A DNA stretch of 64,000 bases. Origin: Candidatus Dormiibacterota bacterium. Its GTDB lineage: Bacteria > Chloroflexota > Dormibacteria > Aeolococcales > Aeolococcaceae. The DNA lies in assembly GCA_003153505.1 (NCBI GenBank), contig PLZA01000065.1:29031-93030 (forward strand), given 5' to 3'. Numbering within the stretch: the first letter of the stretch is position 1; each line of letters opens with the position of its first letter. Under the pieces are notes generated by a model, which saw nothing but the letters and a program-made list of their open reading frames with translations, had not been told where the DNA came from and made no database searches. A program made the position numbers and the translations under genes. Below are positions 1-64,000 of this stretch, in pieces.

Positions 1-929
1 CCCACGCTCCGGCGCTCATCGGCGTGAACCACGGCTACTTCCAGAGTGCGATGCCCAAGGGCACCACCGTGAAGACGACCACCTTCAGTGCGGGCCCGGC
101 CGAAAGCGAAGCGCTACTCGGCGGGTCGCTCGACGCTGCGTTCGTCGGCCCAGGGCCGGCAATCAACGCGTTCATCAAGACCAAGGGCAAGGTGCTCATC
201 ATCGCCGGCACCGCGTCGGGTGGTGCGGGCCTCGTGGTCAGCAAGTCCGTGGCCGACGGGAACTTCCCGGCGGACCTCGCCGGCAAGACCCTGTCGTCGC
301 CGCAGCTCGGCAACACCCAGGACATCGCGCTGCGCAGCTGGCTGGCAACCAAGGGGCTCGCCACCAGCATCAACGGCGGCGGCCAGGTGACCGTCGACAC
401 GAGCTCGGGCAACTCGGTGAGCCTGCAGAACTTCGAAGCCGGCAAGATCGCCGGCGGATGGGTTCCGGAGCCCTATGAGTCCGAGTTCATCCTGCAGGGC
501 AAGGGCACGCTCGCCGTCGACGAGGCGTCGATCTGGCCGAACGGCCAGTTCCCCACGACCGTGCTCGTGGTCACGCAGAACCTGCTCAAGAACCACCCTG
601 ACATCGTCAACGACCTCCTCAAGGGGCTGGTGAAGTCAGTGGACTGGATCAACGCCAACGAGTCGGCGGCACCTGCGGCGGTCAACGCCGCCCTCGCTGC
701 GAGCACCGGCGGCAAGCCGCTGAAGTCCAATGTCCTCGCGCTCGCATGGACGCATCTCAGCTTCGTGCTCGACCCCCTTGCCGCCGATCTCCAGACGGAT
801 GCCAACAACGCGCAGCAGCTGGGTTTCAACAAGACGGCCGGCATCAAGGGCATCCTCGACCTCGGGCCGCTCAACGCGATGCTCGCGGCCGCCGGTGACC
901 CGACGGTCAGCGCTGGAGCTCTCGGCTGA
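1..929 (+). CDS. ABC transporter substrate-binding protein, NitT/TauT (sulfonate/nitrate/taurine) family; 5' end lies outside the window
   Basis: Frame stays open back to nt 3 (..HAPALIGVNHGYFQ..). Sequence resembles SsuA/TauA-type periplasmic binding proteins. An ATPase and a permease follow directly. Confidence 0.8.
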   Translation, partial: HAPALIGVNHGYFQSAMPKGTTVKTTTFSAGPAESEALLGGSLDAAFVGPGPAINAFIKTKGKVLIIAGTASGGAGLVVSKSVADGNFPADLAGKTLSSPQLGNTQDIALRSWLATKGLATSINGGGQVTVDTSSGNSVSLQNFEAGKIAGGWVPEPYESEFILQGKGTLAVDEASIWPNGQFPTTVLVVTQNLLKNHPDIVNDLLKGLVKSVDWINANESAAPAAVNAALAASTGGKPLKSNVLALAWTHLSFVLDPLAADLQTDANNAQQLGFNKTAGIKGILDLGPLNAMLAAAGDPTVSAGALG

Positions 930-1723
930 TGAACGTGGCGCTGGCGCCGCGCCCTTCGATCGTCACTCGCGAGGCAGAACCCTTCGTGACCCTGGATGGG
1001 GTCACGAAGGTGTTCGACCATGGCAAGCGGGCGATGACCGCGCTCGAGAACGTGTCGCTGGAGATGACCAAAGGGGAATTCGTGTGCATCCTCGGCGCTT
1101 CCGGATGCGGGAAATCGACGCTGCTCTCGTTGATCGCCGGCCTGGACAAGGTGACGTCGGGAAGCATCGAGATCGCCGACGGGCGTCCCGCCGTGATGTT
1201 CCAGGAGCCCGCGTTGCTGCCGTGGCTCACGGTCCGCCGCAACGTCGAGCTCCCCCTGCGGCTGCACAACGTGGACACCGACCAACGCAATCAGACGGTC
1301 AACCGGCTCCTTGCCATGGTGGGGCTGATCGACTTTGCGGATCACCGGCCCCACCAGCTCTCCGGGGGCATGCGCCAGCGCTGCGCGCTCGCCCGAGCGC
1401 TCGCCCAGGAGTCGGAGCTGCTGCTCATGGACGAGCCGTTCGCGGCGCTCGATGCGCTGACCCGTGATTCGTTGCACGACGACCTGAACCGCATCTGGCA
1501 GGAAACCGGCAAGACGATCATCTTCGTGACTCACAACGTTCGCGAGGCGGTACGCCTTGGGGATCGCGTCGTCCTGATGACCCCCCGGCCCGGCCGGGTG
1601 GCGCAGATCTGGGACGTCGACATCACCAGGCCCCGCGAGCTCGACTCCTTCGAGGTGTCCGGACTGGCGCACGAGATCACTGCGCGTCTGCGTGCCGGGG
1701 CGGCGACCGATGGAGCGGAATAG
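929..1723 (+). CDS. ABC transporter ATP-binding protein (NitT/TauT family)
   Basis: Walker A GASGCGKSTLL, ABC signature LSGGMRQRCALARAL and a Walker B LLLMDEPF motif are present. Its ATG overlaps the upstream stop (ATGA). Confidence 0.9.
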   Translation: MNVALAPRPSIVTREAEPFVTLDGVTKVFDHGKRAMTALENVSLEMTKGEFVCILGASGCGKSTLLSLIAGLDKVTSGSIEIADGRPAVMFQEPALLPWLTVRRNVELPLRLHNVDTDQRNQTVNRLLAMVGLIDFADHRPHQLSGGMRQRCALARALAQESELLLMDEPFAALDALTRDSLHDDLNRIWQETGKTIIFVTHNVREAVRLGDRVVLMTPRPGRVAQIWDVDITRPRELDSFEVSGLAHEITARLRAGAATDGAE

Positions 1724-2519
1724 GTTCCAGCGCATCCTGCGCGCCGCTTGGCCACGGGTCGTTGCCATCGGGATGCTGCTCGGCATCTGGCAGCTCCTCG
1801 TCGTCGTCGGGGTCCAGTCCCCCGGAGGTGAGCCCCTCCCGGGTCCGGGCGACGCCATCAATGAGATCGGATTTCTCGCACATACGAACGTGCTCGTGCC
1901 GGCGCTTTTGCAGACCCTCGAGCGGGCGGCGGTCGGTTATGTGCTCGCCCTGGTGCTGGGCACCCTCGTCGGGCTCGCGGTCGTCCGGGTCCCCGTGCTC
2001 CGGGCCGGCGTCGGGTCCCTGCTGGCCGGGCTCCAGAGCCTGCCGTCGGTTGTCTGGGTCCCCATCGCGACCCTGTTCCTCGCCATCGGCGGGCAGGTCG
2101 AGAACGCCGTGTACTTCGTGGTGATCATGGGTGCGTTCCCGTCGATCGCGATGGGTCTCATGTCGTCGTACGACAACATCCCGCCGCTCACCTTCAGTCT
2201 GGCGCGCTCAATGGGAGCGCGCGGTCCGCGGTACTACCGGCACTTCATCTTCTCGGCAACGCTGCCGGGGTACGTGGCGGGAATGAAGCAGGCCTGGGCA
2301 TTCTCGTGGCGCTCACTCATGGCCGCGGAACTGATCATCGGGTCCACCGCGAGCAGCGGTCTCGGCCAGATCCTGGACAACGGGCGCAGCCTTGACGATC
2401 TCCCCGAGATGTTCGCCGCGGTGCTCACCATCCTCGTCGTCGGCATCGCGGTCAACGACCTGGTGTTTGCTCCCATGGAACGAGGACTCCTGCGGCGCCG
2501 CGGGCTGCTGCCTGCCTAG
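1692..2519 (+). CDS. ABC transporter permease (NitT/TauT family)
   Basis: Multi-pass hydrophobic protein with the conserved EAA-like loop typical of SsuC/TauC. Exact start is uncertain (an alternative ATG lies at 1710). Confidence 0.85.
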   Translation: MPGRRPMERNRFQRILRAAWPRVVAIGMLLGIWQLLVVVGVQSPGGEPLPGPGDAINEIGFLAHTNVLVPALLQTLERAAVGYVLALVLGTLVGLAVVRVPVLRAGVGSLLAGLQSLPSVVWVPIATLFLAIGGQVENAVYFVVIMGAFPSIAMGLMSSYDNIPPLTFSLARSMGARGPRYYRHFIFSATLPGYVAGMKQAWAFSWRSLMAAELIIGSTASSGLGQILDNGRSLDDLPEMFAAVLTILVVGIAVNDLVFAPMERGLLRRRGLLPA

Positions 2520-3106
2520 CCGTCCGTCCTGGTTGCATTGCCGTCAGCCTCGCGGCGACGCTGGCCGCCCGAGGCGACGGTGGCACCCTGCTCAGCTTCT
2601 CGGGCGAGCATGAAGAGCAGGTCTGAGCAGCGATTGAGGTAGCGCAGCACCTCGGGATTTTCGACGCCCCCCTCGCGTTGCAACGAGACGGTGCGGCGCT
2701 CCGCGCGCCGGACAAGGGTCCGGGCGAGGTCGATCGCCGCGCCCACCGGTGTCCCGCCCGGGATGACGAACCCGCCGGGCAGCGGCACTCGGGCTTCCAG
2801 GTCGTGGATCTCGCGCTCGAGGGCGTCGGACATCGCCGGCGTCACGACATTGAAATGACGCTCGAGGTCGGCCCGATGGCCCGGCCCGGTGGCCAGTTCG
2901 GCGCCCACAACGAACAGCTCGCGCTGCAGGGCGAGGATGCGCTCCGCAATAGGGGCGGAGTCGGTCAGCGAACGCGCCAGCCCGAGGGCAGAGATGGCCT
3001 CGTCGAGTGAGCCGTATGCCTCGGTGTGATGATCATCCTTGGGCACGCGGCCGCCGTAGAGCAGTCCCGTCTCTCCCCCGTCGCCGTGCCCGGTGGTGAT
3101 ACTCAC
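2516..3106 (-). CDS. PduO-type ATP:cob(I)alamin adenosyltransferase
   Basis: N-terminus TGHGDGGETGLLYGGRVPKDDHHTEAYGSLDEAISALG matches the PduO/MMAB family signature. Confidence 0.85.
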   Translation of the reverse strand: MSITTGHGDGGETGLLYGGRVPKDDHHTEAYGSLDEAISALGLARSLTDSAPIAERILALQRELFVVGAELATGPGHRADLERHFNVVTPAMSDALEREIHDLEARVPLPGGFVIPGGTPVGAAIDLARTLVRRAERRTVSLQREGGVENPEVLRYLNRCSDLLFMLAREAEQGATVASGGQRRREADGNATRTDG

Positions 3107-3116
3107 GCGGGCGCGA

Positions 3117-4103
3117 TCAGACGGCGCCGTGCAGGGTTGCTTCGACGAGCTCCGGAGGGGTGTCGTCGCGGCCCCGCTTCCAGTCCTCGATCCACTTGCT
3201 CGCCGCGATGGTCGCCGTGGTGGCGTCTCCCACGGCGGTCGTGATCTGACGGGTCAGCTGGCTGCGGACGTCGCCCGCTGCGAAGATACCGGGAACGTTG
3301 GTCATCATCGTCATCGGGTCGGTGACGTAATAGCCAGCTTTGTCATGATCGATGTGGACGTCCACCAGCTGGGTGTTGGGGATGAAGCCAATAAAGATGA
3401 AGATGCCCCCGACCTCGAGCTCAGCGCGGCGCTCGGTGTCCAGGTTGCGCAGCGACAGCCGGCGCACCTTCTCATCGCCGTCGATGCTCTCGATGACAGT
3501 GTCCACCAGGAACTCGATCTTGGGATGCTTGCGCGCCTCGTCGAGCAGGATGGGTTGGGCGCGAAATTCCTTGCGCCGGTGGATGATCGTGACCTTGCTC
3601 GCGTAGCGGGTGAGGAACAGCGCCTCCTCGACGGCCGCATCGCCGCCGCCCGCCACGGCCAGGTGCACGTCTTTGAAGAAGGCACCGTCGCACACCGCGC
3701 AGTAGGAGACGCCTCGACCGGCGAACTCCTCCTCCCCCACGACGCCGAGCTTGCGTGGGTTGCCACCCGCGGTGATGATCACCGCCGGTGCGAGGTAGTC
3801 GCCATCGTAGGTCTCGACGAGCTTCATCCCGTCGGGCTGCACCCTGATCGCCTTGACCTCGGTGCGAACCAGTTGGGTGCCGAAGTGCGCCGCCTGCTCC
3901 TCCATGACCGTGGCGAGCTCGCCGCCGAGAATCGAGAGAAAGCCGGGGTAATCCTCGATAAGCTCGGTATTGAGCAGCTGGCCACCCGGGGCCTTGCCCT
4001 CCAGCAGGACCGCACGCTCGCGGTTCCGGCCGGCGTAGAGCGCGGCCGTCAGCCCGGCCGGACCGCCGCCGATGATCGCGATGTCGAAGTCGTGTGTGGC
4101 CAC
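3117..4103 (-). CDS. trxB: thioredoxin reductase
   Basis: FAD-binding motif IIGGGPAGLTAALYAG, redox-active CAVCDG and the NADPH site GGGDAA are present. Length is 328 aa. Confidence 0.9.
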   Translation of the reverse strand: MATHDFDIAIIGGGPAGLTAALYAGRNRERAVLLEGKAPGGQLLNTELIEDYPGFLSILGGELATVMEEQAAHFGTQLVRTEVKAIRVQPDGMKLVETYDGDYLAPAVIITAGGNPRKLGVVGEEEFAGRGVSYCAVCDGAFFKDVHLAVAGGGDAAVEEALFLTRYASKVTIIHRRKEFRAQPILLDEARKHPKIEFLVDTVIESIDGDEKVRRLSLRNLDTERRAELEVGGIFIFIGFIPNTQLVDVHIDHDKAGYYVTDPMTMMTNVPGIFAAGDVRSQLTRQITTAVGDATTATIAASKWIEDWKRGRDDTPPELVEATLHGAV

Positions 4104-4173
4104 GGTGATTGCACTCCTCGGGGCACGTCTGTACGTCCCCGTCTCTGATGACGATACCCAAAGCTGGGCCGAA

Positions 4174-4983
4174 TCATCCCAGTGCGGCCCACTGGCGCAA
4201 ATCGGAGAGCACCCGGCTGATGGGGATCGCGTAGGCCTCGGCGGCGCTCGGGCTCGCCAGAGTGACGATCCCGATCACCTGCCCGGATGCGGCGATCACC
4301 GGGCCGCCGCTGTTGCCCTGATAGATCCTCGCCCCGACCAGGTGCAGCATGTCGTTGTAGACCTGCGGAGCCGACTGTCCGGCGTCGATGCCGCTGCCCG
4401 CGAGCGGCACGCTCGCGTCGAGGCCGATCAGCGTCTCCTCGGTCATGTCGGCGTGCCCGGTGGCTCGGCTCGACGCCAGCGTGATGACCGATGCCGGGAC
4501 GGTGGCGAGCGCTCGGGCGTTGATTGGCAGCGCCGTGCCGGCCATCGTGCCCGTGACTCGGAGCATTGCGAGATCGAGGGACGCGTTGCTCTGCACCAGC
4601 CGGGCGACATGGGTGTGGTCAGAGCGGTCGGTGACCCGCAGCGAGTCGTTGCCGTTGATCACGTGCGCGTTGGTGATCACGTCCCCCGCCCCGTCGAAGA
4701 TCCACCCGGTGCCCAGGGACTCCTCGGCGCCGTTCTCGAGCTCGGCCTCGACGGTGACGACGCTCACGAGATCATCGCGACCCAGGTCGGTGAGGAACGG
4801 TGGTGCCGGGGTTGGCGTGGTTGCGGTCGGAAGGCCCACGGGGGTGACGCTCGCCGGATTGATCTGGGCGAAGTCGTTGGCAACGAGAAAGCCGGCCAGC
4901 CCGACGACCAGGAGAGCGATGATTGCCGCCAGGGCCCGTGCGACGGCGCCCGGTCGGAACGTCGGCTCGGTCCCTCGATCCAC
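4174..4983 (-). CDS. membrane-anchored trypsin-like (S1) serine protease
   Basis: N-terminal transmembrane helix followed by a Pro/Thr linker. Catalytic His (ITNAHVI) and Ser (GNSGGPVI) motifs are present. Confidence 0.8.
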   Translation of the reverse strand: MDRGTEPTFRPGAVARALAAIIALLVVGLAGFLVANDFAQINPASVTPVGLPTATTPTPAPPFLTDLGRDDLVSVVTVEAELENGAEESLGTGWIFDGAGDVITNAHVINGNDSLRVTDRSDHTHVARLVQSNASLDLAMLRVTGTMAGTALPINARALATVPASVITLASSRATGHADMTEETLIGLDASVPLAGSGIDAGQSAPQVYNDMLHLVGARIYQGNSGGPVIAASGQVIGIVTLASPSAAEAYAIPISRVLSDLRQWAALG

Positions 4984-4994
4984 GAGGAAGCATT

Positions 4995-5675
4995 GTGGTT
5001 GTTCAGCGACGCGGGATCACGGTGGTCGGTGGCGGTGGCGGAGCGCTGGGCGCGGCGGTCGTGACCCGGCTGCTTGCCGCGGGGCGCCAGGTGGTCATCC
5101 CCACACGCCACCCGGGCCGGCTGGCCACGCCGGGGGGCGTGACCGAGCTCGAGTGCGACCTCGACGATGCTGCCGCGGTCGTGCGGCTGCGCGCAGCGGT
5201 CGAAGCGATGGGAGCCTGGGAAGGCGTGGTGAGTGCGTCGGGCGGGTTCGCCGGCGGCCGCGCTCACGAGGTCGACGACGCCGCCATCCAGGAGCAGATC
5301 GCGGCAAATCTCCTTGGCCCCTGGCGTCTCGCTCGAGCTGCGGCGGCCTCGATGGTTTCGAGCGGGGCGGGCGGACGCATCGTGATTGTCGCATCGCGTG
5401 CCGCCGTCGACGTCGCCCGCGGCCAGGCGGCATATCAGGTGACCAAGGCGGCCGTGCTCCGGCTCGCCGAGGTCATGGCGGCAGAGTTGAAGGGGCACGG
5501 GATCACGGTGAACGCCGTCCTTCCCGGGACCATGGATACGCCGGCCAACCGTGAGTCGATGCCCAAGGCAAACCGCTCGTCGTGGGTGAGCACCGACGCG
5601 GTCGCCGCGATCATCGAGTGGCTGCTTTCGGAAGCCGCCGGCGCGGTGACCGGGGCAGCGATCCCCGCCGGGTGA
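4995..5675 (+). CDS. short-chain dehydrogenase/reductase (SDR) family oxidoreductase
   Basis: Rossmann motif VVGGGGGALG, catalytic YxxxK (YQVTKAA) and the NAVLPG motif are present. A GTG at 4995 is chosen so the gene does not overlap the protease stop; the open frame extends back to 4923. Confidence 0.75.
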   Translation: MVVQRRGITVVGGGGGALGAAVVTRLLAAGRQVVIPTRHPGRLATPGGVTELECDLDDAAAVVRLRAAVEAMGAWEGVVSASGGFAGGRAHEVDDAAIQEQIAANLLGPWRLARAAAASMVSSGAGGRIVIVASRAAVDVARGQAAYQVTKAAVLRLAEVMAAELKGHGITVNAVLPGTMDTPANRESMPKANRSSWVSTDAVAAIIEWLLSEAAGAVTGAAIPAG

Positions 5676-5678
5676 CCG

Positions 5679-6287
5679 TCAGCCCATCAACAGCGGCTCG
5701 AATGCTCCCGACTCGCCCAGGCGCGCGATCGCCCGTGCGCGATGGGAGACCCGCTCTTTGGCATCGTCGCTCGCGTTGCCGAAGGTGATCCCGAGATCCA
5801 TCGAGAGGAAGGCGGGGTCGTACCCGAAGCCATTGGTACCGCTCGGCTCGACGAGCGTTCCCAGGCACTCGCCATGGGCGGTCACCGGGTTGGCGCCCGG
5901 CTTGGCCAGCGCGGCGACACAGACGTAGCGCACCCGTCTGTCGTCCGGACTCCGCCGGGCCACCTCGGCGAGCAATCCATGCAGCCGGTCCTGGTCGGTT
6001 GCCGCCTCACCCATCCAGCGCGCCGACATCGGACCCGGCCACCCGTGGAGGGCGTCGACCTCGATCCCGCTGTCGTCGGCGAGCGCGGGCAGACCGGTCG
6101 CCTGGCACACGGCGAGCGCCTTGGCGAGCGCGGATTCCACGTACCCGGGCCCGGGTTCTTCGAGCGGAGCGTCAAAGCCGGCCTCATCCATCGACTTGAG
6201 GTCGAGGGTCCATGGGCTGAGGAGCACACGCAACTCGCGGATCTTTCCCGGGTTGCGTGTGGCCAGGACCAGGACCGAGCGGCTCAC
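5679..6287 (-). CDS. rdgB: non-canonical purine NTP pyrophosphatase (RdgB/HAM1 family)
   Basis: [14 protein letters not shown] and FGYDPAF motifs are present. The GTG start overlaps the rph stop (GTGA). The longer ORF upstream of this start is Arg-rich filler. Confidence 0.85.
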
Positions 6288-7006
6288 CCGGCCGCGCTCA
6301 GCACCTCGGCCTGCAGTGCGAAGAGCTGCTTGAGGCCGGCGTCGGCAAGGCCGAGGAGGGCACCGAGCTCCTCGCGAGAGAACGGCTCCTGCTCGGCGGA
6401 TCCCTGCAGCTCGATGAACCTGCCGTCGAGCGATCCGACACAGTTCATGTCCGTCTCCGCCGCCGAGTCCTCCAGGTAGCACAGGTCGAGACGCGCCTCG
6501 CCCGCCACGATGCCCGCGCTGACTGCGGCAACCGGCCACCGCAGGGGGTCTGAGCGCACGACGCGGGCCTCACGAAGCCGTGCGACCGCGAGCGCGAGCG
6601 CCACGTAGCCGCCGGTGATCGACGCCGTACGGGTCCCACCGTCGGCAACCAGGACGTCGCAGTCGATGAGGATGCTGCGCTCACCGAGCGCCTCGAAGTC
6701 GACAGCGGCACGGAGGCTGCGCCCGATCAGGCGCTGGATCTCCTGAACCCGGCCATCCACGCGGCCCTTGCGGCCGTCGCGCTCGGAGCGCGTCTGGGTG
6801 CTCCTCGGCAGCATCGCGTACTCGGCGGTCACCCAGCCGCGGCCGCTGCCCTTGCGGAACGGCGGCACGCGCTCCTCAACGGACGCGGCACACAGAACCC
6901 TCGTGTCCCCCATGGTGATCAGCGCGCTGCCCTCGGCGTAGGGAAGCGCGTGCAGTTCGATCGAAGTCGGACGGAGTTCATCGGCGGCACGTTGATCTGG
7001 GCGCAT
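6284..7006 (-). CDS. rph: ribonuclease PH
   Basis: [32 protein letters not shown] is a typical RNase PH N-terminus. Length is 240 aa, and rph-rdgB is the conserved gene order. Confidence 0.9.
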
Positions 7007-7035
7007 TGCGCCGAGTGTATCCGCCGGCCCGAAGG

Positions 7036-7755
7036 TCAGCGCCGGAAGACTCGCTGGAGCACGATGATCGACAGCTCATAGAGCAGCAGCAGCGGAATCG
7101 CCAGCAGCGTCGGTGTGAACGGATCCGCTCCTGGCGTGATGACCAGCGCCGCGATGATGATGCCGACGTATGAAATCTTGCGCCAGCCCTTGAGTTTCTT
7201 CGACGAGACGAAGCCGAGCAGTCCGAGCAGCACGATCACGACCGGCATCTCGAAGGTGATCCCGAAGATAAAGATGATGATCAGAAAGAAGCCGATGTAG
7301 TTGTTGAGATCGGGGAAGTAGACGGCGTTGCCGCTGAGGAAGTTGGTAAGGAAGTTGAGGCCGATCGGCATCACGAAGTAGGCGAATACCGCCCCTCCTG
7401 CGAACAGCAGCAGCGCGCTCGCGATGAAGGGCCCGACGAATTTCCGTTCCTTGGGGCGCAGCCCCGGCGAGACGAAGCTCCACGTCTGCCAGAGAATGAC
7501 CGGCAGGGCGAGTATCAGACCGACGACTGCGGAGACCTTCAACGGGACCGTGAGCCCCTCAGTGGGGTTCAGGATGATGGCCTGATCGTGAGGGATGATG
7601 CTGTGCGTGTTGTGGAGGACGGTGTGCAGTGGGTTGAGCAGCAGCCCGATGAAGAACCCGTTGAAGATGAACGCGACGGCCGTTCCAACGATCCACGCGG
7701 CCATCACCCAGATGAGGACGCGTCGCAACTCCTCCAGGTGCTGGACGATCGTCAT
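7036..7755 (-). CDS. tatC: twin-arginine translocase subunit TatC
   Basis: Six-TM protein whose start [14 protein letters not shown] matches the TatC consensus. The ORF could extend to 7788. Confidence 0.85.
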
Positions 7756-7826
7756 CCGCCGTTCGTCGTCGCCAGCCACTCCCTGCACCTTACGTGCCTC
7801 CGGTCAGTGCGCGCCTGTGCGGCGCG

Positions 7827-8123
7827 TCAGCCAGAAACTGACGGCTGGTGTGTCGTCGCGTCGGCCGGGACGGCCACAGGCTCGGCAGGCTGCACGGGCG
7901 CCGGAGCAGGTGCCGCGACGGCCTGAACCACGGGCGCAGGCTGCGCTGGCGTCGTGGTCGTGCCCATCACCGCATCGTGAGTCTCTGACGAAGCCTTCCG
8001 AAACTCGCGAATGCCCTTGCCGATACCAGCGCCCACATCGGGCAGCTTCCCCGGCCCCCAGATGATCAGGATCACCACCAGCACGATGATGATTTCCGGC
8101 AGATGTCCACTTATGAATCCCAT
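7827..8123 (-). CDS. tatA: twin-arginine translocase subunit TatA/E
   Basis: MGFISGHLPEIIIVLVVILIIWGPGKLPDVG is a TatA TM helix plus amphipathic helix. It sits directly upstream of tatC. Confidence 0.85.
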   Translation of the reverse strand: MGFISGHLPEIIIVLVVILIIWGPGKLPDVGAGIGKGIREFRKASSETHDAVMGTTTTPAQPAPVVQAVAAPAPAPVQPAEPVAVPADATTHQPSVSG

Positions 8124-8165
8124 GTCAGCCTCCAGTCTAGCACCATTTTTTTGTTGCCCCTGAGA

Positions 8166-9458
8166 TCAGACTGAGACCGTTGACAGCGTGCGGGCGAACG
8201 ATTCGACCGTCCTGTCCACGTCCTCATCCGAATGCGTCGTCGAGAGAAATGCGGTTTCGAATTGAGACGGCGGCCAGAGCACTCCTGCGTCGAGCCATGC
8301 CTCGTGGAGTCGCCCGAAGCGCTCCCTGTCTGCGAGCTTCACGTCATCGAAGTTGCGCGCCATCTCGATCCCGACGAATGGAGTGACCATGCTGCCGACT
8401 CGGCCCACCGCACATCCGAGCCCCGCAGCCGCAGCAGACTCCTCGAAGCCGGCTTGCAGACGTGCCCCGAGGTCTTCCAGCCGTCGATAGAGCCCGGGAT
8501 CGTGGCGCAGGACGTCCAGCACGGCGATGCCCGCCGCCATCGCCGGAGGGCTGCCCGAGAGCGTCCCCGCCTGGTACACCGGGCCCGACGGCGCGATTCG
8601 CTCCATGAGGTCGCGGCGGCCTCCATAGGCGCCGACGGGAAGCCCGCCGCCGATCACCTTGCCGAACAGGCTCAGATCGGGGCGAATTCCGTAGAGCGCC
8701 TGCGCCCCGCCGTAGGCCACGCGAAATCCAGTCATCACTTCATCGAATACGAGCAAAGCACCCCATTTGGATGTGATGGCGCGAAGTCCGTCCAGAAACC
8801 CGGGCGCGGGGGGAACGCAGCCCATGTTCCCGGCGACCGGTTCGACGATCACCGCGGCGATCTGTTCACCCTTATCTTCGAAGGCCGCGGCCACCGAGTC
8901 GTTATCGTTGTACGGCAGCACGATGGTCCCGGCCACGGCGGCGGACGGGACACCCGGGGACCCGGGGATGCCGAGGGTGGCGACCCCGGAGCCCGCCTCG
9001 GCGAGCAGCGCGTCGGCATGTCCGTGGTAGCCGCCTGCGAACTTGACGATCCGGTCTCTGCCGGTTGCCGCGCGTGCGAGCCGCACCGCGGACATCGCCG
9101 CCTCGGTGCCCGAGGTGACGAAGCGGACCATCTCCACCGATCCCACGGCGTCGACGATCCGCTCCGCGAGCTCGACCTCGAGCTCGACGGTATGACCGTA
9201 GGCGATCCCCCGGTCGAGCTGGGCCCGGATGGCGGTGATCACCTCGGGCGGCTGATGCCCGAGGATGTGGGGGCCGTATGCGAGGACGAAGTCGATGAAC
9301 TCGTTGCCATCGGCGTCAACCACGTGCGCTCCCTCGCCACGAACGATGTGGGGCGGCACTCCTGGCACCGCACGGTAGGCACGCACAGGGCTGTCAACTC
9401 CGCCCGGCAGCACGCGCTCGGCGCGCTCGCGCAGCGCCCGAGCGTTGCTGTCGCGCAT
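8166..9458 (-). CDS. hemL: glutamate-1-semialdehyde 2,1-aminomutase
   Basis: Class-III aminotransferase fold with the GSA-aminomutase N-terminus (RAYRAVPGVPPHIVRGEGAHVVDADGNEFIDF). It lies inside the heme cluster. Confidence 0.9.
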   Translation of the reverse strand: MRDSNARALRERAERVLPGGVDSPVRAYRAVPGVPPHIVRGEGAHVVDADGNEFIDFVLAYGPHILGHQPPEVITAIRAQLDRGIAYGHTVELEVELAERIVDAVGSVEMVRFVTSGTEAAMSAVRLARAATGRDRIVKFAGGYHGHADALLAEAGSGVATLGIPGSPGVPSAAVAGTIVLPYNDNDSVAAAFEDKGEQIAAVIVEPVAGNMGCVPPAPGFLDGLRAITSKWGALLVFDEVMTGFRVAYGGAQALYGIRPDLSLFGKVIGGGLPVGAYGGRRDLMERIAPSGPVYQAGTLSGSPPAMAAGIAVLDVLRHDPGLYRRLEDLGARLQAGFEESAAAAGLGCAVGRVGSMVTPFVGIEMARNFDDVKLADRERFGRLHEAWLDAGVLWPPSQFETAFLSTTHSDEDVDRTVESFARTLSTVSV

Positions 9459-9464
9459 GGCGGC

Positions 9465-10247
9465 TTAGGTCTGCTGCCGAACGGTGATCGACTTCATCAG
9501 ATCGCCTTGTTTGATCACCACGGCGACGGGCAGTCCCGTCTCGACCTTGCCGAAGAGGTTGTACGACGGCGGGAGCTGTGTCGAGTCCTCGGTGCAGATG
9601 AAGAATTGGGAGCCGTTGGTGTTGGCGCCGCTGTTCGCCATCGCAACGGCACCCGCGACGTATTGCTGATGCACGGGCTCGTCGTTGAATTGGAACCCCG
9701 GACCTCCGCCACCGCACGTCCCGGAGGGTGTCGCCGGCGGAGCTGGGACGTTGCCGATGCACTGCGGGTCGCCACCCTGGATGACGAAGATCCCACTGGA
9801 TACGACGCGGTGGAATGGGATGCCGTCGTAGAAGTGATTGCGTGCCAGCGTCACGAACATGTTCACCGTGTTTGGCGCGAGATCCGGCTGCAGGCACATG
9901 ACGATGTTGCCCTTGGCGGTGGCGATCGTCGCCTGGTACAGCTTGGTGGTGTCGATGGTCATGGCCGGTGCGGCGCTGTAGGTGTGCACGCTGGCGGGTG
10001 GGTTGATCGGCGCAAGCACCGGGCCGAACGTGGTCGTCGCACAGTCGGCGAAGGGAATCGTGGCGGCCGCAGTTGGAGAGGGTGTCGGCGTGGGCGTCGG
10101 CGCGACCGCCGTGGGAGTCGTCAGCGCCGGCAGCGGTGCGCTGGCGCTGTTCACGCCGATGGCGATGGCCACGATGGCCACCACCACGACGGCCCCTGAC
10201 CCGAGCACCAGCGGAAGGCGACGCCGGTCGCCGGACGAGTCACTCAT
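9465..10247 (-). CDS. membrane-anchored cyclophilin-type peptidyl-prolyl cis-trans isomerase
   Basis: N-terminal TM, a PT-rich linker and a cyclophilin core (FHRVVSSGIFVIQGGDP, GSQFFICT) are present. Confidence 0.8.
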   Translation of the reverse strand: MSDSSGDRRRLPLVLGSGAVVVVAIVAIAIGVNSASAPLPALTTPTAVAPTPTPTPSPTAAATIPFADCATTTFGPVLAPINPPASVHTYSAAPAMTIDTTKLYQATIATAKGNIVMCLQPDLAPNTVNMFVTLARNHFYDGIPFHRVVSSGIFVIQGGDPQCIGNVPAPPATPSGTCGGGGPGFQFNDEPVHQQYVAGAVAMANSGANTNGSQFFICTEDSTQLPPSYNLFGKVETGLPVAVVIKQGDLMKSITVRQQT

Positions 10248-10251
10248 CGAT

Positions 10252-11241
10252 TCACTCCTTGGTCTCCGCGAGCCAGCCCGCGGCGGCGCGCGCGTGGTAC
10301 GTGATGATCATGTCGGCACCCGCGCGGCGGATGCCACCCAGGGCTTCAAGGACGGCGGCACGTTCGTCGAAGGCACCCGCCGAGGCCGCGTGATGGAGCA
10401 TGGCAAACTCCCCGCTGACGCAGTAGGCGGCGAGGGGCAGATCGGTCGCGTCGCGAACCCGGGCGACGACATCGAGGTAGGTGAGCGCGGGCTTCACCAT
10501 GACCATGTCCGCGCCCTCCTCGACATCGAGGAGGGCTTCGCGAACAGCCTCACGCTGATTGGCCGGGTTCATCTGGTACGAACGCCGGTCTCCCGTCCTC
10601 GGCGCGCATTCAGCGGCGTCCCGGAAGGGACCGTAGAGCACGGTCGCGAACTTCGCGCTGTACCCGAGGATCGCGGTGTCGGTGAATCCCGACATGTCCA
10701 GCGCCTCGCGGATCGCGGCGACCTGCCCGTCCATCATCCCGCTCGGCGCGATGATGTCGGCTCCGGCTGCAGCCTGGCTGACCGCGGTCCGAGCGTACAG
10801 CTCCAGGGTCGCGTCGTTGTCGACGTCGCCGTTCTCGAGGAGGAAGCCACAGTGCCCGTGGTCCGTGTACTCGCAGAGGCAGCAGTCGGCGATCACGACG
10901 CATGCATCGCCGAAGCGATCGTGGACGGCGCGGATTGCCTGCTGGACCACCCCGTCGTCGGCGAAGGCGCCCGATCCCTGTGCATCCTTATGAGCGGGGA
11001 GACCGAAGAGGAGCACGCCGCCGAGGCCGAGGTCGATCGTCTCCTCCACGGTCGCGCACAGGGAATCGATGCTTTCGTGTTGCTGCCCGGTCATCGACCT
11101 GATCTCCTCGGGCGATGCAAGCCCCTCTCGGATGAAGGCTGGGTGGATCAACTGCCCGGCTGTCAGCCGTGACTCGCGGGCGAGGCGGCGCAACGCAGGT
11201 GTCCGGCGCAGACGTCGGGGTCGCTCGAGGGGAAAGCCCAT
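10252..11241 (-). CDS. hemB: porphobilinogen synthase (delta-aminolevulinate dehydratase)
   Basis: MGFPLERPRRLRRTPALRRL start and active-site Lys region are present. Start is set at the internal ATG (11241); the ORF upstream of it is R-rich filler. Confidence 0.9.
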   Translation of the reverse strand: MGFPLERPRRLRRTPALRRLARESRLTAGQLIHPAFIREGLASPEEIRSMTGQQHESIDSLCATVEETIDLGLGGVLLFGLPAHKDAQGSGAFADDGVVQQAIRAVHDRFGDACVVIADCCLCEYTDHGHCGFLLENGDVDNDATLELYARTAVSQAAAGADIIAPSGMMDGQVAAIREALDMSGFTDTAILGYSAKFATVLYGPFRDAAECAPRTGDRRSYQMNPANQREAVREALLDVEEGADMVMVKPALTYLDVVARVRDATDLPLAAYCVSGEFAMLHHAASAGAFDERAAVLEALGGIRRAGADMIITYHARAAAGWLAETKE

Positions 11242-11249
11242 ATCGCCGT

Positions 11250-12032
11250 TCAGCGTAGCGGCTGGGGGGTGAGGGACTCGGTGAGCGCGGCGACGAGACC
11301 TTCGACTGAGGCCACTTTGGCGATGGCTCGGACATCGAGACCGGCGCTTCGCGCCTCGTCCGCGGTCTGCGCTCCGATACACACGATCGCGACGCCGGCC
11401 GGCAGTCCCCGCGCGCCTGCGGCCCTGACGAGATTGCGCACGGTGCTGCCGCTGGTGAGGGTGATCGCGTCAACTCCGGCGTCGAGGGCGGCGCGCACGC
11501 GCTCCGGAGCCGACGCGGGCATGACGCTCCTGTAGATGTGCTGGACGGTGACCGAAGCGCCCGCGGCGCTGACCACTTCGACAAACCCACCGCGCGTCCC
11601 CTCTGCGACGGGAAACCACACGGTGGCACCGTCAAGCCCTCGCTGCTGCAGCGCCGCCGCAAGCCCGGCCGCGTCGTGGTCGCCGGCCACGAGATCCGCG
11701 AGCACTCCGTGCGCCTCGAGAGCGGCGGCGGTCGCCGGACCAACGGCCGCGACGAGCATTCCGGACAGCGCAGCTGCTCCAGCCGCTCCGATGACGAGAC
11801 GCACGGATGTTGCGCTCGTAAAGGCGACCCATCGCGGCGCGGGCGCATCCGCGACCACGGCGGCGATCCGAACGATGGCGTCCGGGGCTGCGATCGGCAT
11901 GGTGGTGATCAGAGGGACCACGGTCACCACCGCACCGTCGGCGTGGAGCCGGTCGACCAGTCCCTCGGCCTGCTCGCGGGTCCGGGTCACGAGCACCCGA
12001 CGCCCGGCCAGGGGCTGCACCGGGCCGGTCAC
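11250..12032 (-). CDS. hemD: uroporphyrinogen-III synthase
   Basis: HemD-like sequence (RRVLVTRTREQAEGL) in the correct position between hemC and hemB. Its ATG overlaps the hemC stop (ATGA). Confidence 0.8.
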   Translation of the reverse strand: MTGPVQPLAGRRVLVTRTREQAEGLVDRLHADGAVVTVVPLITTMPIAAPDAIVRIAAVVADAPAPRWVAFTSATSVRLVIGAAGAAALSGMLVAAVGPATAAALEAHGVLADLVAGDHDAAGLAAALQQRGLDGATVWFPVAEGTRGGFVEVVSAAGASVTVQHIYRSVMPASAPERVRAALDAGVDAITLTSGSTVRNLVRAAGARGLPAGVAIVCIGAQTADEARSAGLDVRAIAKVASVEGLVAALTESLTPQPLR

Positions 12033-12913
12033 CGCAAGCGCGCAGCGACCATCTCGCCGAGCGCCTCCGGTTCGTCAGGGCTCCCCGTCGCCCCGGCTCG
12101 GCGTATTGCCCCGTCGACCGCCAGCGCTGCGACGAGCGTGAGTTGGTGCTCGTGGATCCGAGCCCACGCCCCGAGGGGCAGCAGGCATCCCCCGCCGAGG
12201 CCGAGGAGCACCGCCCGCTCGGCGGTGACCGCGACTCTCGTGGCGGCATCGCCGATCAGCGCGCACACCGTCGTTGCCCGCGAAGCGGCGACGGTCTCGA
12301 GTGCGATGGCGCCCTGCGCCGGAGCCGGGACGAACAGCAAGGGGTCGAGGCGCTCCACGAGGCGATCGCCGAGTGAGAGCCGGTCCAGCCCGGCACACGC
12401 GAGGACCAACGCATCCACATCGCCGGCGTCGAGCTTGCGCAGGCGTGTGTCCACGTTGCCGCGAATCGGCACCGCTCGCAGGCCTGGATACAGGACTGCG
12501 AGGAGCCCCGCCCTGCGTGCGCTGCTGGTTCCGACCGTCGCACCGTCGGGGAGCTGATCAAGGGATCGCCCGTCTGCGGTCACGACGCCGTCCCGCGCAT
12601 CAGCGCGGGCGAGGTAGGCGGCAATGACCAGGCCTGGGGCAAGCGCTGACGGCAGGTCCTTGGCGCTGTGCACGGCAATGTCGGCGCGGCCGTCGACGAT
12701 GCTCCGCTCGAGATCTGCGGTGAACCAGCCCTGCCCATCGAGCTGATCGATCGGGGCATTGACGCGCCGGTCGCCCTCGGTCCTCACGACGATCGTCTCG
12801 GGGTCGGCACCGCCGGCGCTTCTCAGTGCGTCAGCCGCGAGTGCGGCCTGTCGGAGCGCCAGCGCGCTCCCGCGGGTCGCCAGGCGCAGGGTGGTGGTGT
12901 CCGCGGCCGGCAT
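12029..12913 (-). CDS. hemC: hydroxymethylbilane synthase (porphobilinogen deaminase)
   Basis: LRLATRGSALALRQA N-terminus and a dipyrromethane cofactor region are present. Confidence 0.9.
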   Translation of the reverse strand: MPAADTTTLRLATRGSALALRQAALAADALRSAGGADPETIVVRTEGDRRVNAPIDQLDGQGWFTADLERSIVDGRADIAVHSAKDLPSALAPGLVIAAYLARADARDGVVTADGRSLDQLPDGATVGTSSARRAGLLAVLYPGLRAVPIRGNVDTRLRKLDAGDVDALVLACAGLDRLSLGDRLVERLDPLLFVPAPAQGAIALETVAASRATTVCALIGDAATRVAVTAERAVLLGLGGGCLLPLGAWARIHEHQLTLVAALAVDGAIRRAGATGSPDEPEALGEMVAARLR

Positions 12914-14160
12914 CAGCGGTCGAGCCGGAACGCCTCGCGGATCGCCAGCGCAGTCGTGGGGTCCCCCGCTTCGCGGAGTCGCGTCACCGGTCCGTGCAGG
13001 AGCTTGCGGACCATGCTTCGCGTCAGGAGATCAACGCGCTCCCGGGTTGCGTCGTCGATGTCCCGCCCGGTGCCGAAGCTGCGCGCGACCTCTCGGGCGC
13101 GAAGGCCTTCGGCCCATTCGACGAGCGCCGCGATCGTCGGGCCCGCGGTATCCCGCTGTCCGATCGCCGTGACCGTCTTTTCGAGCTCGACGTCGATGAT
13201 CTCCTCAGCGGCGGAGACGGTCTCGCGGCGCTCGTCGAGCCGCGCGCCGACCCGACGCCCGAGCTCGTCGATGTCGATGAGGGTGACGCCCGCGACGCCT
13301 GCTGCTGCGGCGTCGATGTCGCGAGGGACCGCCATGTCGACGATGCAGAGTGGGCGCCACGACCTGCGGCGCTGGAATCCATCGATCGCGGCGGCATCGA
13401 GCACCGTCGACGCGCTGTCGGTCGACGCGATGATCACATCCACCTCGCCGGCGACCTCCGCCAGTCCCGCGAGCGCGACCGGCTCAGCCCCGACGGACTG
13501 TGCGAGCCTGCGGCTGGACTCCCCCCGCGACGTGGTCATGATGCGTGCCCCCTGGTCCTGCAGGCGTTTGGCGGCGAGCCGGCTCATCTTTCCCGCCCCG
13601 ACGAGCAGGACGCCGATCCCGTCGAGATTCCCGCACGCCGACCGGGCGCTCTCGACGGCGATCTCGCTGAGTGACGCGGCTCCTCTCCCGAGCGACGTGT
13701 TCGTGCGCACGCGTTTGGCCGTGGAGATGGCCCGGCGCATCACATAATCCAGGCGTGCGTCGACCGTACCCGCATCGGTGGCGACGCGGTGCGCCGCCTT
13801 GAACTGGCCGAGCACCTGAGCCTCGCCGATGACCATGCTCTCGAGGCCGCTTGCGACGCGGAACATGTGCAGCGCGGCATCGCGATCCTCGAGCGTCACC
13901 ATGTGGCGCTCGACGTCGCGAGTCCCACCCGGGTCGAGGTATCGGGCCAGCCTCGGGGTCACCTCAGCACTGAGATGATCGGGACACACCATGTAGAAAT
14001 CTGTGCGATTGCAGGTGGAAAGCACCGCCGCACCATGCAGGCCCGCGTGTCCCACGAGATATCTCAGGGTCGTCGCAGCCCGCGCCGCCGGGATGGCCGC
14101 AGCCTCCCGCACAGCCAGTGGAGCGGTGCGAAAGCTCAGCCCGGCGGCTACCAGTCGCAT
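12913..14160 (-). CDS. hemA: glutamyl-tRNA reductase
   Basis: MRLVAAGLSFRTAPLAVRE start and GAGKM NADPH motif are present. Start is set at the internal ATG (14160); the ORF upstream is low-complexity. Confidence 0.85.
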   Translation of the reverse strand: MRLVAAGLSFRTAPLAVREAAAIPAARAATTLRYLVGHAGLHGAAVLSTCNRTDFYMVCPDHLSAEVTPRLARYLDPGGTRDVERHMVTLEDRDAALHMFRVASGLESMVIGEAQVLGQFKAAHRVATDAGTVDARLDYVMRRAISTAKRVRTNTSLGRGAASLSEIAVESARSACGNLDGIGVLLVGAGKMSRLAAKRLQDQGARIMTTSRGESSRRLAQSVGAEPVALAGLAEVAGEVDVIIASTDSASTVLDAAAIDGFQRRRSWRPLCIVDMAVPRDIDAAAAGVAGVTLIDIDELGRRVGARLDERRETVSAAEEIIDVELEKTVTAIGQRDTAGPTIAALVEWAEGLRAREVARSFGTGRDIDDATRERVDLLTRSMVRKLLHGPVTRLREAGDPTTALAIREAFRLDR

Positions 14161-14230
14161 CACGAGCGAGTATAGGTTGGAGGTCGGCCGGCGCCGGTTC
14201 CCCTGTGCAGGAGTTCTAGGATGGGGGTGT

Positions 14231-15022
14231 ATGGAAGCTCGCCGGCGATACGGTCGCCGCCGAGGGAGGGTCCCCACGGGCGACAAATTTCTACCGCGAC
14301 TCGGTCCGGCGGGAGCCGAGCCATTTGCCACGCTCGACGATGCAATCGACGCCTGGAGTGCGGAGCGCCCGGGTCCGGACACGCCGATCGAAGGGCTCCA
14401 TTTCGTCGCCCTGGACTGCGAGACCACCGGGCAGTCGCCGCATCACCTCGTGGAACTCGGCGCCGTGGCCTTCACGATGCGAGAGCACCTCATGAGCTTC
14501 GAGACGCTCGTGCACAGCAACGACAGGATCAATCCCTACGCCCGGCGCATTCACGGCATCGACGCGGCGACCCTTAACGGTGCGCCGCCGGTATCAGTGG
14601 TGGTGGAACGTTTTCAGCGCTTCGCGAAAGGGGCGGTGCTGGTTGAGCACAGCGCCGACGCCTTCGACACCAGGCTCATCGGCCGCGCCATCGGCTCGAG
14701 CCTGGATGCCGACAACGTTGACACGACCCGGCTCGCGGCCAAGCTCTTTGATCTCAAAGATACGATCGGACTCGAGCGGCTGTGCCGCGAGCTGGGCGTC
14801 GTGCACCGCAGACCGCACCATGCGCTCGCGGACGCGGAGGCAACCGCAGCATGTTTCCTGGAGCTCGTCCGGCGCGGGAGTGAACGCTTCAACTGGAGCA
14901 CATTGGGCGATCTGCTCCTCGCCGGGAAACCGCCGGCAGTCGCAGCCGACGTCGGGGTGGCGCCTCCCGGAAGCCAGCCCAAAGGCGCCGATTCCGCCCC
15001 GCGAAACCGCCGGCGGCGTTGA
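14231..15022 (+). CDS. DEDDh 3'-5' exonuclease (DnaQ/epsilon-like)
   Basis: Exo I FVALDCETTG, Exo II and Exo III HHALADAEA (H-x4-D) motifs are present. Start is at the ATG at 14231; the longer ORF is antisense to hemA. Confidence 0.75.
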   Translation: MEARRRYGRRRGRVPTGDKFLPRLGPAGAEPFATLDDAIDAWSAERPGPDTPIEGLHFVALDCETTGQSPHHLVELGAVAFTMREHLMSFETLVHSNDRINPYARRIHGIDAATLNGAPPVSVVVERFQRFAKGAVLVEHSADAFDTRLIGRAIGSSLDADNVDTTRLAAKLFDLKDTIGLERLCRELGVVHRRPHHALADAEATAACFLELVRRGSERFNWSTLGDLLLAGKPPAVAADVGVAPPGSQPKGADSAPRNRRRR

Positions 15023-15127
15023 CAGCACGCCCGGCGCTGCATACCATCCACTCGAACCAACCACACTCATCCGGGTCGCGCGGCCGCCACTCGGTACCTC
15101 ATCCCGGTTCATTGCGAGGTCACTGCG

Positions 15128-15583
15128 ATGCCCAGCCACGTCAACAGGGCCGAGGCGATCGGTGCCGCATCGGCGACCCTCGGTGTCCTCGTCGCTTTCC
15201 TCCCCTGGTATGCGTACACCGCGGGCAGCGCGCACGTCACCGTGAACGCATTTCGGGCGTCATTGCTCGGCGACGTGTTCTTCGTCGCCATCGCCGGCGC
15301 CATCCTGCTGCTCCTGATCGGACGCGGATTCGTCGATGACGTGGTGACCCCGTACATCCCCGAGACGACAGCACACGCTGCCGCCGCGGGTTTGGCGATG
15401 GGAAGCGTCCTCGTTCAGATCATCCTCGCCCGCGCGGGCGGCCGATCATTGAGCATCGGCATCTTCCTGGGACTGATTGCAGCGGCAGGGCTCTGCGCCG
15501 CCGCAGTCGTGCGACGCCTGCATCCAGATCGCCGTCGCAGTGTGCGCGATAGCCTTTCCCACGAGGGTCTGATTACTCCATAA
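15128..15583 (+). CDS. hypothetical membrane protein (FLPW-motif paralogue A)
   Basis: High third-position GC and 3-4 predicted TM helices. It shares an FLPW motif with the ORF at 16285. Confidence 0.5.
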   Translation: MPSHVNRAEAIGAASATLGVLVAFLPWYAYTAGSAHVTVNAFRASLLGDVFFVAIAGAILLLLIGRGFVDDVVTPYIPETTAHAAAAGLAMGSVLVQIILARAGGRSLSIGIFLGLIAAAGLCAAAVVRRLHPDRRRSVRDSLSHEGLITP

Positions 15584-15672
15584 TCCAGCGATTCACGCTC
15601 GGGGGACGTGGCGCCCCGGGTCCACGTCGCCGCCACAGCTGCTCATTCACCCTGGGAGGAACCACCCGACAG

Positions 15673-16224
15673 ATGGCCAATATTCTGACCGACCCGCCCT
15701 TCGCAGCAGACCCGCCGATCAAGTTGAACGTCCCGGCGAAGACGCTCGGACTGATCATTGGGATCCTGGCGATCATCGGCATCATCATCGACCTGATTGC
15801 GCTGCCCGTCGTGTTCGCGCTGAACAACACCGTCGGCACCCTCTGCTCGGAGGTCGGTGGCCTGAACTGCGGCAGCACCGGCATCTTTGGGCTCGCGCTC
15901 ATCGGGGTGCTCATCGGCCTCGTCGGCTCCATCCTCTACGCGTTCGGTGGGTTCCGTATGTACCAGCTGAACCGTTCGGGGAAGGATCTCGTGATCTACG
16001 GCCTCGTGGTGAACCTGGTTGGCGGGATCTTCGCCATCATCGGCTACGGCGGCATCGGAAGCTTCATCTTCAGCCTGATCATCGCGGTGGTCGTGTACTA
16101 CCTGGTCATCATCAGCCGCTGGCCTGGCGACGCCCCGCTGGTCGCGGCCGGGCCCACCGGTGGCTACGGCAACCCTCCGGGTGGCTACGGCAGCCCGCCA
16201 CCTCCTCCGCCGCCGAGCGCCTGA
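15673..16224 (+). CDS. hypothetical polytopic membrane protein with Gly/Pro-rich C-terminal tail
   Basis: Four or five hydrophobic helices, then a GGYGNPPGGYGSPPPPPPP tail. Coding-like codon usage. Confidence 0.55.
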   Translation: MANILTDPPFAADPPIKLNVPAKTLGLIIGILAIIGIIIDLIALPVVFALNNTVGTLCSEVGGLNCGSTGIFGLALIGVLIGLVGSILYAFGGFRMYQLNRSGKDLVIYGLVVNLVGGIFAIIGYGGIGSFIFSLIIAVVVYYLVIISRWPGDAPLVAAGPTGGYGNPPGGYGSPPPPPPPSA

Positions 16225-16284
16225 TCTCCGAACCGTCTGAGGTTTCGGCCTTAGGACATATCCGTCTCGCGAGGGCTGCTTGAC

Positions 16285-16542
16285 GTGCCACTGAACGTCG
16301 CGGGCAAGCAGATGTCGAACGGCGCACTCGCGGTGGCCGGAGGCCTCGTGGTTGGACTTGTCGATACGTTCCTTCCGTGGCACACGACGACCTTCCCGAC
16401 CGTACTCGGTTCTCAGAGCGGCGGCCACGACGCTCTCGGGTACTGGTCGGGCTGGGTCTTCTTCCTCGCCGTCATCGTGGGCATCGCGATGTTCGCGATC
16501 GGCGGCGGCGGTCGCCGTCGGCGGTTACCTGATGCGAACTGA
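16285..16542 (+). CDS. hypothetical membrane protein (FLPW-motif paralogue B), probably frameshifted
   Basis: A TM protein whose frame stops at 16542. A Pro-rich tail resembling the neighbouring gene continues in another frame to 16639. Confidence 0.35.
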   Translation: MPLNVAGKQMSNGALAVAGGLVVGLVDTFLPWHTTTFPTVLGSQSGGHDALGYWSGWVFFLAVIVGIAMFAIGGGGRRRRLPDAN

Positions 16543-16648
16543 GCCGCAACCGGCGACCATGCCGCTGAGCGCCTATCAGTCGCCCTCGTCACCCTCCACG
16601 CCGCCGCCGCCTCCTGCTCCGCCTGCCCCGAGCACCTGACAGGCGGGA

Positions 16649-16957
16649 GTGGACGAGGGCTTCGGCGTTCGCTCCCCGAATCGCCCCGGCGTCGCTGCCG
16701 CAGTCTGCGGCGTCCTGGCCCTGGGCCTGTCCTGGATCCCCTTCGTCGATTACACGAGCCTCGTGCTCGGCACGATTGCGATCGTCTTCGGCATCGTCGG
16801 CGTCCGCAGAGCCAACGCCGACCCCGGGGCGAGCAGGACCCTTGCGGTGGTCGGGATCACCTCCGGCATCGCCGGCTTCGCGATCGCAGCGATCGTCCTC
16901 CTGCTCATCTATGCGCTGGTGTTGACGATCAACGTCACCGCCGGCTCGCCCACCTGA
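16649..16957 (+). CDS. DUF4190-like small membrane protein
   Basis: Two long hydrophobic helices in the arrangement typical of DUF4190 proteins (VCGVLALGLSWIPF ... GITSGIAGFAIAAIVLLLI). Confidence 0.6.
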   Translation: MDEGFGVRSPNRPGVAAAVCGVLALGLSWIPFVDYTSLVLGTIAIVFGIVGVRRANADPGASRTLAVVGITSGIAGFAIAAIVLLLIYALVLTINVTAGSPT

Positions 16958-17977
16958 TCAGACGCTGAATTCGGCCACCACCGGGTAGTGGTCCGACGCC
17001 GCGGCGGCGTCCGCATCCGGCCAGGTTCTGCCTCCGACCACGTCGGCTCCGATCACGTGGGCCGCAAGTGCGTCAGTCGCGAAGACGTAGTCCACGCGCG
17101 CTGAGAGCTGCCAGGTCGCGCAGGTGAGTCCGCGGGCCCGGGGGTGCACACGGCGATAGCAGTCGACGTATCCCTCTTTCAGCAGGCGCTCGATGGTCCA
17201 GCGCTCGATGAGCCGCCCGAGAAAGCGATCCATGGCACGCGATACCGGCAGGCCAACGGTGAGCGGTGACACCACGCGAGGGAGCACCGGAATGCCGCCG
17301 AGGAGTCGCGGGTCCACGCCGGCCCGTCGCCAGCGGTCGGCGAGGCCGCTGTCGCCGTCCTCGCGGTTCGGGGCAAGCGGGGCGAGGATGCCGTTGGGTC
17401 CCGCGACCAGCAACCCGGCGCGGCGGAGATCGTTCATCCGCCGAAAGAAGGACGTCGCGAGGATGTCGTCGCCCGGCGAGAGGGCGTTGAAGTCTCCGAT
17501 CAGCAGGTGCGGACGTGCCGGTTCATCGGCGATGTCGGTGAGGACGGCGCCGATCTCGCGGATGCGCCGCGCCTCTCCTTTGTTCCGATCGCCAAAGCGT
17601 GCCGCCAGGTGCAGGCAATGCACGCCGACGAGCGGAAGCTCGTGGCCGCCGGTCTCGATGTCACAGTGAAGGTGAGAACGCAACATCCTGCCGTGGTGGC
17701 GCCGGTTTCGCCACGTGCGCACCGGCAGGCGCGTGAGGATCGCGGTGTGCATCGGCGACGCGGGATCGCTCGGCTCCCCCAGCAACATCTCCATATCGAG
17801 GTCTCGGGCCAGCTCGCGGATGCGATCCACCTCGCGCACCTCCTGGAGCGCGACGATGTCCGCGTCAAGCCGCGTGAGCACGTTGCGAACCAGATCAAGG
17901 CGACGTTCGCCGCCGAGCAGGATGTTGTACGTGGCGACACGAATCCTGCGCCGTGTGAATTTTCTGGTTCGCGACAT
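16958..17977 (-). CDS. endonuclease/exonuclease/phosphatase (EEP) family protein
   Basis: ATYNILLGGERR..DADIVALQEV start and conserved EEP catalytic His/Asp in the C-terminal region. Confidence 0.8.
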   Translation of the reverse strand: MSRTRKFTRRRIRVATYNILLGGERRLDLVRNVLTRLDADIVALQEVREVDRIRELARDLDMEMLLGEPSDPASPMHTAILTRLPVRTWRNRRHHGRMLRSHLHCDIETGGHELPLVGVHCLHLAARFGDRNKGEARRIREIGAVLTDIADEPARPHLLIGDFNALSPGDDILATSFFRRMNDLRRAGLLVAGPNGILAPLAPNREDGDSGLADRWRRAGVDPRLLGGIPVLPRVVSPLTVGLPVSRAMDRFLGRLIERWTIERLLKEGYVDCYRRVHPRARGLTCATWQLSARVDYVFATDALAAHVIGADVVGGRTWPDADAAAASDHYPVVAEFSV

Positions 17978-17999
17978 CGACCGAACTTACAATGCCACG

Positions 18000-18584
18000 G
18001 TGCAGCCACAGCGCGACGCACATCTCACCGAGCTCGTCTTCCTCGACCGCGGTCCGATCGCGCTGCGCTGTGTCGCGGTGGCGGTGGTCGCGGCCGCGTG
18101 CGGGGTTGCCGGCACGCTGCTGGTGCGCGTGCACCAGACGCTCGCGGGGCAGCTGGCCGCACATATGGCGCTCAACCCTTTGGAGACACTCATCGCGACG
18201 GGTTCGAGCGCGCGAACGCTCTGGCCCGGCTGGGTCGCCGCGGTGTGCTTCACCGCGGCGGTCCTGCGCCTTCGCCACGGCGCCACCGAGCCGCCACCCG
18301 GGCGCACCGCCGTCGAGCACCAGACCCTCAGCCAGTTGCGCGGTGGCCTGCGCCGCGAATATCGACTCGTTCGCGCTGCGCTGATCGTCGTGTGCCTTGT
18401 CGCCGCCGTCGACGTCGCTCGCACTGTCGCGACCGTCATCGCAGCGCAGTCAGGCGACACGCAGATCTCGGCGACCATCCTCGCGACCGTGGTGGAAGCA
18501 GCCGGTTATGTCGTGGCAGCGGTCGTGCTGGCCGCGTGGGCTCGGGCCTTCGGCGCGGAGGTGCGACGCCTCGGAGCCCTGTGA
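18000..18584 (+). CDS. hypothetical protein (possibly membrane)
   Basis: High GC3 over its whole length and a GTG start just after the convergent EEP gene. No recognisable motif. Confidence 0.4.
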   Translation: MQPQRDAHLTELVFLDRGPIALRCVAVAVVAAACGVAGTLLVRVHQTLAGQLAAHMALNPLETLIATGSSARTLWPGWVAAVCFTAAVLRLRHGATEPPPGRTAVEHQTLSQLRGGLRREYRLVRAALIVVCLVAAVDVARTVATVIAAQSGDTQISATILATVVEAAGYVVAAVVLAAWARAFGAEVRRLGAL

Positions 18585-18615
18585 TCCTGCGAGCGGGCCG
18601 GTGAGACGTTGCCGG

Positions 18616-19590
18616 TCAGATCCTGCGCTCGACAACGTAGTCGCAGACGCGCTCGAGCGTCTCGCGGGCGCTCGAGGACGGGAAAGCCCTGAGCTCGACG
18701 GCCGCCTCCTGAGCGAACTCCTGGGCACTCCGTTCGGCTTCGGCGATCGCGTTCGAGCCACGGACCAGGCCGACCACGGTGTCGAAGTCCTGTTCGTTGA
18801 GGTCATTCTTGTCCAGAATGCGGCGGAGCCGCGCGCCGACCGCGCGATCCTTGAGGGCGAGCATCAGGGGGAGCGTCACGGTTCCCTGGCGGAGGTCCGC
18901 GCCGACCGGCTTGCCGACTTCATCGCTCGTCGCGATGTAGTCGAGGACGTCATCGGCGATCTGAAAGGCCATGCCCAGGCTGTGGCCGTACCGGCGCAGG
19001 CTCTCTACCGAGGCGGCGTCCAGGCCCGCGATCAGGCCGCCCCCGTAGCAACTCGTGCTCACGAGCGTGGCGGTCTTTCGACCGATCTTGCGGTGATAGT
19101 CGGCGAGAGACTGGTCGTACTCGTTGCGACTGGTCATCTGCAGCAACTCCCCCATGCAGATGGTCATCACCGCATGGCTGATCGCGGAGTCGATCGCCGG
19201 CATACCGATCTCGGCCAGCAGGTAGGCGCCCTTGGCGAAGTAGTAGTCGCCGATAATCACCGCGGGGTCTGGTCCGAGCGCCTCATGGATCGTTGTGATC
19301 CCGCGCCGTGTCGGCGCCTTGTCGATCAGGTCGTCGTGGACCAGGGTCGCCGTGTGGATGAACTCGATGCCCATCGCAAGGTTGAAGACGTCATTGGGGT
19401 TGGCGTCGCCGAGCTGGGCGGCGAGGATGACCAGCGCCGGCCGAAGACGCTTGCCCCCGGCCTTGACGATGTGGGACATGGCGCTCGCCATGGGGCCGAG
19501 GTCGGACGCGATCTCGGCGTCGAGGCGCCGCTCGAATTCGATCAGCTCCGCGGCGATCGGCCCCAGGAGCTCCTCGGCGACGATGCTCAC
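18616..19590 (-). CDS. polyprenyl diphosphate synthase (trans-isoprenyl diphosphate synthase family)
   Basis: First DDxxD (LVHDDLID) and second DDxxD (FQIADDVLD) motifs are present. Confidence 0.85.
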   Translation of the reverse strand: MSIVAEELLGPIAAELIEFERRLDAEIASDLGPMASAMSHIVKAGGKRLRPALVILAAQLGDANPNDVFNLAMGIEFIHTATLVHDDLIDKAPTRRGITTIHEALGPDPAVIIGDYYFAKGAYLLAEIGMPAIDSAISHAVMTICMGELLQMTSRNEYDQSLADYHRKIGRKTATLVSTSCYGGGLIAGLDAASVESLRRYGHSLGMAFQIADDVLDYIATSDEVGKPVGADLRQGTVTLPLMLALKDRAVGARLRRILDKNDLNEQDFDTVVGLVRGSNAIAEAERSAQEFAQEAAVELRAFPSSSARETLERVCDYVVERRI

Positions 19591-20444
19591 GACCCTGCTG
19601 CCACGCGTATCCCCTGCCTCACCGGACGGACGAGGCGCGGATCCGGGAGCGGCTCCCCGAAGAGGCGGGCAGCGTTCTCTCGAAACCGGCTGGGGGCGGC
19701 GGTGACCAGTATCTCGGTGCGCTCGGCGAAAGGCTGAGGGCCGGGTTTGGGCACCTCACCGGCGCCGATCCGGTTGACGGCGACGATCCGGCGCACCCGC
19801 GCCGCGGTGGTGTCGGCGCTGTCGACCACACGCAGCCGTCTCGACCCGATCACCCGTTGCAACGCGGGGCGGAGCAGCGGGTAGTGCGTGCAGCCCAGGA
19901 CGAGCGTGTCCGCACCCCAGCCGAAGATGCGATCGAGGACCGGGCGCAGCGCGGCGTCGGCCCTCGGGGTGTCGGCGTCTCCGTCCTCGACGATCTCCAC
20001 GAGGTCGGCTGCGACCTCGCTCAGCACGGCGATGCCGGGGTTCGCCTCTCTGATGGCGTGCACGTACTCGCCACTGGCCCGGGTCCCCTCCGTGCTGAGC
20101 ACCGCCACGCGGCTGTTGCGGGTCGCCGCCGCAGCCGCCTGCGCCCCCGGGGCGATCACACCAACAACGGGGATGTCGAATCGCTCTCGCGCGACGTGGA
20201 GTGCCGCTGCCGTGGCGGTGTTGCACGCGATCACCACGAGCTTGGTATCCATGCCCGCAAGCATGTCGATGATGTCCAGGGCGAGGCCGCGGACCTGCTC
20301 CTGCGAGCGCGGCCCATACGGGAAATGTTCGAGGTCCGCCAGGTAGATGAGCGCTTCGGCGGGCATCTGATGTCGGATCTCACGGAGCACGGTCAGGCCG
20401 CCGACACCGGAGTCGAACACGCCGATTGGGCGCGAGTCGCTCAT
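19587..20444 (-). CDS. murI: glutamate racemase
   Basis: IGVFDSGVGGLTV and ACNTA motifs are present. Start is set at the internal ATG (20444); the ORF upstream is filler. Confidence 0.85.
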   Translation of the reverse strand: MSDSRPIGVFDSGVGGLTVLREIRHQMPAEALIYLADLEHFPYGPRSQEQVRGLALDIIDMLAGMDTKLVVIACNTATAAALHVARERFDIPVVGVIAPGAQAAAAATRNSRVAVLSTEGTRASGEYVHAIREANPGIAVLSEVAADLVEIVEDGDADTPRADAALRPVLDRIFGWGADTLVLGCTHYPLLRPALQRVIGSRRLRVVDSADTTAARVRRIVAVNRIGAGEVPKPGPQPFAERTEILVTAAPSRFRENAARLFGEPLPDPRLVRPVRQGIRVAAGS

Positions 20445-21031
20445 TCGTTCTGCAGGATAGCAGGGGGGCGCGCCGACCCAGGCCCTGACAGCGCGAGGCC
20501 CATGAGCAGCATGTCGCGGTCCCCACTCGGCATGCGCACCTCGCCCCGCACCAGACCCTCGTCCTGGAACCCGAGTGAACGGTAGAGCGCGATCGCCCGC
20601 CGGTTGTCGGGGAAGACTCGCAGGCTCAGCTTGGCGAGTCCCACAACCCGGCCCCACTCGATCGCCGTCTCCATCAAAAGGCGGCCGAGCCCCGCGCCGC
20701 GCTGCTCGTTGCTGACAAGGATGGCGATTTCGCCGACGTGGGCGTAGTGCCCTCCAGCTCGCCGCTGGACCATCACGTGGCCCTGGGGCACGCCGTCGAC
20801 CTCGAGCGTCAGCGTGAGCCCCCCCTCGAGCACGATGGACACGAGCCGTGAGCTCTGCTCGATCGTGTCGGGTTCACCCGGCACCGCGGCGATGAGTTCG
20901 CCCTCCCCCGCCACGGCGTCGATGAGTGCGGCAAGTCCCGGCGCGTCCGCGTCCTGGGACGGCCGGATCACATAGGGGCGGCCGCCCCGGGTCGTCCCCT
21001 CGCGGCGCAGCACGGGCCGGGTCATCGTCAT
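20441..21031 (-). CDS. GNAT family N-acetyltransferase
   Basis: Acetyl-CoA binding motif QRGAGLGRLLM is present. Its start ATGACGATG overlaps the upstream stop. Confidence 0.75.
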   Translation of the reverse strand: MTMTRPVLRREGTTRGGRPYVIRPSQDADAPGLAALIDAVAGEGELIAAVPGEPDTIEQSSRLVSIVLEGGLTLTLEVDGVPQGHVMVQRRAGGHYAHVGEIAILVSNEQRGAGLGRLLMETAIEWGRVVGLAKLSLRVFPDNRRAIALYRSLGFQDEGLVRGEVRMPSGDRDMLLMGLALSGPGSARPPAILQNE

Positions 21032-22098
21032 ACGGCGACGGACAGGTCGGGATCGTCGCGCAGCGTGGTGGCGCGGTCGGCGATCCGCCGCGCGATCCCG
21101 CCGGCGCTCATCACGGTCATGTGCCCGTGGGGGTAGGTCCAGAGGTCTGTCTGCCACGCTGTCGCGAGCTCGGTCACGGGGTCGGGTCCGACGACCAGGT
21201 CCTGCATCGCCCGAACCAGCGTGATTCGATTGCCGGGCGTCCGGGGAGCCAGGTTGCGAGCCACGAGCGGCGACAGAGTCGAGTGCAGAAAACGTCCCGC
21301 GCTCGCCCGGTCCGGCCCCCAGGACCCGCTGAATTCGCCGATCATGCCCAGGTGACGGAGCGAGGGGGTGGGTGGCCGCTGCGAGAGGGTCGTCGCCGGG
21401 TCGCAGAAAGGCGCGACCGCGATCACACGATCAAGCTCGAGATGTGCCGCGAGCAGCGTCGCGATCAACCCGCCGAGGCTCACCCCGACGACGCTGACGT
21501 CGGGACTGACCTCGGCTCGTGCCCAGGCGATCACCGCTGCCGCGTCCTCGACCGTCTGGCGCACCGTCGCCCGGATGTGTGCGGGGTCAAGACTGAAATA
21601 CCCGTCGCCGCTGCGCTGGCCGGGAAGCGTCCGGCGGAGGTGGTACGGGAGGTCGAGGCGCGCTGTGTGGGCCCCGCGGAGGCGCATCTGCTTCGCGAGC
21701 CACCGGTCGTAGGTGGTCTGCGGCACCGCATAGCCGTGCAGGAGGAGCACAAACGGCGCGGGCCCGGGCTCCCGCCGGATGTGCGCTGTGGCGATCAGGT
21801 GGCGACTCCCCCAGTGACCACCTGGGCCTTCGCTGTCACCCTCGAGCTCGAGCTCACGCCACCGCGGGCCGTCGAGCGACTCCCACTCCCGGTTGACCCG
21901 GATCGCGTGAGGGTTGTGCACGCGGCTCTGCTCCCAGAAGGTGAACGGATCGGCCGGCACGCGATCGATCACATCGGGCCGGGTGATCCCGACCGCCGTC
22001 AGGCGGACGTGGACCATCCGATCCAGGATCAGCGAAACCGTCCCGATGAGCCGGTCGTGGGAAGTGTCGGAACTCATGGCCAAAACCCTCTCCGCCAA
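21028..22098 (-). CDS. alpha/beta hydrolase fold protein
   Basis: Nucleophile elbow GVSLGG, an HG oxyanion motif (LLLHGYA) and 356 aa length. Confidence 0.7.
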   Translation of the reverse strand: MAERVLAMSSDTSHDRLIGTVSLILDRMVHVRLTAVGITRPDVIDRVPADPFTFWEQSRVHNPHAIRVNREWESLDGPRWRELELEGDSEGPGGHWGSRHLIATAHIRREPGPAPFVLLLHGYAVPQTTYDRWLAKQMRLRGAHTARLDLPYHLRRTLPGQRSGDGYFSLDPAHIRATVRQTVEDAAAVIAWARAEVSPDVSVVGVSLGGLIATLLAAHLELDRVIAVAPFCDPATTLSQRPPTPSLRHLGMIGEFSGSWGPDRASAGRFLHSTLSPLVARNLAPRTPGNRITLVRAMQDLVVGPDPVTELATAWQTDLWTYPHGHMTVMSAGGIARRIADRATTLRDDPDLSVAV

Positions 22099-22100
22099 TC

Positions 22101-22682
22101 ATGCCCCGTATGGTCGATTGCGTAACTCCTGCGCGTAGACCATCATCGAACGTGGCTGTGTCCGAAACGTCGCCCCCGTTGCGCGTGGTCGGCACCCCAG
22201 ATCGCGCCAACGACTGGGAGTCCGTCTACCAGGAGCATGTTGCTCCCCTCTATAGGTATGTCTACTCGAGGACCGGCAATACCCCCGACGCCGAGGACGT
22301 GACCTCGACGACCTTCCTGCGCGCGCTCCCGCGCCTCCGCTCCGACGTCTCCGCCGCCGAGATCCGGGCGTATCTGCGAACCACCGCCCGGAGCGTGCTC
22401 GCAGACGTCTGGCGCCAGCGCCACGGGACGGTTCTGATGGAGTTCGACGAGCAGCGCGATGCCGTCCAACCCGCCGACCGACAGGACGAGGTGGACGTCA
22501 GCCCGATCCTCGACGGGCTGCCCGCAAACTATCGCAGCGTGCTCGAGTTCAGATTCCTGAGGGGATACTCGATTCGAGAGACGGCTGCGGCGATGGGCGT
22601 GAGCGTTGCCAACGCCAAGGTCCTGCAGCTGCGGGCGCTGCGCCGAGCGGCGGCCACTGGAGCTCGTGATGTCGAAAGCTGA
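22101..22682 (+). CDS. ECF (sigma-70 family) RNA polymerase sigma factor
   Basis: Region 2 (YRYVYSRTGNTPDAEDVTSTTFLRA) and region 4 HTH (YRSVLEFRFLRGYSIRETAAAMGVSVANAKVLQLRALRR) are present. Confidence 0.8.
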   Translation: MPRMVDCVTPARRPSSNVAVSETSPPLRVVGTPDRANDWESVYQEHVAPLYRYVYSRTGNTPDAEDVTSTTFLRALPRLRSDVSAAEIRAYLRTTARSVLADVWRQRHGTVLMEFDEQRDAVQPADRQDEVDVSPILDGLPANYRSVLEFRFLRGYSIRETAAAMGVSVANAKVLQLRALRRAAATGARDVES

Positions 22683-23343
22683 TCGCCGCCTCTCGCGCTT
22701 CGTCCAGGCGCTCATCTCGAACCGGCGGCCGCCGCGGACACCGGCAGAGGACGATTCGGCAGCGATGCAGGTTGCAGCCCGGCTCCGGGCCGCCAATCCG
22801 GGTGGTTCGACCCCGTCACCGGCCTTCGTCGACAAGCTAGCCCGCCAGCTGCGCGAGGCGTCGGAGCACGACCCCGGATGGACCGAGGCGGGGATCCGGC
22901 GACGCCGTTTCCTGGTCGGCGGACTTGCCACCGTCGCCGCATCGGTGGCTGCCGGCGTCGGCGTCGAGCGCCTGCACGAGGTGTTGACCGAGCCGGCCAG
23001 TGGATCCGGCACGATTCAGCCGTACATCAGCGCCTGGGTGGCGGTCGCGACCGTCGACGAGGTGACCCCTGGCAAGATCAAGCAGTTCTCCGCCGGCGGC
23101 GTCCAGGGCGTCGTCTTCACCCTCCACGGCGAAGTCCGCGGCCTCAGCAACGTCTGCACCCACCAGGGGTGCACGCTCGTTCCCGAAGCAGCCCAGGGCA
23201 AGCTCGTCTGCCCGTGCCACCCCATGAGCTTCAACCTCACCGGAGCGGCGAACCCCGGCGACTACCGCCTGAACCCCCTGCCGGCGATCCAGACGCGGCT
23301 GAACGCCGGCCACGTCGAGGTGCTCGTCCCCGCCTGGACCTGA
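22669..23343 (+). CDS. putative anti-sigma factor with internal twin-arginine signal-anchor and extracytoplasmic Rieske [2Fe-2S] domain
   Basis: Start overlaps the sigma-factor stop. A ~75-aa cytoplasmic domain precedes a segment IRRRRFLVGGLATVAASVAAG, followed by Rieske ligand boxes CTHQGC and CPCH. Confidence 0.65.
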   Translation: MSKADRRLSRFVQALISNRRPPRTPAEDDSAAMQVAARLRAANPGGSTPSPAFVDKLARQLREASEHDPGWTEAGIRRRRFLVGGLATVAASVAAGVGVERLHEVLTEPASGSGTIQPYISAWVAVATVDEVTPGKIKQFSAGGVQGVVFTLHGEVRGLSNVCTHQGCTLVPEAAQGKLVCPCHPMSFNLTGAANPGDYRLNPLPAIQTRLNAGHVEVLVPAWT

Positions 23344-23486
23344 AGCCTGGCGCCAACGCGCGGGCTCGCTGCAGCAGCGTGGCTCGGCAATGATCCGGCG
23401 CCCTGAGCCGTCCGTACCAAGCGGTGACAGGGCGGAGACAAGACGGCCAACCGGATCGCCAACGACCGCCCCAGCGAGGTGTACAC

Positions 23487-23756
23487 ATGGCCAAGGTGAC
23501 ACGGCGGACGTTTCTGTCCACGACCGTGGGGGCAGCGGGCGGAGTGGCGGCAATGGGGCTGATCGCCGGGCCGAGCACGCTCGTCGAGGCGGCGCAGAAC
23601 GTCGCCGCCGCAAGTGACGGACCCATGTCGAGCGAGCCGATGACCGCGTATGTCCGCGATGCGGCGACAGGTGAGATCTCGGTGATGGTCGGCCATCGCG
23701 AGGTGGTCACCAAAGACCCGCAGCTCATCCGGCGTCTGCAGCGCGCAGCGCGCTGA
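23487..23756 (+). CDS. small Tat-signal protein (hypothetical)
   Basis: MAKVTRRTFLSTTVGAAGGVAAMGLIAGPS is a twin-arginine signal peptide. Mature part is about 55 aa. Confidence 0.55.
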   Translation: MAKVTRRTFLSTTVGAAGGVAAMGLIAGPSTLVEAAQNVAAASDGPMSSEPMTAYVRDAATGEISVMVGHREVVTKDPQLIRRLQRAAR

Positions 23757-23799
23757 TCCGCCGAACCCAACAGCATCCACAACCTCACGAGGGGTACAC

Positions 23800-25176
23800 A
23801 TGTCTTCGCATCGTGAAGCGCCGGGAATCTCCAAAGACCCGGTTGCAGACAGCACTGACCTTTACGCGTTCACCAGTCCTGATCATCCAGAGACGGTGAC
23901 GCTGATCGCCAATTACATCCCGCTCGAGGGACCTGACGGCGGACCGAACTTCTACAACTTCGGAGATGACGTTCTCTACGAGATCACCGTCACCAACGGT
24001 GGCACCGTCGCGGACGCGATCACCTACCAGTTCAAGTTCACCACCGAGTACACCGATCCCAACACCTTTCTTTACAACACCGGGCCGATCACGAGCCTCA
24101 CGAGCTCCAGCTGGAACGTGCGTCAGTTCTACTCGGTGACGCGGGTACGGAACGGCCACACCGAAGTGCTCGCCACCAAGCTCGCGTGCCCGCCGGTGAA
24201 CGTCGGCGTTCGTTCGACCCCGAACTACGGCGCACTGGCCCGCGCGGCGGTCCACCGCCTCGACGGTGGGTGGGTCTTCGCAGGCCAGCGGCGCGAGGGC
24301 TTCTACGTCGATCTGGGATCGATCTTCGACCTCGGCGTGCTGCGCCCGTTCCAGAACCTGCATCTCATCCCGCTGCCGGCCGTCGGCGGCGTCGACTCGA
24401 CGAAGCCGCTCAACGTGCACACGATTGCCATCCAGATCCCCAAGACGCACCTCACCAGGCACGGCGAGATGCCAACCGACCCAACCAGCGCGGACTCGGT
24501 CATCGGCGTCTACACCACGGCCAGCAGGCGCAAGTCCACCGTGCTCGAGCACGGCGGTCGCGCCATGGACGTTGGACCCTGGGTCCAGGTCTCGCGCCTG
24601 GGCATGCCGCTGATCAACGAGGTGGTCATCCCCATCGGCAAGAAGGACTTCTGGAACTCGACCAAGCCGAGCAGCGATGCTCAGTTCGTCGCCAACTACG
24701 CACATCCAGAGCTCGCGGGACTCCTGCCCGTGCTCTACCCGGGGGTCTTCCCGAACCTCGCCGCCTACACGCCCGCGCGGGCCGACCTCGAAGCGATCCT
24801 GTTGACCGGGATCCCGTCCGGCGTCATCGCGGGCTTCCAGAACAACACGGGGTCGACACCGGCCGATCTTCTGCGCCTGAACATGGCGATCCCCCCGGCA
24901 TCGTCTCCGAGCATCAACGGTATTCTCGGCGGTGACCTTGCAGGGTTCCCGAACGGGCGCCGTGTGTTCGACGATGTCGCCACCATCGAGATCCGGGCCA
25001 TCGCGGGTGCCACGATCCCCCTGGTCGATTCCACCTTCACGGCAGACGGCGCTGCCGGCCTGGTGAGCGACTTCTCCTCCGGGCAGTTGGGCAGCTCGGT
25101 GCCCGGTAACGGCCGGTACATCGATCACTTCCCATACCTCGGCACGCCGCACAACGGTTTCGACACCCCGAGTTGA
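23800..25176 (+). CDS. DUF4331 family protein
   Basis: Begins MSSHREAPGIS, which matches the DUF4331 family opening. It is 458 aa and has no obvious signal peptide. Confidence 0.7.
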   Translation: MSSHREAPGISKDPVADSTDLYAFTSPDHPETVTLIANYIPLEGPDGGPNFYNFGDDVLYEITVTNGGTVADAITYQFKFTTEYTDPNTFLYNTGPITSLTSSSWNVRQFYSVTRVRNGHTEVLATKLACPPVNVGVRSTPNYGALARAAVHRLDGGWVFAGQRREGFYVDLGSIFDLGVLRPFQNLHLIPLPAVGGVDSTKPLNVHTIAIQIPKTHLTRHGEMPTDPTSADSVIGVYTTASRRKSTVLEHGGRAMDVGPWVQVSRLGMPLINEVVIPIGKKDFWNSTKPSSDAQFVANYAHPELAGLLPVLYPGVFPNLAAYTPARADLEAILLTGIPSGVIAGFQNNTGSTPADLLRLNMAIPPASSPSINGILGGDLAGFPNGRRVFDDVATIEIRAIAGATIPLVDSTFTADGAAGLVSDFSSGQLGSSVPGNGRYIDHFPYLGTPHNGFDTPS

Positions 25177-25487
25177 TCGAGATCGAGTCCGCCGGTCCCG
25201 CCCCCAGCGGGCCGGCGGTCCTCGATATCGGTGAGGGGGCCGGAGCGCTGCTGGTGATCGTGCCCGCAGCGCTCCTCCACACCGAGATCGAGGTCAGCCC
25301 CGACGGACGCCCGGACGCCCGGACCCATACCGGGGTGCACGAGCGCCCGATGGCGGGCGAGCGTCTTGCAATCGCTCTGTTCCCGTCGCTCGACGCCGGT
25401 GGCTGGACCCTCTGGGGAGCCGCGCCGTGCATGACCCGCAGCATCGAGATTCTCGACGGTCAGGTCACCCAGATCGACTGGCGGTGA
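25173..25487 (+). CDS. hypothetical protein, translationally coupled to the DUF4331 gene
   Basis: A TTG start overlaps the DUF4331 stop (TTGA). GC3 is high. Confidence 0.4.
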   Translation: MIEIESAGPAPSGPAVLDIGEGAGALLVIVPAALLHTEIEVSPDGRPDARTHTGVHERPMAGERLAIALFPSLDAGGWTLWGAAPCMTRSIEILDGQVTQIDWR

Positions 25488-25530
25488 CGCTCGCTTGACG
25501 GTCCCCAGGGTTTGCGTCTAACGTAGCCTG

Positions 25531-25559
25531 ATTCTACAGGCGTTCAGTAGAATTTTTTG
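25531..25559 (+). terminator. inverted repeat ATTCTAC-N9-GTAGAAT followed by TTTTTT; candidate intrinsic terminator or operator
   Basis: A perfect 7-bp inverted repeat plus T-run sits in a short AT-richer gap between the ECF/DUF4331 operon and the aminotransferase gene. Confidence 0.3.
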
Positions 25560-25590
25560 CATCCGCACGGGCTGCTGGAGGACCTGGTCG

Positions 25591-26961
25591 ATGGGTTTGA
25601 CCTTGGGTGGCGTCGATCCGGATCGGGTCGCAACACTGACCGCTCGCGAGGAGGCCGAGTTCAGGTCTCGGCGGACGCGTTCGCGCGAGCTCTGGAAGGA
25701 AGCGACCGAGTACATCCCGCGCGGGGTCCCCAGCTCGTTCCAGGACACCCCACCGCAGCCGGTCTTCATCGATTACGGCAAGGGAAGTCGCGTCTGGGAC
25801 GTCGACGGCAACGAGTACGCCGACTTCCACAACGGATTCGGGGTCATGGTCGTCGGTCATGCCCACCCTGCGATCGTCGCGGCGGTGGAGTCCCAGATGC
25901 ATCGCGGATCGCACTTCGCGCAGCCGGTCGCCGAGAACATCGTCGTCGCGCGGGAACTGGCCAGACGGTTCCATCAGCCGCAGTGGCGCTTCACCAACAG
26001 CGGCACCGAGTCGACGCTCGATGCCATCCGGCTCGCGCGCGGGTTCACGGACCGCGAACGGATCATCAAGATCGAGGCCTCGTACCACGGCCACCACGAC
26101 GCGCTGCTCGTCTCCGTGGAGCCGCCGGTCGATGCGATGGGCGATGCCGACTTCCCGAACTCGGTACCCATGACTGGCGGCATCCCCGCGTCGACCGTCG
26201 CGCTGACCTCCGTCGTCGGATTCAACGACCTGGCGTCGCTCGAGCGGGCGTTTGTCGCTCATCCGGGCGAGGTGGCGGCGGTGATCGTCGAGCCGGCGAT
26301 GATGAACATCGGGTTCGTGCTCCCTGACGACGGGTACCTCGCGGGAGTCGTCGAGACCGCCCACCGGCATGGCGCAGTAGCGATCTTCGATGAGGTCAAG
26401 ACGGGCGTGACCATCGCCCCGGGCGGCGCCACCGAGCGCTTCGGCGTCGTCCCGGACATCGTGTGCCTCGCCAAGGCGATCGGCGGCGGTCTGCCGTGCG
26501 GGGCCGTGGGCGGCCGCGCCGACATCATGGCCACGATCACCGACGGCAAGGTCGCCCAGCTCGGCACGTTCAACGGCAACCCGTTGACCACCGCCGCATC
26601 GCGCGCGACACTCCTCGAGGTGCTCACCAATCAGGCGTACTCGCACCTCGACGCGCTCACCGAGGAGTTGAGCGGAGGGCTGCGCGACGTGATGTCCGAG
26701 TACGCGCTCCCGTTCCACGTCGTGTCGATGGGGGCCCGCGGTTGTGTGACCTACCGCGAGCAGCCGGTGCGCAACTATCGCGACTACGCAGCGATGGACA
26801 AGTCCCTCGCCTACGTGTCGTGGCTGTATCAGACCAACCGCGGTGTCCTGATGGCCCCTGGCGCCGAGGAGAACTGGACGCTGTCGGTCCAGCACTCATC
26901 GGACGACGTCAGGCGTTACGTCGCCAACTTCCGTGAGCTGGCGAGGGATCTCAAGGCATGA
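25591..26961 (+). CDS. class-III (omega) aminotransferase, GSA-aminomutase-like
   Basis: The region HGHHDALLVS..GGIP resembles the hemL family, in a catabolic gene context. Confidence 0.85.
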   Translation: MGLTLGGVDPDRVATLTAREEAEFRSRRTRSRELWKEATEYIPRGVPSSFQDTPPQPVFIDYGKGSRVWDVDGNEYADFHNGFGVMVVGHAHPAIVAAVESQMHRGSHFAQPVAENIVVARELARRFHQPQWRFTNSGTESTLDAIRLARGFTDRERIIKIEASYHGHHDALLVSVEPPVDAMGDADFPNSVPMTGGIPASTVALTSVVGFNDLASLERAFVAHPGEVAAVIVEPAMMNIGFVLPDDGYLAGVVETAHRHGAVAIFDEVKTGVTIAPGGATERFGVVPDIVCLAKAIGGGLPCGAVGGRADIMATITDGKVAQLGTFNGNPLTTAASRATLLEVLTNQAYSHLDALTEELSGGLRDVMSEYALPFHVVSMGARGCVTYREQPVRNYRDYAAMDKSLAYVSWLYQTNRGVLMAPGAEENWTLSVQHSSDDVRRYVANFRELARDLKA

Positions 26962-28400
26962 GCACGGTCGCCGTGCGCTCGCTGCGCAACTTCGTCGACG
27001 GCGAGTATCGCGAGGCGACGTCCGATGTGTTCACGCCGCTCATCAACCCGGCGACCGGCGAGGAGTTCGCCCAGGCGCCGGTGTCGAGCGCCGCGGATGT
27101 CGACGCCGCGCTTCGCGCCGCGCAGCGTGCTTTTGGCGGCTGGCGAGACATCACTCCGAGGGAGCGGAGCCTCGCATTGCTGCGCATTGCCGACGCGTTC
27201 GAGAAGCGCTCCGAGGAATTTGTCGCCCTGGAGTGCGAGAACACCGGCAAGCCGATCTCGCTGACCCGCAGCGAGGAGATCCCGCAGCTGATCGACCCGG
27301 TCCGGTTCTTCGCAGGCTGCGCGCGGATTCTCGAAGGCCGGAGCGCGGGCGAATACATGGCGGGACACACCTCGATGATCCGCCGCGAGCCCGTCGGGGT
27401 CTGTGCGCAGGTGACGCCCTGGAACTACCCGATGCTGATGGCCATCTGGAAATGGGCGCCGGCAATCGCTGCAGGCAACACCGTGGTGCTGAAACCATCG
27501 GACACCACTCCCGTGACCACCCTGCTGATGGCCGAGATCATGGCCGAGCATCTGCCTCCCGGTGTGTTCAACGTGGTGTGCGGCGACCCGTCGACCGGCG
27601 CAGCGCTGGTCACGCACCGCATCCCCGCCATGGCCTCGATCACCGGGAGCGTGCGCGCGGGCATGGAAGTGGCGCGTGCCGCGGCCGGCGACCTCAAGCG
27701 CGTCCACCTCGAGCTCGGCGGCAAAGCGCCGGTGATCGTTTTCGACGATTCGGATGTCGCCGCCACCGCCGAAGCCGTTGCCATGGCCGGTTACTTCAAC
27801 GCCGGGCAGGACTGCACCGCTGCGACGCGCGTGATCGCGGCGTCGTCGATTCACGACGAGCTCGTGGCAGCGCTCGCCGAGCAGGCAGCAGCGAACAAGA
27901 CGGGCGCGCCGGACGACGACGAGGTGGCGTTCGGCCCGCTGAACAATGCCAGGCAGCTTGACCGGGTTCGCGAGTTGGTGGGCGGGGCACCCTCCCACGC
28001 TGAAGTCGTCGCCGGTGGGCATCGGATCGGTGACCGCGGGTACTTCCACGAGGCCACCGTGATCGCGGGACTCCGCCAGGACGACGACCTGATCCAGCGC
28101 GAGATCTTCGGGCCGGTGATCACGGTGCAGCGCTTCGACGACGAGGCGAAGGCGCTCGAGTGGGCCAACGGCGTCGAGTACGGTCTCTCCGCGAGCGTCT
28201 GGACGCGAGACCATGGCCGCGCCATGCGCATGGCACGCGCGCTGGACTTCGGCTGCGTCTGGATCAACACGCACATCCCACTGGTGTCCGAGATGCCACA
28301 CGGGGGCTACAAGCATTCGGGGTACGGCAAGGATCTTTCGATGTATGGGTTCGAGGACTACACCCGCATCAAGCACGTGATGAGCAATATCGAAGCCTGA
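26958..28400 (+). CDS. NAD(P)-dependent aldehyde dehydrogenase (aminobutyraldehyde/betaine-aldehyde type)
   Basis: Catalytic Glu ELGGKAP and Cys GQDCTAATR motifs are present. Start is ATGA-coupled to the upstream gene. Confidence 0.9.
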   Translation: MSTVAVRSLRNFVDGEYREATSDVFTPLINPATGEEFAQAPVSSAADVDAALRAAQRAFGGWRDITPRERSLALLRIADAFEKRSEEFVALECENTGKPISLTRSEEIPQLIDPVRFFAGCARILEGRSAGEYMAGHTSMIRREPVGVCAQVTPWNYPMLMAIWKWAPAIAAGNTVVLKPSDTTPVTTLLMAEIMAEHLPPGVFNVVCGDPSTGAALVTHRIPAMASITGSVRAGMEVARAAAGDLKRVHLELGGKAPVIVFDDSDVAATAEAVAMAGYFNAGQDCTAATRVIAASSIHDELVAALAEQAAANKTGAPDDDEVAFGPLNNARQLDRVRELVGGAPSHAEVVAGGHRIGDRGYFHEATVIAGLRQDDDLIQREIFGPVITVQRFDDEAKALEWANGVEYGLSASVWTRDHGRAMRMARALDFGCVWINTHIPLVSEMPHGGYKHSGYGKDLSMYGFEDYTRIKHVMSNIEA

Positions 28401-28442
28401 CGACCCAGGCTCGAGTCAGGAGAACACGGTGAGGAGGAAGAC

Positions 28443-30053
28443 ATGGCGACCCTAGCGGAGCCGATCGTTCACGGGAAACCGGTGGTCTCCCAGCTGAAGA
28501 CCAACACCCTGAACCTCTTCGACGCCACGATCATCGCGACCTCGAGTGTCGCGCCTGCGTACAGCCTGGCCGCGACCATCGCGGTGCTCTTCGTCACCGT
28601 CGGAGCCGCCTCGCCGGCAGCGATCCTCGTCAGCTTCGTGCCCGTCTTCTTCATCGCGCTTGCGTACTTCTACCTGAACCGGATGGATCCGAACTGCGGC
28701 GCCTCATACTCGTGGGTGAGTCGCACGCTGAGCCCGTACATCGGTTGGTTCGGTGGCTGGGTGCAACTCTGCGCCAACATCCTCTTCTGCGCGGCCGCTC
28801 CGCTGATCGCCGGCGCGTACACACTCCAGTTGCTCAACAGCTTCGGATGGATCAGCAGCGACGCTGCCAGCAGCACTGTCTGGATTGCCATTGTTGGCGT
28901 GCTCTGGCTCTTCTTAGTCACCTACATGGTCGTCAAAGGCATCCGCCTCACCGCCAACTTCCAGTGGGTCCTTCTGGCCATTGAGTACCTCGTGGTGGTC
29001 GGATTCTGCGTGGCGGCGTTCATCAAGGTGATCGGCGGGCACCCCGCGGCGCAACCCGTCCATCTCCACTGGTTCAACCCGTTCGCGCTCGGGTCGGTCA
29101 GCGGCCTGGCCGCCGGCGCCGCGCTGGGCGTGTTCTTCTTCTGGGGATGGGACACCGCCGCCAACGTCAACGAGGAGACCAAGGACGCCGAGAGGACACC
29201 GGGTTACGCCGGCCTGATCAGCATGGTCGTGCTGCTGGTGCTCTTCCTGTTCTCAGCGACAGCGATTGACATGGTGACCTCGCCCGCCAACCTCAACAAC
29301 CTCGGGAACAGCGGCGGCGACATCCTCTACTTCTTCGCGCAATCGCTGAGCACCGCGCCGATCACTTACCTCATGATCCTTGCGGTTCTCTCCTCCACGG
29401 TTGCCACGGTGCAGACGACGTTGCTCCCGTCCAGCCGGCTGTCGTTCTCCATGTCCCGTGACGGAGTCTTTCCGGGCATCTTCGGGATCGTGCACAAGAG
29501 CTGGCAGACACCCTGGGTTGGGACTCTCATCACCACGGCACTCTCGACCCTGGTCATTGCGTCGACCTTCATCGGCAGTGTCAATGCTCAGTTCGGCAAT
29601 CTGATCCTCGAGATCGGGGTACTGGTCGCCTTCTATTACGGAATCACCGGAGTCGCGTGTGCGTGGGCTTTCCGCAAGGTGCTGCTCACATCGCCGAAGC
29701 TGTTCTTTCTCGCCGGTCTGTTTCCATTTATCGGCGGCCTCTTCCTCTTCTGGGTCGGCGTCCAAGTGGTCTTCCCAAACTATGAGGTCGACTCAGGGAC
29801 CATCACCACGGCCGCGCCAGTCCTCATAACATTCGCCCTGGGCATCCCCTTGACCATCGTTGCCGCAGTGCTCAACAAGAACGGCTTCTTCCGACAGAAG
29901 ACGGTCTCATACGTCAGCAGGAACGGCAACCTCGTCGCCGCGGTCGCTGGTGGCGGCACCATGGAGCTCACCGGCGGCCCGACGGGCGGTCCGCCGCCGG
30001 CAGCCCCGCCGGTTGCGGACCCGGCGGCTCAGAGCCGATCGAGCAACGAGTAG
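28443..30053 (+). CDS. APC superfamily amino-acid/polyamine permease
   Basis: Twelve predicted TM helices and 536 aa. N-terminal region is typical of APC permeases. Confidence 0.85.
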   Translation: MATLAEPIVHGKPVVSQLKTNTLNLFDATIIATSSVAPAYSLAATIAVLFVTVGAASPAAILVSFVPVFFIALAYFYLNRMDPNCGASYSWVSRTLSPYIGWFGGWVQLCANILFCAAAPLIAGAYTLQLLNSFGWISSDAASSTVWIAIVGVLWLFLVTYMVVKGIRLTANFQWVLLAIEYLVVVGFCVAAFIKVIGGHPAAQPVHLHWFNPFALGSVSGLAAGAALGVFFFWGWDTAANVNEETKDAERTPGYAGLISMVVLLVLFLFSATAIDMVTSPANLNNLGNSGGDILYFFAQSLSTAPITYLMILAVLSSTVATVQTTLLPSSRLSFSMSRDGVFPGIFGIVHKSWQTPWVGTLITTALSTLVIASTFIGSVNAQFGNLILEIGVLVAFYYGITGVACAWAFRKVLLTSPKLFFLAGLFPFIGGLFLFWVGVQVVFPNYEVDSGTITTAAPVLITFALGIPLTIVAAVLNKNGFFRQKTVSYVSRNGNLVAAVAGGGTMELTGGPTGGPPPAAPPVADPAAQSRSSNE

Positions 30054-31342
30054 TAGACGCCGACGAGTGGGAGGAACCAGGGGTGCCCCCGGTACAACGG
30101 CATCCGCGGAAAGCGGAGGTCGGAGAAGGCCGGTCGGGCACCTCTGGCGATCCACTGGGCGGCGAGCGTTCCCATCCAGCTCCCAAGTGCCACGCCGCTG
30201 CCGCAGTAGCCCATCGCGTACGTGACGCCTTCCGATCGCGTGAGGTGGGGCAGCTGGTCGAACGTGAATCCCACATTGCCCGTCCATGCATGGCTGAGCC
30301 GAACGCCCGAAAGCTCCGGATAGATATCGATCATCGCGGCGTAGAGGCGGTCTCGGGCCGTCTGCACGCTCACCGGAGCAAAGCTGGTGCGGCCGCCGAA
30401 AACCAGCCGTCCGTCGGGTGAGAGACGCCAGTAATGGAGGAAGTTGCGCGAGTCGCTCATCATCCGGCGCTGCGGGCTGACGTCTGCCGCGCGCGCGTCG
30501 CCGAGCGGCTCGGTCGCGATGATGTAGCTGCCGATCGGGATGATCCGGCGGCGGGCCCAGGGGGCGGCATCATCCGTGTACCCGTTGGTGGCCACCAGGA
30601 CGTCACCGGCAGCGACGTCGCCACGCGAGGTATGCACCACCACGCCCGGATCGCGCCGCTCGATGGAGGTCACCCGCGTGTGCAGGTGCAGCGCGACGCC
30701 ACCGGACAGCGACAGCCTGGCAAGGCCCGAGAGGTAGCGCGCCGGGTGGATGCTTGCTCCGTTGTCGGTGAGCATGCCGCCGTGGAAGCCGCGGCATGGT
30801 GCCTCGCTTTCGAGGGCCGCGTCCTCGAGCATGACGGTGGACTCGCCGAGGACGTCCCGTCGCTCGGCCTCGTCCTTGCGCAGGCTCTTCATCCGCGATC
30901 TACGGTGCGCGAGATGGAGCCAGCCGGACTGGGTGTACATCGCGTCGGGGGCGGCCGCAGCCGCGGTCCTCGCCACGAACCGGTAGGCCTCGACGCTCGC
31001 GTCGTGCAAGGCACGGCCGGCGGCACCGTGCTTGCGCTCGAGCGTCGCGACGCTGCGCCGGACTCCCGCGTGGATCATTCCGGCGTTCCGGCCGCTCGCG
31101 CCCTCCCCCAGCCCACCGCTGTCGATGACCAGCGTGTGCTTGCCGTGCGAACCAAGCCGGGCTGCCGCCGCAAGCCCCGTAAAGCCTGCGCCGATCACCA
31201 CGGCGTCTGCGCTTGCGGGCAGCGCCGTTTCCGCCACGCTGGGAAACGTTGCGTCGTCCCACCAGAGCGGCGTCTCACGGTAGTCCTCGGCGAGTGGCGC
31301 GGTGCGCTTTCCCGGCGGACCACCCGGCGACCAGATGCTCAT
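30029..31342 (-). CDS. FAD-dependent oxidoreductase (DAO family; gamma-glutamylputrescine oxidase-like)
   Basis: Dinucleotide-binding motif VVIGAGFTGLAAAARL is present. It is convergent with the permease gene and overlaps it by 25 bp. Confidence 0.8.
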   Translation of the reverse strand: MSIWSPGGPPGKRTAPLAEDYRETPLWWDDATFPSVAETALPASADAVVIGAGFTGLAAAARLGSHGKHTLVIDSGGLGEGASGRNAGMIHAGVRRSVATLERKHGAAGRALHDASVEAYRFVARTAAAAAPDAMYTQSGWLHLAHRRSRMKSLRKDEAERRDVLGESTVMLEDAALESEAPCRGFHGGMLTDNGASIHPARYLSGLARLSLSGGVALHLHTRVTSIERRDPGVVVHTSRGDVAAGDVLVATNGYTDDAAPWARRRIIPIGSYIIATEPLGDARAADVSPQRRMMSDSRNFLHYWRLSPDGRLVFGGRTSFAPVSVQTARDRLYAAMIDIYPELSGVRLSHAWTGNVGFTFDQLPHLTRSEGVTYAMGYCGSGVALGSWMGTLAAQWIARGARPAFSDLRFPRMPLYRGHPWFLPLVGVYYSLLDRL

Positions 31343-31423
31343 AATCTACTCAACAGTGACAAGTTCGACTTGGTCGGACAGCGTACCTGCTGCCCACACC
31401 AGGTCGTGTCGAGGAGTGTCCGC

Positions 31424-32200
31424 GTGGACGACATCCGCATCGGCGAGGTCGCACGGCGAGTGGGCGTGAGCCCGTCGACACTTCGCGCGTGGGAGCGCAA
31501 AGGGTTGGTGCGACCGATGCGTGCGGGCGGCCGCCATCGCCGCTACAACTCGGAGGACATCGCTCGCCTGCGTGACGTTCGCGCCCTGTTGACACGTGGT
31601 TTCGCGCCACCCGCGCTGCATTCGCTCATCGCCGGCGAGGCGGTGCCCGAGGATCCGGTTGTCGGCAAGCGCCTTCGGGCGGCACGGACCAAGCGCAGCC
31701 TGTCGCTGCGCAGCGCGGCCGAACGGGCCGGTATCTCGGCGTCGTACCTGAGCCTGGTGGAGCGCGGGCTTGCCGAACCGTCGGTGGCCCTGCTCCAGCG
31801 AGTGGCATCGGCATACGGCGGAACCCTCCTCGAGTTCTTCGGCACCGCGCCGGGGGGGACCGCCGGCCCGAAGCTGGTACGCACCAGCGAGCGACGCAGA
31901 CTGCGCGGCTTCGACCGTGTCGAGATCGAAGACCTGGTCACGTTCCCCAACGCGGTGCTGGAGATCGACATCTTCAGTGTCGCACCGGGCGGCGGTAGCG
32001 GCGGCGCGTATTCCCACGACGGCGAGGAGGCGCTGTACGTCCTCGACGGGGAGCTCGACGTGTGGCTCGACGACGCCGAGCACTACCACATCGAGGCAGG
32101 AGACACGCTGTATTTCCGCAGTGCCCAGCAGCATCGCTGGATGAATCAGTCCAACACCACGACCCGACTCTTCTGGGTCAACACCCCGCCAACGTTCTAG
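31424..32200 (+). CDS. transcriptional regulator with MerR-type HTH, XRE-type HTH and C-terminal cupin domain
   Basis: Three recognisable parts: a MerR-type HTH (IGEVARRVGVSPSTLRAWERKGLV), an XRE-type HTH (LRSAAERAGISASYLSLVERG) and a C-terminal cupin (GDTLYFRSAQQHRW). A GTG start is assumed. Confidence 0.7.
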   Translation: MDDIRIGEVARRVGVSPSTLRAWERKGLVRPMRAGGRHRRYNSEDIARLRDVRALLTRGFAPPALHSLIAGEAVPEDPVVGKRLRAARTKRSLSLRSAAERAGISASYLSLVERGLAEPSVALLQRVASAYGGTLLEFFGTAPGGTAGPKLVRTSERRRLRGFDRVEIEDLVTFPNAVLEIDIFSVAPGGGSGGAYSHDGEEALYVLDGELDVWLDDAEHYHIEAGDTLYFRSAQQHRWMNQSNTTTRLFWVNTPPTF

Positions 32201-32215
32201 GAGGAGCGCAGACCC

Positions 32216-33505
32216 ATGAACACGGTCGAGAAGTACCGCCGCTACGTGAATACCAGCGCGCTCGCCGGGGTGGAGCCGATCACCGTGGAGAGCGCTCGCG
32301 GCGCGACGGTGACCGCAACCGACGGCACTGAATACATCGATCTCTACTCGGGCATCGGTGTGGTCAATACGGGGCATGTGCCGCCGAAGGTCGCGGAAGC
32401 AGCCAAGCGGCAGATGGACAAGGTCGTGCACTCCTGTTCGTATGTCTATCACGTCCCCGTCGTCGCCGACCTCGCGGAACGGCTTGCCGAGATCACGCCG
32501 GGACGCCTCCAGAAGACGTTCTTTGGGAACAGTGGCGCTGAAGCCGTTGAAGGCGCACTTCGGCTGGCACGCGTCTTCACCGGTCGCCGAGAGATCATCG
32601 CCTTGCAGGGTTCCTTCCACGGCCGGACCGCCGGTGCGCTCGCGGTGACCGGGAACGCCCTGCGCAAGCATGGCGGCGGCGCCCAGATCGCGGGGATCGC
32701 CTTTGCTCCAACGCCCAACCCCTATCGCTGCCGGATGTGTTCGGGGTCGTGCTCGCTGGCATGCGCCGACGCCGTCGATGACGTGATCCGGTACGACACC
32801 AGTGATGATGTGGCGGCGTTCATCATCGAGCCGATCATCGGCGAGGGGGGAATCATCCCGCTGCCGGAAGGCTATCTGCAGCGGGTGAAGGACATCCTCG
32901 ACTCGCGAGGCGTCCTGCTGATCGTCGACGAGGTGCAGAGCGGGTTCGGGCGCAGCGGCAGGATGTTCGCGGTGGAGGCTTCCGGCGTCGAGCCAGACAT
33001 CATGACCATGGCCAAGGGGATCGCGAGTGGCTTCCCGCTCGGCGCATTCATCGCCCGCGAGGACGTGGCCGACGCTTTCGAGCCGGGCGACCACATGAGC
33101 ACGTTCGGTGGCAACCCGATCTCGTGTGCAGCAGGCGTTGCCACGATCGACATGCTCGTCGACGAGCGTCTACCGGAGCGGGCTGCGCGGATCGGAGCCA
33201 CCGTCATGGCCCGCCTTGACGCGTTCGCCGTCGAGTCGGACCTGGTCGGAGACGTCCGCGGGAGCGGGCTGATGATCGGCATCGAGCTGGTGCGCGATCG
33301 GGTCACCAAGGAGCCGGCCAGCACCGAGGCGGCGGCCGTCAAGCGGCACTGCCGCGAGCGCGGTGTGCTGATCGGGGTGGGTGGGTCACTTGGCAACGTC
33401 GTCCGTGTTCAACCGCCGCTGGTGATCGGTGAGGAAGAGCTCGACCGCGCGATCGGCGTCATCGAGGAAGCGGTCACGAGTCTCGCCGCACAACCCGTCG
33501 GGTAG
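32216..33505 (+). CDS. class-III aminotransferase (4-aminobutyrate aminotransferase-like)
   Basis: GabT-like motifs are present (YIDLYSGIGVVNTGH, the PLP-Lys region MTMAKGIASGFPLGA). Confidence 0.85.
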   Translation: MNTVEKYRRYVNTSALAGVEPITVESARGATVTATDGTEYIDLYSGIGVVNTGHVPPKVAEAAKRQMDKVVHSCSYVYHVPVVADLAERLAEITPGRLQKTFFGNSGAEAVEGALRLARVFTGRREIIALQGSFHGRTAGALAVTGNALRKHGGGAQIAGIAFAPTPNPYRCRMCSGSCSLACADAVDDVIRYDTSDDVAAFIIEPIIGEGGIIPLPEGYLQRVKDILDSRGVLLIVDEVQSGFGRSGRMFAVEASGVEPDIMTMAKGIASGFPLGAFIAREDVADAFEPGDHMSTFGGNPISCAAGVATIDMLVDERLPERAARIGATVMARLDAFAVESDLVGDVRGSGLMIGIELVRDRVTKEPASTEAAAVKRHCRERGVLIGVGGSLGNVVRVQPPLVIGEEELDRAIGVIEEAVTSLAAQPVG

Positions 33506-33582
33506 CGACCCACCCGCGAAACCGTTTCGAGGTCAGTTGACGACGATCACCGGGGTGCCAGCGTCATGGGCACGCGAGCCCG

Positions 33583-34470
33583 CTACGGTCCCCCTGCGGA
33601 TCGTGAGAGGGGTTGCACGCCGTCGCCGCGGAACGTGGTCTCGATTCCACGAACATCCCCATCCTCATCGGCGAGGACGGTCACGTTGACATAGCCCAAA
33701 TGGGTCAGATCGTCGGCCAGCAGCACCGCTTGATCACCGCCGAGTTCGAGCAGGAGTGCCCCACCGGGTTTGAGGAAGCGTGGGCTGTCACGCAGGACTC
33801 GCCGGAGGACGCGCGTGCCGTCGTCGCCTCCGTCGTAGGAGAGTGTCGTCTCGAATGTGAAGGTGTCACGCTGCAGCAGCGGCAACTCCGGTGTCGGAAC
33901 ATACGGCACCACACCCACGACCACGTCGACGCGATGTTCGAGATCGCGGGGCAGCGGTGCGAAGAGATCGCCGTGATACACCTCGACGCCGTTGGCGGTA
34001 GCGCATGCAACGGCCGCTCGAGCCACGTCGGACGCCAGCACTCGGGCGCGGGGACGATGCGTGGCGAGGACCTTCGCGATCGCACCAGATCCGGTGCACA
34101 GGTCGATCGCACAGCCGTCGCGTGGCAGCCGCTCAACCGCTCTGCTTGCGACTGGTTCGCTGAGCCAGCGCGGGACGTAGACGTCCGGATCGACTCGCAC
34201 ATCGATGCCACAGAACGAGACACGGCCGGTGATCCAGGCGAGCGGCTCCCCGGTGAGACGGCGCCGCACGGCCGCGTCGAGCAGTCCTCCGTCGCCGCCG
34301 GCGAAGGTCAGCAGCTGCTGTGATTCCTCAGCCGCGGCGATGAAACCTTCGCGCGTCAGGAGCGCGCTCAGCGATGCGAGATCGCTCGCGATTGCGATGC
34401 CCTCAGCAGCAGCTGTTGGGAGGACTCGCGATCGCGATGATGCCGCCGATGACGACGAATGCGAGGACAA
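33583..34470 (-). CDS. HemK/PrmC-family SAM-dependent methyltransferase
   Basis: Substrate-binding (VSFCGIDVRVDPDVYVPR) and SAM-binding (IDLCTGSGAIA) motifs are present. Start is uncertain; the N-terminal ~30 aa may be spurious. Confidence 0.7.
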   Translation of the reverse strand: MSSHSSSSAASSRSRVLPTAAAEGIAIASDLASLSALLTREGFIAAAEESQQLLTFAGGDGGLLDAAVRRRLTGEPLAWITGRVSFCGIDVRVDPDVYVPRWLSEPVASRAVERLPRDGCAIDLCTGSGAIAKVLATHRPRARVLASDVARAAVACATANGVEVYHGDLFAPLPRDLEHRVDVVVGVVPYVPTPELPLLQRDTFTFETTLSYDGGDDGTRVLRRVLRDSPRFLKPGGALLLELGGDQAVLLADDLTHLGYVNVTVLADEDGDVRGIETTFRGDGVQPLSRSAGGP

Positions 34471-34641
34471 GCACCAGGAGTGCGGCGATCACCAGCTTCG
34501 TTCTCGTATCCATGCGTCCATGGAATGATGCACAAAGTCATGGCGCACCGGTGACCGGCGCGTGCGGGCTTGGAGCCGCATGCTGGCGAGCGGGCTGGCG
34601 TGACGCGGCGGTGCGATGTGGATCAAGCACCGCGGGGTCCA

Positions 34642-34890
34642 TTAGCCCGACGGACCCACCTCACGGGCTACCGGCCCGGAGCGCGAGCCCCGAGCATACT
34701 GCGGCGGTTCGACCTTTGTGGTGCGCGGTGCGCGGGCAACGCCGGCGCGATCGAGGACGTTCCGGCACCTCAGGCACTTGAACATGGGGGATGGCTGCGG
34801 CCAGCCGTCCCCGTGACGATCGTCACGACGAGGGGGAGTGAAGGTCAGCGGGACCACGCGATCGGCCCCGCACCGCCTGCAAAGGATCAA
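34642..34890 (-). CDS. possible small zinc-ribbon protein (two CxxC pairs)
   Basis: Two CxxC pairs (CRRC, then CLRC 31 aa later). Start is TTG; GC3 is about 70% and there is no clear SD. Confidence 0.25.
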   Translation of the reverse strand: MILCRRCGADRVVPLTFTPPRRDDRHGDGWPQPSPMFKCLRCRNVLDRAGVARAPRTTKVEPPQYARGSRSGPVAREVGPSG

Positions 34891-35620
34891 CGCCCAAAAA
34901 TTGTTCCATGCGGTCGTCCGGCCGTGTGTACGCTACGAGACTAAACGGGGACGGCGATTCCCGCCGGCGTCAGACTGAAGGCCAGCCCGTCCAGTCGCCC
35001 AGCCAGACCGGTGCCTCGGCAGGCGACGTGTCCCTCTACAACGCGGTGGGCTCGATCAACGCACTCCTGGACCTCGCCGGCTGGTTCCAGTAGGGGCGGA
35101 CCGGCGGGCTCCCGACGGATCTTGGCGCCGTCGCCCACCTCGGCCAGTGCCCGCAGCCGCTCGGTCCGATGTTGAACGCAGCTCGCCCGAATTCGGGCTG
35201 AGTTGAGCGCTCTGGGGAGTCCCCAGGCGCTCTTGTAGACGCGAACGACGGCGATGCCGCGAGTGGTTGAACTGGCCAGGTCCGCACGCGTACACTGCGA
35301 CCCTCATGGCGGGGAATCGTGGGCCGAGTTTCGCTCGCTACAACTCCGCAATCGCGGCGACGGCCGCGCTTGCGGCTGCGAAGGCTGATAAGGCCAAGAA
35401 GGAGCACGAGCAGTCTGCGGAGCTTCGCCCTCAGCCGGAGGCGTGGCGCACGCCCGAACACCTTCCTGAGCATCGCCAGGACGTCGCCTGAGGGTCCGGT
35501 ACCCGAACGCCGTGCGCGCACTCGTCGTCCCCGTTCTAGGCCCCCTCGGCTGACAGTATCGACCTCGGCACCATCCGCGGCGCTGGAGGCCATCAACTAT
35601 TGGTAGGAGGGAGGTCACCG

Positions 35621-35800
35621 ATGCCCGAAGACCACGACCCCAGCGCCTGGCAGCCGGTCGCCGTCCCCCAGCGCCGGATCGCTGACATGGATCTTCCGAC
35701 GTTCTTCATCCTGCTGTTCGTGACGATGACGCTCGCCGTCACCGCGGGCGTCTTCCTCTTCTACTACGTGCTGCTGCGGGCCATCGGAGTGAACGCCTGA
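35621..35800 (+). CDS. small membrane protein (59 aa)
   Basis: A strong SD (GGAGGGAGG) lies 6 nt upstream of the ATG. C-terminal hydrophobic helix FFILLFVTMTLAVTAGVFLFYYVLL. Confidence 0.4.
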   Translation: MPEDHDPSAWQPVAVPQRRIADMDLPTFFILLFVTMTLAVTAGVFLFYYVLLRAIGVNA

Positions 35801-36090
35801 TCGTGGCCAGGATCGCGACGCCTGAGCTTGAGTGGTGAGTAACCGACTCCGTTTGTCATCGTTCTACCTTCCGAGCTTGGGGAAATACGGAGACCCCCGG
35901 CGCGGTGCCAGGGGCCTCTTCAGGAAGGGAATGAGTTTCAGCCGCCATCTTGCCTGATCGCCCGTAAGGATCGGCGCGGGACCGAGTAGGATCGTCCGAT
36001 GGGGGCAGCGGTCGCCAGGAACGCGGGGAACGCATGCGTCGCAGCGCCAGCGGTGGTCGTTGCGCCCACGTCTGGCCGCGCGGATAGCGC

Positions 36091-36414
36091 TTACTGAACG
36101 GGCGTGCCTATCAGCTCGCGTGTTTCTCCCGCTGTGAGGTTGAAGAGCTTGTAGGCGCCGTCCTCCTGCGTCTGCCTAACCTCAACCGTGTCCTTATCGA
36201 TCATCTCCGAGACTATGCGCAACCAGGTTGGGCGGCCGTCCAGGCTTCCTCCATGCTTCTCGATTAGCTGCCAAAGGCGACGACGGCTTTCCCCAAACGG
36301 TTCGCGCGGGTGGTCCTTACGAAAGATCTCTCCCAGGTCACGGAAGAACGCGTTTCGGCCGCCGATGTCGTTGGCGTCATACCAGCGTTCGGACACGCTC
36401 GGTTCGAAGGTCAT
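36091..36414 (-). CDS. hypothetical protein (lower GC, no recognisable domain)
   Basis: An AAGAGG SD lies 5 nt upstream of the ATG. GC3 is about 60%, against ~85% in neighbouring genes. Confidence 0.5.
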   Translation of the reverse strand: MTFEPSVSERWYDANDIGGRNAFFRDLGEIFRKDHPREPFGESRRRLWQLIEKHGGSLDGRPTWLRIVSEMIDKDTVEVRQTQEDGAYKLFNLTAGETRELIGTPVQ

Positions 36415-36460
36415 GGAGCCCTCTTAACCCTACTGAGTTCTTTCACTAAGGTCGCGCAGC

Positions 36461-37297
36461 TTACTCAGACTGGCGACCGATCGTCCCACCTTCTGTCGGC
36501 TGATCCACACCACGCTGAGGGGGAGGATATTGCCGCACCGCGCACGCTGCGATGGTGAAGTTGCCTGTAACCATTGTGATGACGCCGCCATTCTCGCCAC
36601 TCTCGGTGAATGTGTAAGAGCCAGCAGCGCCAACGGTCATGGTGAACGGGTTGGACGGAATGTAGTCGGCTACGATGTCGGCCACGACGAGCTTGTATCC
36701 GACAGTCACGCCGCTGAATGTGGCGCTACCTGTGTCACCTGACGTTGAGCACGTCGTCGTCACGGTAACGACTGCGCACGCGCTAATGGTGAAGGGCAGC
36801 AATCCGCTGTTCGGGCCTTCAGGCGCTCCCGAGTAGGTGAATGAGTGGTCGCCAACGGTGTACGGACCACTGGTGAACGGGTTGCGGGTGACGTCCACGA
36901 CGTTACCGTCAAGCGTGATGGTGTCGGGCACGACGGGAGCGTCCTGTCCCGCTCCTGCTGTCCACGTTACGATCAAGCGTCCACCCTCAGTAGTGCCCGG
37001 AACGGCGCATGTGGTTTCCCAGCCTACGCCGGTCTGGCAGGGGCCATAACCGCACGGCCCTTCAGTCGGGCTGGGCGTAGGTGTGGAGGTCGGGGACGGC
37101 GTGGGCGTTGAGCAGTCTCCGTCGCAGCCCGTGGGCGGCGGCGAAGGCGTAGGCGTGTCGGTCGGTGACGGCGCTACTGTCGGAGCGACTGCAAGCGAGA
37201 GCGTTGGTCGCGCAGTAGGCGGCGTAACTGCCGTCGAGCCACAGGCTGCGAGGCCAACGGCGGCGATCGCAGTGCCGGCGATGGTCGCGAATTTCAC
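36461..37297 (-). CDS. putative lipoprotein with PT-rich linker and Cys-rich/beta-rich C-terminal domain
   Basis: A GGAGAGGG SD precedes the GTG start. The N-terminus is a lipoprotein signal with lipobox (VKFATIAGTAIAAVGLAACGS), followed by a TPTPSP linker. Confidence 0.6.
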   Translation of the reverse strand: MKFATIAGTAIAAVGLAACGSTAVTPPTARPTLSLAVAPTVAPSPTDTPTPSPPPTGCDGDCSTPTPSPTSTPTPSPTEGPCGYGPCQTGVGWETTCAVPGTTEGGRLIVTWTAGAGQDAPVVPDTITLDGNVVDVTRNPFTSGPYTVGDHSFTYSGAPEGPNSGLLPFTISACAVVTVTTTCSTSGDTGSATFSGVTVGYKLVVADIVADYIPSNPFTMTVGAAGSYTFTESGENGGVITMVTGNFTIAACAVRQYPPPQRGVDQPTEGGTIGRQSE

Positions 37298-37406
37298 GTC
37301 AGCTGCCCTCTCCACGAACCGACCACAGTCCTGACCGGCGCAGGGACCCTGGCCGCACTTCCTCTGGAACTCATGACGGGTGCCATACCGACCCAACGGG
37401 AACACG

Positions 37407-37667
37407 TCACGCACGGTTACATCCGCGCAAATGCGTCGAACGTGGCCCTCGCGTGTAGGCTCCGAGCCAGGGGTGATCGACGAGACTCCTGACGATCTGA
37501 CGGATACACTCGCGCGTCAGTTCAAGGGCCTCGCTGACGCTCGCCAGGTTCTCGCCGGCCTCATAGCGGTGGAGGATCTCAGCGTCTCGGCGCTCGATTA
37601 GGGGGAGCTGAGCGGTGGAGTGGCTTCCGGGCATGCCCATGCCTGCCACCCACCCCGTCGCGGGCAA
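37407..37667 (-). CDS. small sigma-70 region-4-like HTH protein
   Basis: RRDAEILHRYEAGENLASVSEALELTRECIRQI resembles a sigma-factor region 4 HTH. High GC3; start codon uncertain. Confidence 0.45.
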   Translation of the reverse strand: MPATGWVAGMGMPGSHSTAQLPLIERRDAEILHRYEAGENLASVSEALELTRECIRQIVRSLVDHPWLGAYTRGPRSTHLRGCNRA

Positions 37668-37944
37668 TCAAGCCGTACAGAAGCCGACACATCACGGCTT
37701 GAACGGACGATCGCAGCCGGGAGATTGGTGCCTCCCGACGCCATCGTCGACCTCGATCGCGACGTCCACTCGACGAGCCGCCGCGTGTCGGTCCTGAGCC
37801 TGTGGATGCGGCGCTGTAGCCGGGCCTCTTCGAGCTTTTGGGGCGACGGTGACGCCTCGCGATCGGGAACGCGGCAGGCCGCGAAGCTCGCTCCACGCCT
37901 TACGACCACACGCCGATGCTACGCGCGTGACTGTCAAACCACCG

Positions 37945-38029
37945 TACCGGGCCCGGGAATTGAACCCGGACGGGGGTTTCCCCCCAGCGGTTTTTAAGAC
38001 CGCCGCGTCTGCCATTTCGCCAGCCCGGC
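37945..38029 (-). tRNA. tRNA-Leu(UAA), type II with long variable arm
   Basis: Hand-folded cloverleaf:
- 7-bp acceptor stem GCCGGGC / GCCCGGT with a G1-U72 pair (as in E. coli tRNA-Leu(UAA)) and discriminator A.
- 3-bp D stem.
- Anticodon stem GCGGT/ACCGC around loop CTTAAAA.
- Variable arm GGGGG-GAAA-CCCCC.
- T arm CCGGG-TTCAATT-CCCGG.
CCA is not encoded. Confidence 0.85.
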
Positions 38030-38211
38030 ATTGGGGATTCTATGGGTCTGCAAGCCGCGCAGCCGGGTCAGCAACGTCCGGCTTCGGACTCCCGGGCGGC
38101 CGTATACTCCCGGAGCAGATGTTCGGTCGACGCCCCGACGCCACCTACCGGCGGAGCCAGAGTGCCACCGGGCTCCAGGTCCAACCCAGCGCGGTTGCGC
38201 GCGGCCTGGCG

Positions 38212-38667
38212 ATGCGGGTCCTCGATGCCGGTGAAGATCCTCACGAGCGCAAGCGCCTCGGTCAGCTGCTCGTCGATGAGCTCGATGCGCTCGCCGGCCT
38301 CCCCCACTGCGACCTGGTCGTGGCTGACCGAGCCCAGGTCCACTCGCACAACGGACAGCGGCTGCAGAGCAAGACGTACGGGTACTACCGCTGCACCTTT
38401 GTGGAGGGCACGGTGACGGCTGCTCGAATCCGCATCTACCACCGGACCGCGGTGCGTCAGCAGGTGATCACCACCAAGGTGTTCCTGAACACGCTGCTCC
38501 ACGAATGGGAGCACCACCATGACTTCGCCGGCCTCCGTCTCCCCCGTTCCCCGCACACCGCGGGGTTCTACGCGCGTTTGCGCGCGCTCGCGGGCGCGCT
38601 CGAGGTCGCGTTCGTGATGCCGCCTGAGCCCGGGGCCGACGGCGCGGCCGCAACGTCCGCAGCCTGA
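38212..38667 (+). CDS. hypothetical protein with HExxH motif (SprT-like zinc-metallopeptidase-like)
   Basis: LLHEWEHHHDF (HExxH) follows a YYRCTF..IRIY region. High GC3 on this strand; the antisense ORF 38068-38685 is rejected. Confidence 0.5.
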   Translation: MRVLDAGEDPHERKRLGQLLVDELDALAGLPHCDLVVADRAQVHSHNGQRLQSKTYGYYRCTFVEGTVTAARIRIYHRTAVRQQVITTKVFLNTLLHEWEHHHDFAGLRLPRSPHTAGFYARLRALAGALEVAFVMPPEPGADGAAATSAA

Positions 38668-38842
38668 GGCGCGCCTCCAGCCCACCCGATCGTGCCCTCG
38701 CGGCGGTGTCTGGTGATTGCCACGCCGGTCAGACGCGCGATCTCACCCTCGCGAAAGCATTCACATTTGCCCAGACAGCCGAGGCGGTGGCCCGGAACGT
38801 CGACGGGGTTGTTCGAGCTCGCCACCTTCGGCGGCCGCCGGC

Positions 38843-39055
38843 TCAGGACGCCAACCCTTCGCTGACCTGGGAGAAGAGATGGCCGGCCTCGTGGCCGACG
38901 AGCTGCACCACCAGCAGGATCACTCCAATCGTCACCAGCGTGACGCCGTAGCCCGCTAACGATCGCTTCCGCCGATGCCGTCGCAAATCAGTCGACAAGG
39001 TCGACAATTTCACATCCCCCACACGAATCAACCCCTTCCGGCGCCCCCGCGCCAC
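38843..39055 (-). CDS. possible small membrane protein (70 aa)
   Basis: Single TM helix GVTLVTIGVILLVVQLV. GC3 is about 75%. Weak support. Confidence 0.25.
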   Translation of the reverse strand: MARGRRKGLIRVGDVKLSTLSTDLRRHRRKRSLAGYGVTLVTIGVILLVVQLVGHEAGHLFSQVSEGLAS

Positions 39056-39253
39056 TCATCACAGTATTGTCGATCGCACCAAAAGGTGCAAGCAGGAAGA
39101 TCTGGCCAATCGATCATCGAGCAAGCGTGAAGGGCACCTGCCACGAGGTGACCTTGGCGAAGTGACGCGACGGGTCGTCCCGACGCCGCTCCGGTATTCT
39201 TCAAGCGTCGGTGCCGCTTGCATCGACGCCACGATGCGATTCGTGCGTACATC

Positions 39254-39324
<71 letters not shown>

Positions 39325-39346
39325 CACCCCGCGTATCCTCGTCGGC

Positions 39347-40579
39347 GTGACCGTTACCGAGGCCGTGCACACTCGCGCCCACATCGATCTGGCGGAACGG
39401 GCGCGACAGGTGCTCCCGGGCGGTGCCACCCACGCATCGCGCTCCTACGATCCGCGCATCTACGTCGCCCGGTCGAGTGGCTCGAGGAAATGGCTCATCG
39501 ATGGCACCGAGCTCATCGACTACACGATGGGCCACGGAGCGCTGCTCCTCGGACACGCACACCCGGCGATCGTCACGGCCGTGCAGGAGCAGGTCGCGCG
39601 AGGGACGCACTACGGCGCCGCGCATCCGCTCGAGGTCGAGTGGGCAGAGCTGATCACGGCGCTGGTCCCCTCGGCTGACAAGGTCCGGTTCACGGCCTCC
39701 GGCACCGAAGCGGTGATGCTCGCTCTGCGGGTGGCTCGTGCGGCCACCGGTCGGGACCGCATCCTCAAGCTCCAGGAGCACTTCCACGGATGGTCCGATG
39801 CGGTGAGCCCGTTCCTCGACCGCGACGGCCGGACGCGCACTCCCGCCGGCGTGCCGGCGGCGCTGGGCCTGCTCACCACTGTGGTCCGCACCGACGATCC
39901 CGCCGACCTCGAGGCGGCCCTCGCCGGCGGTGATGTCGCAGCGGTGATCATGGAGGCATCGGGCGCCCACTACGGCCAGCTCCCGCTCGATCCCTCGTTC
40001 ATAGCCGCAGCCCGGGCCGCCTCTACCGCGACGGGCACGGTGCTCATCTTTGATGAGGTGGTGACCGGGTTCCGCGTCGCACCGGGGGGCATGCAGTCCG
40101 TGCTCGGCATCACCCCGGACATCAGCGTCCTGGGGAAAGTGATGGCCGGTGGCCTTCCCTCGGGCGCAGTCGCCGGCCGGGGCGCTCTCCTCGAGTTGCT
40201 CGCTACGACGATCGCTCACCCGGGCACCTTCAACGCCAACCCGCTCAGCGCAGTCGCCGGGATCGCGACGCTCCGGCTCGTCGCCGACGGTGCCCCCCAG
40301 CGGACTGCGGACGCCTACGCGACCAGCCTCGCGGCCGAGTGGACCGGGGCCCTCGCCGCGGCCGGCATCCCAGGGACCATCCGGCGACTGTCGAGCATCC
40401 TCCACATCTTTCTCGGCGAGCCGTCGGCACAGGCGCGCATCGCCAATGCGATGCGCGCAGAAGGCGTGGACATCCTCAACACGAGCGCCTTCTGCTCATC
40501 GGTGCATACGATCGCCGACCTCGAACAGTCGGTCGCGGCGTTCGCACGGGCGATCGTCGTCGCGTCGAGCCCCACGTAG
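39347..40579 (+). CDS. class-III aminotransferase (glutamate-1-semialdehyde aminomutase family paralogue)
   Basis: GTG start. The region YDPRIYVARSSGSRKWLIDGTELIDYTMGHGALLLGHAHPAIV and a PLP fold are present. Confidence 0.85.
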   Translation: MTVTEAVHTRAHIDLAERARQVLPGGATHASRSYDPRIYVARSSGSRKWLIDGTELIDYTMGHGALLLGHAHPAIVTAVQEQVARGTHYGAAHPLEVEWAELITALVPSADKVRFTASGTEAVMLALRVARAATGRDRILKLQEHFHGWSDAVSPFLDRDGRTRTPAGVPAALGLLTTVVRTDDPADLEAALAGGDVAAVIMEASGAHYGQLPLDPSFIAAARAASTATGTVLIFDEVVTGFRVAPGGMQSVLGITPDISVLGKVMAGGLPSGAVAGRGALLELLATTIAHPGTFNANPLSAVAGIATLRLVADGAPQRTADAYATSLAAEWTGALAAAGIPGTIRRLSSILHIFLGEPSAQARIANAMRAEGVDILNTSAFCSSVHTIADLEQSVAAFARAIVVASSPT

Positions 40580-40601
40580 GCCGTCCGCCGGCGGGGACCC
40601 G

Positions 40602-41243
40602 CTAGATGATCCCGTGTCGCTGCGCCCAGAGCGCCGCCTGGACGCGGTCCTCGACGCCGAGACGATCGAAGACGGATCCGAGGTGCGCCTTGACGGTCTT
40701 CTCGCTGATTCCGAGGCGCCAGGCGATCTGCTTGTTGCTCATCCCCCGCCCGACCAGCGTCAGCACGTCGAGCTCGCGCTGGGTGAGGTCATCGAGCGGC
40801 CGCCGCTTGACGCGATCGCGAAGCAACTCCTTGGCGGCCTTGGGTGAGAGCGGCGTATCCCCCTTAGCCGCTGACCTGATCCCGTTGAGGAGCTCCTGGG
40901 GCTCGGTGTCCTTGAGCAGGAAGCCGACCGCGCCGTTGTCGATCGCCTCCACCACCATGTCGTGCTCCGAATACGAGGTCAGCATCACGACCTTGGTCCC
41001 GGCCACCGCCTTGAGCATCCTGCGGAGCGCCTCGAACCCGTTCATCCCGGGCATCGAGATGTCCATCAGCACGATGTCGGGGTGCTCCTCGACGGCGTAG
41101 GCGACCGCCTCCTCACCATCGGAAGCGGCTCCGACCACCGTGATGTCGGTGGTGCCGTTCAGAAGGGAGGTCAGCCCTCGTCTCACCAACGGATGATCAT
41201 CGACGATGAGCACACGGATGGGAGTGGGGTGCGTAACGTCCAC
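40602..41243 (-). CDS. NarL/FixJ-family response regulator (REC + LuxR HTH)
   Basis: Receiver domain (IRVLIVDDHPLVRRGL, phospho-Asp D55 region) and a LuxR HTH (LTQRELDVLTLVGRGMSNKQIAWRLGISEKTVKAH) are present. Confidence 0.85.
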   Translation of the reverse strand: MDVTHPTPIRVLIVDDHPLVRRGLTSLLNGTTDITVVGAASDGEEAVAYAVEEHPDIVLMDISMPGMNGFEALRRMLKAVAGTKVVMLTSYSEHDMVVEAIDNGAVGFLLKDTEPQELLNGIRSAAKGDTPLSPKAAKELLRDRVKRRPLDDLTQRELDVLTLVGRGMSNKQIAWRLGISEKTVKAHLGSVFDRLGVEDRVQAALWAQRHGII

Positions 41244-41480
41244 AGTCGTTGCCAGCCTAACCGATATCTCTCGCTCGGGAGAAAGAAGTCGGCGGTGGCA
41301 CCGACCCAGCAGAACCGCGATACACCCGGTGCCGCGGGGAGGGGGAGCCCGCGAGGGTAAACCACTGAACTGGGTCGGCGCCCGCCCGCCTATCAGGGGG
41401 ACTTGCGTTTCGAAAGAGATGAATTCCCGTCGCGACGATAGTCAGCCCGGGGGCATCCTGGCGCTGCTAGGACGATCGTC

Positions 41481-42848
41481 TTAAGACCCCGTGGTCCTTC
41501 GCTGCAGGGCCTCTCGATTCGACTCGAGCCGCTCGGCGACCTCGCGCTCGGCTCCGTGGGTGGAGGGGTCGTAATAGCGCCTCCCCGCCAGCGACTCCGG
41601 GAGGTGCTGTTGCTCCACCACTCCCCCCTCGTGGTCGTGGGCGTACCGGTAGCCGCTCCCGTAGCCGAGGGCGCGACCGAGGCCGGTGACGGCGTTGCGG
41701 AGGTGCAGCGGCACCGGCTGATGGAGGGTCTCGGCGACGTCGCCCGAGGCTGCGACGTAGGCGCGGAGCACGCTGTTGCTCTTGGGCGCGGCCGCAAGAT
41801 ACAGCGCCGCCTCGGTGAGCGGCAGGAATCCCTCGGGCATGCCGATGAAGTGCGCAGCCTGCTGCGCCGCCACGGCGACGCTGAGCGCGTGCGGATCGGC
41901 GAGCCCGACGTCCTCCGCCGCCAGGATCACCATGCGACGCGCGACAAAGAGCGGATCCTCGCCGGCTTCGAGCATCCGGGCCAGCCAATACACGGCGGCG
42001 TCGGGGTCGCTGCCCCGGATGGATTTGATGAACGCCGAGATCAACCAGTAGTGCTGGTCGCCGGCTCGGTCGTACAGAAGCGCCGGGTTCTGGAGTGCGC
42101 CCTCCACGTCGCCGGCGGTCACGTGCGCCTGGCCGGCAGCATCTGGAACTGCGGCTTGGACAGCGAGCTCGAGGGAGTTCAGCGCGATGCGTGCATCCCC
42201 GCCGCACAGCGTTACCAGGCGGTCAATCGCGTCGGCGTCGACCGACACGTGGTGCGCGCCGAGCCCGCGCTCGGCGTCCGAGATGGCGCGCTCGATGAGG
42301 CTGCGGAGGTCGTCGGGTTCCAATGCCTCGAGGCGGATGACGCGGCTGCGCGACAGCAGGGCAGCATTGACCTCGAACGACGGGTTCTCGGTGGTGGCGC
42401 CGAGGAGCGTCACGGTCGCGTTCTCGACGTGGGGCAGCACCGCGTCCTGCTGGCCTTTGTTGAACCGGTGGATCTCGTCGATGAACAACACCGTCCGCCG
42501 TCCCGTGCGCAGGCGTTCCTGCGCCCGCTCGACCACCTTACGCAGGTCGGCAACCCCGGCGCTGGTCGCGCTGACCGCCTCGAAGGTGGCGTTCGTCGCC
42601 CCTGCGATGAGAACGGCGAGCGTCGTCTTGCCGCTCCCGGGAGGCCCCCAGAGAATGAGCGACGGAACCTCGCCGGCTTCGACCGCCCGGCGGAGCACCG
42701 TGCCCGCACCGATCGCCCGGTGCTGGCCGACGAACTCGTCGAAGGTGCGTGGGCGCATCCGCGTTGCCAGGGGCGCGTGGGCCGCCGCGCCGGAAGCCTG
42801 CGTTGGGCTGACGGGGTCTGCGCCGAAGAGCGAAGGCTGTCCGGCCAC
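41481..42848 (-). CDS. rarA: replication-associated recombination protein A (AAA+ ATPase)
   Basis: Walker A GPPGSGKTT and Walker B VLFIDEIHRFNK motifs plus a MgsA C-terminal domain; 455 aa. Confidence 0.85.
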   Translation of the reverse strand: MAGQPSLFGADPVSPTQASGAAAHAPLATRMRPRTFDEFVGQHRAIGAGTVLRRAVEAGEVPSLILWGPPGSGKTTLAVLIAGATNATFEAVSATSAGVADLRKVVERAQERLRTGRRTVLFIDEIHRFNKGQQDAVLPHVENATVTLLGATTENPSFEVNAALLSRSRVIRLEALEPDDLRSLIERAISDAERGLGAHHVSVDADAIDRLVTLCGGDARIALNSLELAVQAAVPDAAGQAHVTAGDVEGALQNPALLYDRAGDQHYWLISAFIKSIRGSDPDAAVYWLARMLEAGEDPLFVARRMVILAAEDVGLADPHALSVAVAAQQAAHFIGMPEGFLPLTEAALYLAAAPKSNSVLRAYVAASGDVAETLHQPVPLHLRNAVTGLGRALGYGSGYRYAHDHEGGVVEQQHLPESLAGRRYYDPSTHGAEREVAERLESNREALQRRTTGS

Positions 42849-42862
42849 AGACGGAGTCCCGC

Positions 42863-43828
42863 TCAGCTGCTGGAGGGCGGGACGGTGACGACCGTCGGCG
42901 GCTCGAGCCCCGGCGCGTCGCCGAGGACGCTGCGCAGGACCTGCGCCGCGCCGAGCAGCCCGGACGTCTCGGCGGGAACGACCAGCTTGGCATTGGGGCT
43001 CTCGGCGAATTTCGTGAGGGTGTCCAGCTGGAGGATCGCGACCAGGGTCGGATCCGGCGCGGCCGCCTTGATCGACCCGTACACGGTCGAGATCGCCTGG
43101 GCACGTCCTTCGGCCTCGAGGATCGCCGCCTGCCGGTTGCCCTCAGCGCGGAGGATCGCCGCCTGCCGCTCACCCTCGGCCTGCTTGATGGCAGCCTGCC
43201 GGTTGCCGTCCGCGATATTCACCGCCGACTGCTGCTGCCCTTCCGATTGCAGGATGCGCGCACGCTTCTCCTGGTCGGCCTGCTTCTGCAGCGCCATGGC
43301 CTGGAGGATCTGCACCGGAGGCGAGATGTCGACGATCTCGATGCGGTTGATCCGGATGCCCCACTTGTCGGTGACCTGCTCCATCTGCTGCTGCATGGCG
43401 GCATTGATCTGCTCGCGCGAGGACAGCGCCTCGTCGAGGCTGACGTTGCCGAACGCATTACGCAGGGTGGTCCGAGCCTGCTGGTCGATGGCGACGAGGT
43501 AGTCGGAGACGTTGAACAGGGCCGCGCGCGGCTCGATGACCTGGCTGAAGATGGTGGCGTTGACGGCAACTGCCACGTTGTCGCGGGTGATCACGTCCTG
43601 CCGGTCGCCCGTGCGTGGGGTCTCGCGCATGTCCACCCGGAGCAGCTTGTCGATGAACGGCGTGATGATCGTGAGTCCGGCCTGCGATTCCCGCCGAAAG
43701 CGTCCAAAACGCGTGACCACGCCGGCGAATCCCTGGGGGACGACGCGCACCGCGCCGCCGATGAGGATCGCGACCACGATGAGCAGGACGACGACGATGA
43801 TCGCGGTGACCAGACCACTGTTGTCCAC
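42863..43828 (-). CDS. SPFH/band-7 (stomatin-like) protein
   Basis: N-terminal TM, an SPFH core and a C-terminal tandem repeat (QAAILRAEGNRQAAILEAEG). Confidence 0.85.
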   Translation of the reverse strand: MDNSGLVTAIIVVVLLIVVAILIGGAVRVVPQGFAGVVTRFGRFRRESQAGLTIITPFIDKLLRVDMRETPRTGDRQDVITRDNVAVAVNATIFSQVIEPRAALFNVSDYLVAIDQQARTTLRNAFGNVSLDEALSSREQINAAMQQQMEQVTDKWGIRINRIEIVDISPPVQILQAMALQKQADQEKRARILQSEGQQQSAVNIADGNRQAAIKQAEGERQAAILRAEGNRQAAILEAEGRAQAISTVYGSIKAAAPDPTLVAILQLDTLTKFAESPNAKLVVPAETSGLLGAAQVLRSVLGDAPGLEPPTVVTVPPSSS

Positions 43829-43832
43829 TGAG

Positions 43833-44291
43833 TCAGCCTCCCTTGGGGGGCGCGATCACAAGGGTGGTGCCGCGCACTTCGACGACGGTAACCTGCTGGT
43901 GTGCCGGCACGCCGCCGGGAATGCTGGTCACCGCGAGCCAGCGTTCGTTGAACAGCCGCGCGTGGCCTGGGTGGTTCTCGTCGCCGACCGGTTCGAGCGT
44001 CAATGCCGGCTGCCCGACGAGGTTGTCCGACGCACCCGGCATTGCGAGCTTCGGTCCGAGGTGCCGAGCCGAGAGGCGGGCCAGCGTCGGCCGCACCGCC
44101 ATGGTTCCGACGATGGCGACGGCGGCCCCGACGATCGCCTGGAGCCAGACGGGGGTGGGAAACACCGCCACGATCGTGGCCGCGAACGAACCCAGGGCGA
44201 GGAAGAGGGCGTAGAACGCCTGGGTGTGGACTTCCATCCCCACGAGGACCAGGCCGGCCAGCAGCCAGACGACCCACATCCAGGACAGCAT
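43833..44291 (-). CDS. NfeD-family membrane protein (stomatin operon partner)
   Basis: Two TM helices and a C-terminal OB-like domain. The start is the internal ATG; the gene sits immediately downstream of the SPFH gene. Confidence 0.7.
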   Translation of the reverse strand: MLSWMWVVWLLAGLVLVGMEVHTQAFYALFLALGSFAATIVAVFPTPVWLQAIVGAAVAIVGTMAVRPTLARLSARHLGPKLAMPGASDNLVGQPALTLEPVGDENHPGHARLFNERWLAVTSIPGGVPAHQQVTVVEVRGTTLVIAPPKGG

Positions 44292-44320
44292 GGAGCGAGT
44301 GTACCCGCCTGAAGAAACGG

Positions 44321-44896
44321 CTACACAAACGGTTCGCTGATCATCCGTCCCCCTGCGGCTCGGAGCAGGGCGAGCGCGACCAGCCCGCCGAGCGTCGCCC
44401 ACGCTACGAGGCTGATCGCAACCTGGCTGAGATCAGTTCCTGCCAGCTGTGCGTGGATCAGAAAGATCACGAACATCGGATAGCTCATGCGGTGGATCCA
44501 ACGCCAGATCGAGACGCGCATCCAGCGGCGCAGGGCCGAGGTGGCGGCGATCAGGACGAGGAGGAGGAAGCCGATGGTGCCGAGTCCGACGGCGAGTTGT
44601 GACCCGGTGCCCTCGTTGACGCGAAACGGGACGAGCAGGTCGAGCGGTGTGATCCTTGACGTCGCGTCGAGCAGCAATGTCGTCACATGGACGGCGATGA
44701 GCGGAACCCAGAACCAGGTGAAGAACCCATGCACCGCAACGACCGCTCGATTTCGCGCAACCGGCGCGAGCAGCGCTGTTCGGATTGCCATGCCGGTGAG
44801 CAGCGACGCGGCGAGCACGAAGAATGCGGCCAGTGCCGCCGCGCGGGCCGCGTACCAGAGCACCAGATCGGCAGTCATGTCACGCAGCCAGCGCAC
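44321..44896 (-). CDS. ferric-reductase-like transmembrane domain protein (di-heme b type)
   Basis: Five or six TM helices with conserved His pairs (VAVHGFF, IAVH, WIHRMSY, LIHAQL). Confidence 0.6.
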   Translation of the reverse strand: MRWLRDMTADLVLWYAARAAALAAFFVLAASLLTGMAIRTALLAPVARNRAVVAVHGFFTWFWVPLIAVHVTTLLLDATSRITPLDLLVPFRVNEGTGSQLAVGLGTIGFLLLVLIAATSALRRWMRVSIWRWIHRMSYPMFVIFLIHAQLAGTDLSQVAISLVAWATLGGLVALALLRAAGGRMISEPFV

Positions 44897-45740
44897 CGGT
44901 CGACGTGACCAGCGCGTAGCGGGCAGCGCCGCGGGCGGCGAGCCAGCCCGCCGCCGCCGGTGCGCCCACCATGCATGCGCCCTTGGCCAGCACCTCGGCG
45001 CGCAGCGCGGTCTCGGCGATCACGGAGATCGCAGCGATGCCTGTCCGCGCCGGCCGGCCCGTCCGTGGGTCGATGAGGTGGTGGCCACCGGGCCACCGCC
45101 GTCCCGAGGTGCCGGAGGTTGCGAGGCCGGCGTCTCTGACGACGACGGGACTGCCGTCGCAGAGCGACACCGTCCATCCCTCACCGGCAGGCCCGGCGCC
45201 GCGGGTGCGAACGTCACCGCCGAGGTTGACCACCGCGTTGCCGAAGCGCTCGCACAGCCTGTCGGCGAGCCATCCCTTGCCAACGCCGCCGAGATCGATC
45301 GCGCATCGTGGAGCCAGGCGCGCCCACCCATCGCCCACCTCGAGCACGCCGGGGAGCGGCGGCACCTCGCGCCATTCAGAAGTCCGCACGGTGACCGCTG
45401 GCCGGCGCCGGACCTCCGTGATGGACCGATCGTATCCAGCGTCGATGAGCGCGGGCAGGCACGCGGCGTTCACCAGGCCATCGCTGAGCTCGTACGCGTC
45501 GATGCAGACGCGCAGCAGCTCGCCGAGAAGCGCCGACACATGGACCCTGGGACCTGCATCGGCATTGAATCGCGAAAGCTCGCTGCTCGGATCGAAACGT
45601 GTCAGCCGCTGTTCCAAGGCGTAGGTGTCGGCCACGACGGCCGAAACATCGGCTTCGCTCGCACCGCACGCGATCACCGCACATCGCGCCCCGCCGAACG
45701 CGGTGAAGACGTGCCTGATGTCGTCGTCCGCGGTGTTCAC
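44880..45740 (-). CDS. FAD:protein FMN transferase (ApbE family)
   Basis: An ApbE-family start (FTAFGGARCAVIAC..SELSRFN) and a Mg/FAD site (DLGGVGKGWLAD) are present. The GTG start overlaps the upstream stop (GTGA). Confidence 0.75.
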   Translation of the reverse strand: MNTADDDIRHVFTAFGGARCAVIACGASEADVSAVVADTYALEQRLTRFDPSSELSRFNADAGPRVHVSALLGELLRVCIDAYELSDGLVNAACLPALIDAGYDRSITEVRRRPAVTVRTSEWREVPPLPGVLEVGDGWARLAPRCAIDLGGVGKGWLADRLCERFGNAVVNLGGDVRTRGAGPAGEGWTVSLCDGSPVVVRDAGLATSGTSGRRWPGGHHLIDPRTGRPARTGIAAISVIAETALRAEVLAKGACMVGAPAAAGWLAARGAARYALVTSTGALAA

Positions 45741-46207
45741 GAGACGTAGGTATTGATGAGCGGATGGGTCGCCGGAGGTGCGTCGACAACCGAGGGGACG
45801 ATCGATCCCCCTGCGGAGGCGCTGGAGCTGCCGCAGCGTCCAGTTGTGCCTGACGCGCCCCGTCGCAAAGCCGCGAGGGCGGCCTCGACCTCGAGACGTT
45901 GTGCGGGGGTCAGGGTGGCGAGGATGGCTCGGCGCGCCGACGCGCTGGTCGCCTGACGCACCTGCTGCAGCACCGGATCCAGCGACGGATCGAGCATCGC
46001 GCCCGTACCGCTCGTCGCAGCGCCCGATCCGCCACACGAGGACGGGATGACCAGCGCCGCCGCGTTCGACGACGCCCCGTGCACCGGCGGGCGCAATGGA
46101 GCGGCCTCGGGTCTCGGATCGGTGGCGACGAGCACGCCGCTCACACCGCACACCGCGACGGCTCCAATGCCGCTGATCGCCTTGAGCGCACGTGTGCTGA
46201 GCGCCAT
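45737..46207 (-). CDS. secreted hypothetical protein
   Basis: Signal peptide MALSTRALKAISGIGAVAVCGVSG, then a Ser/Gly-rich segment containing SGAATSG, then LTPAQRLEVEAALAALRRG. The longer ORF upstream is antisense filler. Confidence 0.45.
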   Translation of the reverse strand: MALSTRALKAISGIGAVAVCGVSGVLVATDPRPEAAPLRPPVHGASSNAAALVIPSSCGGSGAATSGTGAMLDPSLDPVLQQVRQATSASARRAILATLTPAQRLEVEAALAALRRGASGTTGRCGSSSASAGGSIVPSVVDAPPATHPLINTYVS

Positions 46208-46209
46208 GA

Positions 46210-47445
46210 CTAGAGCGTCTGGATGATCGGCAACTCGGGAAACGATGCGCCCAGCACCGACGCCGGGTCTGCGTTGAGCCAGTCGCGAATCAGGGTCTGA
46301 TAAACGCTGCGAAAATCGACGTTGTACTGAAGGTTCCCGGCGTCGACGGTCCTGGTCAGCGACGGTTGCTCGCCGAAGACTCCTCCCTTGACTGGCTTTC
46401 CGACGACGAAGATCGGTGCCGCTGCGCCGTGGTCGGTGCCCTTCCCGCCATTCTCGGCGACACGCCTGCCGAATTCCGACCACGTCATGAGCACGACCCG
46501 ATCGGCCATGCCGTGGTTGGCGATGTCCTGCATGAACGCGCTGACCGCGCTGTCGACATAAGCGAGCAGCGCGTTCTGGCGCGTGTCCTCGTCCTGGTGG
46601 GTGTCGAAGCCGCCGAGGACGACGTGACAGATCTTGACGCTCGGCTGCGTGATGATCATCTCGGCAGTGAGCTGCAGCGACGTCGCGAGACTGTTCTTGC
46701 TGCCGTACACCGTGCTCTGCGCCGTGTAGCTCACCGACGGTGTGTAGCGATGCTGCGAATCGCCGAGTGCCGCGATCCCGTATTCCGCAGTCGAGAGCGC
46801 CTGGTCGAACAGCGCTCCGTAGATCCCGGGCGTCTGCTTGTAGAGCGCGGGAGCGGCGACTTGGCGCCCCGCTCCGCCCTGCACCTGATACGTGGGAATC
46901 GAGTCGATCACGCTCACCGTGGCGTTCTGCGCGACCAACTCCGCGGGGGTGCTGGCCTGGCCGAGCGCGCATCCGGTGAGCGGATGTCCCTGACCATCGA
47001 GCTGGCTGGCCAGCAGCTTGCCGAGCCATCCCTCGGTCTGCTGCATGCTCGGATCCGCGTGCTCCCAGATGTACAGCCCCTCGAAGTGGGAGTACACCGG
47101 CTTCGGATACCCGACCCCCTGCACCACCGCAACTTCGCCCGCGTCGAAGAGCTTCTTCAGACCGGGCATCACCGGGTTGAGGCCGACGCTGGCGTTCAGG
47201 GGCAACACCTTGTCGGCGGTGATCCCGATCGTCGGCCGCGCCTGCAGGTACGCCGGATCCGCGAACGGAATGACCGTGTTCAGACCGTCATTCCCGCCAC
47301 CGAGCTGGAGGATGACGAGGACCTTGTCGTTGTGCACGTCCTCGACCGTTGCGGCGAAAACCGACTTGGCGAAGACCGGCGGCACGATGATGCCGACCCC
47401 GGTTGCGGTGATGCCGCTCACCATGAAATCGCGCCGTGTGATCAT
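46210..47445 (-). CDS. DUF1501 family protein (sulfatase-like fold) with Tat signal
   Basis: Twin-arginine signal MITRRDFMVSGITATGVG is present. Start is set at the internal ATG just after the DUF1800 gene. Confidence 0.8.
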   Translation of the reverse strand: MITRRDFMVSGITATGVGIIVPPVFAKSVFAATVEDVHNDKVLVILQLGGGNDGLNTVIPFADPAYLQARPTIGITADKVLPLNASVGLNPVMPGLKKLFDAGEVAVVQGVGYPKPVYSHFEGLYIWEHADPSMQQTEGWLGKLLASQLDGQGHPLTGCALGQASTPAELVAQNATVSVIDSIPTYQVQGGAGRQVAAPALYKQTPGIYGALFDQALSTAEYGIAALGDSQHRYTPSVSYTAQSTVYGSKNSLATSLQLTAEMIITQPSVKICHVVLGGFDTHQDEDTRQNALLAYVDSAVSAFMQDIANHGMADRVVLMTWSEFGRRVAENGGKGTDHGAAAPIFVVGKPVKGGVFGEQPSLTRTVDAGNLQYNVDFRSVYQTLIRDWLNADPASVLGASFPELPIIQTL

Positions 47446-47455
47446 GTCGACTGCC

Positions 47456-48904
47456 TCATTTGAGCTGGAATTCGGGGCTGCCGAGGAGCGCGTACCACCG
47501 GTCGCCGTCGCTCTGGCTTGCGTTGAACACGGCGGCGGTATCTGTTCCAACCACGCCATCGAGCTGCGCATGCACGGCCGCCACCGGGTCCGGGAAGGTG
47601 TGCGCAGAGGCGACCACATTTGCAGCGAAATTGAGCCGCGCGAGCCACGCTCCGGATGACACCCATCCCTGGTTGGCCGGCCAGCCTGCAACAGTGGGCA
47701 TGTCGTAGAGGATCTGATCCATCGCCGCGCCGGCCTGCACGCACCTTGCGGCAAGGTTGGGTCGGTTGAGCGCGCGCATGGTTGCGACCATGTACTCGGC
47801 TGGACCGCGCACGAGGGACCGATAAGCATCAGGCGCGCTGAACGCTTCGCTCGTGAAGATCGTGCGCATCAACGTCTTGATGTCGTAGTTGCTGCTCCGA
47901 AACGCCGTGGCCACGCTGGTCACCAGGGAGGCTGGCGGATCCGGCGTGCAGAACTGTACCAGCGCATTTCGCGCGATGTGCGGCGCGCAGGCCGGCTGCG
48001 CCAGGATGATGTCGAGTGCCTGCGCCGGATCGATATTCCCCGTGCGTCCCAGGAAGGTCTTGACACCGGCGTCGTGTTGCTGTGGAGCGAGGACTCCTTT
48101 GAAGCTCGCCCCCTGGGCAAGCAACTGACCCACTGCCTGCGCATAAGCGGCGGGCGTCGATCCCTTGAGCTTCGGCACCTGCATCCGCTGACCGTTCGCG
48201 TCCACGAGGATCGTCCTGATGCCCGAGAGAGCACGCGCCCCTTCGCGGACATCGCTTTCGGAGTAGTTGCCGACCCCGAGGGTGAAGAGTTCCATGAGTT
48301 CGCGGCTGTAGTTCTCGTTGGGCGCGGCCGCTGTGCTCTCCTCGAGATCGAGGTAGCGAATCATCAGCGGGTCGAAGGTGACCGCGTTGATGAGCGAACG
48401 GAAGTCCGTGCGCCCGATCGAGCGGTAGAGGACGTTCTGCTGCAGGACGAAGGGCAACCGCGCGGCCTTTCGATAGTCACTGGTGAGCAGCCCGTGCCAG
48501 AACAGCGTCATGCGCTCCGGGAACTGCGCCGGCGTCGTTGCCATGTGTTCATACCAGGCGCGTACGACCGCCTGGTAACTGGTCGGGTCGGCCACCGTCG
48601 GCAGCGGTTGAGCCGCCTGGTTGACGATCATGTCGACGAGATCCGGATAGGACATCGACGCTGCCGAGTCCCACTCGGCGGCGGTGTAGCCGAAGGTCGC
48701 CCGCCGGAGCAGATGGGCCGCACGTCCGGCGGAGGTGGTGAGCGGGCTCGCCCACGCTCCGGCGGCGCCGCCCGCTGAGGCAACCTTCTGGGAGACACCG
48801 GGCAGTTGGAGGGTGAGGTAGCGGAAGCCCACTGCGCCGACCACGCCGCCGGCGGCGATCCCCAGGACCTGGCGGCGGCTGAGCTTGATGTGTGCGCTGC
48901 CCAT
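47456..48904 (-). CDS. DUF1800 family protein with Tat signal
   Basis: HIKLSRRQVLGIAAGG is a Tat signal, and the LLRRATFG motif is characteristic of DUF1800 proteins. Confidence 0.8.
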   Translation of the reverse strand: MGSAHIKLSRRQVLGIAAGGVVGAVGFRYLTLQLPGVSQKVASAGGAAGAWASPLTTSAGRAAHLLRRATFGYTAAEWDSAASMSYPDLVDMIVNQAAQPLPTVADPTSYQAVVRAWYEHMATTPAQFPERMTLFWHGLLTSDYRKAARLPFVLQQNVLYRSIGRTDFRSLINAVTFDPLMIRYLDLEESTAAAPNENYSRELMELFTLGVGNYSESDVREGARALSGIRTILVDANGQRMQVPKLKGSTPAAYAQAVGQLLAQGASFKGVLAPQQHDAGVKTFLGRTGNIDPAQALDIILAQPACAPHIARNALVQFCTPDPPASLVTSVATAFRSSNYDIKTLMRTIFTSEAFSAPDAYRSLVRGPAEYMVATMRALNRPNLAARCVQAGAAMDQILYDMPTVAGWPANQGWVSSGAWLARLNFAANVVASAHTFPDPVAAVHAQLDGVVGTDTAAVFNASQSDGDRWYALLGSPEFQLK

Positions 48905-49097
48905 GAGCGGCCAGTTTCGACATCCGACCTGAGAATTTCCCTGGCGACCAGGGCCTCCCAGGCACATCTCAGGCAACTCTCAGCCGCAAGCCCTGCATCC
49001 ATGCGCTGAGCCCACCCCCCAACTCCACTCGGTAGACTGGAATCAAGCCCGGCGCGCTGCCGGCTGCATCCGGATCATTTGCAAGGGAGTACCACCG

Positions 49098-49424
49098 ATG
49101 CCGTCCACTCCGGCCGAAATATTCAGCGAGATCAATTCCCGCATCGCAGCCGACCCCACCAAGACGGCGGGGATGACCGCCATCTACGCCTTCGACCTCG
49201 GGGGCGAGGCGCCCGGCCAGTACCACATCTCGCTCAAAGACGGCAGCGCCGACGTCGGCGAGGGCGCGCCCGAGAACCCGAACATCACGATCACCATGAA
49301 GTCCGAGGATTTCGTCGACCTGGCCACGGGCAAGCTCGACGGCACCATGGCGTTCATGAGCGGGAAGATCAAGATCAAGGGCGACATGGGTCTCGCGATG
49401 AAGCTCCAGTCGGTGCTCCGCTAA
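49098..49424 (+). CDS. SCP-2 sterol-transfer domain protein
   Basis: 108 aa with the SCP2 pattern (AIYAFDLGG .. FMSGKIKIKGDMGLAMKL). Confidence 0.8.
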   Translation: MPSTPAEIFSEINSRIAADPTKTAGMTAIYAFDLGGEAPGQYHISLKDGSADVGEGAPENPNITITMKSEDFVDLATGKLDGTMAFMSGKIKIKGDMGLAMKLQSVLR

Positions 49425-49444
49425 GCATCACCGGACTGCGCACG

Positions 49445-49762
49445 GTGGCTGCGGATCTCCGCCCGGTGCGATTCGACTACGACGAGAAGAATCGATCGCT
49501 GCTGATCGAGTGGTCGGACGGCGCCGCGCATGCGATCCCTTTTGCGGTGCTCCGGCGCGCCTGCCCCTGCGCCGCGTGCAAGGGTGAGCCGGGGTATCGG
49601 GGACGGTTCAGCGCCGACCCCGATCTCCACGCCGGCGAGGACGAGCTCGCCGACATCTCACTGGTCGGCGCCTACGGCCTGAACACCGTCTGGGCAGACG
49701 GCCACAACACCGGCATCTACACGTACCAGCGGCTCCGCGAGCTCGGCAATGCGTCGGCGTAG
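49445..49762 (+). CDS. DUF971 family protein (gamma-butyrobetaine hydroxylase N-terminal-like)
   Basis: LLIEWSDGAAHAIPFAVLRRACPCAACKGE contains a CxCAxC motif. A GTG start is assumed. Confidence 0.65.
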   Translation: MAADLRPVRFDYDEKNRSLLIEWSDGAAHAIPFAVLRRACPCAACKGEPGYRGRFSADPDLHAGEDELADISLVGAYGLNTVWADGHNTGIYTYQRLRELGNASA

Positions 49763-49773
49763 AGTTCGCCGCG

Positions 49774-50574
49774 ATGACCGCCGAAGCCACGCCGACCACC
49801 GCGCCTCAGCTGTTGCGTTCCGTCACCGACGGCGTGCTCACCCTCACGCTCAATCGGCCCGAGGTGCTCAACGCGATCACACCGGCATTGCTCGATGAGG
49901 TCACCGAGTCGCTCCGCGACGCGGCGTCGGGCACAGCGGTCCGCGCGGTCGTCATCACCGGCGCCGGGCGTGGCTTCTGCAGCGGACAGGACCTGCGTGC
50001 GGCGGCAAGCGAAGCCGGACTCGATGTCGGCGCCGTGCTCCGGGATCACTACACCCCGGCGATCCGGGCGATTCGCTCGATGGATCAACCCGTGATCGCC
50101 GCTGTCAACGGGGTCGCCGCCGGAGCTGGGTTCTCCCTCGCGCTCGCGTGCGACCTGCGCATCGCCGCCGAGTCCGCCACCTTCGTGCAGGCGTTCGTGC
50201 GCATCGGCCTCATCCCCGACCTGGCGAGCACCTACTTTCTACCGCGCCTGATCGGGCCGGCACGCGCCGCCGAGCTGACCATGCTCGGCGAGACCGTCAA
50301 TGCCGGTCGTGCCCTCGAGCTCGGCATCGTGAACCGCGTGGTCGCGGATTCGGATCTTGGCGCGGCGGCCGCCGAGCTCGCCGCGAGGCTCGCGCGCGGA
50401 CCGCGTTCGATCGGGCTCACCAAGCACGCCCTCGAAGTCTCACACGAGAACGATCTCGAGGCCCAGCTCGCGGTCGAGGAGCGCCTCCAGAGTGAGGCCA
50501 CGACCACGAGCGACTTCTTCGAGGGCATCAGCGCCTTTCTCGAGAAGCGTCGGGCAACGTTCACGGGCTCGTAG
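49774..50574 (+). CDS. enoyl-CoA hydratase/isomerase (crotonase family)
   Basis: Oxyanion-hole motifs ITGAGRGFCSGQDL and AAVNGVAAGAGFSLALACD are present. Confidence 0.85.
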   Translation: MTAEATPTTAPQLLRSVTDGVLTLTLNRPEVLNAITPALLDEVTESLRDAASGTAVRAVVITGAGRGFCSGQDLRAAASEAGLDVGAVLRDHYTPAIRAIRSMDQPVIAAVNGVAAGAGFSLALACDLRIAAESATFVQAFVRIGLIPDLASTYFLPRLIGPARAAELTMLGETVNAGRALELGIVNRVVADSDLGAAAAELAARLARGPRSIGLTKHALEVSHENDLEAQLAVEERLQSEATTTSDFFEGISAFLEKRRATFTGS

Positions 50575-50582
50575 TTCCCGAC

Positions 50583-51989
50583 ATGCTCGGAGCTGTCGAC
50601 AAGCTCACGGCGCTGCTGGGCTCCGCCAGGGTCCTGACCGGTACCGACATCAGCGAGGACGACTGGCACGACGAGTCGCTGGTGGCGCTCTGGCACGCAC
50701 CGGACGCGGTCGTCCTCCCCCATTCGGCGGCCGAGGTCGCCGAGATCATCGCCATCGCCCGGGACTTCGCCATGCCGGTCACCGCACGCGGGTCAGGCAC
50801 CGGTCTCGCCGGCGCGTGCGTGCCCCGCGCCGGCGGCGTGCTGATCGCCTTTCGGGAGATGAGCGCCATTCTGGAGATCGATGTCGACAACCAGGTCGCC
50901 GTCGTCCAGCCGGGGGTGAACCTTCGCGCGCTCGACGAGGCGACTGCGCGGCACGGGCTCGTCTACCCCGTGTTCCCGGGTGAGAGCAGCGCGAGCCTCG
51001 GGGGCAGTGTCGCGACCAACGCCGGCGGGATGCGCGCTGTCAAATACGGCGTCACCCGCCACCAGGTGCTCGGGCTCGAGGCGGTGCTCGGTACCGGTGA
51101 GGTGATTCGGACCGGGGGAAAATTCGTCAAGGCGACGTCCGGCTACGATCTCACCCAGCTGATCGTCGGATCCGAGGGCACCCTTGCGATCGTCACCGAG
51201 GCGACCCTGCGGCTCTACCCCCGCCAGGCGCATGCCGCGACCGTGCTCGCACCGTTTCGGACCGTCGCCGACATCGCCGCAGCGGTGCCGCGGATCGTGC
51301 AGAGCGGCATTGCGCCGATGATCCTCGAGTACATCGACGTGATGTCGATGGCAGCCATCACCGCCGCGCGCGGCCTCGAACTCGGGATCGACGCAGCCGT
51401 CAAGGAGGCCGCGCTCGCCTACCTCGTGGTCGTCCTCGAGTCCCGCGACTCCGGCCGGCTCGACGAGGACATCGAGTCTCTCGGCGATCTGATCACGACA
51501 CTGGGCGCGCTCGACGTCTACGTCCTGCCGCCGCGCGCGGCTGCGGATCTCATCGAGGCGCGGGAGCGGGCCTTCTTCGCCGCCAAGGCCGCCGGCGCCA
51601 ACGAGATCGTGGACACCGTCGTGCCGCGAGCCCAGATCCCGGAATTTCTGGCCCGGGTGCAACTGATTGCTCAGGACACGGGGTCGATGGTGGTCGGCTG
51701 CGGCCACGCGGGCGACGGCAACGTGCACCTGTCGGTCTTCCAGTCCGATCCGGAGCGCCTCGAGCAGGTGCTGCGGAGCGTGTTTGCCGCCGGCGCCGCC
51801 CTCGGCGGCGCGGTGTCGGGCGAGCACGGCATCGGCACCGACAAGCGCGGCCACTTCCTCGCCCTCGAGGATCCGGCGAAGCTCGCGCTCATGGCCAGGA
51901 TCAAGGCGGCTTTCGACCCCGACGGCATCCTCAATCCCGGGGCGATGCTCGGGCCGGCACCGGCGCTGGTCGAGGCGGGCGCCGGATGA
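50583..51989 (+). CDS. FAD-linked oxidase (GlcD/D-lactate dehydrogenase family)
   Basis: FAD-binding PCMH domain (ARGSGTGLAGACVP) and a C-terminal FAD-oxidase domain are present. Confidence 0.8.
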   Translation: MLGAVDKLTALLGSARVLTGTDISEDDWHDESLVALWHAPDAVVLPHSAAEVAEIIAIARDFAMPVTARGSGTGLAGACVPRAGGVLIAFREMSAILEIDVDNQVAVVQPGVNLRALDEATARHGLVYPVFPGESSASLGGSVATNAGGMRAVKYGVTRHQVLGLEAVLGTGEVIRTGGKFVKATSGYDLTQLIVGSEGTLAIVTEATLRLYPRQAHAATVLAPFRTVADIAAAVPRIVQSGIAPMILEYIDVMSMAAITAARGLELGIDAAVKEAALAYLVVVLESRDSGRLDEDIESLGDLITTLGALDVYVLPPRAAADLIEARERAFFAAKAAGANEIVDTVVPRAQIPEFLARVQLIAQDTGSMVVGCGHAGDGNVHLSVFQSDPERLEQVLRSVFAAGAALGGAVSGEHGIGTDKRGHFLALEDPAKLALMARIKAAFDPDGILNPGAMLGPAPALVEAGAG

Positions 51990-53536
51990 TCGGCAGCGAA
52001 GCCCTGGTCCGGAGTCTTGTGACCTCGGGCGTCGACGTGGTGTTCGGCAACCCCGGCACATCGGAGATGCATTTCGTCGCCACCCTCGACGCCGTCCCGG
52101 AGATGCGAGGCGTGCTCGCGCTGTTCGAAGGCGTGGCCACGGGCGCCGCCGACGGCTATGCGCGACTTCGCGAGAGTCCGGCCGCGGTGCTCCTCCACCT
52201 GGGGCCCGGTCTCGGCAACGGCCTCGCCAATCTGCACAACGCACGGCGCAGTCGAGCGCCCGTTGTGGCGATCGTCGGCGATCACGCGACGTACCACAAG
52301 CAGTACGACGCCCCGCTGGAGTCCGACATCGACACGGTGGCTCGGAATGTCTCGACCTGGATCCGCCGGAGCATGCGTCCCGAGGACGCGGGCAGGGACG
52401 CCGCGGCGGCGGTCGCTGCCGCATTCGGGCCTCCGGGACAGGTCGCCACCCTGATTCTGCCCGCCGACGTGTCCTGGTCTGAGGGTGGCTCGGTCGCAGC
52501 CCCGGCGCCGCGACGGCCCCGCGAGGCGGTGAGTGCCGCGATGCTGGACACGGTTGCCACCGTCCTCCGTTCAGGCGAGCGGACCGCGTTCCTGCTGGGC
52601 GGGTCTGCACTGACCGCCCGGGCGATCGGTGCCGCGTCGCGCATCTCGCAGGCGACCGGAGCGGAGGTTCTTGGGGAGACGTTCCCAGCGAGGATTGAGC
52701 GGGGCGCCGGCGTTCCGGTCATCCAACGCTTGGCATATCTCGCCGAGATGGCGGCGGGCCAGCTCGACGGTCTGCGCCATCTGATCCTGGTCGACACCAA
52801 AGCACCGGTGTCGTTCTTCGCGTATCCGGGGAAGCCGAGCGACCTCGTTCCCGAGGGCTGTGACGTCATCGTTCTCGCGGGTGGCGGCGACGACGCGGCG
52901 GCCGCGCTGGAGGCACTCGCCACAGAGCTCGGTGCCCACCCGATCGCCGTCTCGGACCACCCGACGCCTGATCGCCCAAGCGGCGAGTTGGGCGCCGAGT
53001 CGATCGCTCGTGCGATCGGCGCGCTGCTCCCCGAGGGTGCGATCGTCTCCGACGAAGCCAACACCAGCGGCACGTTCCTGCCGACCTTCACAGCGGGTGC
53101 ACCCCGCCACGACTGGCTGACTCTCACCGGCGGATCGATCGGCCAGGGGCTCCCGGTGGCTGTCGGTGCGGCGATCGCCTGTCCCGACCGGCCGGTGCTC
53201 GCACTTGAAGCCGACGGCTCGGCGCTCTACACCCTCCAGTCACTCTGGACGATGGCCCGCGAGCAGCTCGATGTGACCACCGTCATCTTCAGCAATCGCC
53301 GGTACGCGATCCTGCGCATGGAGCTCGCCCGAGTCGGCGCCACGGCGTCCGGTCAGCGCGCGCTCGAGATGCTGGACATCTCCCCGCCCGACATCGACTT
53401 CGTGGCGCTCGCAAAGGGGCTGGGCGTTCCGGCGACGCGCCCGGAGCGCGCCGAGGCGTTCGTCGCGGACCTGGAGCGAGCGTTTTCGGAGCCCGGACCG
53501 CACCTCATCGAGGCGGTCATCCCCTCGCTGTTCTGA
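51986..53536 (+). CDS. thiamine-diphosphate-dependent enzyme (acetolactate synthase/benzoylformate decarboxylase-like)
   Basis: N-terminal Pyr domain (VFGNPGTSEMHF) and a C-terminal PP domain with GDG..N motif. ATGA-coupled to the upstream gene. Confidence 0.85.
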   Translation: MIGSEALVRSLVTSGVDVVFGNPGTSEMHFVATLDAVPEMRGVLALFEGVATGAADGYARLRESPAAVLLHLGPGLGNGLANLHNARRSRAPVVAIVGDHATYHKQYDAPLESDIDTVARNVSTWIRRSMRPEDAGRDAAAAVAAAFGPPGQVATLILPADVSWSEGGSVAAPAPRRPREAVSAAMLDTVATVLRSGERTAFLLGGSALTARAIGAASRISQATGAEVLGETFPARIERGAGVPVIQRLAYLAEMAAGQLDGLRHLILVDTKAPVSFFAYPGKPSDLVPEGCDVIVLAGGGDDAAAALEALATELGAHPIAVSDHPTPDRPSGELGAESIARAIGALLPEGAIVSDEANTSGTFLPTFTAGAPRHDWLTLTGGSIGQGLPVAVGAAIACPDRPVLALEADGSALYTLQSLWTMAREQLDVTTVIFSNRRYAILRMELARVGATASGQRALEMLDISPPDIDFVALAKGLGVPATRPERAEAFVADLERAFSEPGPHLIEAVIPSLF

Positions 53537-54244
53537 TCAGGGCCGGAGGCGCTCGCCGGCGTGGATCGGCACTGTCAGCCAGTTCTCTCGCGGGGGCAGC
53601 GGGCAGCTCCAGCGGGGGTCGTAGCTGCAGGACGGTTGATACGAGAAATTGAAGTCCAGGATGAGGCGGCCATCGCTGTCGACACCGAGATCGGCACTTT
53701 TCGCCGTGTCCAGGAGGTAGCGGCCGGCCCCATACGTCTCACCGCCGCTGGTCGCATCACGGAAGGAGAGAAAGAACCCGCCCGAGTAGTCGAGCAGCCA
53801 GAACATCGACAGGCGCAGCTGGGTACTGCCCAGCGAGCAATGCGCGGTGCCCGCGCGCTCGGCCGTGACGTGACCGGAGGTCGACCCGGGAAGCTCGAAC
53901 GTCGCGCCATCCGCTGCCTCGACATCGGCAACCGTGCGCAATCCCGGGTCGTAGTCGTAATACGCAGGTGCCGTCGCGTCGCCACGCTCTGCCTCCGGAA
54001 TCGGGCTCTGCGAATGGCCGCGATAGAGACGGTCGCGGACCTCGCGCCAGCGGGCCCAGGCAACGACCGGGTCCGGCTCCCCGCGAATTCCGGCGTAGAG
54101 CTCGCTGATCTGGCGCCGCCAGTCAGCCAGCGCCAGCCGGCCCGGGATCACTCCTGTATCGGCGCCGGAATCCTCAGTCAACCCGCGGAAATGTACCTCG
54201 CCCTCAGGGGCCGTCGCCGAACACCACGCCCCCACGGAGCTCAT
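53537..54244 (-). CDS. DUF1684-like protein
   Basis: The YGAGRYL and DFNFSYQPSCSY motifs are remembered from DUF1684. Start is uncertain. Confidence 0.6.
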   Translation of the reverse strand: MSSVGAWCSATAPEGEVHFRGLTEDSGADTGVIPGRLALADWRRQISELYAGIRGEPDPVVAWARWREVRDRLYRGHSQSPIPEAERGDATAPAYYDYDPGLRTVADVEAADGATFELPGSTSGHVTAERAGTAHCSLGSTQLRLSMFWLLDYSGGFFLSFRDATSGGETYGAGRYLLDTAKSADLGVDSDGRLILDFNFSYQPSCSYDPRWSCPLPPRENWLTVPIHAGERLRP

Positions 54245-54692
54245 CCATCCGGCGCATGCGAGCATGCGCGGTCTCGCCGAGCCGCGCCAGCACGCCGGCG
54301 ATCAACGCCTCGGTGAGCGCCACGGCTGACACCAGCGAGTCGAATGGCATCACCATGGTCTGGACACCCGTCGCCAGCACAAAGCGCGCGGAGGCTGCGG
54401 CCGGGGACAACCAGGGATCGGTCACCAGGACGACGGTGCTCCCCCGCCCCGCCGCGACCTTTGCGCTGTTGATCGTGTCGCTCTGGTAGCGGCGGTAGTC
54501 GAAGACCACCAGGATGTCGCGCCGGCCGAGATCCACCAGGCGGTCTGCAGGGTTGCTCCGCTCGGGATCGATCAGCTCGACGCCGGGTCGGATCAGGTGC
54601 AGCTGGCTCGCGAGGTAACGCGCGAGGAAGGTGCTCACCCGGCCGCCGAGCGTGAGGACGTGCCGGCGTGAGTCGGAGAGCAGGTCGATCAC
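54204..54692 (-). pseudogene. SIS-domain fragment of an RpiR/MurR-type regulator lacking the N-terminal HTH (probable 5' truncation)
   Basis: Only the SIS domain is present. An in-frame stop lies immediately upstream and there is no HTH. It could instead be a stand-alone SIS protein. Confidence 0.5.
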
Positions 54693-54701
54693 CGCGTCGA
54701 A

Positions 54702-55118
54702 ATGTGCTGCAAGTACGGGATTCCGCGGCTCCTCGAGCGGGGCGGCGGTTCGGTGATCAACGTTGCCTCGTTCGTGGCGCTGGTCGGCGCGGCGACGTCA
54801 CAGATCGGGTACACGGCGTCGAAGGGAGCGGTGCTGTCGATGAGTCGCGAGCTCGCTGTCCAGTTCGCTCGCCAGGGGGTTCGAGTCAATGCCCTGTGTC
54901 CGGGACCGGTCGAGGCTCCTCTGCTCATGCGCCTCTTTTCGGACAACCCCGCCGCGTATGAGCGGCGCCGCATCCACCTGCCGATGGGCCGCCTGGCCAC
55001 CGCACGCGAGATCGCCAACGCCGCGCTGTTTCTTGCGAGCGACGACTCGTCGTATGTGAACGGTGCGACCTTCCTCGTCGACGGTGGGCTCACCGCCGCC
55101 TACGTGACCCCGGAGTAG
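54702..55118 (+). pseudogene. C-terminal fragment of an SDR oxidoreductase (Rossmann half missing)
   Basis: Catalytic YTASKGAV, NALCPGPVEAP and the C-terminal region are present, but there is no TGxxxGxG N-terminus. The upstream DNA is antisense to the SIS gene. Confidence 0.6.
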
Positions 55119-55212
55119 GCCGGGGCTGTAACCCCTCCGCATACTCTCCGCATCATCAATGCACAGCGGTGGGCTGCGGCCGTCCTGATCGTCGGTGTCA
55201 TGATCCGAGCGC

Positions 55213-56313
55213 ATGGTTGTTGAGGCGGCGATCCGCTCCGCGGCGCTGCCCGACGGCCGAGCCGCCTGGCCAGTTCCGACGCCAGTCGCGATCGAAGGGC
55301 TCGGAACGGCGGTTCCACCCCATGACGTCGGCGGCGACGAGGTCCTTCGCCTGCTCACGCAACTCTGGCCGCGGCTCCAGCGTCGTGTGAGCCTCTTCGC
55401 CGACGAGCTTTCAGACACGCGCCGCTTCCTCGTCCGCCCGATCGAGGAGGCCCTGGTGCCGCTGAGCCCAGGGGCGCAGGCAGTTCGCTATGCGGCCGAT
55501 GCGACCGCGCTCGCGATCGCCGCAGCGGAGCGAGCGATCCTCGACGCTGGGACCGCGGTCGGTGACCTCGGGCTCATCGTCGTGTCGTCGTGCACCGGGT
55601 TCGTGCTCCCCGGGGTGGATGTGCAGCTGGTCAATCACCTCGGCCTCCGTCGCGATATCAGGCGTATGCCGTTTATGAACTTCGGCTGCGCAGGCGGCGC
55701 TGCGGCGCTGGCGTGGGCGTCTGATTGGGCTCGCTCGCATCCCGAGGAGTCGGCCCTGGTGGTTGCCGTCGAGGTGCCGTCGCTGACCTTCCGGCCGGCG
55801 GACACCTCGGCCGACAACCTCCTGAGCGTGCTCGTGTTCGGCGACGGTGCCGGGGCGGCGGTGCTTCGTGGGGGAACCGTCCTCGGACGCATCGGCATCG
55901 GCAGGACCGGTCATCATCTGGTGCGGTCGAGCACCGAAGCGCTCGGCTTCGAGCGGTCCGATGACGGGTTCCGCGTCGTTGTCTCCCGCCAGCTCCCCCG
56001 GCTGCTCGAGGCTCACCTTCCCGCACTGGTCGACGACTTCATCGGTCAAGCGTCCGATCTCGACGTGATCGCGCTCCATCCGGGGGGACAGGCGATCGTC
56101 GAAGCGGTCACGCGTTGCCTCGGACTCACAGACTCGCAGGTGGCGGCGACGCGCCGGGTGATGAGCAGCGTCGGCAACACCTCGTCTGCAGCAATCCTGT
56201 TCGTGCTCGAGGATCTGGCGACGCACCTCCCCTCCCCCGAGGGCCACGGCCTCGGCGCTGCCTTCGGCCCCGGGCTCATGGTCGAGCTCATCGAGCTGCT
56301 CTGGGCGTCATGA
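55213..56313 (+). CDS. type III polyketide synthase (chalcone/stilbene synthase superfamily)
   Basis: Catalytic Cys (VVSSCTGFVLPG), His/Asn regions and a C-terminal GFGPG-like motif (AAFGPGLMVE) are present. A GTG start at ~55285 is also possible. Confidence 0.85.
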   Translation: MVVEAAIRSAALPDGRAAWPVPTPVAIEGLGTAVPPHDVGGDEVLRLLTQLWPRLQRRVSLFADELSDTRRFLVRPIEEALVPLSPGAQAVRYAADATALAIAAAERAILDAGTAVGDLGLIVVSSCTGFVLPGVDVQLVNHLGLRRDIRRMPFMNFGCAGGAAALAWASDWARSHPEESALVVAVEVPSLTFRPADTSADNLLSVLVFGDGAGAAVLRGGTVLGRIGIGRTGHHLVRSSTEALGFERSDDGFRVVVSRQLPRLLEAHLPALVDDFIGQASDLDVIALHPGGQAIVEAVTRCLGLTDSQVAATRRVMSSVGNTSSAAILFVLEDLATHLPSPEGHGLGAAFGPGLMVELIELLWAS

Positions 56314-56927
56314 AGGGGCGGGCGCGAAGCGCCCTCGTGCTCGCGGCCGCGGCGCAGCGGCTCGTCGAGCTGCGGATCTCGAAGCGCAACCGCGTTGCAC
56401 TGGGCCGCGCCGAGCAGGCGTCCCCCTCGACCTACCCGGCCATGGTCGCCGTGCATGTCCTGCTCTTCGCGGTCAGCCTCTGGCCGCGCGCTGGCCGCAG
56501 GGTTTCGCGCCCGGTGGAAATCGTCGCCCTGGCGGGCCTCGGTGCGTCAGCCGGCCTGCGGCTGTGGGTCATTCGAACGCTGGGGACGACCTGGAACGTG
56601 ACGGCTCACGTGGCGCCTGAAGGGCACATCGAGACTGGGGGTCCCTATCGCTTCGTGCGCCATCCGAATTACGTCGCCGTGGCGCTGGAGTTCGCCTGCC
56701 TGCCCACGGCGGTCGGCGCCGTTCCAGAGGCGCTGGTGCTCTCGCTCGCCAACGCCGCGGTGCTCGCGCCGCGCATCCGAGCCGAGGAGCGCCTGCTCGA
56801 CGCGATCCCCGGATATCGCGAGGCGTTCCAGGACGTCCCCCGTTTCATCCCGCGCCGGATGTCCCGGAGCCGTCAGATCCCCGCCAGCAACAACCACTCG
56901 CGCGCCGTGACGTCGCGAAAGGTCTGA
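56310..56927 (+). CDS. isoprenylcysteine carboxyl methyltransferase (ICMT)-family membrane methyltransferase
   Basis: ICMT signature (YRFVRHPNYVAVALEF) on a TM protein. Its ATG overlaps the PKS stop (ATGA). Confidence 0.75.
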   Translation: MKGRARSALVLAAAAQRLVELRISKRNRVALGRAEQASPSTYPAMVAVHVLLFAVSLWPRAGRRVSRPVEIVALAGLGASAGLRLWVIRTLGTTWNVTAHVAPEGHIETGGPYRFVRHPNYVAVALEFACLPTAVGAVPEALVLSLANAAVLAPRIRAEERLLDAIPGYREAFQDVPRFIPRRMSRSRQIPASNNHSRAVTSRKV

Positions 56928-58051
56928 TATCCGCAGTTGATCGCGACGAGCTTGCCCAGTGCGCGCGGATCGCGTCCCGCTCGTTCGATGGCTCGCCGGC
57001 TGAGCCGCGGCGACTGTGCCAGGAAGAGCGCGAGTTGGGTGACGCGCCGCCGTTCGCGCACCACGCGTTCGTGGTCGATCGTGTAGCGAGTTGCGGCATC
57101 AGCGCGGGACGTCCGGCCGCCGAGGAAATCGACGAGGTGCTCCGCGACGCGTTCGGCAAGGAGCATCCCCACCGCGATGCCATCCCCCGTCGTCGGGTCG
57201 TCGTACCCGGATGCGTCACCGACAAGAAAGACGCGACCGTCCCCGGGCGTGCGCACCCGCTGATGGAACGACGCCGCGCCGAGCGGTCCTGACACCAGGT
57301 CGGAGTCGCGGAGGCTCGGGACCTCTCGACGCGCGACGCTCGCGTAGTCCCGCGCGCGCATCGGCTGGGCTCGGCCGGTGAGAATCGACACCAGCAGCAG
57401 GCCCGGTCCGACGGGAGCCTCGTACCACTCGTGACCGCGGGCGAGGGTCACCGTGACGGCGTCCCGTCCGCTTTCCTCGACGCGCCAATGGCCGGCGAGC
57501 CCGTAGCGAAGCCGCGCGTTTGATGGCGCCCTCAGCCCGGCCCAGGCACGGACCTGGGAGTGCAGACCGTCGGCACCGACGACGATGCGCGCCTGGATCG
57601 CCTCAGCCGTGGTGCTCACGCCGATCACGCTGCCCGCCCGATCGCGGATCAGCCCGGTGACTCGTTCGGCCTCCCGGACGGTGGCACGGGGCTCTCGGCG
57701 TACGGCGTCGACGAGCACGGCGTCGAAGCTGGTGCGGCGAACGCCAAGCCCGGCCGCCGGCCCGCCGTCCGGCGGGGCGGGGAACGGTACGTGGACCCTC
57801 GGCCCGGGCCCGGGCTGACGGTAGGTCACTCCCCGGATCGGCTGTGCACCGGTGGCCAGGACGGGGTCATACAGTCGCATTTTTCGGAGTACCGCCACAC
57901 CTGGGGGCATGACCCCTTCGCCGCATGCCTTGTCGCGCGGAAAGCGCGCGCGATCGACGAGCACCACGTCGTGACCGCTCCTCGCGATGAGGAGCGCGGT
58001 TGTTGCCCCGCTTGGGCCCGCGCCCACCACCACGACCTCGGTCTCGGTCAC
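56873..58051 (-). CDS. FAD-dependent monooxygenase/oxidoreductase (geranylgeranyl-reductase-like)
   Basis: Dinucleotide-binding motif VVVVGAGPSGATTALLIARSGHDVVLVDR is present. GTG start. The 3' end overlaps the convergent ICMT gene by 55 bp. Confidence 0.75.
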   Translation of the reverse strand: MTETEVVVVGAGPSGATTALLIARSGHDVVLVDRARFPRDKACGEGVMPPGVAVLRKMRLYDPVLATGAQPIRGVTYRQPGPGPRVHVPFPAPPDGGPAAGLGVRRTSFDAVLVDAVRREPRATVREAERVTGLIRDRAGSVIGVSTTAEAIQARIVVGADGLHSQVRAWAGLRAPSNARLRYGLAGHWRVEESGRDAVTVTLARGHEWYEAPVGPGLLLVSILTGRAQPMRARDYASVARREVPSLRDSDLVSGPLGAASFHQRVRTPGDGRVFLVGDASGYDDPTTGDGIAVGMLLAERVAEHLVDFLGGRTSRADAATRYTIDHERVVRERRRVTQLALFLAQSPRLSRRAIERAGRDPRALGKLVAINCGYQTFRDVTAREWLLLAGI

Positions 58052-58133
58052 GCAGGGACTGTCGCAGAACGACGTCGCAATGGGCGTTCGGCAGCGGACC
58101 GCATGCGACGGACCCCGGGTGGATGATGCATCC

Positions 58134-59366
58134 GTGAACTTCCTCTCGGGACTGCATGGCGCCGTCGCCCTGGCCCTGCTCCCAGCGCTGCTGTTCGCGG
58201 AGGAGGCAGGGGTCCCACTGCCGTTCGCCCCGGGGGAGCTGACCCTGCTGGTCGCGGGCCTGCTAATCGCCTCGGGTGGCCTCAATCCCTATGCCTTCAT
58301 CCCGCTCTCATTGGTCGCCTGCATTGCCGGGTCGCTGGTCGGATACAGCTGGGCCCGTGCCGTCGGCGACCGTGGTCTCAAGGGGCTCGCCCGCCGTCTT
58401 CGCCAGCAGCGCAACCTCGAGCGGGTCGAGGAGCGGCTTCGTGCCGCCGGATGGAGAGGCATCGCCATCAGCCGGCTGATTCCCGGCCTGCGCATCTACA
58501 CCACGCTGGTCGCCGGAGCCGTGCGAGCTCCGCGACGGTCATTCGTCCTCGCCATGGTCTCGTCGACGGTGGTCTGGGTCGGGGTCTACGTAGCTCTGGG
58601 AATCCTCATCGGCGTGCCGGTGGAGCACTTCCTCGATCAGCTTCAGAAGCTCGCCGTCCAGGGCGCCATCCTCATCGTGATGGGTGTCGGCTGCTACCTG
58701 GCGGTGCGCAAGACTCCGTCGTCATCCGGAGCCGGCCTCGTCCGGGTGCCCCGCTGGGTTCGAGTCGTCCTGGCCGCTCTGGTCGACATCGGCGTCGTCG
58801 CGAGCATCGTCACCGGGCTGCTCGCGCTCGGCCGCCTGCTCGGGGTCGGTTTCGGCAGCGGCTGGGTGGACGGGGTCGTCGTCCTCCTCGTCGTGGGAGC
58901 GTTCTACGTGATCGTCGCCAGGCGGAGCGCCGGGGCGACCGCCGGCGAGGTGTTGCTCCAGACGAGCTACATCAGCGGTCACGGCCTGCCGCTCAAACCC
59001 CGCGCCGCGCTCGAGGCGGTCCGCTCCCTGGTGACCAGGTCGGACGACGAGCTGACCGCCACCGGTGACCTCCTCCACGCCCTGGGCGATCCCGACCGGC
59101 TGCGGATCGTGACCCAGCTGCTGGACCGACCGCGGACGCTCGACGAGCTCGCCTCGCGCTCGAATCTCTCGGCCTTCGAGATCAGGCATCAGCTGGATCG
59201 ATTCCGGTCGAGCGGCGTCCTCGTGATCAGCGGACAGGAACCGGATGCGACCTACGCGATCCGCGCCGATCTGGGCCACGTGCTCGTACAGCTGCTGGCC
59301 ATCGTGGAGGCGACAACTGCCTCAACCGCGGCGCAGGAGGCCGCGCCCAAGCCGGCGCAGGTATAG
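58134..59366 (+). CDS. DedA (VTT-domain) membrane protein fused to a C-terminal ArsR/SmtB-type winged-HTH
   Basis: N-terminal DedA core (LPFAPGELTLLVAGLLIASG..ISRLIPGLRIYTTLVAG), extra TM helices, then an ArsR-type HTH. Start could be the ATG at 58080. Confidence 0.7.
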   Translation: MNFLSGLHGAVALALLPALLFAEEAGVPLPFAPGELTLLVAGLLIASGGLNPYAFIPLSLVACIAGSLVGYSWARAVGDRGLKGLARRLRQQRNLERVEERLRAAGWRGIAISRLIPGLRIYTTLVAGAVRAPRRSFVLAMVSSTVVWVGVYVALGILIGVPVEHFLDQLQKLAVQGAILIVMGVGCYLAVRKTPSSSGAGLVRVPRWVRVVLAALVDIGVVASIVTGLLALGRLLGVGFGSGWVDGVVVLLVVGAFYVIVARRSAGATAGEVLLQTSYISGHGLPLKPRAALEAVRSLVTRSDDELTATGDLLHALGDPDRLRIVTQLLDRPRTLDELASRSNLSAFEIRHQLDRFRSSGVLVISGQEPDATYAIRADLGHVLVQLLAIVEATTASTAAQEAAPKPAQV

Positions 59367-59375
59367 GCGAATCCT

Positions 59376-60395
59376 TCAGAAGGCCCCAACGATCAGGGCG
59401 CAGACCGCCGCCATGAGAGCGGTCGCCGGAATGGTGAGCACCCACGCGACGAGAATGTTTCGCGCTACGCCCCATCGCACCGCGCCGAGTCGTCGTGTCG
59501 CCCCCGCCCCCATCACCGATCCCGACACAACGTGGGTCGTGCTCACCGGCAACGCGAGTTGGGTCGCGCCCTGGATCACCACCGCAGCCATGGTCTGAGC
59601 GCAGAAGCCATCGACCGGCTCGAGGCGAATCACTCGCATGCCCAGGGTTCTGATGATTCGCCACCCGCCCGCGTACGTCCCGAATCCGATCGCTGTCGCC
59701 GCCAGGAGGACCACCCAGAGTGGGGGTGAGGGAAATTGCTTGCCACTTGCGGAGATGACGCCCGCGCTGACCAGGGCAAGCGTGATCACGCCCATCGTCT
59801 TCTGGGCGTCGTTGGCTCCGTGCGAGAACGACACGAAGGCACCAGAGGCGATCTGCGCCATGCGAAATCGCCGGTTCATGGGGCTCGGCTGCGCATGCCG
59901 GAAGACGTCGAGGGTGAGGCTGGTGAAGAGATATGCGAGCACGAGCCCGATGAGCGGTGACGCGACGAGCGCGATCACGACGGGGACTACCGAACCCCAC
60001 TTCACCGCGGCGAAGCCGTACGCGACCACCCCCATGCCGACAAGTGCACCGATCAGCGCGTGCGACGAACTGGACGGTAGGCCGAGGCGCCAGGTGATGA
60101 GGTTCCAGATGATCGCGCCCACAAGCGCGGCGATGATCATGCCGAGGGAGACACCGTGCTTCGGGGCCACCAGCCCGCCGATGGTGTTGGCAACGTGGGT
60201 ATGCAGGATCTCGATGGCGATCAGGGCACCGAGAAGATTGAAGGCGGCCGACATCGCGACCGCGGTTCGCGGGCCGAGCGCCCGCGTGCTGATCGACGTC
60301 GCGACAGCATTCGCGGTGTCGTGAAACCCGTTGGTGAAATCGAATCCGAGCGCGATCACCACGGTCGCGATCAGGAGCGCATCGATGCCCGTCAC
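59376..60395 (-). CDS. inorganic phosphate transporter (PiT family)
   Basis: The PiT signature GFDFTNGFHDTANAVATSI is present near the N-terminus and repeated in the C-terminal half. Confidence 0.9.
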   Translation of the reverse strand: MTGIDALLIATVVIALGFDFTNGFHDTANAVATSISTRALGPRTAVAMSAAFNLLGALIAIEILHTHVANTIGGLVAPKHGVSLGMIIAALVGAIIWNLITWRLGLPSSSSHALIGALVGMGVVAYGFAAVKWGSVVPVVIALVASPLIGLVLAYLFTSLTLDVFRHAQPSPMNRRFRMAQIASGAFVSFSHGANDAQKTMGVITLALVSAGVISASGKQFPSPPLWVVLLAATAIGFGTYAGGWRIIRTLGMRVIRLEPVDGFCAQTMAAVVIQGATQLALPVSTTHVVSGSVMGAGATRRLGAVRWGVARNILVAWVLTIPATALMAAVCALIVGAF

Positions 60396-61012
60396 GCGTT
60401 CTTGATGATGATGCCTTCGATAACGTTGGCCACGTCCTCGCAGCGATCCAGCGAGTCCTCGAGCAGCGTGTAGAAGTCCTTGAGCTTGATGATCTCGACG
60501 GCGTCGTACCCGCCGCGAAACAGCTCCCCGATTGCCCTCCGCGACTCGGTGTCGCCGACGTTCTCGATACGGTGGACTTCGATGCCGTGTTCACGCACCC
60601 CGGCCTTCGCCTCGAGCTTGGATACCGCAGCCTGAATCTGGCCGGCGGCAGCGACGATCAGTCCGGCCATCGATTTCGCCGCCGCCGAGATATCGCTGAT
60701 GCCATAGAGAATGATCGTCTCCGCGATTTCATCGATGTAGTCGAGCACGTCGTCGAGGCCCGAGCTGAGCGCGTAGATATCCTCACGATCGAAGGGTGTG
60801 ATGAACGTCCGGTGGAGGGTCTGGATGATCTCGTGGGTCACCTCATCGCCGGCGTGCTCGAGATCCTTGATCGCCGTCTGGTGCGCGGGCATCGACGCGA
60901 TATCGTCATCGAACGCATCCCGAAGCAGCTGCGATGCGGCGACGACGTTACCCGCCTGGCGATCGAACAGCTCGTAGAAACGCCGTTCCCGGCGCAGAAG
61001 ACTGATGGGCAT
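60392..61012 (-). CDS. DUF47/PhoU-like phosphate transport regulator
   Basis: 206 aa helical protein encoded immediately upstream of PiT with overlapping stop/start. MPISLLRRERRFYELFD is a DUF47-type N-terminus. Confidence 0.85.
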   Translation of the reverse strand: MPISLLRRERRFYELFDRQAGNVVAASQLLRDAFDDDIASMPAHQTAIKDLEHAGDEVTHEIIQTLHRTFITPFDREDIYALSSGLDDVLDYIDEIAETIILYGISDISAAAKSMAGLIVAAAGQIQAAVSKLEAKAGVREHGIEVHRIENVGDTESRRAIGELFRGGYDAVEIIKLKDFYTLLEDSLDRCEDVANVIEGIIIKNA

Positions 61013-61374
61013 GGACGCGCAGATCCTACTCGAAGGACCCTAAGCGCGATCGTCCGGAGGCGTCCATCAGCGATTCACCCCGCGAGTCGGGATGCGGTGC
61101 AAACAGGTCACGCCGTTCGGCGGCAGCGCGCGGTGCGACGCGCAGGTCACCCGCGCGCAACAAGACTCCGAACCCTTTCGTGGTCGAGCCCTGGGCGGGC
61201 GAATCTTTGCACTGGCCCTGCCCCGGGCCGATCGCCAGGTCAAATGCGGAGAGGGGTCCCGCGGGGGATTGACAGATCGCAGACGTCACAACGCCGCCGG
61301 GACCCGAGGCCGTCCCGGCCGGCCATCAGTGGCAACGTCGTCCCATCCTGAGCCTGCTCGTTCGCGCCGCGGTC

Positions 61375-62988
61375 GTGGTCATTCCCGCCGGCGTCGGGAT
61401 CACGGCCGGAGTGGTGATCAGCCGTGTGCTCCCGCGGCCAGATGGATTCGGCGCGGCCGCGCTGTCGTTTGCAGCCGTGAGCCTGGTGATGCTCGTGACG
61501 ATCATCGCGCTCGAGCGCGCCGGTCGTCGTCTCCTGCCGCTCGCCGCACTGCTCAACCTGTCGTTGCTCTTTCCGGATCGAGCGCCCAAGCGATTCGCGG
61601 TCGCTCGCCGGGTCGGGAAGCCACGCGACCTGCAGCGCCGGCTCCAGGAGGCGCGCGACAAAGGAGTGACGGGTGGCGAGGTGGCGCACATGCAGACGGT
61701 GCTGGAACTCGTTGCGGCGCTGAGCGTGCACGACCGCCAGACGCGTGGACACTCCGAGCGAGTGCGCGTGTTTGCGGACCTCATCGCTGACGAGATGAAG
61801 CTCGCCCCCGGTGATCGCGCCCGTCTCCGCTGGGCCTCCCTGCTCCACGACATCGGCAAATTGGTGGTCCCTGCCGAGATTCTGTCGAAGCCGGCGAAGC
61901 TCAGCCACGCCGAGATGGAGAACGTCCGCCGCCATCCCGATGAAGGCGCTCGGCTCATCGGGCCCCTGAGCGCATGGCTCGGCGAATGGGCAGGCGCGGT
62001 GCCCCACCACCACGAACGCTTCGATGGTCGCGGCTATCCGCGCGGTCTCGCAGGCGACCAGATCTCGCTTGCCGGTCGCATCGTCGCGGTCGCCGACTCG
62101 TACGAGGTCATGACTGCGATGCGCCCATATCGCAAGCCGGTCAGCGTGTCCGCAGCGCGGCAGGAGCTGGTCGAGTGTTCAGGAGCGCAGTTCGATCCCA
62201 TCGTGGTTCGCGCGTTTCTCAACATCTCCATGGGCCGCCTGTGGCGCGTCGTCGGTCTTGGTTCGTGGATCGCGCAACTGCCGCTGATCGGCTGGGTCGA
62301 TCGCCTGGGATGGAACTGGGGGGCTGCGATCATGTCGGGCACGACTGCGCTCGGCCTGACAGCGCCGGGTCTGATCCCGAGCGCCCCGCCGTCCGCAAGC
62401 CCGACCTTCGGCATTTCGGTCGTCTCGAGCGGCGGTACAACTGCGCGGACAAACCCTGGATTGGGTGCCGGCGCACCGGATGGCACCACGGGGAGTGCAC
62501 CGTCAGGGCAGACCACGACGACGCGTCCCGCGGGGGGAACCACGGGACAGTCCGGAGGCAGTCCGGGTGGCGGTGGTGCGCCCGCCTCAACCCCGCCGTC
62601 ACCTGCCCCGTCACTGTCGCCTCCGACGCCGGGTTCCACCCCCATAACGCCGACGCCGTCCCCGACTCCACCGCCAACAGCGACGCCCACGCCGCCTCCC
62701 GATCTTCCACCGGTCGTGACCGTCAACCCGGGCGGCCTCGTCGCGCTCGGTCTCTACAGGAACGGCTCGGGAGGCTTTACGGACGCCGACTTCGCCGGCC
62801 ACACGTTCACCGCGACGGTGAACTACGGCGACGGGAGCCCGACGGTGCCGCTCGCGTTGAGTGGGGCGACCTTCGTCCTGGCGCATAACTACAGCACCAT
62901 CCTCGCGACATACACCGTGACCGTCACGGTCACCGACAACGACGGTGTGTCAGGTACCGGGACGACCACTGTGACCGTGATCTTCTAG
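61375..62988 (+). CDS. membrane-anchored HD-GYP phosphohydrolase with C-terminal PT-rich linker and PKD-like domain
   Basis: Two N-terminal TM helices, an HD motif (LLHDIGK) and a GYP motif (HHERFDGRGYPRG). Further hydrophobic segments precede a Pro/Thr/Ser linker and a PKD signature. Confidence 0.8.
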   Translation: MVIPAGVGITAGVVISRVLPRPDGFGAAALSFAAVSLVMLVTIIALERAGRRLLPLAALLNLSLLFPDRAPKRFAVARRVGKPRDLQRRLQEARDKGVTGGEVAHMQTVLELVAALSVHDRQTRGHSERVRVFADLIADEMKLAPGDRARLRWASLLHDIGKLVVPAEILSKPAKLSHAEMENVRRHPDEGARLIGPLSAWLGEWAGAVPHHHERFDGRGYPRGLAGDQISLAGRIVAVADSYEVMTAMRPYRKPVSVSAARQELVECSGAQFDPIVVRAFLNISMGRLWRVVGLGSWIAQLPLIGWVDRLGWNWGAAIMSGTTALGLTAPGLIPSAPPSASPTFGISVVSSGGTTARTNPGLGAGAPDGTTGSAPSGQTTTTRPAGGTTGQSGGSPGGGGAPASTPPSPAPSLSPPTPGSTPITPTPSPTPPPTATPTPPPDLPPVVTVNPGGLVALGLYRNGSGGFTDADFAGHTFTATVNYGDGSPTVPLALSGATFVLAHNYSTILATYTVTVTVTDNDGVSGTGTTTVTVIF

Positions 62989-63012
62989 AAATAGACCCTC
63001 ATAGGCCGCCGT

Positions 63013-63018
63013 ATAATT
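63013..63018 (+). promoter_or_regulatory. candidate -10 hexamer TATAAT upstream of xylA
   Basis: A perfect TATAAT lies 83 nt upstream of the xylA GTG. No convincing -35 was found. Confidence 0.2.
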
Positions 63019-63100
63019 GCGGGTACCCACGCCAATTGCGATGGCTCTGCGGCACCTCTGAACATGTCGAGGATGCTGGCGGGCCCGCGAGGAGGACGCT

Positions 63101-64000
63101 GTGCTGCAGGCGAGTCGCGCCGATCGTTTCTCATTCGGACTCTGGACGGTTGGCTGGCAAGGCGTTGATGTTTTCGGCACCGCAGTGCGCGCGCCGCTCG
63201 ACGCCGAGGTGGCAGTCGCCCGGCTCGCTGAGCTGGGTGCATACGGCGTGAGCTTTCACGACAACGATGTTTTCCCGTTCGATGCCTCGGCTGCTGAAAA
63301 GAGCAAGGCAATCGAGCGTTTGCGTCGTGCCATCGACAGCGCCGGCCTCGTGGTCCCGATGGTGACCACCAACCTCTTCTCGCATCCGGTGTTTCGTGAT
63401 GGAGCGTTCACGGCGAATGATCGCGAGGTCCGTCGTTTCGCGTTGCGCAAGGTCGCCGACAACCTCGATCTGGCGGCCGAGCTCGGCGCAGGAATCGTTG
63501 TCTTCTGGGGCGGTCGCGAGGGCGCCGAATCGGGCGCCGCAAAGGATGTTCGTGCTGCGCTCGACCGGTACAAGGAGGCCTTCGACATCCTCACCGGCTA
63601 TGTCATCGAACAGGGCTACGCCATGCGCTTTGCCATCGAGCCCAAGCCCAATGAGCCGCGTGGCGACATCTTTCTTCCCACCGTCGGCCACGCGCTGTCG
63701 TTCATCAACGCGCTCGAGCACTCCGAGATGGTCGGGCTCAACCCTGAGGTCGGCCACGAGGAGATGGCAAGCCTCAACTTCGCCCACGGACTCGCGCAAG
63801 CCCTCTGGCACGGCAAGCTGTTTCACGTCGACCTCAACGGACAGAACGGGCCGAGATACGACCAGGATCTGCGCTTCGGTGCCGGGAACGCGCGGGGCGC
63901 CTTCTGGACGGTGGATATCCTCGAGTCGGGCGGCTACCAGGGACCGCGCCACTTCGACTTCAAGCCCCCACGCACCGAGGATATGGACGGGGTCTGGGAG
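63101..64000 (+). CDS. xylA: xylose isomerase (3' end beyond the window)
   Basis: A GGAGGA SD lies 5 nt before the GTG. My full translation matches actinomycete XylA along its length. The ORF track missed it because it has no ATG start and no stop within the window. Confidence 0.9.

Follow-up and report, generated by a model that had tools for sequence, protein, structure and literature searches.

Five genes lie on the plus strand between positions 22101 and 25487 of the window, the 64-kb stretch of DNA analysed here (Table 1). They encode, in order, an ECF sigma factor, a Rieske-domain protein, a small protein with a twin-arginine (Tat) signal, a DUF4331 protein and a product of 104 residues. 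The ORF coordinates and the Pfam and NCBIfam matches uphold the co-directional arrangement and the domain identities of the original prediction. GC3 is 0.81–0.86 in the five frames, against 0.48–0.73 in overlapping alternative ORFs.

Table 1. Features of the locus, with positions counted from the first base of the window
Feature	Position	Strand	Evidence
Bipartite motif GTAACTCCTGCGCGTA (GTAAC-N7-CGTA)	22122..22137	+	Single match in 64-kb window; kept upstream of sigma gene/operon in relatives
ECF (group 4) sigma factor, 176 aa	22152..22682	+	Pfam Sigma70_r2, Sigma70_r4_2 and Sigma70_ECF matches; TIGR02937 above cut-off
Rieske protein: N-terminal cytoplasmic domain, residues 1–75, presumed sigma-binding module	22669..22893	+	Family-wide conservation; three helices in AF2 model
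Rieske protein: twin-arginine motif R76–R79 and single transmembrane signal-anchor (residues 81–99)	22894..22968	+	Conserved RR; hydropathy
Rieske protein: extracytoplasmic Rieske [2Fe-2S] domain, residues 123–224	23035..23343	+	PF00355; conserved ligands; AF2; Foldseek
Ligand box CTHQGC	23155–23172	+	C163-T-H165-Q-G-C168
Ligand box CPCH	23209–23220	+	C181-P-C183-H184
Conserved non-coding block before small Tat gene	23391..23486	+	Nearly invariant in 7 loci
TGATCC-N16-CGTACC, possible separate promoter	23391–23418	+	Inside conserved block; canonical ECF-like spacing
Small Tat-signal protein, 89 aa, proposed DUF4331 escort	23487..23756	+	TRRTFLS…VEA signal; RR homologs beside signal-less DUF4331 genes
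DUF4331 protein, 458 aa	23800..25176	+	PF14224, E = 2e-134
Third cassette gene, 104 aa, TTG start over DUF4331 stop	25173..25487	+	phmmer homologs in L008–L010 and L092

The first gene encodes a stress-type sigma factor of an uncultured soil bacterium of the Dormibacterota. Its domains are confined to sigma-2 and sigma-4, as in other ECF members (Sigma70_r2, E = 4e-10, residues 43–107; Sigma70_r4_2, E = 8e-9, residues 137–182), and the TIGR02937 (sigma70-ECF) score of 56.6 bits exceeds the cut-off of 42.9. The most likely start is the GTG at 22152 rather than the ATG at 22101, up to which the frame is open, because the proteins of relatives are called at 174–177 residues and because the conserved upstream motif would fall inside the longer ORF.

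The tight packing attributed to the genes holds in part. The sigma stop codon does overlap the next start, by 14 nt, but 143 nt separate the Rieske stop codon (23343) from the small gene (23487). The expectation that relatives would keep the five-gene order as one operon failed: at 19 of 26 loci the sigma–Rieske pair has other neighbors, and these include loci syntenic with the window (L001, L007). The last three genes, referred to here as the DUF4331 cassette, are found downstream of the pair only in the closest clade. Because the neighbors of the pair vary, and because the cassette occurs in other phyla without any sigma or Rieske gene, the region comprises two independent modules, sigma plus Rieske and the DUF4331 cassette, and is not one conserved operon. 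In a scan of the window, the GTAAC-N7-CGTA motif of the sigma operons was not found upstream of the small Tat gene.

The DUF4331 cassette and its candidate Tat escort

Across the seven loci compared, the sequence varies over the ~50 nt that directly follow the Rieske stop codon, unlike in the conserved block that precedes the small Tat gene. The block yielded no convincing RNA structure, no Rfam match and no terminator.

In the small protein, T-R-R-T-F-L-S precedes a mildly hydrophobic segment and then V-E-A, and the C-terminal ~45 residues form a conserved domain. The Tat signal ascribed to it is present as a motif, with Tat HMM scores just under the thresholds (14.6 against 22.7; 15.6 against 16.7); its homologs keep the RR pair, and one of them (at L095) scores above the Tat cut-off. 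Tat-signal models were the only profile matches of the small protein apart from a weak match to MelC1 (residues 1–38, E = 0.016).

The DUF4331 protein matches the whole of PF14224 (449 bits against a cut-off of 27; residues 2–450 aligned to profile positions 1–421 of 421). It starts M-SSHREAP and has no hydrophobic N-terminus, in agreement with the earlier statement that it lacks a signal peptide of its own. Signal-less forms are the smaller group among relatives: the N-terminus is intact in 109 representatives, and it includes a signal peptide in 75 of them and none in 30. The family, for which we know of no described cofactor or function, consists of extracytoplasmic, probably metal-binding proteins.

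The third gene has no Pfam family match; homologs of its product form the N-terminal domain of proteins of 135–298 residues that accompany DUF4331 elsewhere (phmmer E = 3e-12 to 7e-5 for the matches in L008–L010). The small Tat gene, a signal-less DUF4331 gene and the third gene occur together at 13 loci (14 cassettes) from several lineages, once in permuted order.

This arrangement has the features of a Tat hitch-hiker: only one of two consistently adjacent partners bears a signal, and the other belongs to a family that is exported elsewhere. The earlier suggestion of hitch-hiking thereby gains comparative support from the signal-less copies beside small Tat proteins and from the signal-bearing majority of relatives. 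On such sequence comparisons, it is most likely that the small Tat protein carries DUF4331 across the membrane; the signal-less protein would be ferried by hitch-hiking.

Alternatively, the DUF4331 protein may stay in the cytoplasm, with the small protein exported independently as a secreted peptide or with some other partner. Such a division would suit the third cassette protein, which also lacks a signal and looks cytoplasmic, and which in one cassette has a His-rich N-terminus like those of cytoplasmic metallochaperones; no natural fusion of the small protein to DUF4331 was seen among 150 representatives, which is likewise in its favor. We consider a cytoplasmic location possible but rather unlikely, given that the signal peptides of exported relatives are cleaved exactly before SSHREAP, where the signal-less forms begin, and that the small Tat gene adjoins every signal-less copy examined, the permuted order included. 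At two loci with signal-bearing DUF4331, moreover, no small-protein gene is called alongside, as judged by gene lists alone.

The sigma–Rieske pair

The Rieske protein is 224 residues long. Its only hydrophobic segment (residues 81–99, peak hydropathy 1.96) is preceded by R76–R79, and of these R78 and R79 are present in 42 of 42 aligned sequences, with Phe or Leu at position +2 in 37; Tat HMM scores of proteins in the window are just under the cut-offs. PF00355 matches residues 123–194 (E = 3e-14; 53 bits against a cut-off of 20.3). The AF2 model of the Rieske domain has pLDDT values of 94–98 and matches Rieske soluble domains in Foldseek (E = 6e-9), its fold being nearest to electron-transfer Rieske proteins. 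With 15 residues between H165 and C181, the metal-ligand spacing fits CXH-X15-17-CXXH, and the ligand boxes contain two extra cysteines, as in disulfide-type (bc1/b6f-like) Rieske proteins. C163, C168, C181, P182, C183 and H184 are invariant across the alignment (42/42 sequences, 28–100% identity), and H165 is kept in 39, with Asp replacing this first His ligand in P0075, P0077 and P0078. The invariance of five of the six cluster/disulfide positions over this range of identity argues for a functional [2Fe-2S] cluster, as predicted from the ligands.

The N-terminal domain is conserved throughout the family, and its helices are placed by AF2 at residues 3–16, 27–42 and 51–67 (pLDDT 70–86). At two loci (L016 and L017), a stand-alone paralog of this domain is encoded by a translationally coupled gene between sigma and Rieske. 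Neither by sequence nor by fold do the 75 residues match a known anti-sigma family. They are not hit by the zf-HC2, RskA or RseA models, lack an HxxxCxxC motif, and contain neither Cys nor His. A recognizable anti-sigma domain of class I/ZAS, class II, class III or FecR-N type was not found in the Rieske protein, and the NCBIfam model NF052375 “anti-sigma factor” is matched weakly in 3 of 18 members (best E = 7e-5), far under its cut-off.

In the window, and at all 25 related loci from Dormibacterota and Chloroflexota MAGs (identity as low as 28%), the Rieske gene directly neighbors the sigma gene in the same orientation, and the two frames overlap or abut. Of 60 loci encoding other Rieske proteins, none has a sigma gene alongside. 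The family's Rieske gene thus has what a membrane anti-sigma gene is expected to have, a neighboring, co-oriented cognate ECF sigma gene across relatives, and the protein emerges as a strong anti-sigma candidate, as originally proposed. An anti-sigma role, with a topology like that of Tat-inserted FecR, is supported by the strict pairing, the conserved RR and Rieske ligands, and the shared upstream motif. Binding of sigma by the N-terminal domain is presumed from gene context, since the domain matches no known anti-sigma domain. As for the envelope redox or iron control suggested earlier, the genes around the pair at other loci indicate copper and redox proteins rather than iron.

The Rieske protein could instead be one of sigma's co-transcribed targets or effectors, such as a membrane-anchored electron carrier that works with cupredoxins, with sigma controlled otherwise and the N-terminal domain used for anchoring or assembly. 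The unmatched N-terminal domain and the electron-transfer affinity of the fold are compatible with this, as are the cupredoxin genes, natural redox partners of Rieske proteins, that lie close by in L016, L017 and L024. It is nonetheless unlikely, as the pairing stays strict while every other neighbor changes, the reading frames overlap in most loci, and the order seen here, a conserved 75-residue cytoplasmic domain and then a signal-anchor, is standard in FecR and membrane anti-sigma factors; no other conserved anti-sigma candidate lies beside these sigma genes.

Two related schemes keep the binding of sigma and differ in what the protein does with it. The Rieske domain may be a scaffold that docks an exported, signal-carrying partner in the style of FecR–FecA, or the protein may activate sigma as a FecR-like pro-sigma factor. 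FecR, the closest topological precedent, is both anti-sigma and pro-sigma and signals via a partner protein, and the Asp found for the first His ligand in three members could mean that cluster chemistry is dispensable in some. We nevertheless judge these schemes quite improbable on account of the otherwise invariant cluster and disulfide positions; a conserved gene of 86–96 codons follows the Rieske gene in clade B, but no partner gene is conserved across clades. That a respiratory bc1/b6f Rieske subunit lies beside the sigma gene by chance is extremely improbable: the top NCBIfam matches are b6f/bc1 subunits by name and JGI labels relatives “cytochrome b6-f complex iron-sulfur subunit,” but the bc1/b6f models score 24–30 bits against cut-offs of 97–275, this family alone has the N-terminal domain and the sigma pairing, and a full-length respiratory subunit is ruled out by a sub-threshold match spanning only ~45 residues round the cluster boxes (~150–199) and by the lack of an adjacent cytochrome b gene in any of 26 loci.

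The bipartite motif ends 14 nt before the sigma GTG, and its one match in the window compares with 0.14 expected. GTAAC-N7-CGTA precedes the sigma gene, or the operon containing it, at every one of the 25 related loci. In other genomes it also stands before genes nearby that encode exported proteins linked to copper and redox chemistry, namely cupredoxins, a CHRD lipoprotein and a DoxX-like protein. Autoregulated promoters of ECF sigma factors combine an AAC-type −35 with a CGT-type −10, 16–17 nt apart. The motif may be the promoter through which sigma regulates its own operon, CGTA being the −10-like element. This reading is uncertain because the half-sites, conserved at all 26 operons, are separated by 7 nt, as against the 16–17 nt expected for a sigma-70-family promoter; no conserved element was found 16–17 nt upstream of CGTA at these operons. 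We know of no described sigma-70-family promoter with half-sites this close, GTAAC-N7-CGTA being one helical turn shorter.

In the anti-sigma reading that we prefer, the single-pass Rieske protein would keep its N-terminal 75 residues in the cytoplasm, where they would hold sigma, while the internal twin-arginine signal-anchor would send the folded, cluster-loaded C-terminal domain through Tat. The exposed Rieske domain would be the sensor. A redox change or cluster loss, caused by oxidants, copper or iron shortage, would destabilize it; sigma would then be freed, most likely via proteolysis of the anti-sigma factor, and would act at GTAAC-N7-CGTA to express its own operon. Both the signal and the mode of release are guesswork here. 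Overall, we assign a probability of roughly 65% to an autoregulated ECF sigma/anti-sigma pair (22122–23343) beside a separate hitch-hiking DUF4331 cassette (23391–25487). It is interesting to speculate, as a doubtful extension, that Tat proofreading itself is the input to the anti-sigma factor. Only cluster-loaded protein would be inserted and stabilized, so that failed Fe–S assembly, or damage by copper or oxidants, would free sigma; the GTAAC-N7-CGTA promoters would then have a −24/−12-like geometry and give leaderless mRNAs.

Comparison with known systems

The tyrosinase pair MelC1/MelC2 and the small and large subunits of [NiFe] hydrogenases are Tat hitch-hikers. In such pairs, among them the gamma and alpha subunits of FAD-glucose dehydrogenase, a small partner carries the only Tat signal, and its signal-less neighbor has to function outside the cytoplasm (PMC6719666; PMC12036975). 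The cassette shares this layout, with the sole Tat signal on a small protein encoded beside a signal-less partner, and differs in that any resemblance of the small protein to known escorts stops at the signal peptide.

Tat-exported Rieske proteins (bc1/b6f subunits, PetC3, the arsenite oxidase small subunit) resemble the protein described here in the CxHxGC…CPCH ligands, the disulfide cysteines, the fold and the uncleaved twin-arginine signal-anchor. They lack a cytoplasmic extension before the RR pair and have no sigma gene as partner, whereas the present protein has no adjacent cytochrome b or catalytic partner and scores far under the thresholds of their family models.

RsrA, RslA, RskA, ChrR, RseA and RsiW represent the class I membrane anti-sigma factors and the zinc-binding redox anti-sigma factors. 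Like these, the Rieske protein is encoded with an ECF sigma gene in a co-transcribed, often translationally coupled arrangement, and has an N-in, helical cytoplasmic domain (70–90 residues in the known cases), one transmembrane segment and an extracytoplasmic sensor. The known anti-sigma domain has four helices, in contrast to the three predicted here, and redox anti-sigma factors hold their cofactor in the sigma-binding domain, whereas that of the Rieske protein would lie outside the cell. Anti-sigma activity depends on a [2Fe-2S] cluster in RsmA of S. coelicolor and RshA of M. tuberculosis (PMC3427169). Their cluster is cysteine-ligated and lies in the cytoplasmic sigma-binding part, while the cluster predicted here is a Rieske centre of the Cys2His2 type, carried by an exported domain; RsmA is moreover of the HATPase_c type and acts on a non-ECF sigma factor, and the partner here is an ECF sigma factor.

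The ferric-citrate system FecI/FecR of E. coli likewise joins an ECF sigma factor to a single-pass regulator that has a cytoplasmic N-terminal domain of ~78 residues, an internal RR pair and a transmembrane segment. FecR is inserted by Tat via the RR pair at residues 79–80 (PMC12036975), at almost the same position as R78–R79 in the Rieske protein, and Tat exports its outer domain in the folded state (PMC12036975), as we propose for the Rieske domain. The two N-termini have no detectable similarity in a search with an approximate FecR sequence as query, and there is no match to the Pfam FecR or DUF4880 models. The Rieske system further differs in its Dormibacterota host and in having no TonB-dependent receptor nearby. 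Where FecR carries an outer FecR/STN-interacting domain, its counterpart here carries a Rieske Fe–S domain, which on a sigma partner would make a redox- or metal-sensing gene regulator of an apparently undescribed type.

Gene content of the window

Five co-directional ORFs occupy positions 22101-25487 of the forward strand, as the original prediction described. Their third-codon-position GC is 0.81-0.86 versus 0.48-0.73 for the long ORFs that overlap them in different frames or on the opposite strand, and the forward-strand frames are therefore taken as coding. Family searches bore out the domain calls previously made from the sequence. The first product matches Sigma70_r2 and Sigma70_r4_2 only (TIGR02937, 56.6 bits, above its 42.9 cut-off), the 224-residue product contains a Rieske domain over residues 123-194 (E 3e-14), and the 458-residue product matches DUF4331 over its full length (E 2e-134). 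These searches returned no family match for the 104-aa ORF. A weak ORF104-like match at 33220-33429 lies within an aminotransferase gene and was discarded as spurious. The source names of the relatives are 'Candidatus Dormiibacterota' MAGs.

The sigma gene probably starts at a GTG codon, yielding 176 residues, since relatives are called at 174-177 aa and the upstream DNA motif falls within the longer ORF. The description of the operon as tightly packed holds for the sigma and Rieske genes, which overlap by 14 nt, but not for the Rieske and small Tat genes, which are separated by 143 nt. Terminators, sigma-70 promoters and Rfam families were sought in 21.5-26 kb of the window, and none were found.

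Coordinates of genes, motif sites and other features in the window and in related loci (L numbers)
Feature	Locus	Coordinates	Remark
ECF sigma gene	Window	22152-22682	GTG start
Rieske protein gene	Window	22669-23343
Small Tat protein gene	Window	23487-23756
DUF4331 gene	Window	23800-25176
104-aa ORF	Window	25173-25487
Motif	Window	22122-22137	Upstream of sigma gene
Motif	L001	5443
Motif	L004	2901
Motif	L016	2640/4138/5671	Variant GTATCC upstream of sigma gene
Motif	L017	1211/2916/4371	Variant GTATCC upstream of sigma gene
Motif	L024	513/2351
Motif	Others
Stand-alone N-terminal-domain paralogue	L016	4744-5004	86 aa
Stand-alone N-terminal-domain paralogue	L017	3489-3704	71 aa
CHRD-domain lipoprotein gene	L002	4982-5446	Clade B; first gene of motif-driven sigma operon
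CHRD-domain lipoprotein gene	L029	3681-4154	Clade B; first gene of motif-driven sigma operon
CHRD-domain lipoprotein gene	L022		Clade B; first gene of motif-driven sigma operon
Conserved ~95-nt block	Window	23391-23486	Upstream of small Tat gene; contains TGATCC-N16-CGTACC
Translation start context, small Tat gene	Window	23473-23489	GAGGTGTACACATG
Translation start context, DUF4331 gene	Window	23786-23802	GAGGGGTACACATG
DUF4331 residues 1-8	Window	23800-23823	M-SSHREAP
Two tandem cassettes	L092	82-4874	Second permuted

The sigma-Rieske pair and its DNA motif

Pairing was assessed in the window and 25 loci encoding full-length relatives of the Rieske protein. Twenty of the sampled loci are species representatives from Dormibacterota and Chloroflexota, including Limnocylindria and Dehalococcoidia, and two bins in the sample are labelled Acidoferrum and Steroidobacteraceae. 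In every locus, a homologue of the sigma factor (phmmer E 1e-28 to 1e-105) is encoded directly upstream of the Rieske gene on the same strand, and the two frames usually overlap. At 60 further loci from the same scan, encoding other Rieske proteins, this sigma factor was never found within 5 kb. Neighbors other than the pair itself vary between clades; throughout clade B, the Rieske gene ends within a conserved overlapping gene of 86-96 aa.

Arg78 and Arg79 are invariant across 42 aligned full-length relatives (28-100% identity) and lie ahead of the single hydrophobic segment (residues 81-99). Cys163, Cys168, Cys181, Pro182, Cys183, and His184 are likewise invariant, and His165 is kept in 39 sequences, the remaining three having Asp. 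The first His and the second box are separated by 13-15 residues, in most cases 15, which fits the CXH-X15-17-CXXH spacing proposed as a check. In bc1/b6f-type Rieske proteins, the two extra cysteines (xGC and CPC) form a disulfide, and the equivalent cysteines here fit a domain working outside the cytoplasm. AlphaFold2 models the Rieske domain at pLDDT 94-98, and Foldseek matches it to the soluble Rieske domains of the Chlorobaculum bc complex, PetC3, and Rieske ferredoxins.

The three Asp-containing sequences (P0075, P0077, and P0078, from L007 and L001) belong to a subclade at the window's genomic position, and the Rieske gene of clade B member L022 also encodes Asp at the first His ligand. 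The variant boxes, CTDQGC and CSDLPC, retain every other cluster position. In this natural ligand variant, the cluster may be altered or abolished.

A full-length match to a respiratory Rieske subunit whose N-terminus has no affinity for the sigma factor had been named as a result that would count against the anti-sigma reading. No full-length match was obtained: the bc1/b6f models reach only 24-30 bits, where their cut-offs are 97-275, and cover approximately 45 residues, and none of the loci has a cytochrome b gene in the vicinity. The reading of the protein as a respiratory subunit was thus rejected.

The N-terminal part is modeled as three helices (residues 3-16, 27-42, and 51-67) at pLDDT 70-86. 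Pfam gave nothing at E≤0.1 for 18 members of this domain, a profile search of all PDB sequences gave nothing relevant, and hhalign comparison with approximate N-terminal sequences of FecR and RseA gave no match. Cys and His, which a zinc site would require, are absent from the domain. The sole hint is NCBIfam NF052375 'anti-sigma factor', matched by three of the 18 members (best E 7e-5). Two loci, L016 and L017, encode a stand-alone paralogue of the N-terminal domain, with no membrane segment, between the sigma and Rieske genes. Its overlap with the sigma gene is 4 nt in both loci; it also overlaps the Rieske gene by 4 nt in L016, whereas in L017 the Rieske gene follows after 14 nt. The N-terminal domain thus behaves like an independent module, and the stand-alone paralogue could be a soluble second anti-sigma factor or a decoy.

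The anti-sigma candidacy put forward in the original prediction thus gains from the pairing in 25/25 related loci and from a FecR-like layout, but the N-terminal domain matches no known anti-sigma domain. The main rival explanation, which we consider unlikely, makes the Rieske protein an electron carrier co-expressed with the sigma factor and not its regulator. On context and topology, the Rieske protein is a well-supported putative anti-sigma factor; if that role is true, its sigma-binding domain is of an unclassified type.

The sigma gene of the window has a motif of the form (C)GTAAC(C)-N6-8-(C/G)GTA a short way upstream, as do the sigma genes or their operons in all 25 loci, L016 and L017 with the variant GTATCC. 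The 64-kb window contains a single occurrence, against an expectation of 0.14. Start codons follow CGTA at 8-20 nt and, in several lineages, at 8-14 nt with no Shine-Dalgarno sequence between. With the start codon so close, CGTA behaves as a putative -10 element would in an mRNA with little or no leader. The half-sites look ECF-like (-35 GTAAC, -10 CGTA) but are 7 nt apart rather than the usual 16-17, and nothing is conserved across the motif-bearing loci at the usual -35 distance from CGTA. The apparent spacing is like a -24/-12 geometry, which is puzzling for a factor of the sigma-70 family.

In three loci (L002, L022, and L029), the motif precedes a CHRD-domain lipoprotein gene, itself ahead of the sigma gene. 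The motif also lies approximately 45 nt ahead of a cupredoxin gene in L024, approximately 240 nt upstream of one in L016, and approximately 530 nt upstream of one in L017, where an ORF intervenes; in L016 and L017, it precedes a DoxX-like gene as well. This distribution suggests a regulon whose products are exported proteins of copper and redox chemistry. The CHRD-domain lipoproteins show faint similarity to Cu/Zn superoxide dismutase.

The DUF4331 cassette and its proposed export

The small Tat gene, DUF4331, and the third gene form a cassette whose position downstream of the sigma-Rieske pair is limited to the closest clade, 7/26 loci (the window, L005/L006, and L011-L015). L001 and L007 are syntenic with the window upstream (polyprenyl synthase, glutamate racemase, acetyltransferase, and hydrolase genes) and lack the cassette. 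Pair and cassette thus occur apart, and the five genes are not one conserved unit. DUF4331 proteins of 67-71% identity in other phyla each have a 93-97-aa protein encoded before them and a 191-298-aa protein after them, and these cassettes include no sigma or Rieske gene. The former protein has the MAKxTRRxF signal of the window's small Tat protein and a conserved C-terminal segment; the latter has an N-terminal domain homologous to the 104-aa ORF. In L092, the second of two tandem cassettes is permuted to DUF4331, small Tat gene, third gene, and L095 also has the small Tat/DUF4331 pair. The third protein of the second L092 cassette has a His-rich, metallochaperone-like start (HSHEDGHSHNDG…GGHTHGG). 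Assignments of the small Tat protein to MelC1 or DUF6963 were rejected, the matches being confined to the signal region or to a single member.

Scanning the window for GTAAC-N7-CGTA found no site upstream of the cassette. Membership of the cassette in the sigma regulon was rejected, given this absence and a sigma linkage limited to one clade. Across seven genomes with 10-20% divergence between their proteins, the block ahead of the small Tat gene hardly varies, and its paired hexamers look like a putative ECF-type promoter of canonical spacing. Neither covariation nor Rfam supports an RNA structure in this block. Read-through from the sigma operon into the cassette is possible, as no terminator-like site was found between the two modules. 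The translation start contexts of the small Tat and DUF4331 genes are near-identical.

A search of 1.84 billion representative proteins returned 5238 DUF4331 relatives, of which the best 150 were inspected; 109 of these have an intact N-terminus. Of the intact representatives, 75 have their own signal peptide of 20-55 residues (69 Sec-like, six with an RR motif), with an AxA-type site directly ahead of SSHREAP, while 30 start M-SSHREAP without a signal. As most intact representatives have signals, cleaved before SSHREAP, the family appears to be basically extracytoplasmic. The mature chain starts Ser-Ser-His in 102/109 (P0249-P0371), and Asp13, Asp17, and Asp20 are each at least 93% conserved. 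Right after the cleavage site, the mature N-terminus reads Ser-Ser-His-Arg-Glu-Ala-Pro, and a free Ser-Ser-His N-terminus would resemble the Cu(II)/Ni(II)-binding X-X-His (ATCUN) motif.

A small Tat gene adjoins every signal-less DUF4331 gene with readable context (13 loci, several lineages). No small-protein gene is called beside DUF4331 in the signal-bearing L091 and L093, judged from gene lists only and, for L093, with 367 nt upstream. The suggestion that the small protein carries signal-less DUF4331 across the membrane by Tat hitch-hiking thus finds comparative support in 14/14 cassettes, a small sample, and one DUF4331 subfamily probably relies on a dedicated Tat escort. Among known small Tat 'hitch-hiker' subunits is FAD-glucose dehydrogenase gamma (PMC6719666), and the DUF4331/small Tat pair shows the same arrangement of genes. 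The literature searched yielded no mention of DUF4331. An apparent extracytoplasmic location, a strictly conserved Ser-Ser-His mature start, and a probable Tat escort in one subfamily are first functional leads for this family of more than 5000 representative clusters.

Proposed mechanism and known systems

ECF sigma/anti-sigma pairs are a major bacterial route for sensing outside the membrane, and many different outer sensor domains are known in membrane anti-sigma factors. The family occurs in Dormibacterota and Chloroflexota, phyla that are abundant in soil and peat and for which hardly any genetic work exists. The domain architecture, the conserved RR and ligand residues, the strict sigma pairing, the operon-marking motif, and the independence of the two modules are seen directly in the loci described here. 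In the mechanism we propose, the N-terminal domain would sequester the sigma factor, and the Rieske domain would be loaded with its cluster in the cytoplasm before Tat export, the signal-anchor staying uncleaved. A change in redox state or integrity of the cluster would destabilize the anti-sigma factor and release sigma, which would drive its own operon and, in some genomes, the cupredoxin, CHRD, and DoxX-like genes. We give this mechanism as a whole a probability of roughly two in three.

If true, envelope redox, copper stress, or Fe-S supply would be wired directly to transcription. The Rieske protein would be a second Tat-dependent sigma regulator besides FecR, with a clear reason for Tat, and would contain an anti-sigma domain missed by current models.

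To our knowledge, the zinc or Fe-S site of known redox-sensitive anti-sigma factors is cytoplasmic. No description of an anti-sigma factor with an outward-exposed Fe-S center was found in the literature searched, nor of a Rieske domain as an anti-sigma outer domain, although the ECF classification may list one in its supplementary tables. The databases consulted name the family only as 'Rieske (2Fe-2S) protein', 'cytochrome b6-f complex iron-sulfur subunit', or 'nitrite reductase/ring-hydroxylating ferredoxin subunit'. Tat-inserted sigma regulators and Fe-S anti-sigma factors are already known; what we found no description of is a Rieske outer domain on an anti-sigma candidate. Escherichia coli FecR is Tat-inserted via Arg79-Arg80 (PMC12036975), and the Rieske protein shares its layout of approximately 78 cytoplasmic residues, RR, one membrane segment, and a folded outer domain. 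RsmA and RshA are anti-sigma factors with cysteine-ligated, cytoplasmic Fe-S clusters (PMC3427169), whereas the predicted Rieske cluster of the window protein is on the outer domain.

What the first reader, a model, noticed from the sequence alone, without database searches (positions are those of the whole stretch)
36091..38029. Lower-GC three-gene module (sigma-r4-like HTH, PT-linker lipoprotein, unknown 107-aa protein) downstream of tRNA-Leu(UAA)
Three minus-strand genes sit immediately on the 3' side of a hand-folded tRNA-Leu(UAA). They encode a small sigma-70 region-4-like HTH protein, a lipoprotein with a Cys-rich/beta-rich domain, and a 107-aa protein with no recognisable motif.

Their composition differs from the surrounding core genes. 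The 107-aa gene has GC3 of about 60%, against ~85% elsewhere. The genes have canonical AG-rich SD sequences, which are less obvious elsewhere in the window.

tRNA 3' ends are classic integration sites. I could find no integrase and no direct repeat of the tRNA 3' end. It looks like a decayed or streamlined island of unknown function, possibly a small regulatory/envelope module.
Basis: partly seen in the sequence, partly recalled or inferred. Interest (0 to 1): 0.55.

Follow-up and report, generated by a model that had tools for sequence, protein, structure and literature searches.

The report
Patchwork accessory genes beside tRNA-Leu
The three small genes next to a leucine tRNA in this uncultured soil bacterium (Dormibacterota) are not one functional module; they are a patchwork of independently acquired or decaying pieces at a spot where foreign DNA tends to insert, which is a common pattern in bacterial genomes.

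Summary
The tRNA-Leu(UAA) is real (ARAGORN; Rfam 52.9 bits), and three minus-strand ORFs do lie on its 3' side. The compositional signal is real but overstated: GC3 is 0.68-0.75, against 0.81 +/- 0.04 for window genes.

The pieces have separate histories.
- The "HTH" ORF is an orphan with only sub-threshold family hits. It sits in a ~415-443-nt strain-specific insert. It is frameshifted in L002 and, by tblastn pattern, in L005, L006, L009 and L103. Most of it is absent in L003, L004, L007 and L008.
- The lipoprotein is a real Dormibacterota-only gene: lipobox, PT linker and two FN3/PKD-like beta-sandwiches, with a conserved ECF-sigma-like promoter motif of its own.
- p107 is a real, tiny family (15 representative clusters among 1.84 billion proteins) with no fold match. 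It behaves as a ~0.4-kb self-contained cassette. It occurs in at least five unrelated contexts, and its synonymous divergence is 4-9 times lower than that of linked core genes.

Synteny with relatives breaks at the tRNA 3' end. One sister species lacks lipoprotein and HTH, and another carries a split integrase at that site. A distant relative continues straight into housekeeping genes that lie 15.9 kb away here.

The window has no integrase and no att repeat. This is an ordinary tRNA-flanking hotspot, not a three-gene module.

The parts
37944..38029 (-). tRNA-Leu(UAA). Its 3' end (37944/5) is the synteny breakpoint between species.
   Evidence: ARAGORN; Rfam RF00005 at 52.9 bits; alignment of five loci shows homology ending at the tRNA end.
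37485..37927 (-). Strain-specific insert. 443 nt by blastn, of which ~415 nt is unique. It starts ~34 nt beyond the tRNA 3' end and carries the N-terminal two thirds of the HTH ORF. In L003, L004, L007 and L008 about 72 nt stand in its place, of which ~44 nt are unique to those strains.
   Evidence: blastn blocks; alignment. The short L003 variant matches the region upstream of the L011 lipoprotein paralogue, so the insert looks derived. It is not repeated elsewhere in the window or in the fetched loci.
37407..37667 (-). 'HTH' ORF (86 aa). An orphan with an HTH-like stretch at residues ~22-60, probably a decaying fragment rather than a maintained gene.
   Evidence: Sub-threshold hits only: Sigma70_r4 E = 0.003, Mor 0.015, CD3324 0.0011, PADLOC HTH 0.0011. 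The only homologue among 5.8 billion proteins is its own 100%-identical cluster. A 1-nt deletion in the ORF is seen in L002; L005, L006, L009 and L103 give the same split tblastn pattern. Only residues 62-86 are retained in L003, L004, L007 and L008.
37385..37445 (-). Conserved ~60-nt element upstream of lipoprotein-family genes. It contains TGTAAC-N17-CGTT (37395-37421), an ECF-sigma-type promoter-like motif, and overlaps the C-terminal codons of the HTH ORF.
   Evidence: Aligned across the window, L011, L018 and L019. Occurs once in the window against 0.07 expected. Also present upstream of paralogues in L104 and L112. Reading it as an ECF promoter is inference from general knowledge of ECF promoters (AAC at -35, CGT at -10).
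36461..37297 (-). Lipoprotein (278 aa):
- signal peptide and lipobox Cys19
- PT/PS linker (about 37034-37237)
- beta-sandwich domain 1 (about 36785-37033)
- beta-sandwich domain 2 (about 36551-36766)
- 26-aa tail that runs into the p107 upstream block
36091..36479 (-). p107 cassette: the ORF 36091-36414 (107 aa, acidic, no signal peptide) plus ~65 nt of conserved upstream sequence.
   Evidence: 25 homologous clusters and 15 representative clusters among 1.84 billion proteins. dN/dS 0.17-0.42. An 89.6%-identity block against L021, with flanks at 74-84%. dS 0.12-0.24 against 0.56-1.07 for linked genes. Flank classes.
34732..36090 (.). Second lineage-specific segment on the other side of p107, absent in L021. 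It contains a small membrane-protein ORF (35600-35800, +) and a 151-nt indel site at ~36058-36066.
   Evidence: blastn against L021. The TM66/p59 block is inverted and lies upstream of p107 in L114 and L115. Indel.
22045..37943 (.). The whole 15.9-kb interval between the tRNA 3' end and the genes that directly follow this tRNA in L023. It is composite: ECF sigma factor, Rieske protein, DUF4331, an amine/amino-acid catabolic cluster, a HemK-family methyltransferase, then the variable patch.
   Evidence: L023 gene identities. Their homologues in the window lie at 16961-22044 in the same order and on the same strand. Pfam content of the interval.

Best explanation
The 3' flank of tRNA-Leu(UAA) in this Dormibacterota lineage is a recombination and integration hotspot.

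Shown:
1. Synteny with other species breaks at the tRNA 3' end, and a sister species has a tyrosine integrase there.
2. The piece nearest the tRNA is a ~415-443-nt strain-specific insert. Its HTH-like ORF is frameshifted or missing in near-identical strains.
3. The next piece is a lipoprotein cassette with its own conserved upstream element. It is absent from the sister species L021.
4. p107 is a ~0.4-kb self-contained unit found in several unrelated contexts. Its synonymous divergence is 4-9 times lower than that of the genes linked to it.

Inferred:
- The pieces arrived through successive insertion or recombination events, with the newer material nearer the tRNA. The mobilising functions (integrase, att sites) were later lost.
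- The lipoprotein is transcribed from an ECF-sigma-type promoter (TGTAAC-N17-CGTT), lipid-anchored at Cys19, and displays two Ig-like beta-sandwich domains on a Pro/Thr-rich stalk. It would be a variable cell-surface binding protein.
- p107 is a cytoplasmic, acidic alpha/beta protein, expressed from its own short upstream region and exchanged between related species. Its biochemical role is not established.
For: - tRNA confirmed.
- Breakpoint at the tRNA end.
- L070 has Phage_int_SAM_3 plus Phage_integrase, split into two ORFs, next to the tRNA.
- L021 has tRNA-Leu, then ~130 nt, then p107, then the MTase, and lacks window 36480-37939 and 34732-36096.
- L023 has the tRNA followed by MscL, a hydrolase, MurI and polyprenyl synthase. 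Window homologues of the hydrolase, MurI, polyprenyl synthase and EEP genes lie 15.9 kb from the tRNA; MscL has no homologue in the window.
- HTH ORF decay between strains and its orphan status.
- Lipoprotein family, architecture and fold, and the conserved promoter-like motif.
- p107 contexts, purifying selection and dS discordance with binomial P ~1e-7.
- Lower GC3, z = -1.6 to -3.1.
Against: - The window has no integrase, no att repeat and no other mobility gene, so integrase-mediated origin of these particular pieces is inferred, not shown.
- Gain in the window lineage versus loss in L021 cannot be polarised with the available genomes.
- The strain-level insert begins 34 nt from the tRNA end, not at it.
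- p107 lies on the 5' side of the nearest tRNA in L016/L017, and on the far side from the integrase in L013 and L117. There is therefore no uniform tRNA-3' geometry.
- All comparison sequences are MAG or metagenome contigs.
- Neither protein is found on known phages, plasmids or IMG/VR contigs.
- The ECF-promoter reading rests on a pattern match only.
Confidence: 0.62

Rival explanations
1. The genes are native, vertically inherited and lineage-specific. The lipoprotein and p107 are ordinary Dormibacterota genes whose lower GC3 reflects low expression or relaxed selection. Differences between genomes come only from deletions and rearrangements near a tRNA, with no horizontal transfer.
For: - Both families are restricted to Dormibacterota-like sequences.
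- p107 orthologues have GC3 of 0.72-0.79 in every context, so the low GC3 is a property of the gene.
- p107 is syntenic between the MTase and tRNA-Leu in both the window and L021.
- No integrase or att repeat in the window, and no phage or plasmid copies.
- Lipoprotein-p107 linkage recurs in forms that could derive from one ancestral arrangement of lipoprotein, RibD_C, p107 and a second lipoprotein (L018, L113, L011).
Against: - p107's dS is 4-9 times lower than that of every linked gene in three comparisons. Strict vertical descent does not predict this.
- The non-coding 60 nt upstream of p107 is also far better conserved than expected at dS ~0.8.
- p107's flanks fall into at least five unrelated classes at only 81-90% protein identity.
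- An integrase occupies the same tRNA site in L070.
Confidence: 0.22
2. One reading: a functional three-gene regulatory/envelope operon, in which the HTH protein regulates the lipoprotein and p107.
For: - The three ORFs are co-directional and closely spaced.
- The HTH stretch gives weak but consistent hits in four libraries.
- Lipoprotein-p107 adjacency recurs.
Against: - The HTH ORF has no homologue outside its own strain cluster. It is frameshifted or two-thirds deleted in strains whose lipoprotein and p107 remain 99-100% identical.
- Its conserved C-terminal codons coincide with the lipoprotein's promoter-like element.
- Lipoprotein and p107 occur in either order, separated by another gene, or alone.
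- p107 keeps its own upstream block where the lipoprotein is absent.
Confidence: 0.05
3. The low synonymous divergence of p107 reflects nucleotide-level constraint, such as an overlapping RNA element or antisense gene, rather than recent exchange. p107 would then be an old resident of the locus.
For: - dN between the window and L021 (0.059) is similar to that of the flanking genes, while only dS is low.
- Differences between the window and L107 are spread evenly over codon positions, 8/5/8.
- An antisense frame is open in several homologues.
Against: - dS rises to 0.36-0.58 against L011, L018 and L016 and saturates at 1.79 against L013.
- The antisense frame carries stops in the window, L105, L112, L114 and L013.
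- No Rfam family matches the region.
- Third positions dominate the differences in the other pairs.
Confidence: 0.1

Closest known systems
tRNA-linked genomic islands and islets: integrase-mediated insertion at the 3' end of a tRNA gene, followed by decay
   Same: - Adjacent to a tRNA 3' end.
- Synteny breakpoint at the tRNA end.
- Presence/absence variation between species and between strains.
- Lower GC3.
- An integrase at the same tRNA in a sister species (L070).
- Layered content with the most variable piece nearest the tRNA.
   Different: - No integrase, excisionase or att repeat in this genome.
- The pieces are very small (0.4-1.5 kb) and carry only orphan genes.
- One piece (p107) is shared at the locus with a sister species.
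- The strain-level insert starts 34 nt from the tRNA end.
Monoderm-type surface lipoproteins with Pro/Thr-rich stalks and Ig-like (FN3/PKD) domains
   Same: - Signal peptide with a lipobox Cys.
- A low-complexity PT/PS linker.
   Different: - No Pfam, NCBIfam or PHROG family match.
- Each domain is bracketed by a Cys pair (TTC...FTIxAC).
- The family is confined to Dormibacterota and has a variable number of domains.
- The ligand is unknown.
ECF-sigma-dependent promoters (AAC-type -35 and CGT-type -10 elements, e.g. the Bacillus sigmaX/sigmaW class), known to me from the general literature
   Same: TGTAAC-N17-CGTT lies ~20 nt upstream of the start codon of lipoprotein paralogues in several genomes. 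Envelope proteins are typical ECF regulon members.
   Different: - This is a pattern match only, with no mapped transcription start.
- The cognate sigma factor is not identified. The ECF sigma gene at 22101-22682 has no such motif upstream.
- In the window the motif lies ~100 nt from the start codon.

Membership tests
tRNA-linked integrative genomic island | Located directly at the 3' end of a tRNA gene | tested here: met
   tRNA-Leu(UAA) at 37944-38029. Inter-species homology ends within a few nt of the tRNA end.
tRNA-linked integrative genomic island | Encodes a site-specific recombinase (integrase) | tested here: not met
   tblastn of three tyrosine-integrase proteins against the whole window gave no hit. 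Pfam found nothing on ORFs in 34.6-39.1 kb. An integrase is present at the same site in L070.
tRNA-linked integrative genomic island | Flanked by a direct repeat of the tRNA 3' end (attL/attR) | tested here: not met
   k-mer searches with mismatches and blastn-short over the window found only chance-level 9-11-mers.
tRNA-linked integrative genomic island | Present or absent in related genomes (empty site exists) | tested here: met
   L021 lacks the lipoprotein and HTH. L070 has different content. L023 continues directly into housekeeping genes. Strains differ in the 443-nt insert.
tRNA-linked integrative genomic island | Composition differs from the host genome | tested here: met
   GC3 of 0.685-0.75 against 0.81 +/- 0.04, z = -1.6 to -3.1. 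The difference is modest, and p107 orthologues show it in every genome.
Bacterial lipoprotein (Lgt/LspA substrate) | N-terminal signal peptide ending in a lipobox [LVI][ASTVI][GAS]C | tested here: met
   The sequence VKFATIAGTAIAAVGLAAC-G carries L16-A17-A18-C19. The lipobox is kept in nearly all aligned homologues; two have S or T in place of a lipobox residue. Actual lipidation is not testable here.
Sigma-70 region 4 (PF04545) / Mor (PF08765) HTH proteins | Score at or above the family's curated threshold | tested here: not met
   17.6 bits against a 24.1 cut-off, and 15.7 against 24.9. NCBIfam CD3324 scored 19 against 65.
FN3/PKD-type Ig-like beta-sandwich fold | Structural similarity of each domain to solved FN3/PKD domains | tested here: met
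Conserved operon (HTH-lipoprotein-p107) | Gene order and content conserved across genomes that carry the genes | tested here: not met
   The HTH ORF is absent outside one strain cluster. Lipoprotein and p107 occur in different orders or apart.
ECF-sigma-dependent promoter | AAC-type -35 and CGT-type -10 elements at 16-17 nt spacing, conserved upstream of orthologues, with a transcription start just downstream | tested here: inconclusive
   Pattern and conservation are met. Transcription start and sigma-factor dependence are not testable with these tools.
Known anti-phage defence systems (PADLOC) | Significant match of any component to a defence-system model | tested here: not met
   The only hit was a weak HTH match, E = 0.0011 at 16.5 bits.

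The most novel reading that the evidence does not exclude
p107 may be a self-contained ~0.4-kb gene cassette (ORF plus ~60 nt upstream and ~40 nt downstream) that is exchanged horizontally among Dormibacterota species without any recognisable mobility gene. It lands repeatedly near tRNA genes and next to lipoprotein genes driven by an ECF-like promoter. That would make it either a new kind of minimal mobile cassette or a new functional pairing between a small cytoplasmic protein with no detectable fold relative and a variable surface lipoprotein family.
Probability: 0.15. Interest if true: 0.6.

Novelty: new member of a known kind. Interest (0 to 1): 0.33.

Why it matters
Dormibacterota are abundant in soils and peat and, to my knowledge, have no cultured representative, so almost nothing is known about their mobile DNA or cell surface.

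This locus shows that tRNA-Leu(UAA) serves as an integration and recombination hotspot in the phylum. It also defines two lineage-restricted protein families: a PT-stalk lipoprotein with tandem Ig-like domains, and a 107-aa protein with no detectable fold relative. It suggests a conserved ECF-type promoter motif that could be tested in metatranscriptomes.

The low synonymous divergence of p107 is a concrete, testable indication of gene flow between Dormibacterota species. Otherwise the finding is an ordinary example of a decayed tRNA-flanking variable region.

Tried and rejected
- Curated-family assignment for the three proteins (Pfam, NCBIfam, PHROGs, PADLOC) gave only sub-threshold HTH hits.
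- Phage, plasmid and IMG/VR carriage of p107 and the lipoprotein: no hits.
- The 443-nt HTH insert is not a repeated element (MITE): there are no other copies in the window or in 125 loci.
- A conserved antisense ORF as the cause of p107's low dS was rejected, because stops are present in several homologues.
- A sigma-70 promoter and terminator scan gave no promoter-like site, and the terminator-like sites were at roughly chance level.
- A literature search on Dormibacterota with lipoprotein, integrase, island or envelope terms returned nothing relevant.
- The ECF sigma gene at 22101-22682 was considered as regulator of the lipoprotein. No shared motif was found, so this is left as speculation.
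- A tendency of p107 to lie near tRNA genes is only suggestive: three of about nine context classes have a tRNA within 2 kb, with no consistent geometry.
Full report
**1. What is there**

The window has 67.7% G+C. By its closest relatives it comes from a Candidatus Dormibacterota genome. ARAGORN finds tRNA-Leu(UAA) at 37944-38029 on the minus strand.

Three minus-strand ORFs lie downstream of its 3' end:
- an 86-aa "HTH" ORF at 37407-37667
- a lipoprotein gene at 36461-37297, with a GTG start reading VKFATI...
- a 107-aa ORF, here called p107, at 36091-36414

**2. Composition and Shine-Dalgarno claims**

Fifty long ORFs with a coding-type GC pattern have GC3 of 0.81 +/- 0.04. The three ORFs have:

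| ORF | GC3 | z |
|---|---|---|
| p107 | 0.72 | -2.2 |
| lipoprotein | 0.685 | -3.1 |
| HTH | 0.75 | -1.6 |

p107 orthologues in five other genomes also have GC3 of 0.72-0.79, so the lower value is a property of the gene family.

The SD-like motifs (GAGG and GGAGAGGG) are not distinctive. Neighbouring core genes carry AGGAGG or GGAGG.

**3. The HTH ORF is not a maintained gene**

- Its family hits are all below threshold: Sigma70_r4 at 17.6 bits against 24.1, Mor, CD3324 and a PADLOC HTH model.
- Its only homologue among 5.8 billion proteins is its own 100%-identical cluster.
- Ten contigs from 98-100%-identical strains (L001-L010) show its state. The ORF is intact in L001 and L010.
- L002 has a 1-nt deletion inside the ORF. 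L005, L006, L009 and L103 show the same split tblastn pattern, so they are inferred to carry it too.
- In L003, L004, L007 and L008, window 37485-37927 (443 nt) is replaced by about 72 nt, which removes residues 1-61.
- The short L003 variant matches the sequence upstream of a lipoprotein paralogue in L011. The window-type insert is therefore probably the derived state.
- The insert is not repeated elsewhere.
- The only part of the ORF kept in all strains (residues 62-86) coincides with a conserved non-coding element of the lipoprotein gene (section 4).

**4. The lipoprotein**

The family has 62 homologous clusters, none with a Pfam domain. The sources that carry a name are Dormibacterota.

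Its architecture:
- a signal peptide with lipobox L-A-A-C19
- a linker that is 67% P+T+S
- one or two Cys-bracketed domains (TTC...FTIxAC)

A ~60-nt element containing TGTAAC-N17-CGTT is conserved upstream of family members in the window, L011, L018, L019, L104 and L112. It occurs once in the window, against 0.07 expected by chance. From general knowledge of ECF-sigma promoters (AAC at -35, CGT at -10) I read it as an ECF-type promoter. This is inference only.

**5. p107**

p107 is acidic (pI 5.4) and has no signal peptide. The family is tiny: 25 clusters at 90% identity and 15 representative clusters among 1.84 billion proteins.

The AlphaFold model (pLDDT 76; order beta-alpha-alpha-beta-beta-beta-alpha) has no significant neighbour:
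- BFVD: no match at E <= 0.001
- PDB sequence profile: no match
- afdb50 could not be searched

dN/dS is 0.17-0.42, so it is a real gene.

Its neighbourhood differs from genome to genome:

| Loci | Context of p107 |
|---|---|
| window type | two-domain lipoprotein immediately upstream |
| L011/L012, L116-L119 (and L112, L113, where only the first 24-26 residues match) | one-domain lipoprotein paralogue immediately downstream |
| L018 | lipoprotein, RibD_C on the opposite strand, p107, rhodanese |
| L016/L017 | 130 nt from tRNA-Pro, in divergent orientation |
| L013-L015 | next to two tRNA-Ser genes, with an integrase/TrwC element beyond them |
| L021, L107 | next to the MTase |
| L114, L115 | TM66/p59 block inverted and upstream |

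Homology covers only the ORF plus about 30-60 nt upstream and 35-45 nt downstream. Beyond that the flanks fall into at least five unrelated classes.

**6. A discordant molecular clock**

| Comparison | p107 dS | Linked genes dS |
|---|---|---|
| window vs L021 | 0.154 | GSA aminotransferase 0.84, HExxH protein 0.64, LuxR regulator 0.76, MTase 0.88 |
| window vs L107 | 0.119 | MTase 1.07 |
| window vs L112 | 0.243 | MTase 1.07 |

- With about 10 synonymous differences over 72 sites, against a background pS of at least 0.43, the binomial P is about 1e-7.
- dS saturates against distant homologues, reaching 1.79 against L013.
- No antisense ORF is conserved.
- The non-coding upstream 60 nt is also unusually well conserved.

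The simplest reading is that the p107 block has been exchanged between these lineages more recently than their core genomes diverged. Nucleotide-level constraint is a weaker alternative.

**7. Empty-site test**

A scan of species-representative genomes with the flanking aminotransferase gave three informative loci.

- L021 (88% identity): the order is MTase, p107, tRNA-Leu, HExxH protein, tRNA-Cys, aminotransferase. Window 36480-37939 (lipoprotein and HTH) and 34732-36096 are missing.
- L070 (87% identity, on a 1.3-Mb contig): the tRNA, HExxH protein and aminotransferase are conserved. Nothing beyond the tRNA 3' end is homologous to the window. A tyrosine recombinase (Phage_int_SAM_3 plus Phage_integrase, split into two ORFs) abuts the tRNA.
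- L023 (62% identity): the tRNA is followed directly by MscL, a hydrolase, glutamate racemase (MurI), polyprenyl synthase and an EEP-family protein.

Homologues of the last four L023 genes lie in the window at 16961-22044, in the same order and on the same strand. The interval 22045-37943 (15.9 kb) is therefore lineage-specific relative to L023. Its content:
- an ECF sigma factor, a Rieske protein and DUF4331
- an amine/amino-acid catabolic cluster of native composition
- a HemK-family methyltransferase
- the low-GC3 patch next to the tRNA

No integrase homologue and no att repeat exist anywhere in the window.

**8. Interpretation**

The flank of tRNA-Leu(UAA) is a long-standing synteny breakpoint and insertion hotspot.
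- a decaying strain-specific insert (the HTH ORF)
- a lipoprotein cassette with its own promoter-like element
- the p107 cassette

The order, from most variable nearest the tRNA to least variable, fits serial insertion at or near the tRNA end followed by decay. However, gain and loss cannot be polarised with the present genomes, and the mobilising machinery is absent here.

The lipoprotein is most likely a lipid-anchored surface protein that displays two Ig-like domains on a PT stalk. The role of p107 is unknown. Its recurrent linkage with lipoprotein paralogues may be functional, or it may be inherited from one ancestral arrangement.

**9. Verdict**

One point remains open: the low-dS, cassette-like behaviour of p107. 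Interest is modest.

Noticed in passing
window 38119-38667 (+): A 182-aa protein with an HEWEHH (HExxH-like) motif lies next to tRNA-Leu(UAA) in every Dormibacterota locus examined (71-88% identity in L021, L070 and L023). It has no Pfam, NCBIfam, PHROG or PADLOC match. It may be an uncharacterised conserved metalloprotease-like family.
   Followed up: partly
window 36058-36066; L002 10357-10508: Strains L002, L005 and L009 carry a ~151-nt indel just downstream of the p107 stop codon. It is flanked by the short repeat GCAACG(A/C)C, so it is either a microhomology deletion or a small insertion.
   Followed up: partly
L003 8843-8865 (equivalent to window ~37930): Immediately after the tRNA-Leu 3' end, L003 has an 11-nt tandem duplication (TGACAGTCAAG / TGACAGTCACG) that the window lacks. 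It may be a recombination scar.
   Followed up: no
L070 4466-9951: The sister species has a ~5.4-kb insertion between the p70 ORF and tRNA-Cys. It encodes a 1139-aa adenylate/guanylate cyclase-AAA-TPR protein, an aldo-keto reductase and a PT-rich secreted protein. In L023 the tRNA-Cys is inverted. The tRNA-Cys flank is therefore also variable.
   Followed up: partly
window 22101-25176: An ECF sigma factor (Sigma70_r2 plus r4_2), an overlapping Rieske-domain protein (possibly an anti-sigma factor) and a DUF4331 protein sit at the far edge of the 15.9-kb interval that is lineage-specific relative to L023.
   Followed up: partly
L106 220-510 and 1272-1589: One metagenome contig carries two p107 paralogues about 760 nt apart, at 35% and 94% identity to the window protein. 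The family can therefore duplicate or accumulate locally.
   Followed up: no
proteins P0032, P0052, P0059 (lipoprotein homologues): Some lipoprotein family members end in [MV]PGTGARLG or VPVTGAGL, which resembles the start of an LPXTG-type sortase signal. That would give a protein with both a lipobox and a C-terminal sorting signal. The sequences may be truncated.
   Followed up: no
window 35600-35800 (+); L114 5077-5268; L115 35-229: A 66-aa single-pass membrane-protein ORF (GC3 0.87, AGGAGG SD) is 92-95% identical in L114 and L115, with dS of only 0.08-0.11. There the block is inverted and lies upstream of p107. It may be another small cassette that has moved or been exchanged.
   Followed up: partly
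L013 12049-20243; L014: An integrative mobilisable element sits at the 3' end of tRNA-Ser(CGA). It carries a tyrosine integrase, Gp49/HTH toxin-antitoxin-like genes and a TrwC relaxase, about 2 kb from a divergent p107 homologue (61% identity).
   Followed up: no
window 34642-34890 (-): An 82-aa ORF with two CxxC pairs (zinc-ribbon-like) lies between the methyltransferase and the variable patch. It is 97-100% conserved among strains but only weakly conserved in L021 and L112.
   Followed up: no

Follow-up and report, generated by a model that had tools for sequence, protein, structure and literature searches.

Which product is made by a type III PKS, an ICMT-family methyltransferase and an FAD-dependent oxidoreductase whose genes lie together in a Dormibacterota genome? 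Dormibacterota are an uncultured soil phylum, known to subsist on trace gases where soils are poor, and we know of no cultured representative and of no description of their envelope lipids or quinones. The window analysed here is a stretch of 64,000 nucleotides from a Candidatus Dormiibacterota bacterium, in which gene coordinates and Pfam matches place the three genes within 55213-58051 (Table 1). By homology to srsABC and pkqABC, the trio is probably a membrane phenolic-lipid cassette, and it is predicted to make, most likely, an alkylresorcinol with a long chain, O-methylated and hydroxylated to give a quinol or quinone.

Table 1. Features of the three-gene locus (positions in the window)
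Feature	Position	Strand	Basis
Type III PKS, 366 aa	55213..56313	+	Pfam, NCBIfam, alignments to solved structures
ICMT-family (SrsB/BpsB-like) integral-membrane SAM-dependent methyltransferase, 205 aa	56310..56927	+	Pfam ICMT
ATGA, overlap of PKS stop and methyltransferase start	56310..56313	+	the sequence itself
SrsC/PkqC/HidB-type FAD-dependent oxidoreductase, 392 aa, GTG start	56873..58051	-	Pfam FAD_binding_3
55-nt overlap between the convergent methyltransferase and flavoprotein genes at their 3' ends	56873..56927	.	gene coordinates

The layout is as the first-pass annotation had described it, with all three genes in place, the PKS and methyltransferase joined by ATGA and the FAD gene convergent beside them. 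Read directly in the sequence, the methyltransferase ATG (56310-56312) overlaps the PKS stop codon TGA (56311-56313), which suggests translational coupling. The three genes do not share the single direction of one operon; the FAD gene is convergent and lies outside the PKS-methyltransferase transcription unit. A scan of 54500-59600 found no promoter or terminator, and an Rfam search of the window returned two tRNAs only, both away from the trio. Two neighbours were considered as further members of the cluster and rejected. The very conserved SDR ORF upstream (54702-55118) belongs to a puu-like operon in contig L087, which is 98.5% identical; there the SDR is the last gene after a permease, Peptidase_C26, Gln-synt_C and Aldedh, and in the window the ORF is cut at a synteny breakpoint. 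A DedA-ArsR fusion, the candidate regulator, adjoins the trio only in the clade with PKSs 72-83% identical to that of the window.

Linkage was surveyed by tblastn on 80 loci from species-representative genomes; in 71 of these loci there is a PKS with 45-83% identity to the window PKS. An ICMT gene lies directly downstream of the PKS in all but one of these related loci (70/71), and a convergent FAD gene is present in 65/71, although three of the loci without it stop too early to be judged. Wherever a Dormibacterota-type locus carries the FAD gene, it is convergent. The coordinates also show the 4-nt overlap or near-abutment of PKS and ICMT genes in related loci, and convergent genes for methyltransferase and flavoprotein with overlapping 3' ends recur in nearly all of them and in the Chloroflexota locus L084. 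The genes flanking the trio vary between sub-clades, and in Chloroflexota relatives the linkage is kept with a rearranged gene order. Linkage that persists despite differing flanks and rearranged order is typical of functional coupling, and the grouping of the three genes is not chance; the lack of conserved co-occurrence that would have spoken against the first-pass reading was not seen. ICMT and FAD homologues are absent from the flanks of actinobacterial loci L073-L082, whose PKSs are 27-37% identical to that of the window, and these loci are therefore uninformative on the trio.

As a stand-in for Streptomyces griseus srsABC, chosen by gene order and literature description, we used operon L083 of Streptomyces sp. 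CP046905.1. All three window proteins are homologous to its products, in line with the resemblance to srsABC that had been claimed: identity is 33% for the PKS (2e-44), 41% for the methyltransferase (2e-26, with RHPNY conserved) and 35% over 297 aa for the flavoprotein (1e-32).

The PKS is matched in NCBIfam as well as by the Pfam domains Chal_sti_synt_N (9.9e-22) and Chal_sti_synt_C (2.7e-16). Its catalytic triad consists of Cys159 (GCAGG), His289 (HPGG) and Asn322 (GNTSS), with Phe209 at the gatekeeper position, and none of these four residues varies across alignment A1. Cys159 falls in the column of PKS11 Cys138, marked by the C138S mutant (4jat). JGI places the PKS orthologues in an alkylresorcinol/alkylpyrone synthase group. 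A residue that bears on ring type is Phe246, which aligns with PKS11 Trp230 (equivalent to ArsB Trp281) and THNS Tyr224; the L083 enzyme has Trp here by pairwise alignment, and a sister clade with 50-58% identity to the window PKS has Tyr (alignment A1). A Trp at this site is reported to be conserved in the resorcinol-forming ArsB, SrsA, FtpA, PKS10 and PKS11, whereas MMAR_2470, with Tyr, makes triketide pyrones only (PMC5916927). The resorcinol-associated Trp is thus absent from the window PKS.

This residue is one reason to consider that the PKS stops at the tri- or tetraketide stage, as in the bpsAB type, and yields a long-chain alkylpyrone that the ICMT-type enzyme O-methylates, with the flavoprotein acting elsewhere or on the pyrone or its alkyl chain. 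The opposite strand of the FAD gene fits such a product, as do the close relatives that carry a PKS-ICMT pair and no FAD gene (L089 and L090, also L069 and L072). However, the Trp-bearing PKS11 also forms pyrones in vitro, so the residue at position 246 is not decisive. Moreover, the FAD gene is kept beside the pair in most of the related loci and in the rearranged Chloroflexota loci, and it shares homology with the third gene of the Streptomyces operon, which modifies the ring. We regard the alkylpyrone as fairly unlikely.

The methyltransferase matches Pfam ICMT (7.5e-19) and also PEMT, contains the motif GPYRFVRHPNY and has three hydrophobic segments in a simple Kyte-Doolittle window. Since it is an integral-membrane enzyme, its substrate is presumably lipophilic.

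The flavoprotein matches FAD_binding_3 (2.8e-26) and carries the motifs GAGPSG, FPRDKACGEGVMP, ADGLHS and GDASGYDDPTTGDG. Database names for it are ambiguous, ranging over hydroxylase, MenJ-like reductase and dehydrogenase, and the label 'monooxygenase' is a putative one, given by homology to SrsC-type proteins only. Instead of hydroxylating the ring of the phenolic lipid, the enzyme might act on this lipid as a reductase like MenJ or geranylgeranyl reductase, or as a flavin-dependent halogenase. In NCBIfam it scores best against the geranylgeranyl reductase family and MenJ, many orthologues are labelled 'menaquinone-9 beta-reductase' by JGI, and its K-x-C-G-E-G motif resembles the reductase Cys motif. 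But all scores against curated families fall far below the cut-offs (TIGR02032, 126.2 bits against 158.8; MenJ, 81.9 against 700); the Streptomyces L083 flavoprotein meets the same NCBIfam profile, likewise below threshold, and shares DKACGEG(V/L)MP. As for a halogenase, the enzyme that chlorinates hierridin C is not known (PMC8086630), yet the halogenase motif WxWxIP is absent from the flavoprotein, where residues 207-213 read HEWYEAP, and the Pfam Trp_halogenase match is limited to residues 6-79 instead of the full-length profile. Both variants also run against the homology to the third gene of the Streptomyces srs type, on whose product quinone formation depends (PMC9927152, PMC6669644), and we judge them improbable.

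The first-pass annotation had proposed to inspect the active-site residues and to place the PKS in a phylogeny. Neither Phe246 nor the tree favours an SrsA-type alkylresorcinol synthase. In a neighbour-joining tree (100 bootstraps) with PKS11, the Streptomyces enzymes and THNS for comparison, the window PKS lies in a separate Dormibacterota and Chloroflexota clade with 100% support, outside the Trp-bearing clade of PKS11 and the Streptomyces enzymes (61%), with deeper nodes unresolved. It falls outside the SrsA/PKS10/PKS11 clade, nor is there a robust join to THNS/RppA. Clustering with chalcone- or RppA-type enzymes had been named as evidence against the lipid reading; no robust clustering of this kind appeared. 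Of the 100 bootstrap trees, 27 place the window PKS nearer THNS, 10 place it nearer PKS11 and 63 give a tie.

THNS (PDB 1u0m) is nevertheless the best-scoring solved structure, at 150 bits against 137 for PKS11 and 131 for PKS18. In THNS structure numbering, its columns Cys106, Cys168, Cys171 and Tyr224 read Cys127, Pro189, Thr192 and Phe246 in the window PKS. Malonyl priming in RppA needs an aromatic residue at position 224. A malonyl-CoA-primed PKS of RppA/THNS or phloroglucinol type, whose small aromatic polyketide would be methylated and oxidised with no lipid formed, is therefore suggested by the score, the retained Cys, the aromatic residue and the bootstrap count, but it is very improbable given the absence of Cys168/Cys171 from the full THNS set, the separate clade, the JGI orthologue group and the partner genes, which encode an ICMT enzyme of the integral-membrane kind and a flavoprotein resembling SrsC instead of the P450 or cupin found with rppA.

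Returning to the phenolic-lipid cassette, we infer substrate, ring type, order of steps and physiological role from the homologous pathways. The PKS would extend a long-chain fatty acyl thioester starter with malonyl units and close the chain into the ring of an alkylresorcylic acid or an alkylresorcinol. This ring would then be O-methylated by the ICMT-type methyltransferase, which sits in the membrane and is apparently coupled to the PKS in translation, and hydroxylated by the SrsC-type flavoprotein encoded on the opposite strand, giving a product oxidisable to a methoxy-alkyl-benzoquinone/quinol. The lipid may serve in the envelope or as an auxiliary electron carrier. The methylated alkylresorcinol or alkylquinone class predicted by the first-pass annotation is plausible, and plausible at most, because the flavoprotein gene is convergent and its 'monooxygenase' activity is assigned by homology only.

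Several features of the locus count against the phenolic-lipid reading: the 33% identity of the PKS to the Streptomyces enzyme, its own clade, Phe246 and the convergent FAD gene.

The PKS clade of Dormibacterota and Chloroflexota (Phe/Tyr246, Cys127, Pro189) might build another ring or chain length than SrsA-type enzymes and, with the linked methyltransferase and flavoprotein, give an undescribed polyketide quinone that works as a regular membrane electron carrier and not as a mere 'secondary' lipid; we consider this unlikely.

The survey suggests that much of Dormibacterota can make methylated phenolic lipids, with the PKS in 71 species-representative genomes and all three genes in 65, and these lipids may be quinones. 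Actinobacterial quinones of this kind support respiration under scarce oxygen or dormancy. The methyltransferase and flavoprotein pair accompanies PKSs whose residue at the presumed 'resorcinol switch' is Trp in some, Phe in others and Tyr in others again, and this variation offers a cheap mutational test of the Trp rule. Otherwise, the locus extends a well-described cassette to another phylum and is a largely ordinary find.

Earlier work has reported such cassettes from Streptomyces, from Mycobacterium (polyketide quinones), from cyanobacteria (hierridins) and from Planctomycetota. In srsABC an alkylresorcinol is converted to its methyl ether and then to a quinone, pkqABC makes polyketide quinones, and both Planctomycetota and cyanobacteria conserve the trio (PMC9927152, PMC5916927, PMC10896814, PMC8086630, PMC6669644). 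The Streptomyces operon L083 resembles the window in having the ICMT-type methyltransferase gene directly after the PKS and in the flavoprotein motifs DKACGEG(L/V)MP, ADGLHS and GDAAGY. In L083, however, a UbiA gene on the minus strand precedes PKS, ICMT and FAD_binding_3 genes on the plus strand, so the flavoprotein gene is the third of the same operon, whereas the window has it convergent and has no UbiA prenyltransferase neighbour. The PKSs also belong to different clades, with Trp in place of Phe246, and the L083 flavoprotein is shorter (341 aa against 392 aa), that of the window having ~50 extra C-terminal residues.

The product of pkqABC in Mycobacterium smegmatis (the pks10 operon) is an alternative membrane electron carrier, a possible role in the window too. 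The mycobacterial PKS10 and PKS11 differ in having Trp230, and the window PKS falls outside their clade. A search with PKS11, rebuilt from a PDB alignment, recovered only orthologues of slow-growing mycobacteria, which are >81% identical to it and have other genes around them.

Likened by description, the cyanobacterial hidABC (hierridins) and the planctomycetal mtr-fdo-t3pks operon combine the same trio of enzyme types and are widely conserved. Unlike in the window, their order is methyltransferase, oxidoreductase, PKS, all co-directional, and HidC lies in another PKS clade, near ArsB/ArsC. Planctomycetal PKSs make alkylresorcinols (PMC10896814, PMC8086630), whereas the planctomycetal methyltransferase and FAD enzymes gave no clear activity on testing (PMC10896814). 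The Dormibacterota pair itself, apart from its flavoprotein, has a further counterpart, again by description. In Bacillus subtilis bpsAB, a type III PKS is directly coupled to an ICMT-family membrane methyltransferase, but there is no flavoprotein gene and the product in vivo is a pyrone.

The type III polyketide synthase (PKS) and methyltransferase genes are joined by an ATGA string in which the methyltransferase ATG overlaps the PKS stop codon, and the gene for an FAD_binding_3 flavoprotein converges on them. Sequence and Pfam matches agree here with the first-pass annotation, which had placed three such genes, coupled and oriented in this way, at 55213-58051. The 3′ ends of the convergent genes overlap by 55 nt (56873-56927), so both C-termini are encoded on the same DNA, and an overlap of ~40-60 nt recurs in nearly every locus compared (L003-L066 and the Chloroflexota locus L084). 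A terminator-like site was looked for at the overlap and none was found. By a simple Kyte-Doolittle hydropathy window, the methyltransferase has three hydrophobic segments.

Features of the window around the three-gene cassette and in the low-G+C stretch
Feature	Position	Strand	Remarks
Type III polyketide synthase, 366 aa	55213..56313	+	Pfam Chal_sti_synt_N + Chal_sti_synt_C
ICMT/PEMT-family methyltransferase, 205 aa	56310..56927	+	Pfam ICMT 7.5e-19
FAD_binding_3 protein, 392 aa, GTG start	56873..58051	-	Pfam
DedA/VTT membrane domain + C-terminal ArsR-type HTH fusion	58134-59366	+	Seven hydrophobic segments
tRNA-Leu(taa)	37944-38029	-	Inside low-G+C stretch
tRNA-Cys(gca)	39254-39325	+	Just past low-G+C stretch

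The PKS has its nearest relatives (72-98% identical) in soil and peat metagenomes and in MAGs that bear the label Candidatus Dormibacterota or Dormibacteria; the window itself probably derives from a Dormibacterota genome. Among 80 loci from a scan of species-representative genomes, searched by tblastn with the window proteins as queries, 71 carry a PKS 45-83% identical to that of the window. In 70 of these 71 the ICMT gene is the next gene downstream and adjoins or overlaps the PKS stop. The FAD gene is present in 65, in every case encoded on the opposite strand and with an overlap at the ICMT 3′ end; it is missing from L033, L069 and L072, and three further loci without it end too soon to tell. 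Flanking genes are not alike between the clade with 72-83% identical PKSs and that with 50-58%, and therefore the trio itself is the unit kept together. Outside Dormibacterota, the nearest relatives are proteins of Chloroflexota MAGs, where one locus (L084) has a layout identical to the window, another (L085) runs FAD, PKS, then a convergent ICMT gene, and a third (L086) combines a UbiE-type methyltransferase, an FAD/halogenase-like gene and a PKS. More distant relatives have PKS and FAD (L088) or PKS and ICMT only (L089, L090). That linkage is kept despite shuffled gene order indicates that the trio genes are functionally coupled; their co-occurrence is strongly conserved.

Some cassettes look degraded, through either decay or long-read indel errors: the FAD gene of L001/L034 (7670-8647) matches residues 68-392 only, its GxGxxG N-terminus gone, and all three genes of L071 match in pieces only. 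Nine loci 45-79% identical to the Dormibacterota cassette (L027, L029, L030, L033, L038, L041, L049, L069 and L072) carry non-Dormibacterota labels (Saccharimonadales, Acidiferrales, Angelobacter, Binatia, Micrarchaeia archaeon, Verrucomicrobiia or Alphaproteobacteria), a sign of wrong labels or MAG contamination rather than of horizontal transfer.

Two neighbours were rejected as cassette members. All that the ORF at 54702-55118 retains of an SDR gene is the C-terminal half (138 codons); the N-terminal half was not found anywhere in the 64-kb window. A soil contig (L087) matches window 54703-62312 at 98.5% DNA identity, with homology stopping abruptly at 54703; there the SDR is intact and closes a puu-like operon that precedes the PKS. 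Where L087 has this operon, the window has an opposite-strand SIS-domain gene, and the sharp synteny breakpoint at 54702/54703, inside the SDR gene (region 54204-55118), reflects a rearrangement of recent date or else an assembly join. Amino-acid identity of the fragment is high (93-98%) although its third codon positions are saturated, which fits recent truncation or such a join. Further rearrangements occur at this spot in Dormibacterota loci L001, L019, L034 and L071, and the upstream SDR gene of L003 is frameshifted. The DedA-ArsR gene, which diverges from the FAD gene with 82 nt between them, accompanies the trio in the closer (72-83% PKS) clade only, where it is 79-95% identical and more conserved than the trio; it may encode a membrane-anchored regulator. 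Elsewhere in the window (G+C 63-71%), the stretch 33600-38700 has lower G+C (0.64-0.67) and ORFs without Pfam match, and could represent a small island or else DNA that codes poorly.

In the PKS, alignment identifies Cys159 as the catalytic nucleophile (Cys in PKS11, Ser in its C138S mutant, 4jat), with the invariant His289 and Asn322 completing the triad. Phe246 aligns with PKS11 Trp230, THNS Tyr224 and a PKS18 Leu; among 141 full-length sequences this column holds W 62, F 50 and Y 19 times. This Trp (ArsB Trp281) is reported to be common to the resorcinol-forming enzymes ArsB, SrsA, FtpA, PKS10 and PKS11 (PMC5916927). In a neighbour-joining tree (100 bootstraps), Dormibacterota PKSs form a single clade (100%) with Chloroflexota sequences as sister (100%), separate both from the Trp-bearing clade of PKS11 and Streptomyces srs-type enzymes (61%) and from the THNS group, deeper nodes being unresolved. 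The window PKS belongs to an uncharacterised clade. Given this separate clade, Phe246 and the missing THNS cysteines (only the first of three is present, as Cys127; the others are Pro189 and Thr192), the phylogeny and active-site comparison proposed earlier leave an alkylresorcinol synthase neither refuted nor confirmed. The 150 nearest families were taken from an HMMER search of 1.84 billion cluster representatives; the top match, P0241 (4818 aa, 12 separate type III PKS stretches, 760 bits, 28% identity), could be a giant type III PKS built in tandem or a fusion made by gene calling.

We consider a phenolic-lipid pathway reasonably probable and the most likely mechanism. The PKS would prime with a fatty acyl thioester, add malonyl-CoA and cyclise the chain to a phenolic lipid, which the membrane methyltransferase, produced in a constant ratio via the ATGA coupling, would O-methylate at the membrane; the flavoprotein would then hydroxylate the ring to a quinol/quinone. 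An alkylpyrone product seems unlikely. Tyr at the ArsB Trp281 position goes with triketide pyrones in MMAR_2470 (PMC5916927), but the same methyltransferase/flavoprotein pair stands beside PKSs with W (L083, a Streptomyces srs-type operon), Y (L084) and F (window, L085), and nearly all loci keep the putative ring hydroxylase. Judging from these partner genes, we think a phenolic (resorcinol) ring more likely than a pyrone. It is decidedly unlikely that the flavoprotein is a reductase or halogenase. Its fold class is clear, its chemistry less so: it reaches no curated family cut-off, the geranylgeranyl reductase family being its top NCBIfam profile, as for the L083 flavoprotein (~120-126 bits vs cut-off 158.8), and it lacks the WxWxIP halogenase motif (residues 207-213 are HEWYEAP). 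The ring-hydroxylase role is putative, assigned because the protein is homologous to the srs-type third gene. A small malonyl-primed aromatic is highly improbable as product. The solved structure with the highest score is THNS/RppA (150 bits), ahead of the M. marinum-like 7cb3 (138), PKS11 (137) and PKS18 (131), with plant chalcone synthases at ≤108 bits.

The likeness to srsABC noted in the first-pass annotation extends to all three proteins. The Streptomyces operon L083 (CP046905.1) has a divergent UbiA gene, then PKS, ICMT and FAD_binding_3 genes, whose products are 33% (2e-44), 41% (2e-26) and 35% (1e-32) identical to those of the window. The flavoproteins also have DKACGEG(V/L)MP, ADGLHS and GDA(A/S)GY in common. 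These matches, with the common flavoprotein motifs and profile, make the cassette a homologue of the srs type and not just an analogue. In Streptomyces, srsABC encodes a PKS, an ICMT-type methyltransferase and a monooxygenase, and the alkylresorcinol is first methylated and, on hydroxylation, becomes a quinone (PMC6669644, PMC9927152). The pkqABC/pks10 operon of M. smegmatis makes polyketide quinones that are alternative electron carriers (PMC5916927, PMC9927152), cyanobacterial hidABC has the same enzyme trio (PMC8086630), and Planctomycetota have a three-gene operon with 58 of 96 type III PKS genes, the PKSs of which produce alkylresorcinols (PMC10896814). Cassettes of this type were known before from at least four phyla; the literature searched does not describe one in Dormibacterota. 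What is new here is the phylum, the fixed convergent layout and a separate PKS clade that has Phe/Tyr at the presumed switch residue.
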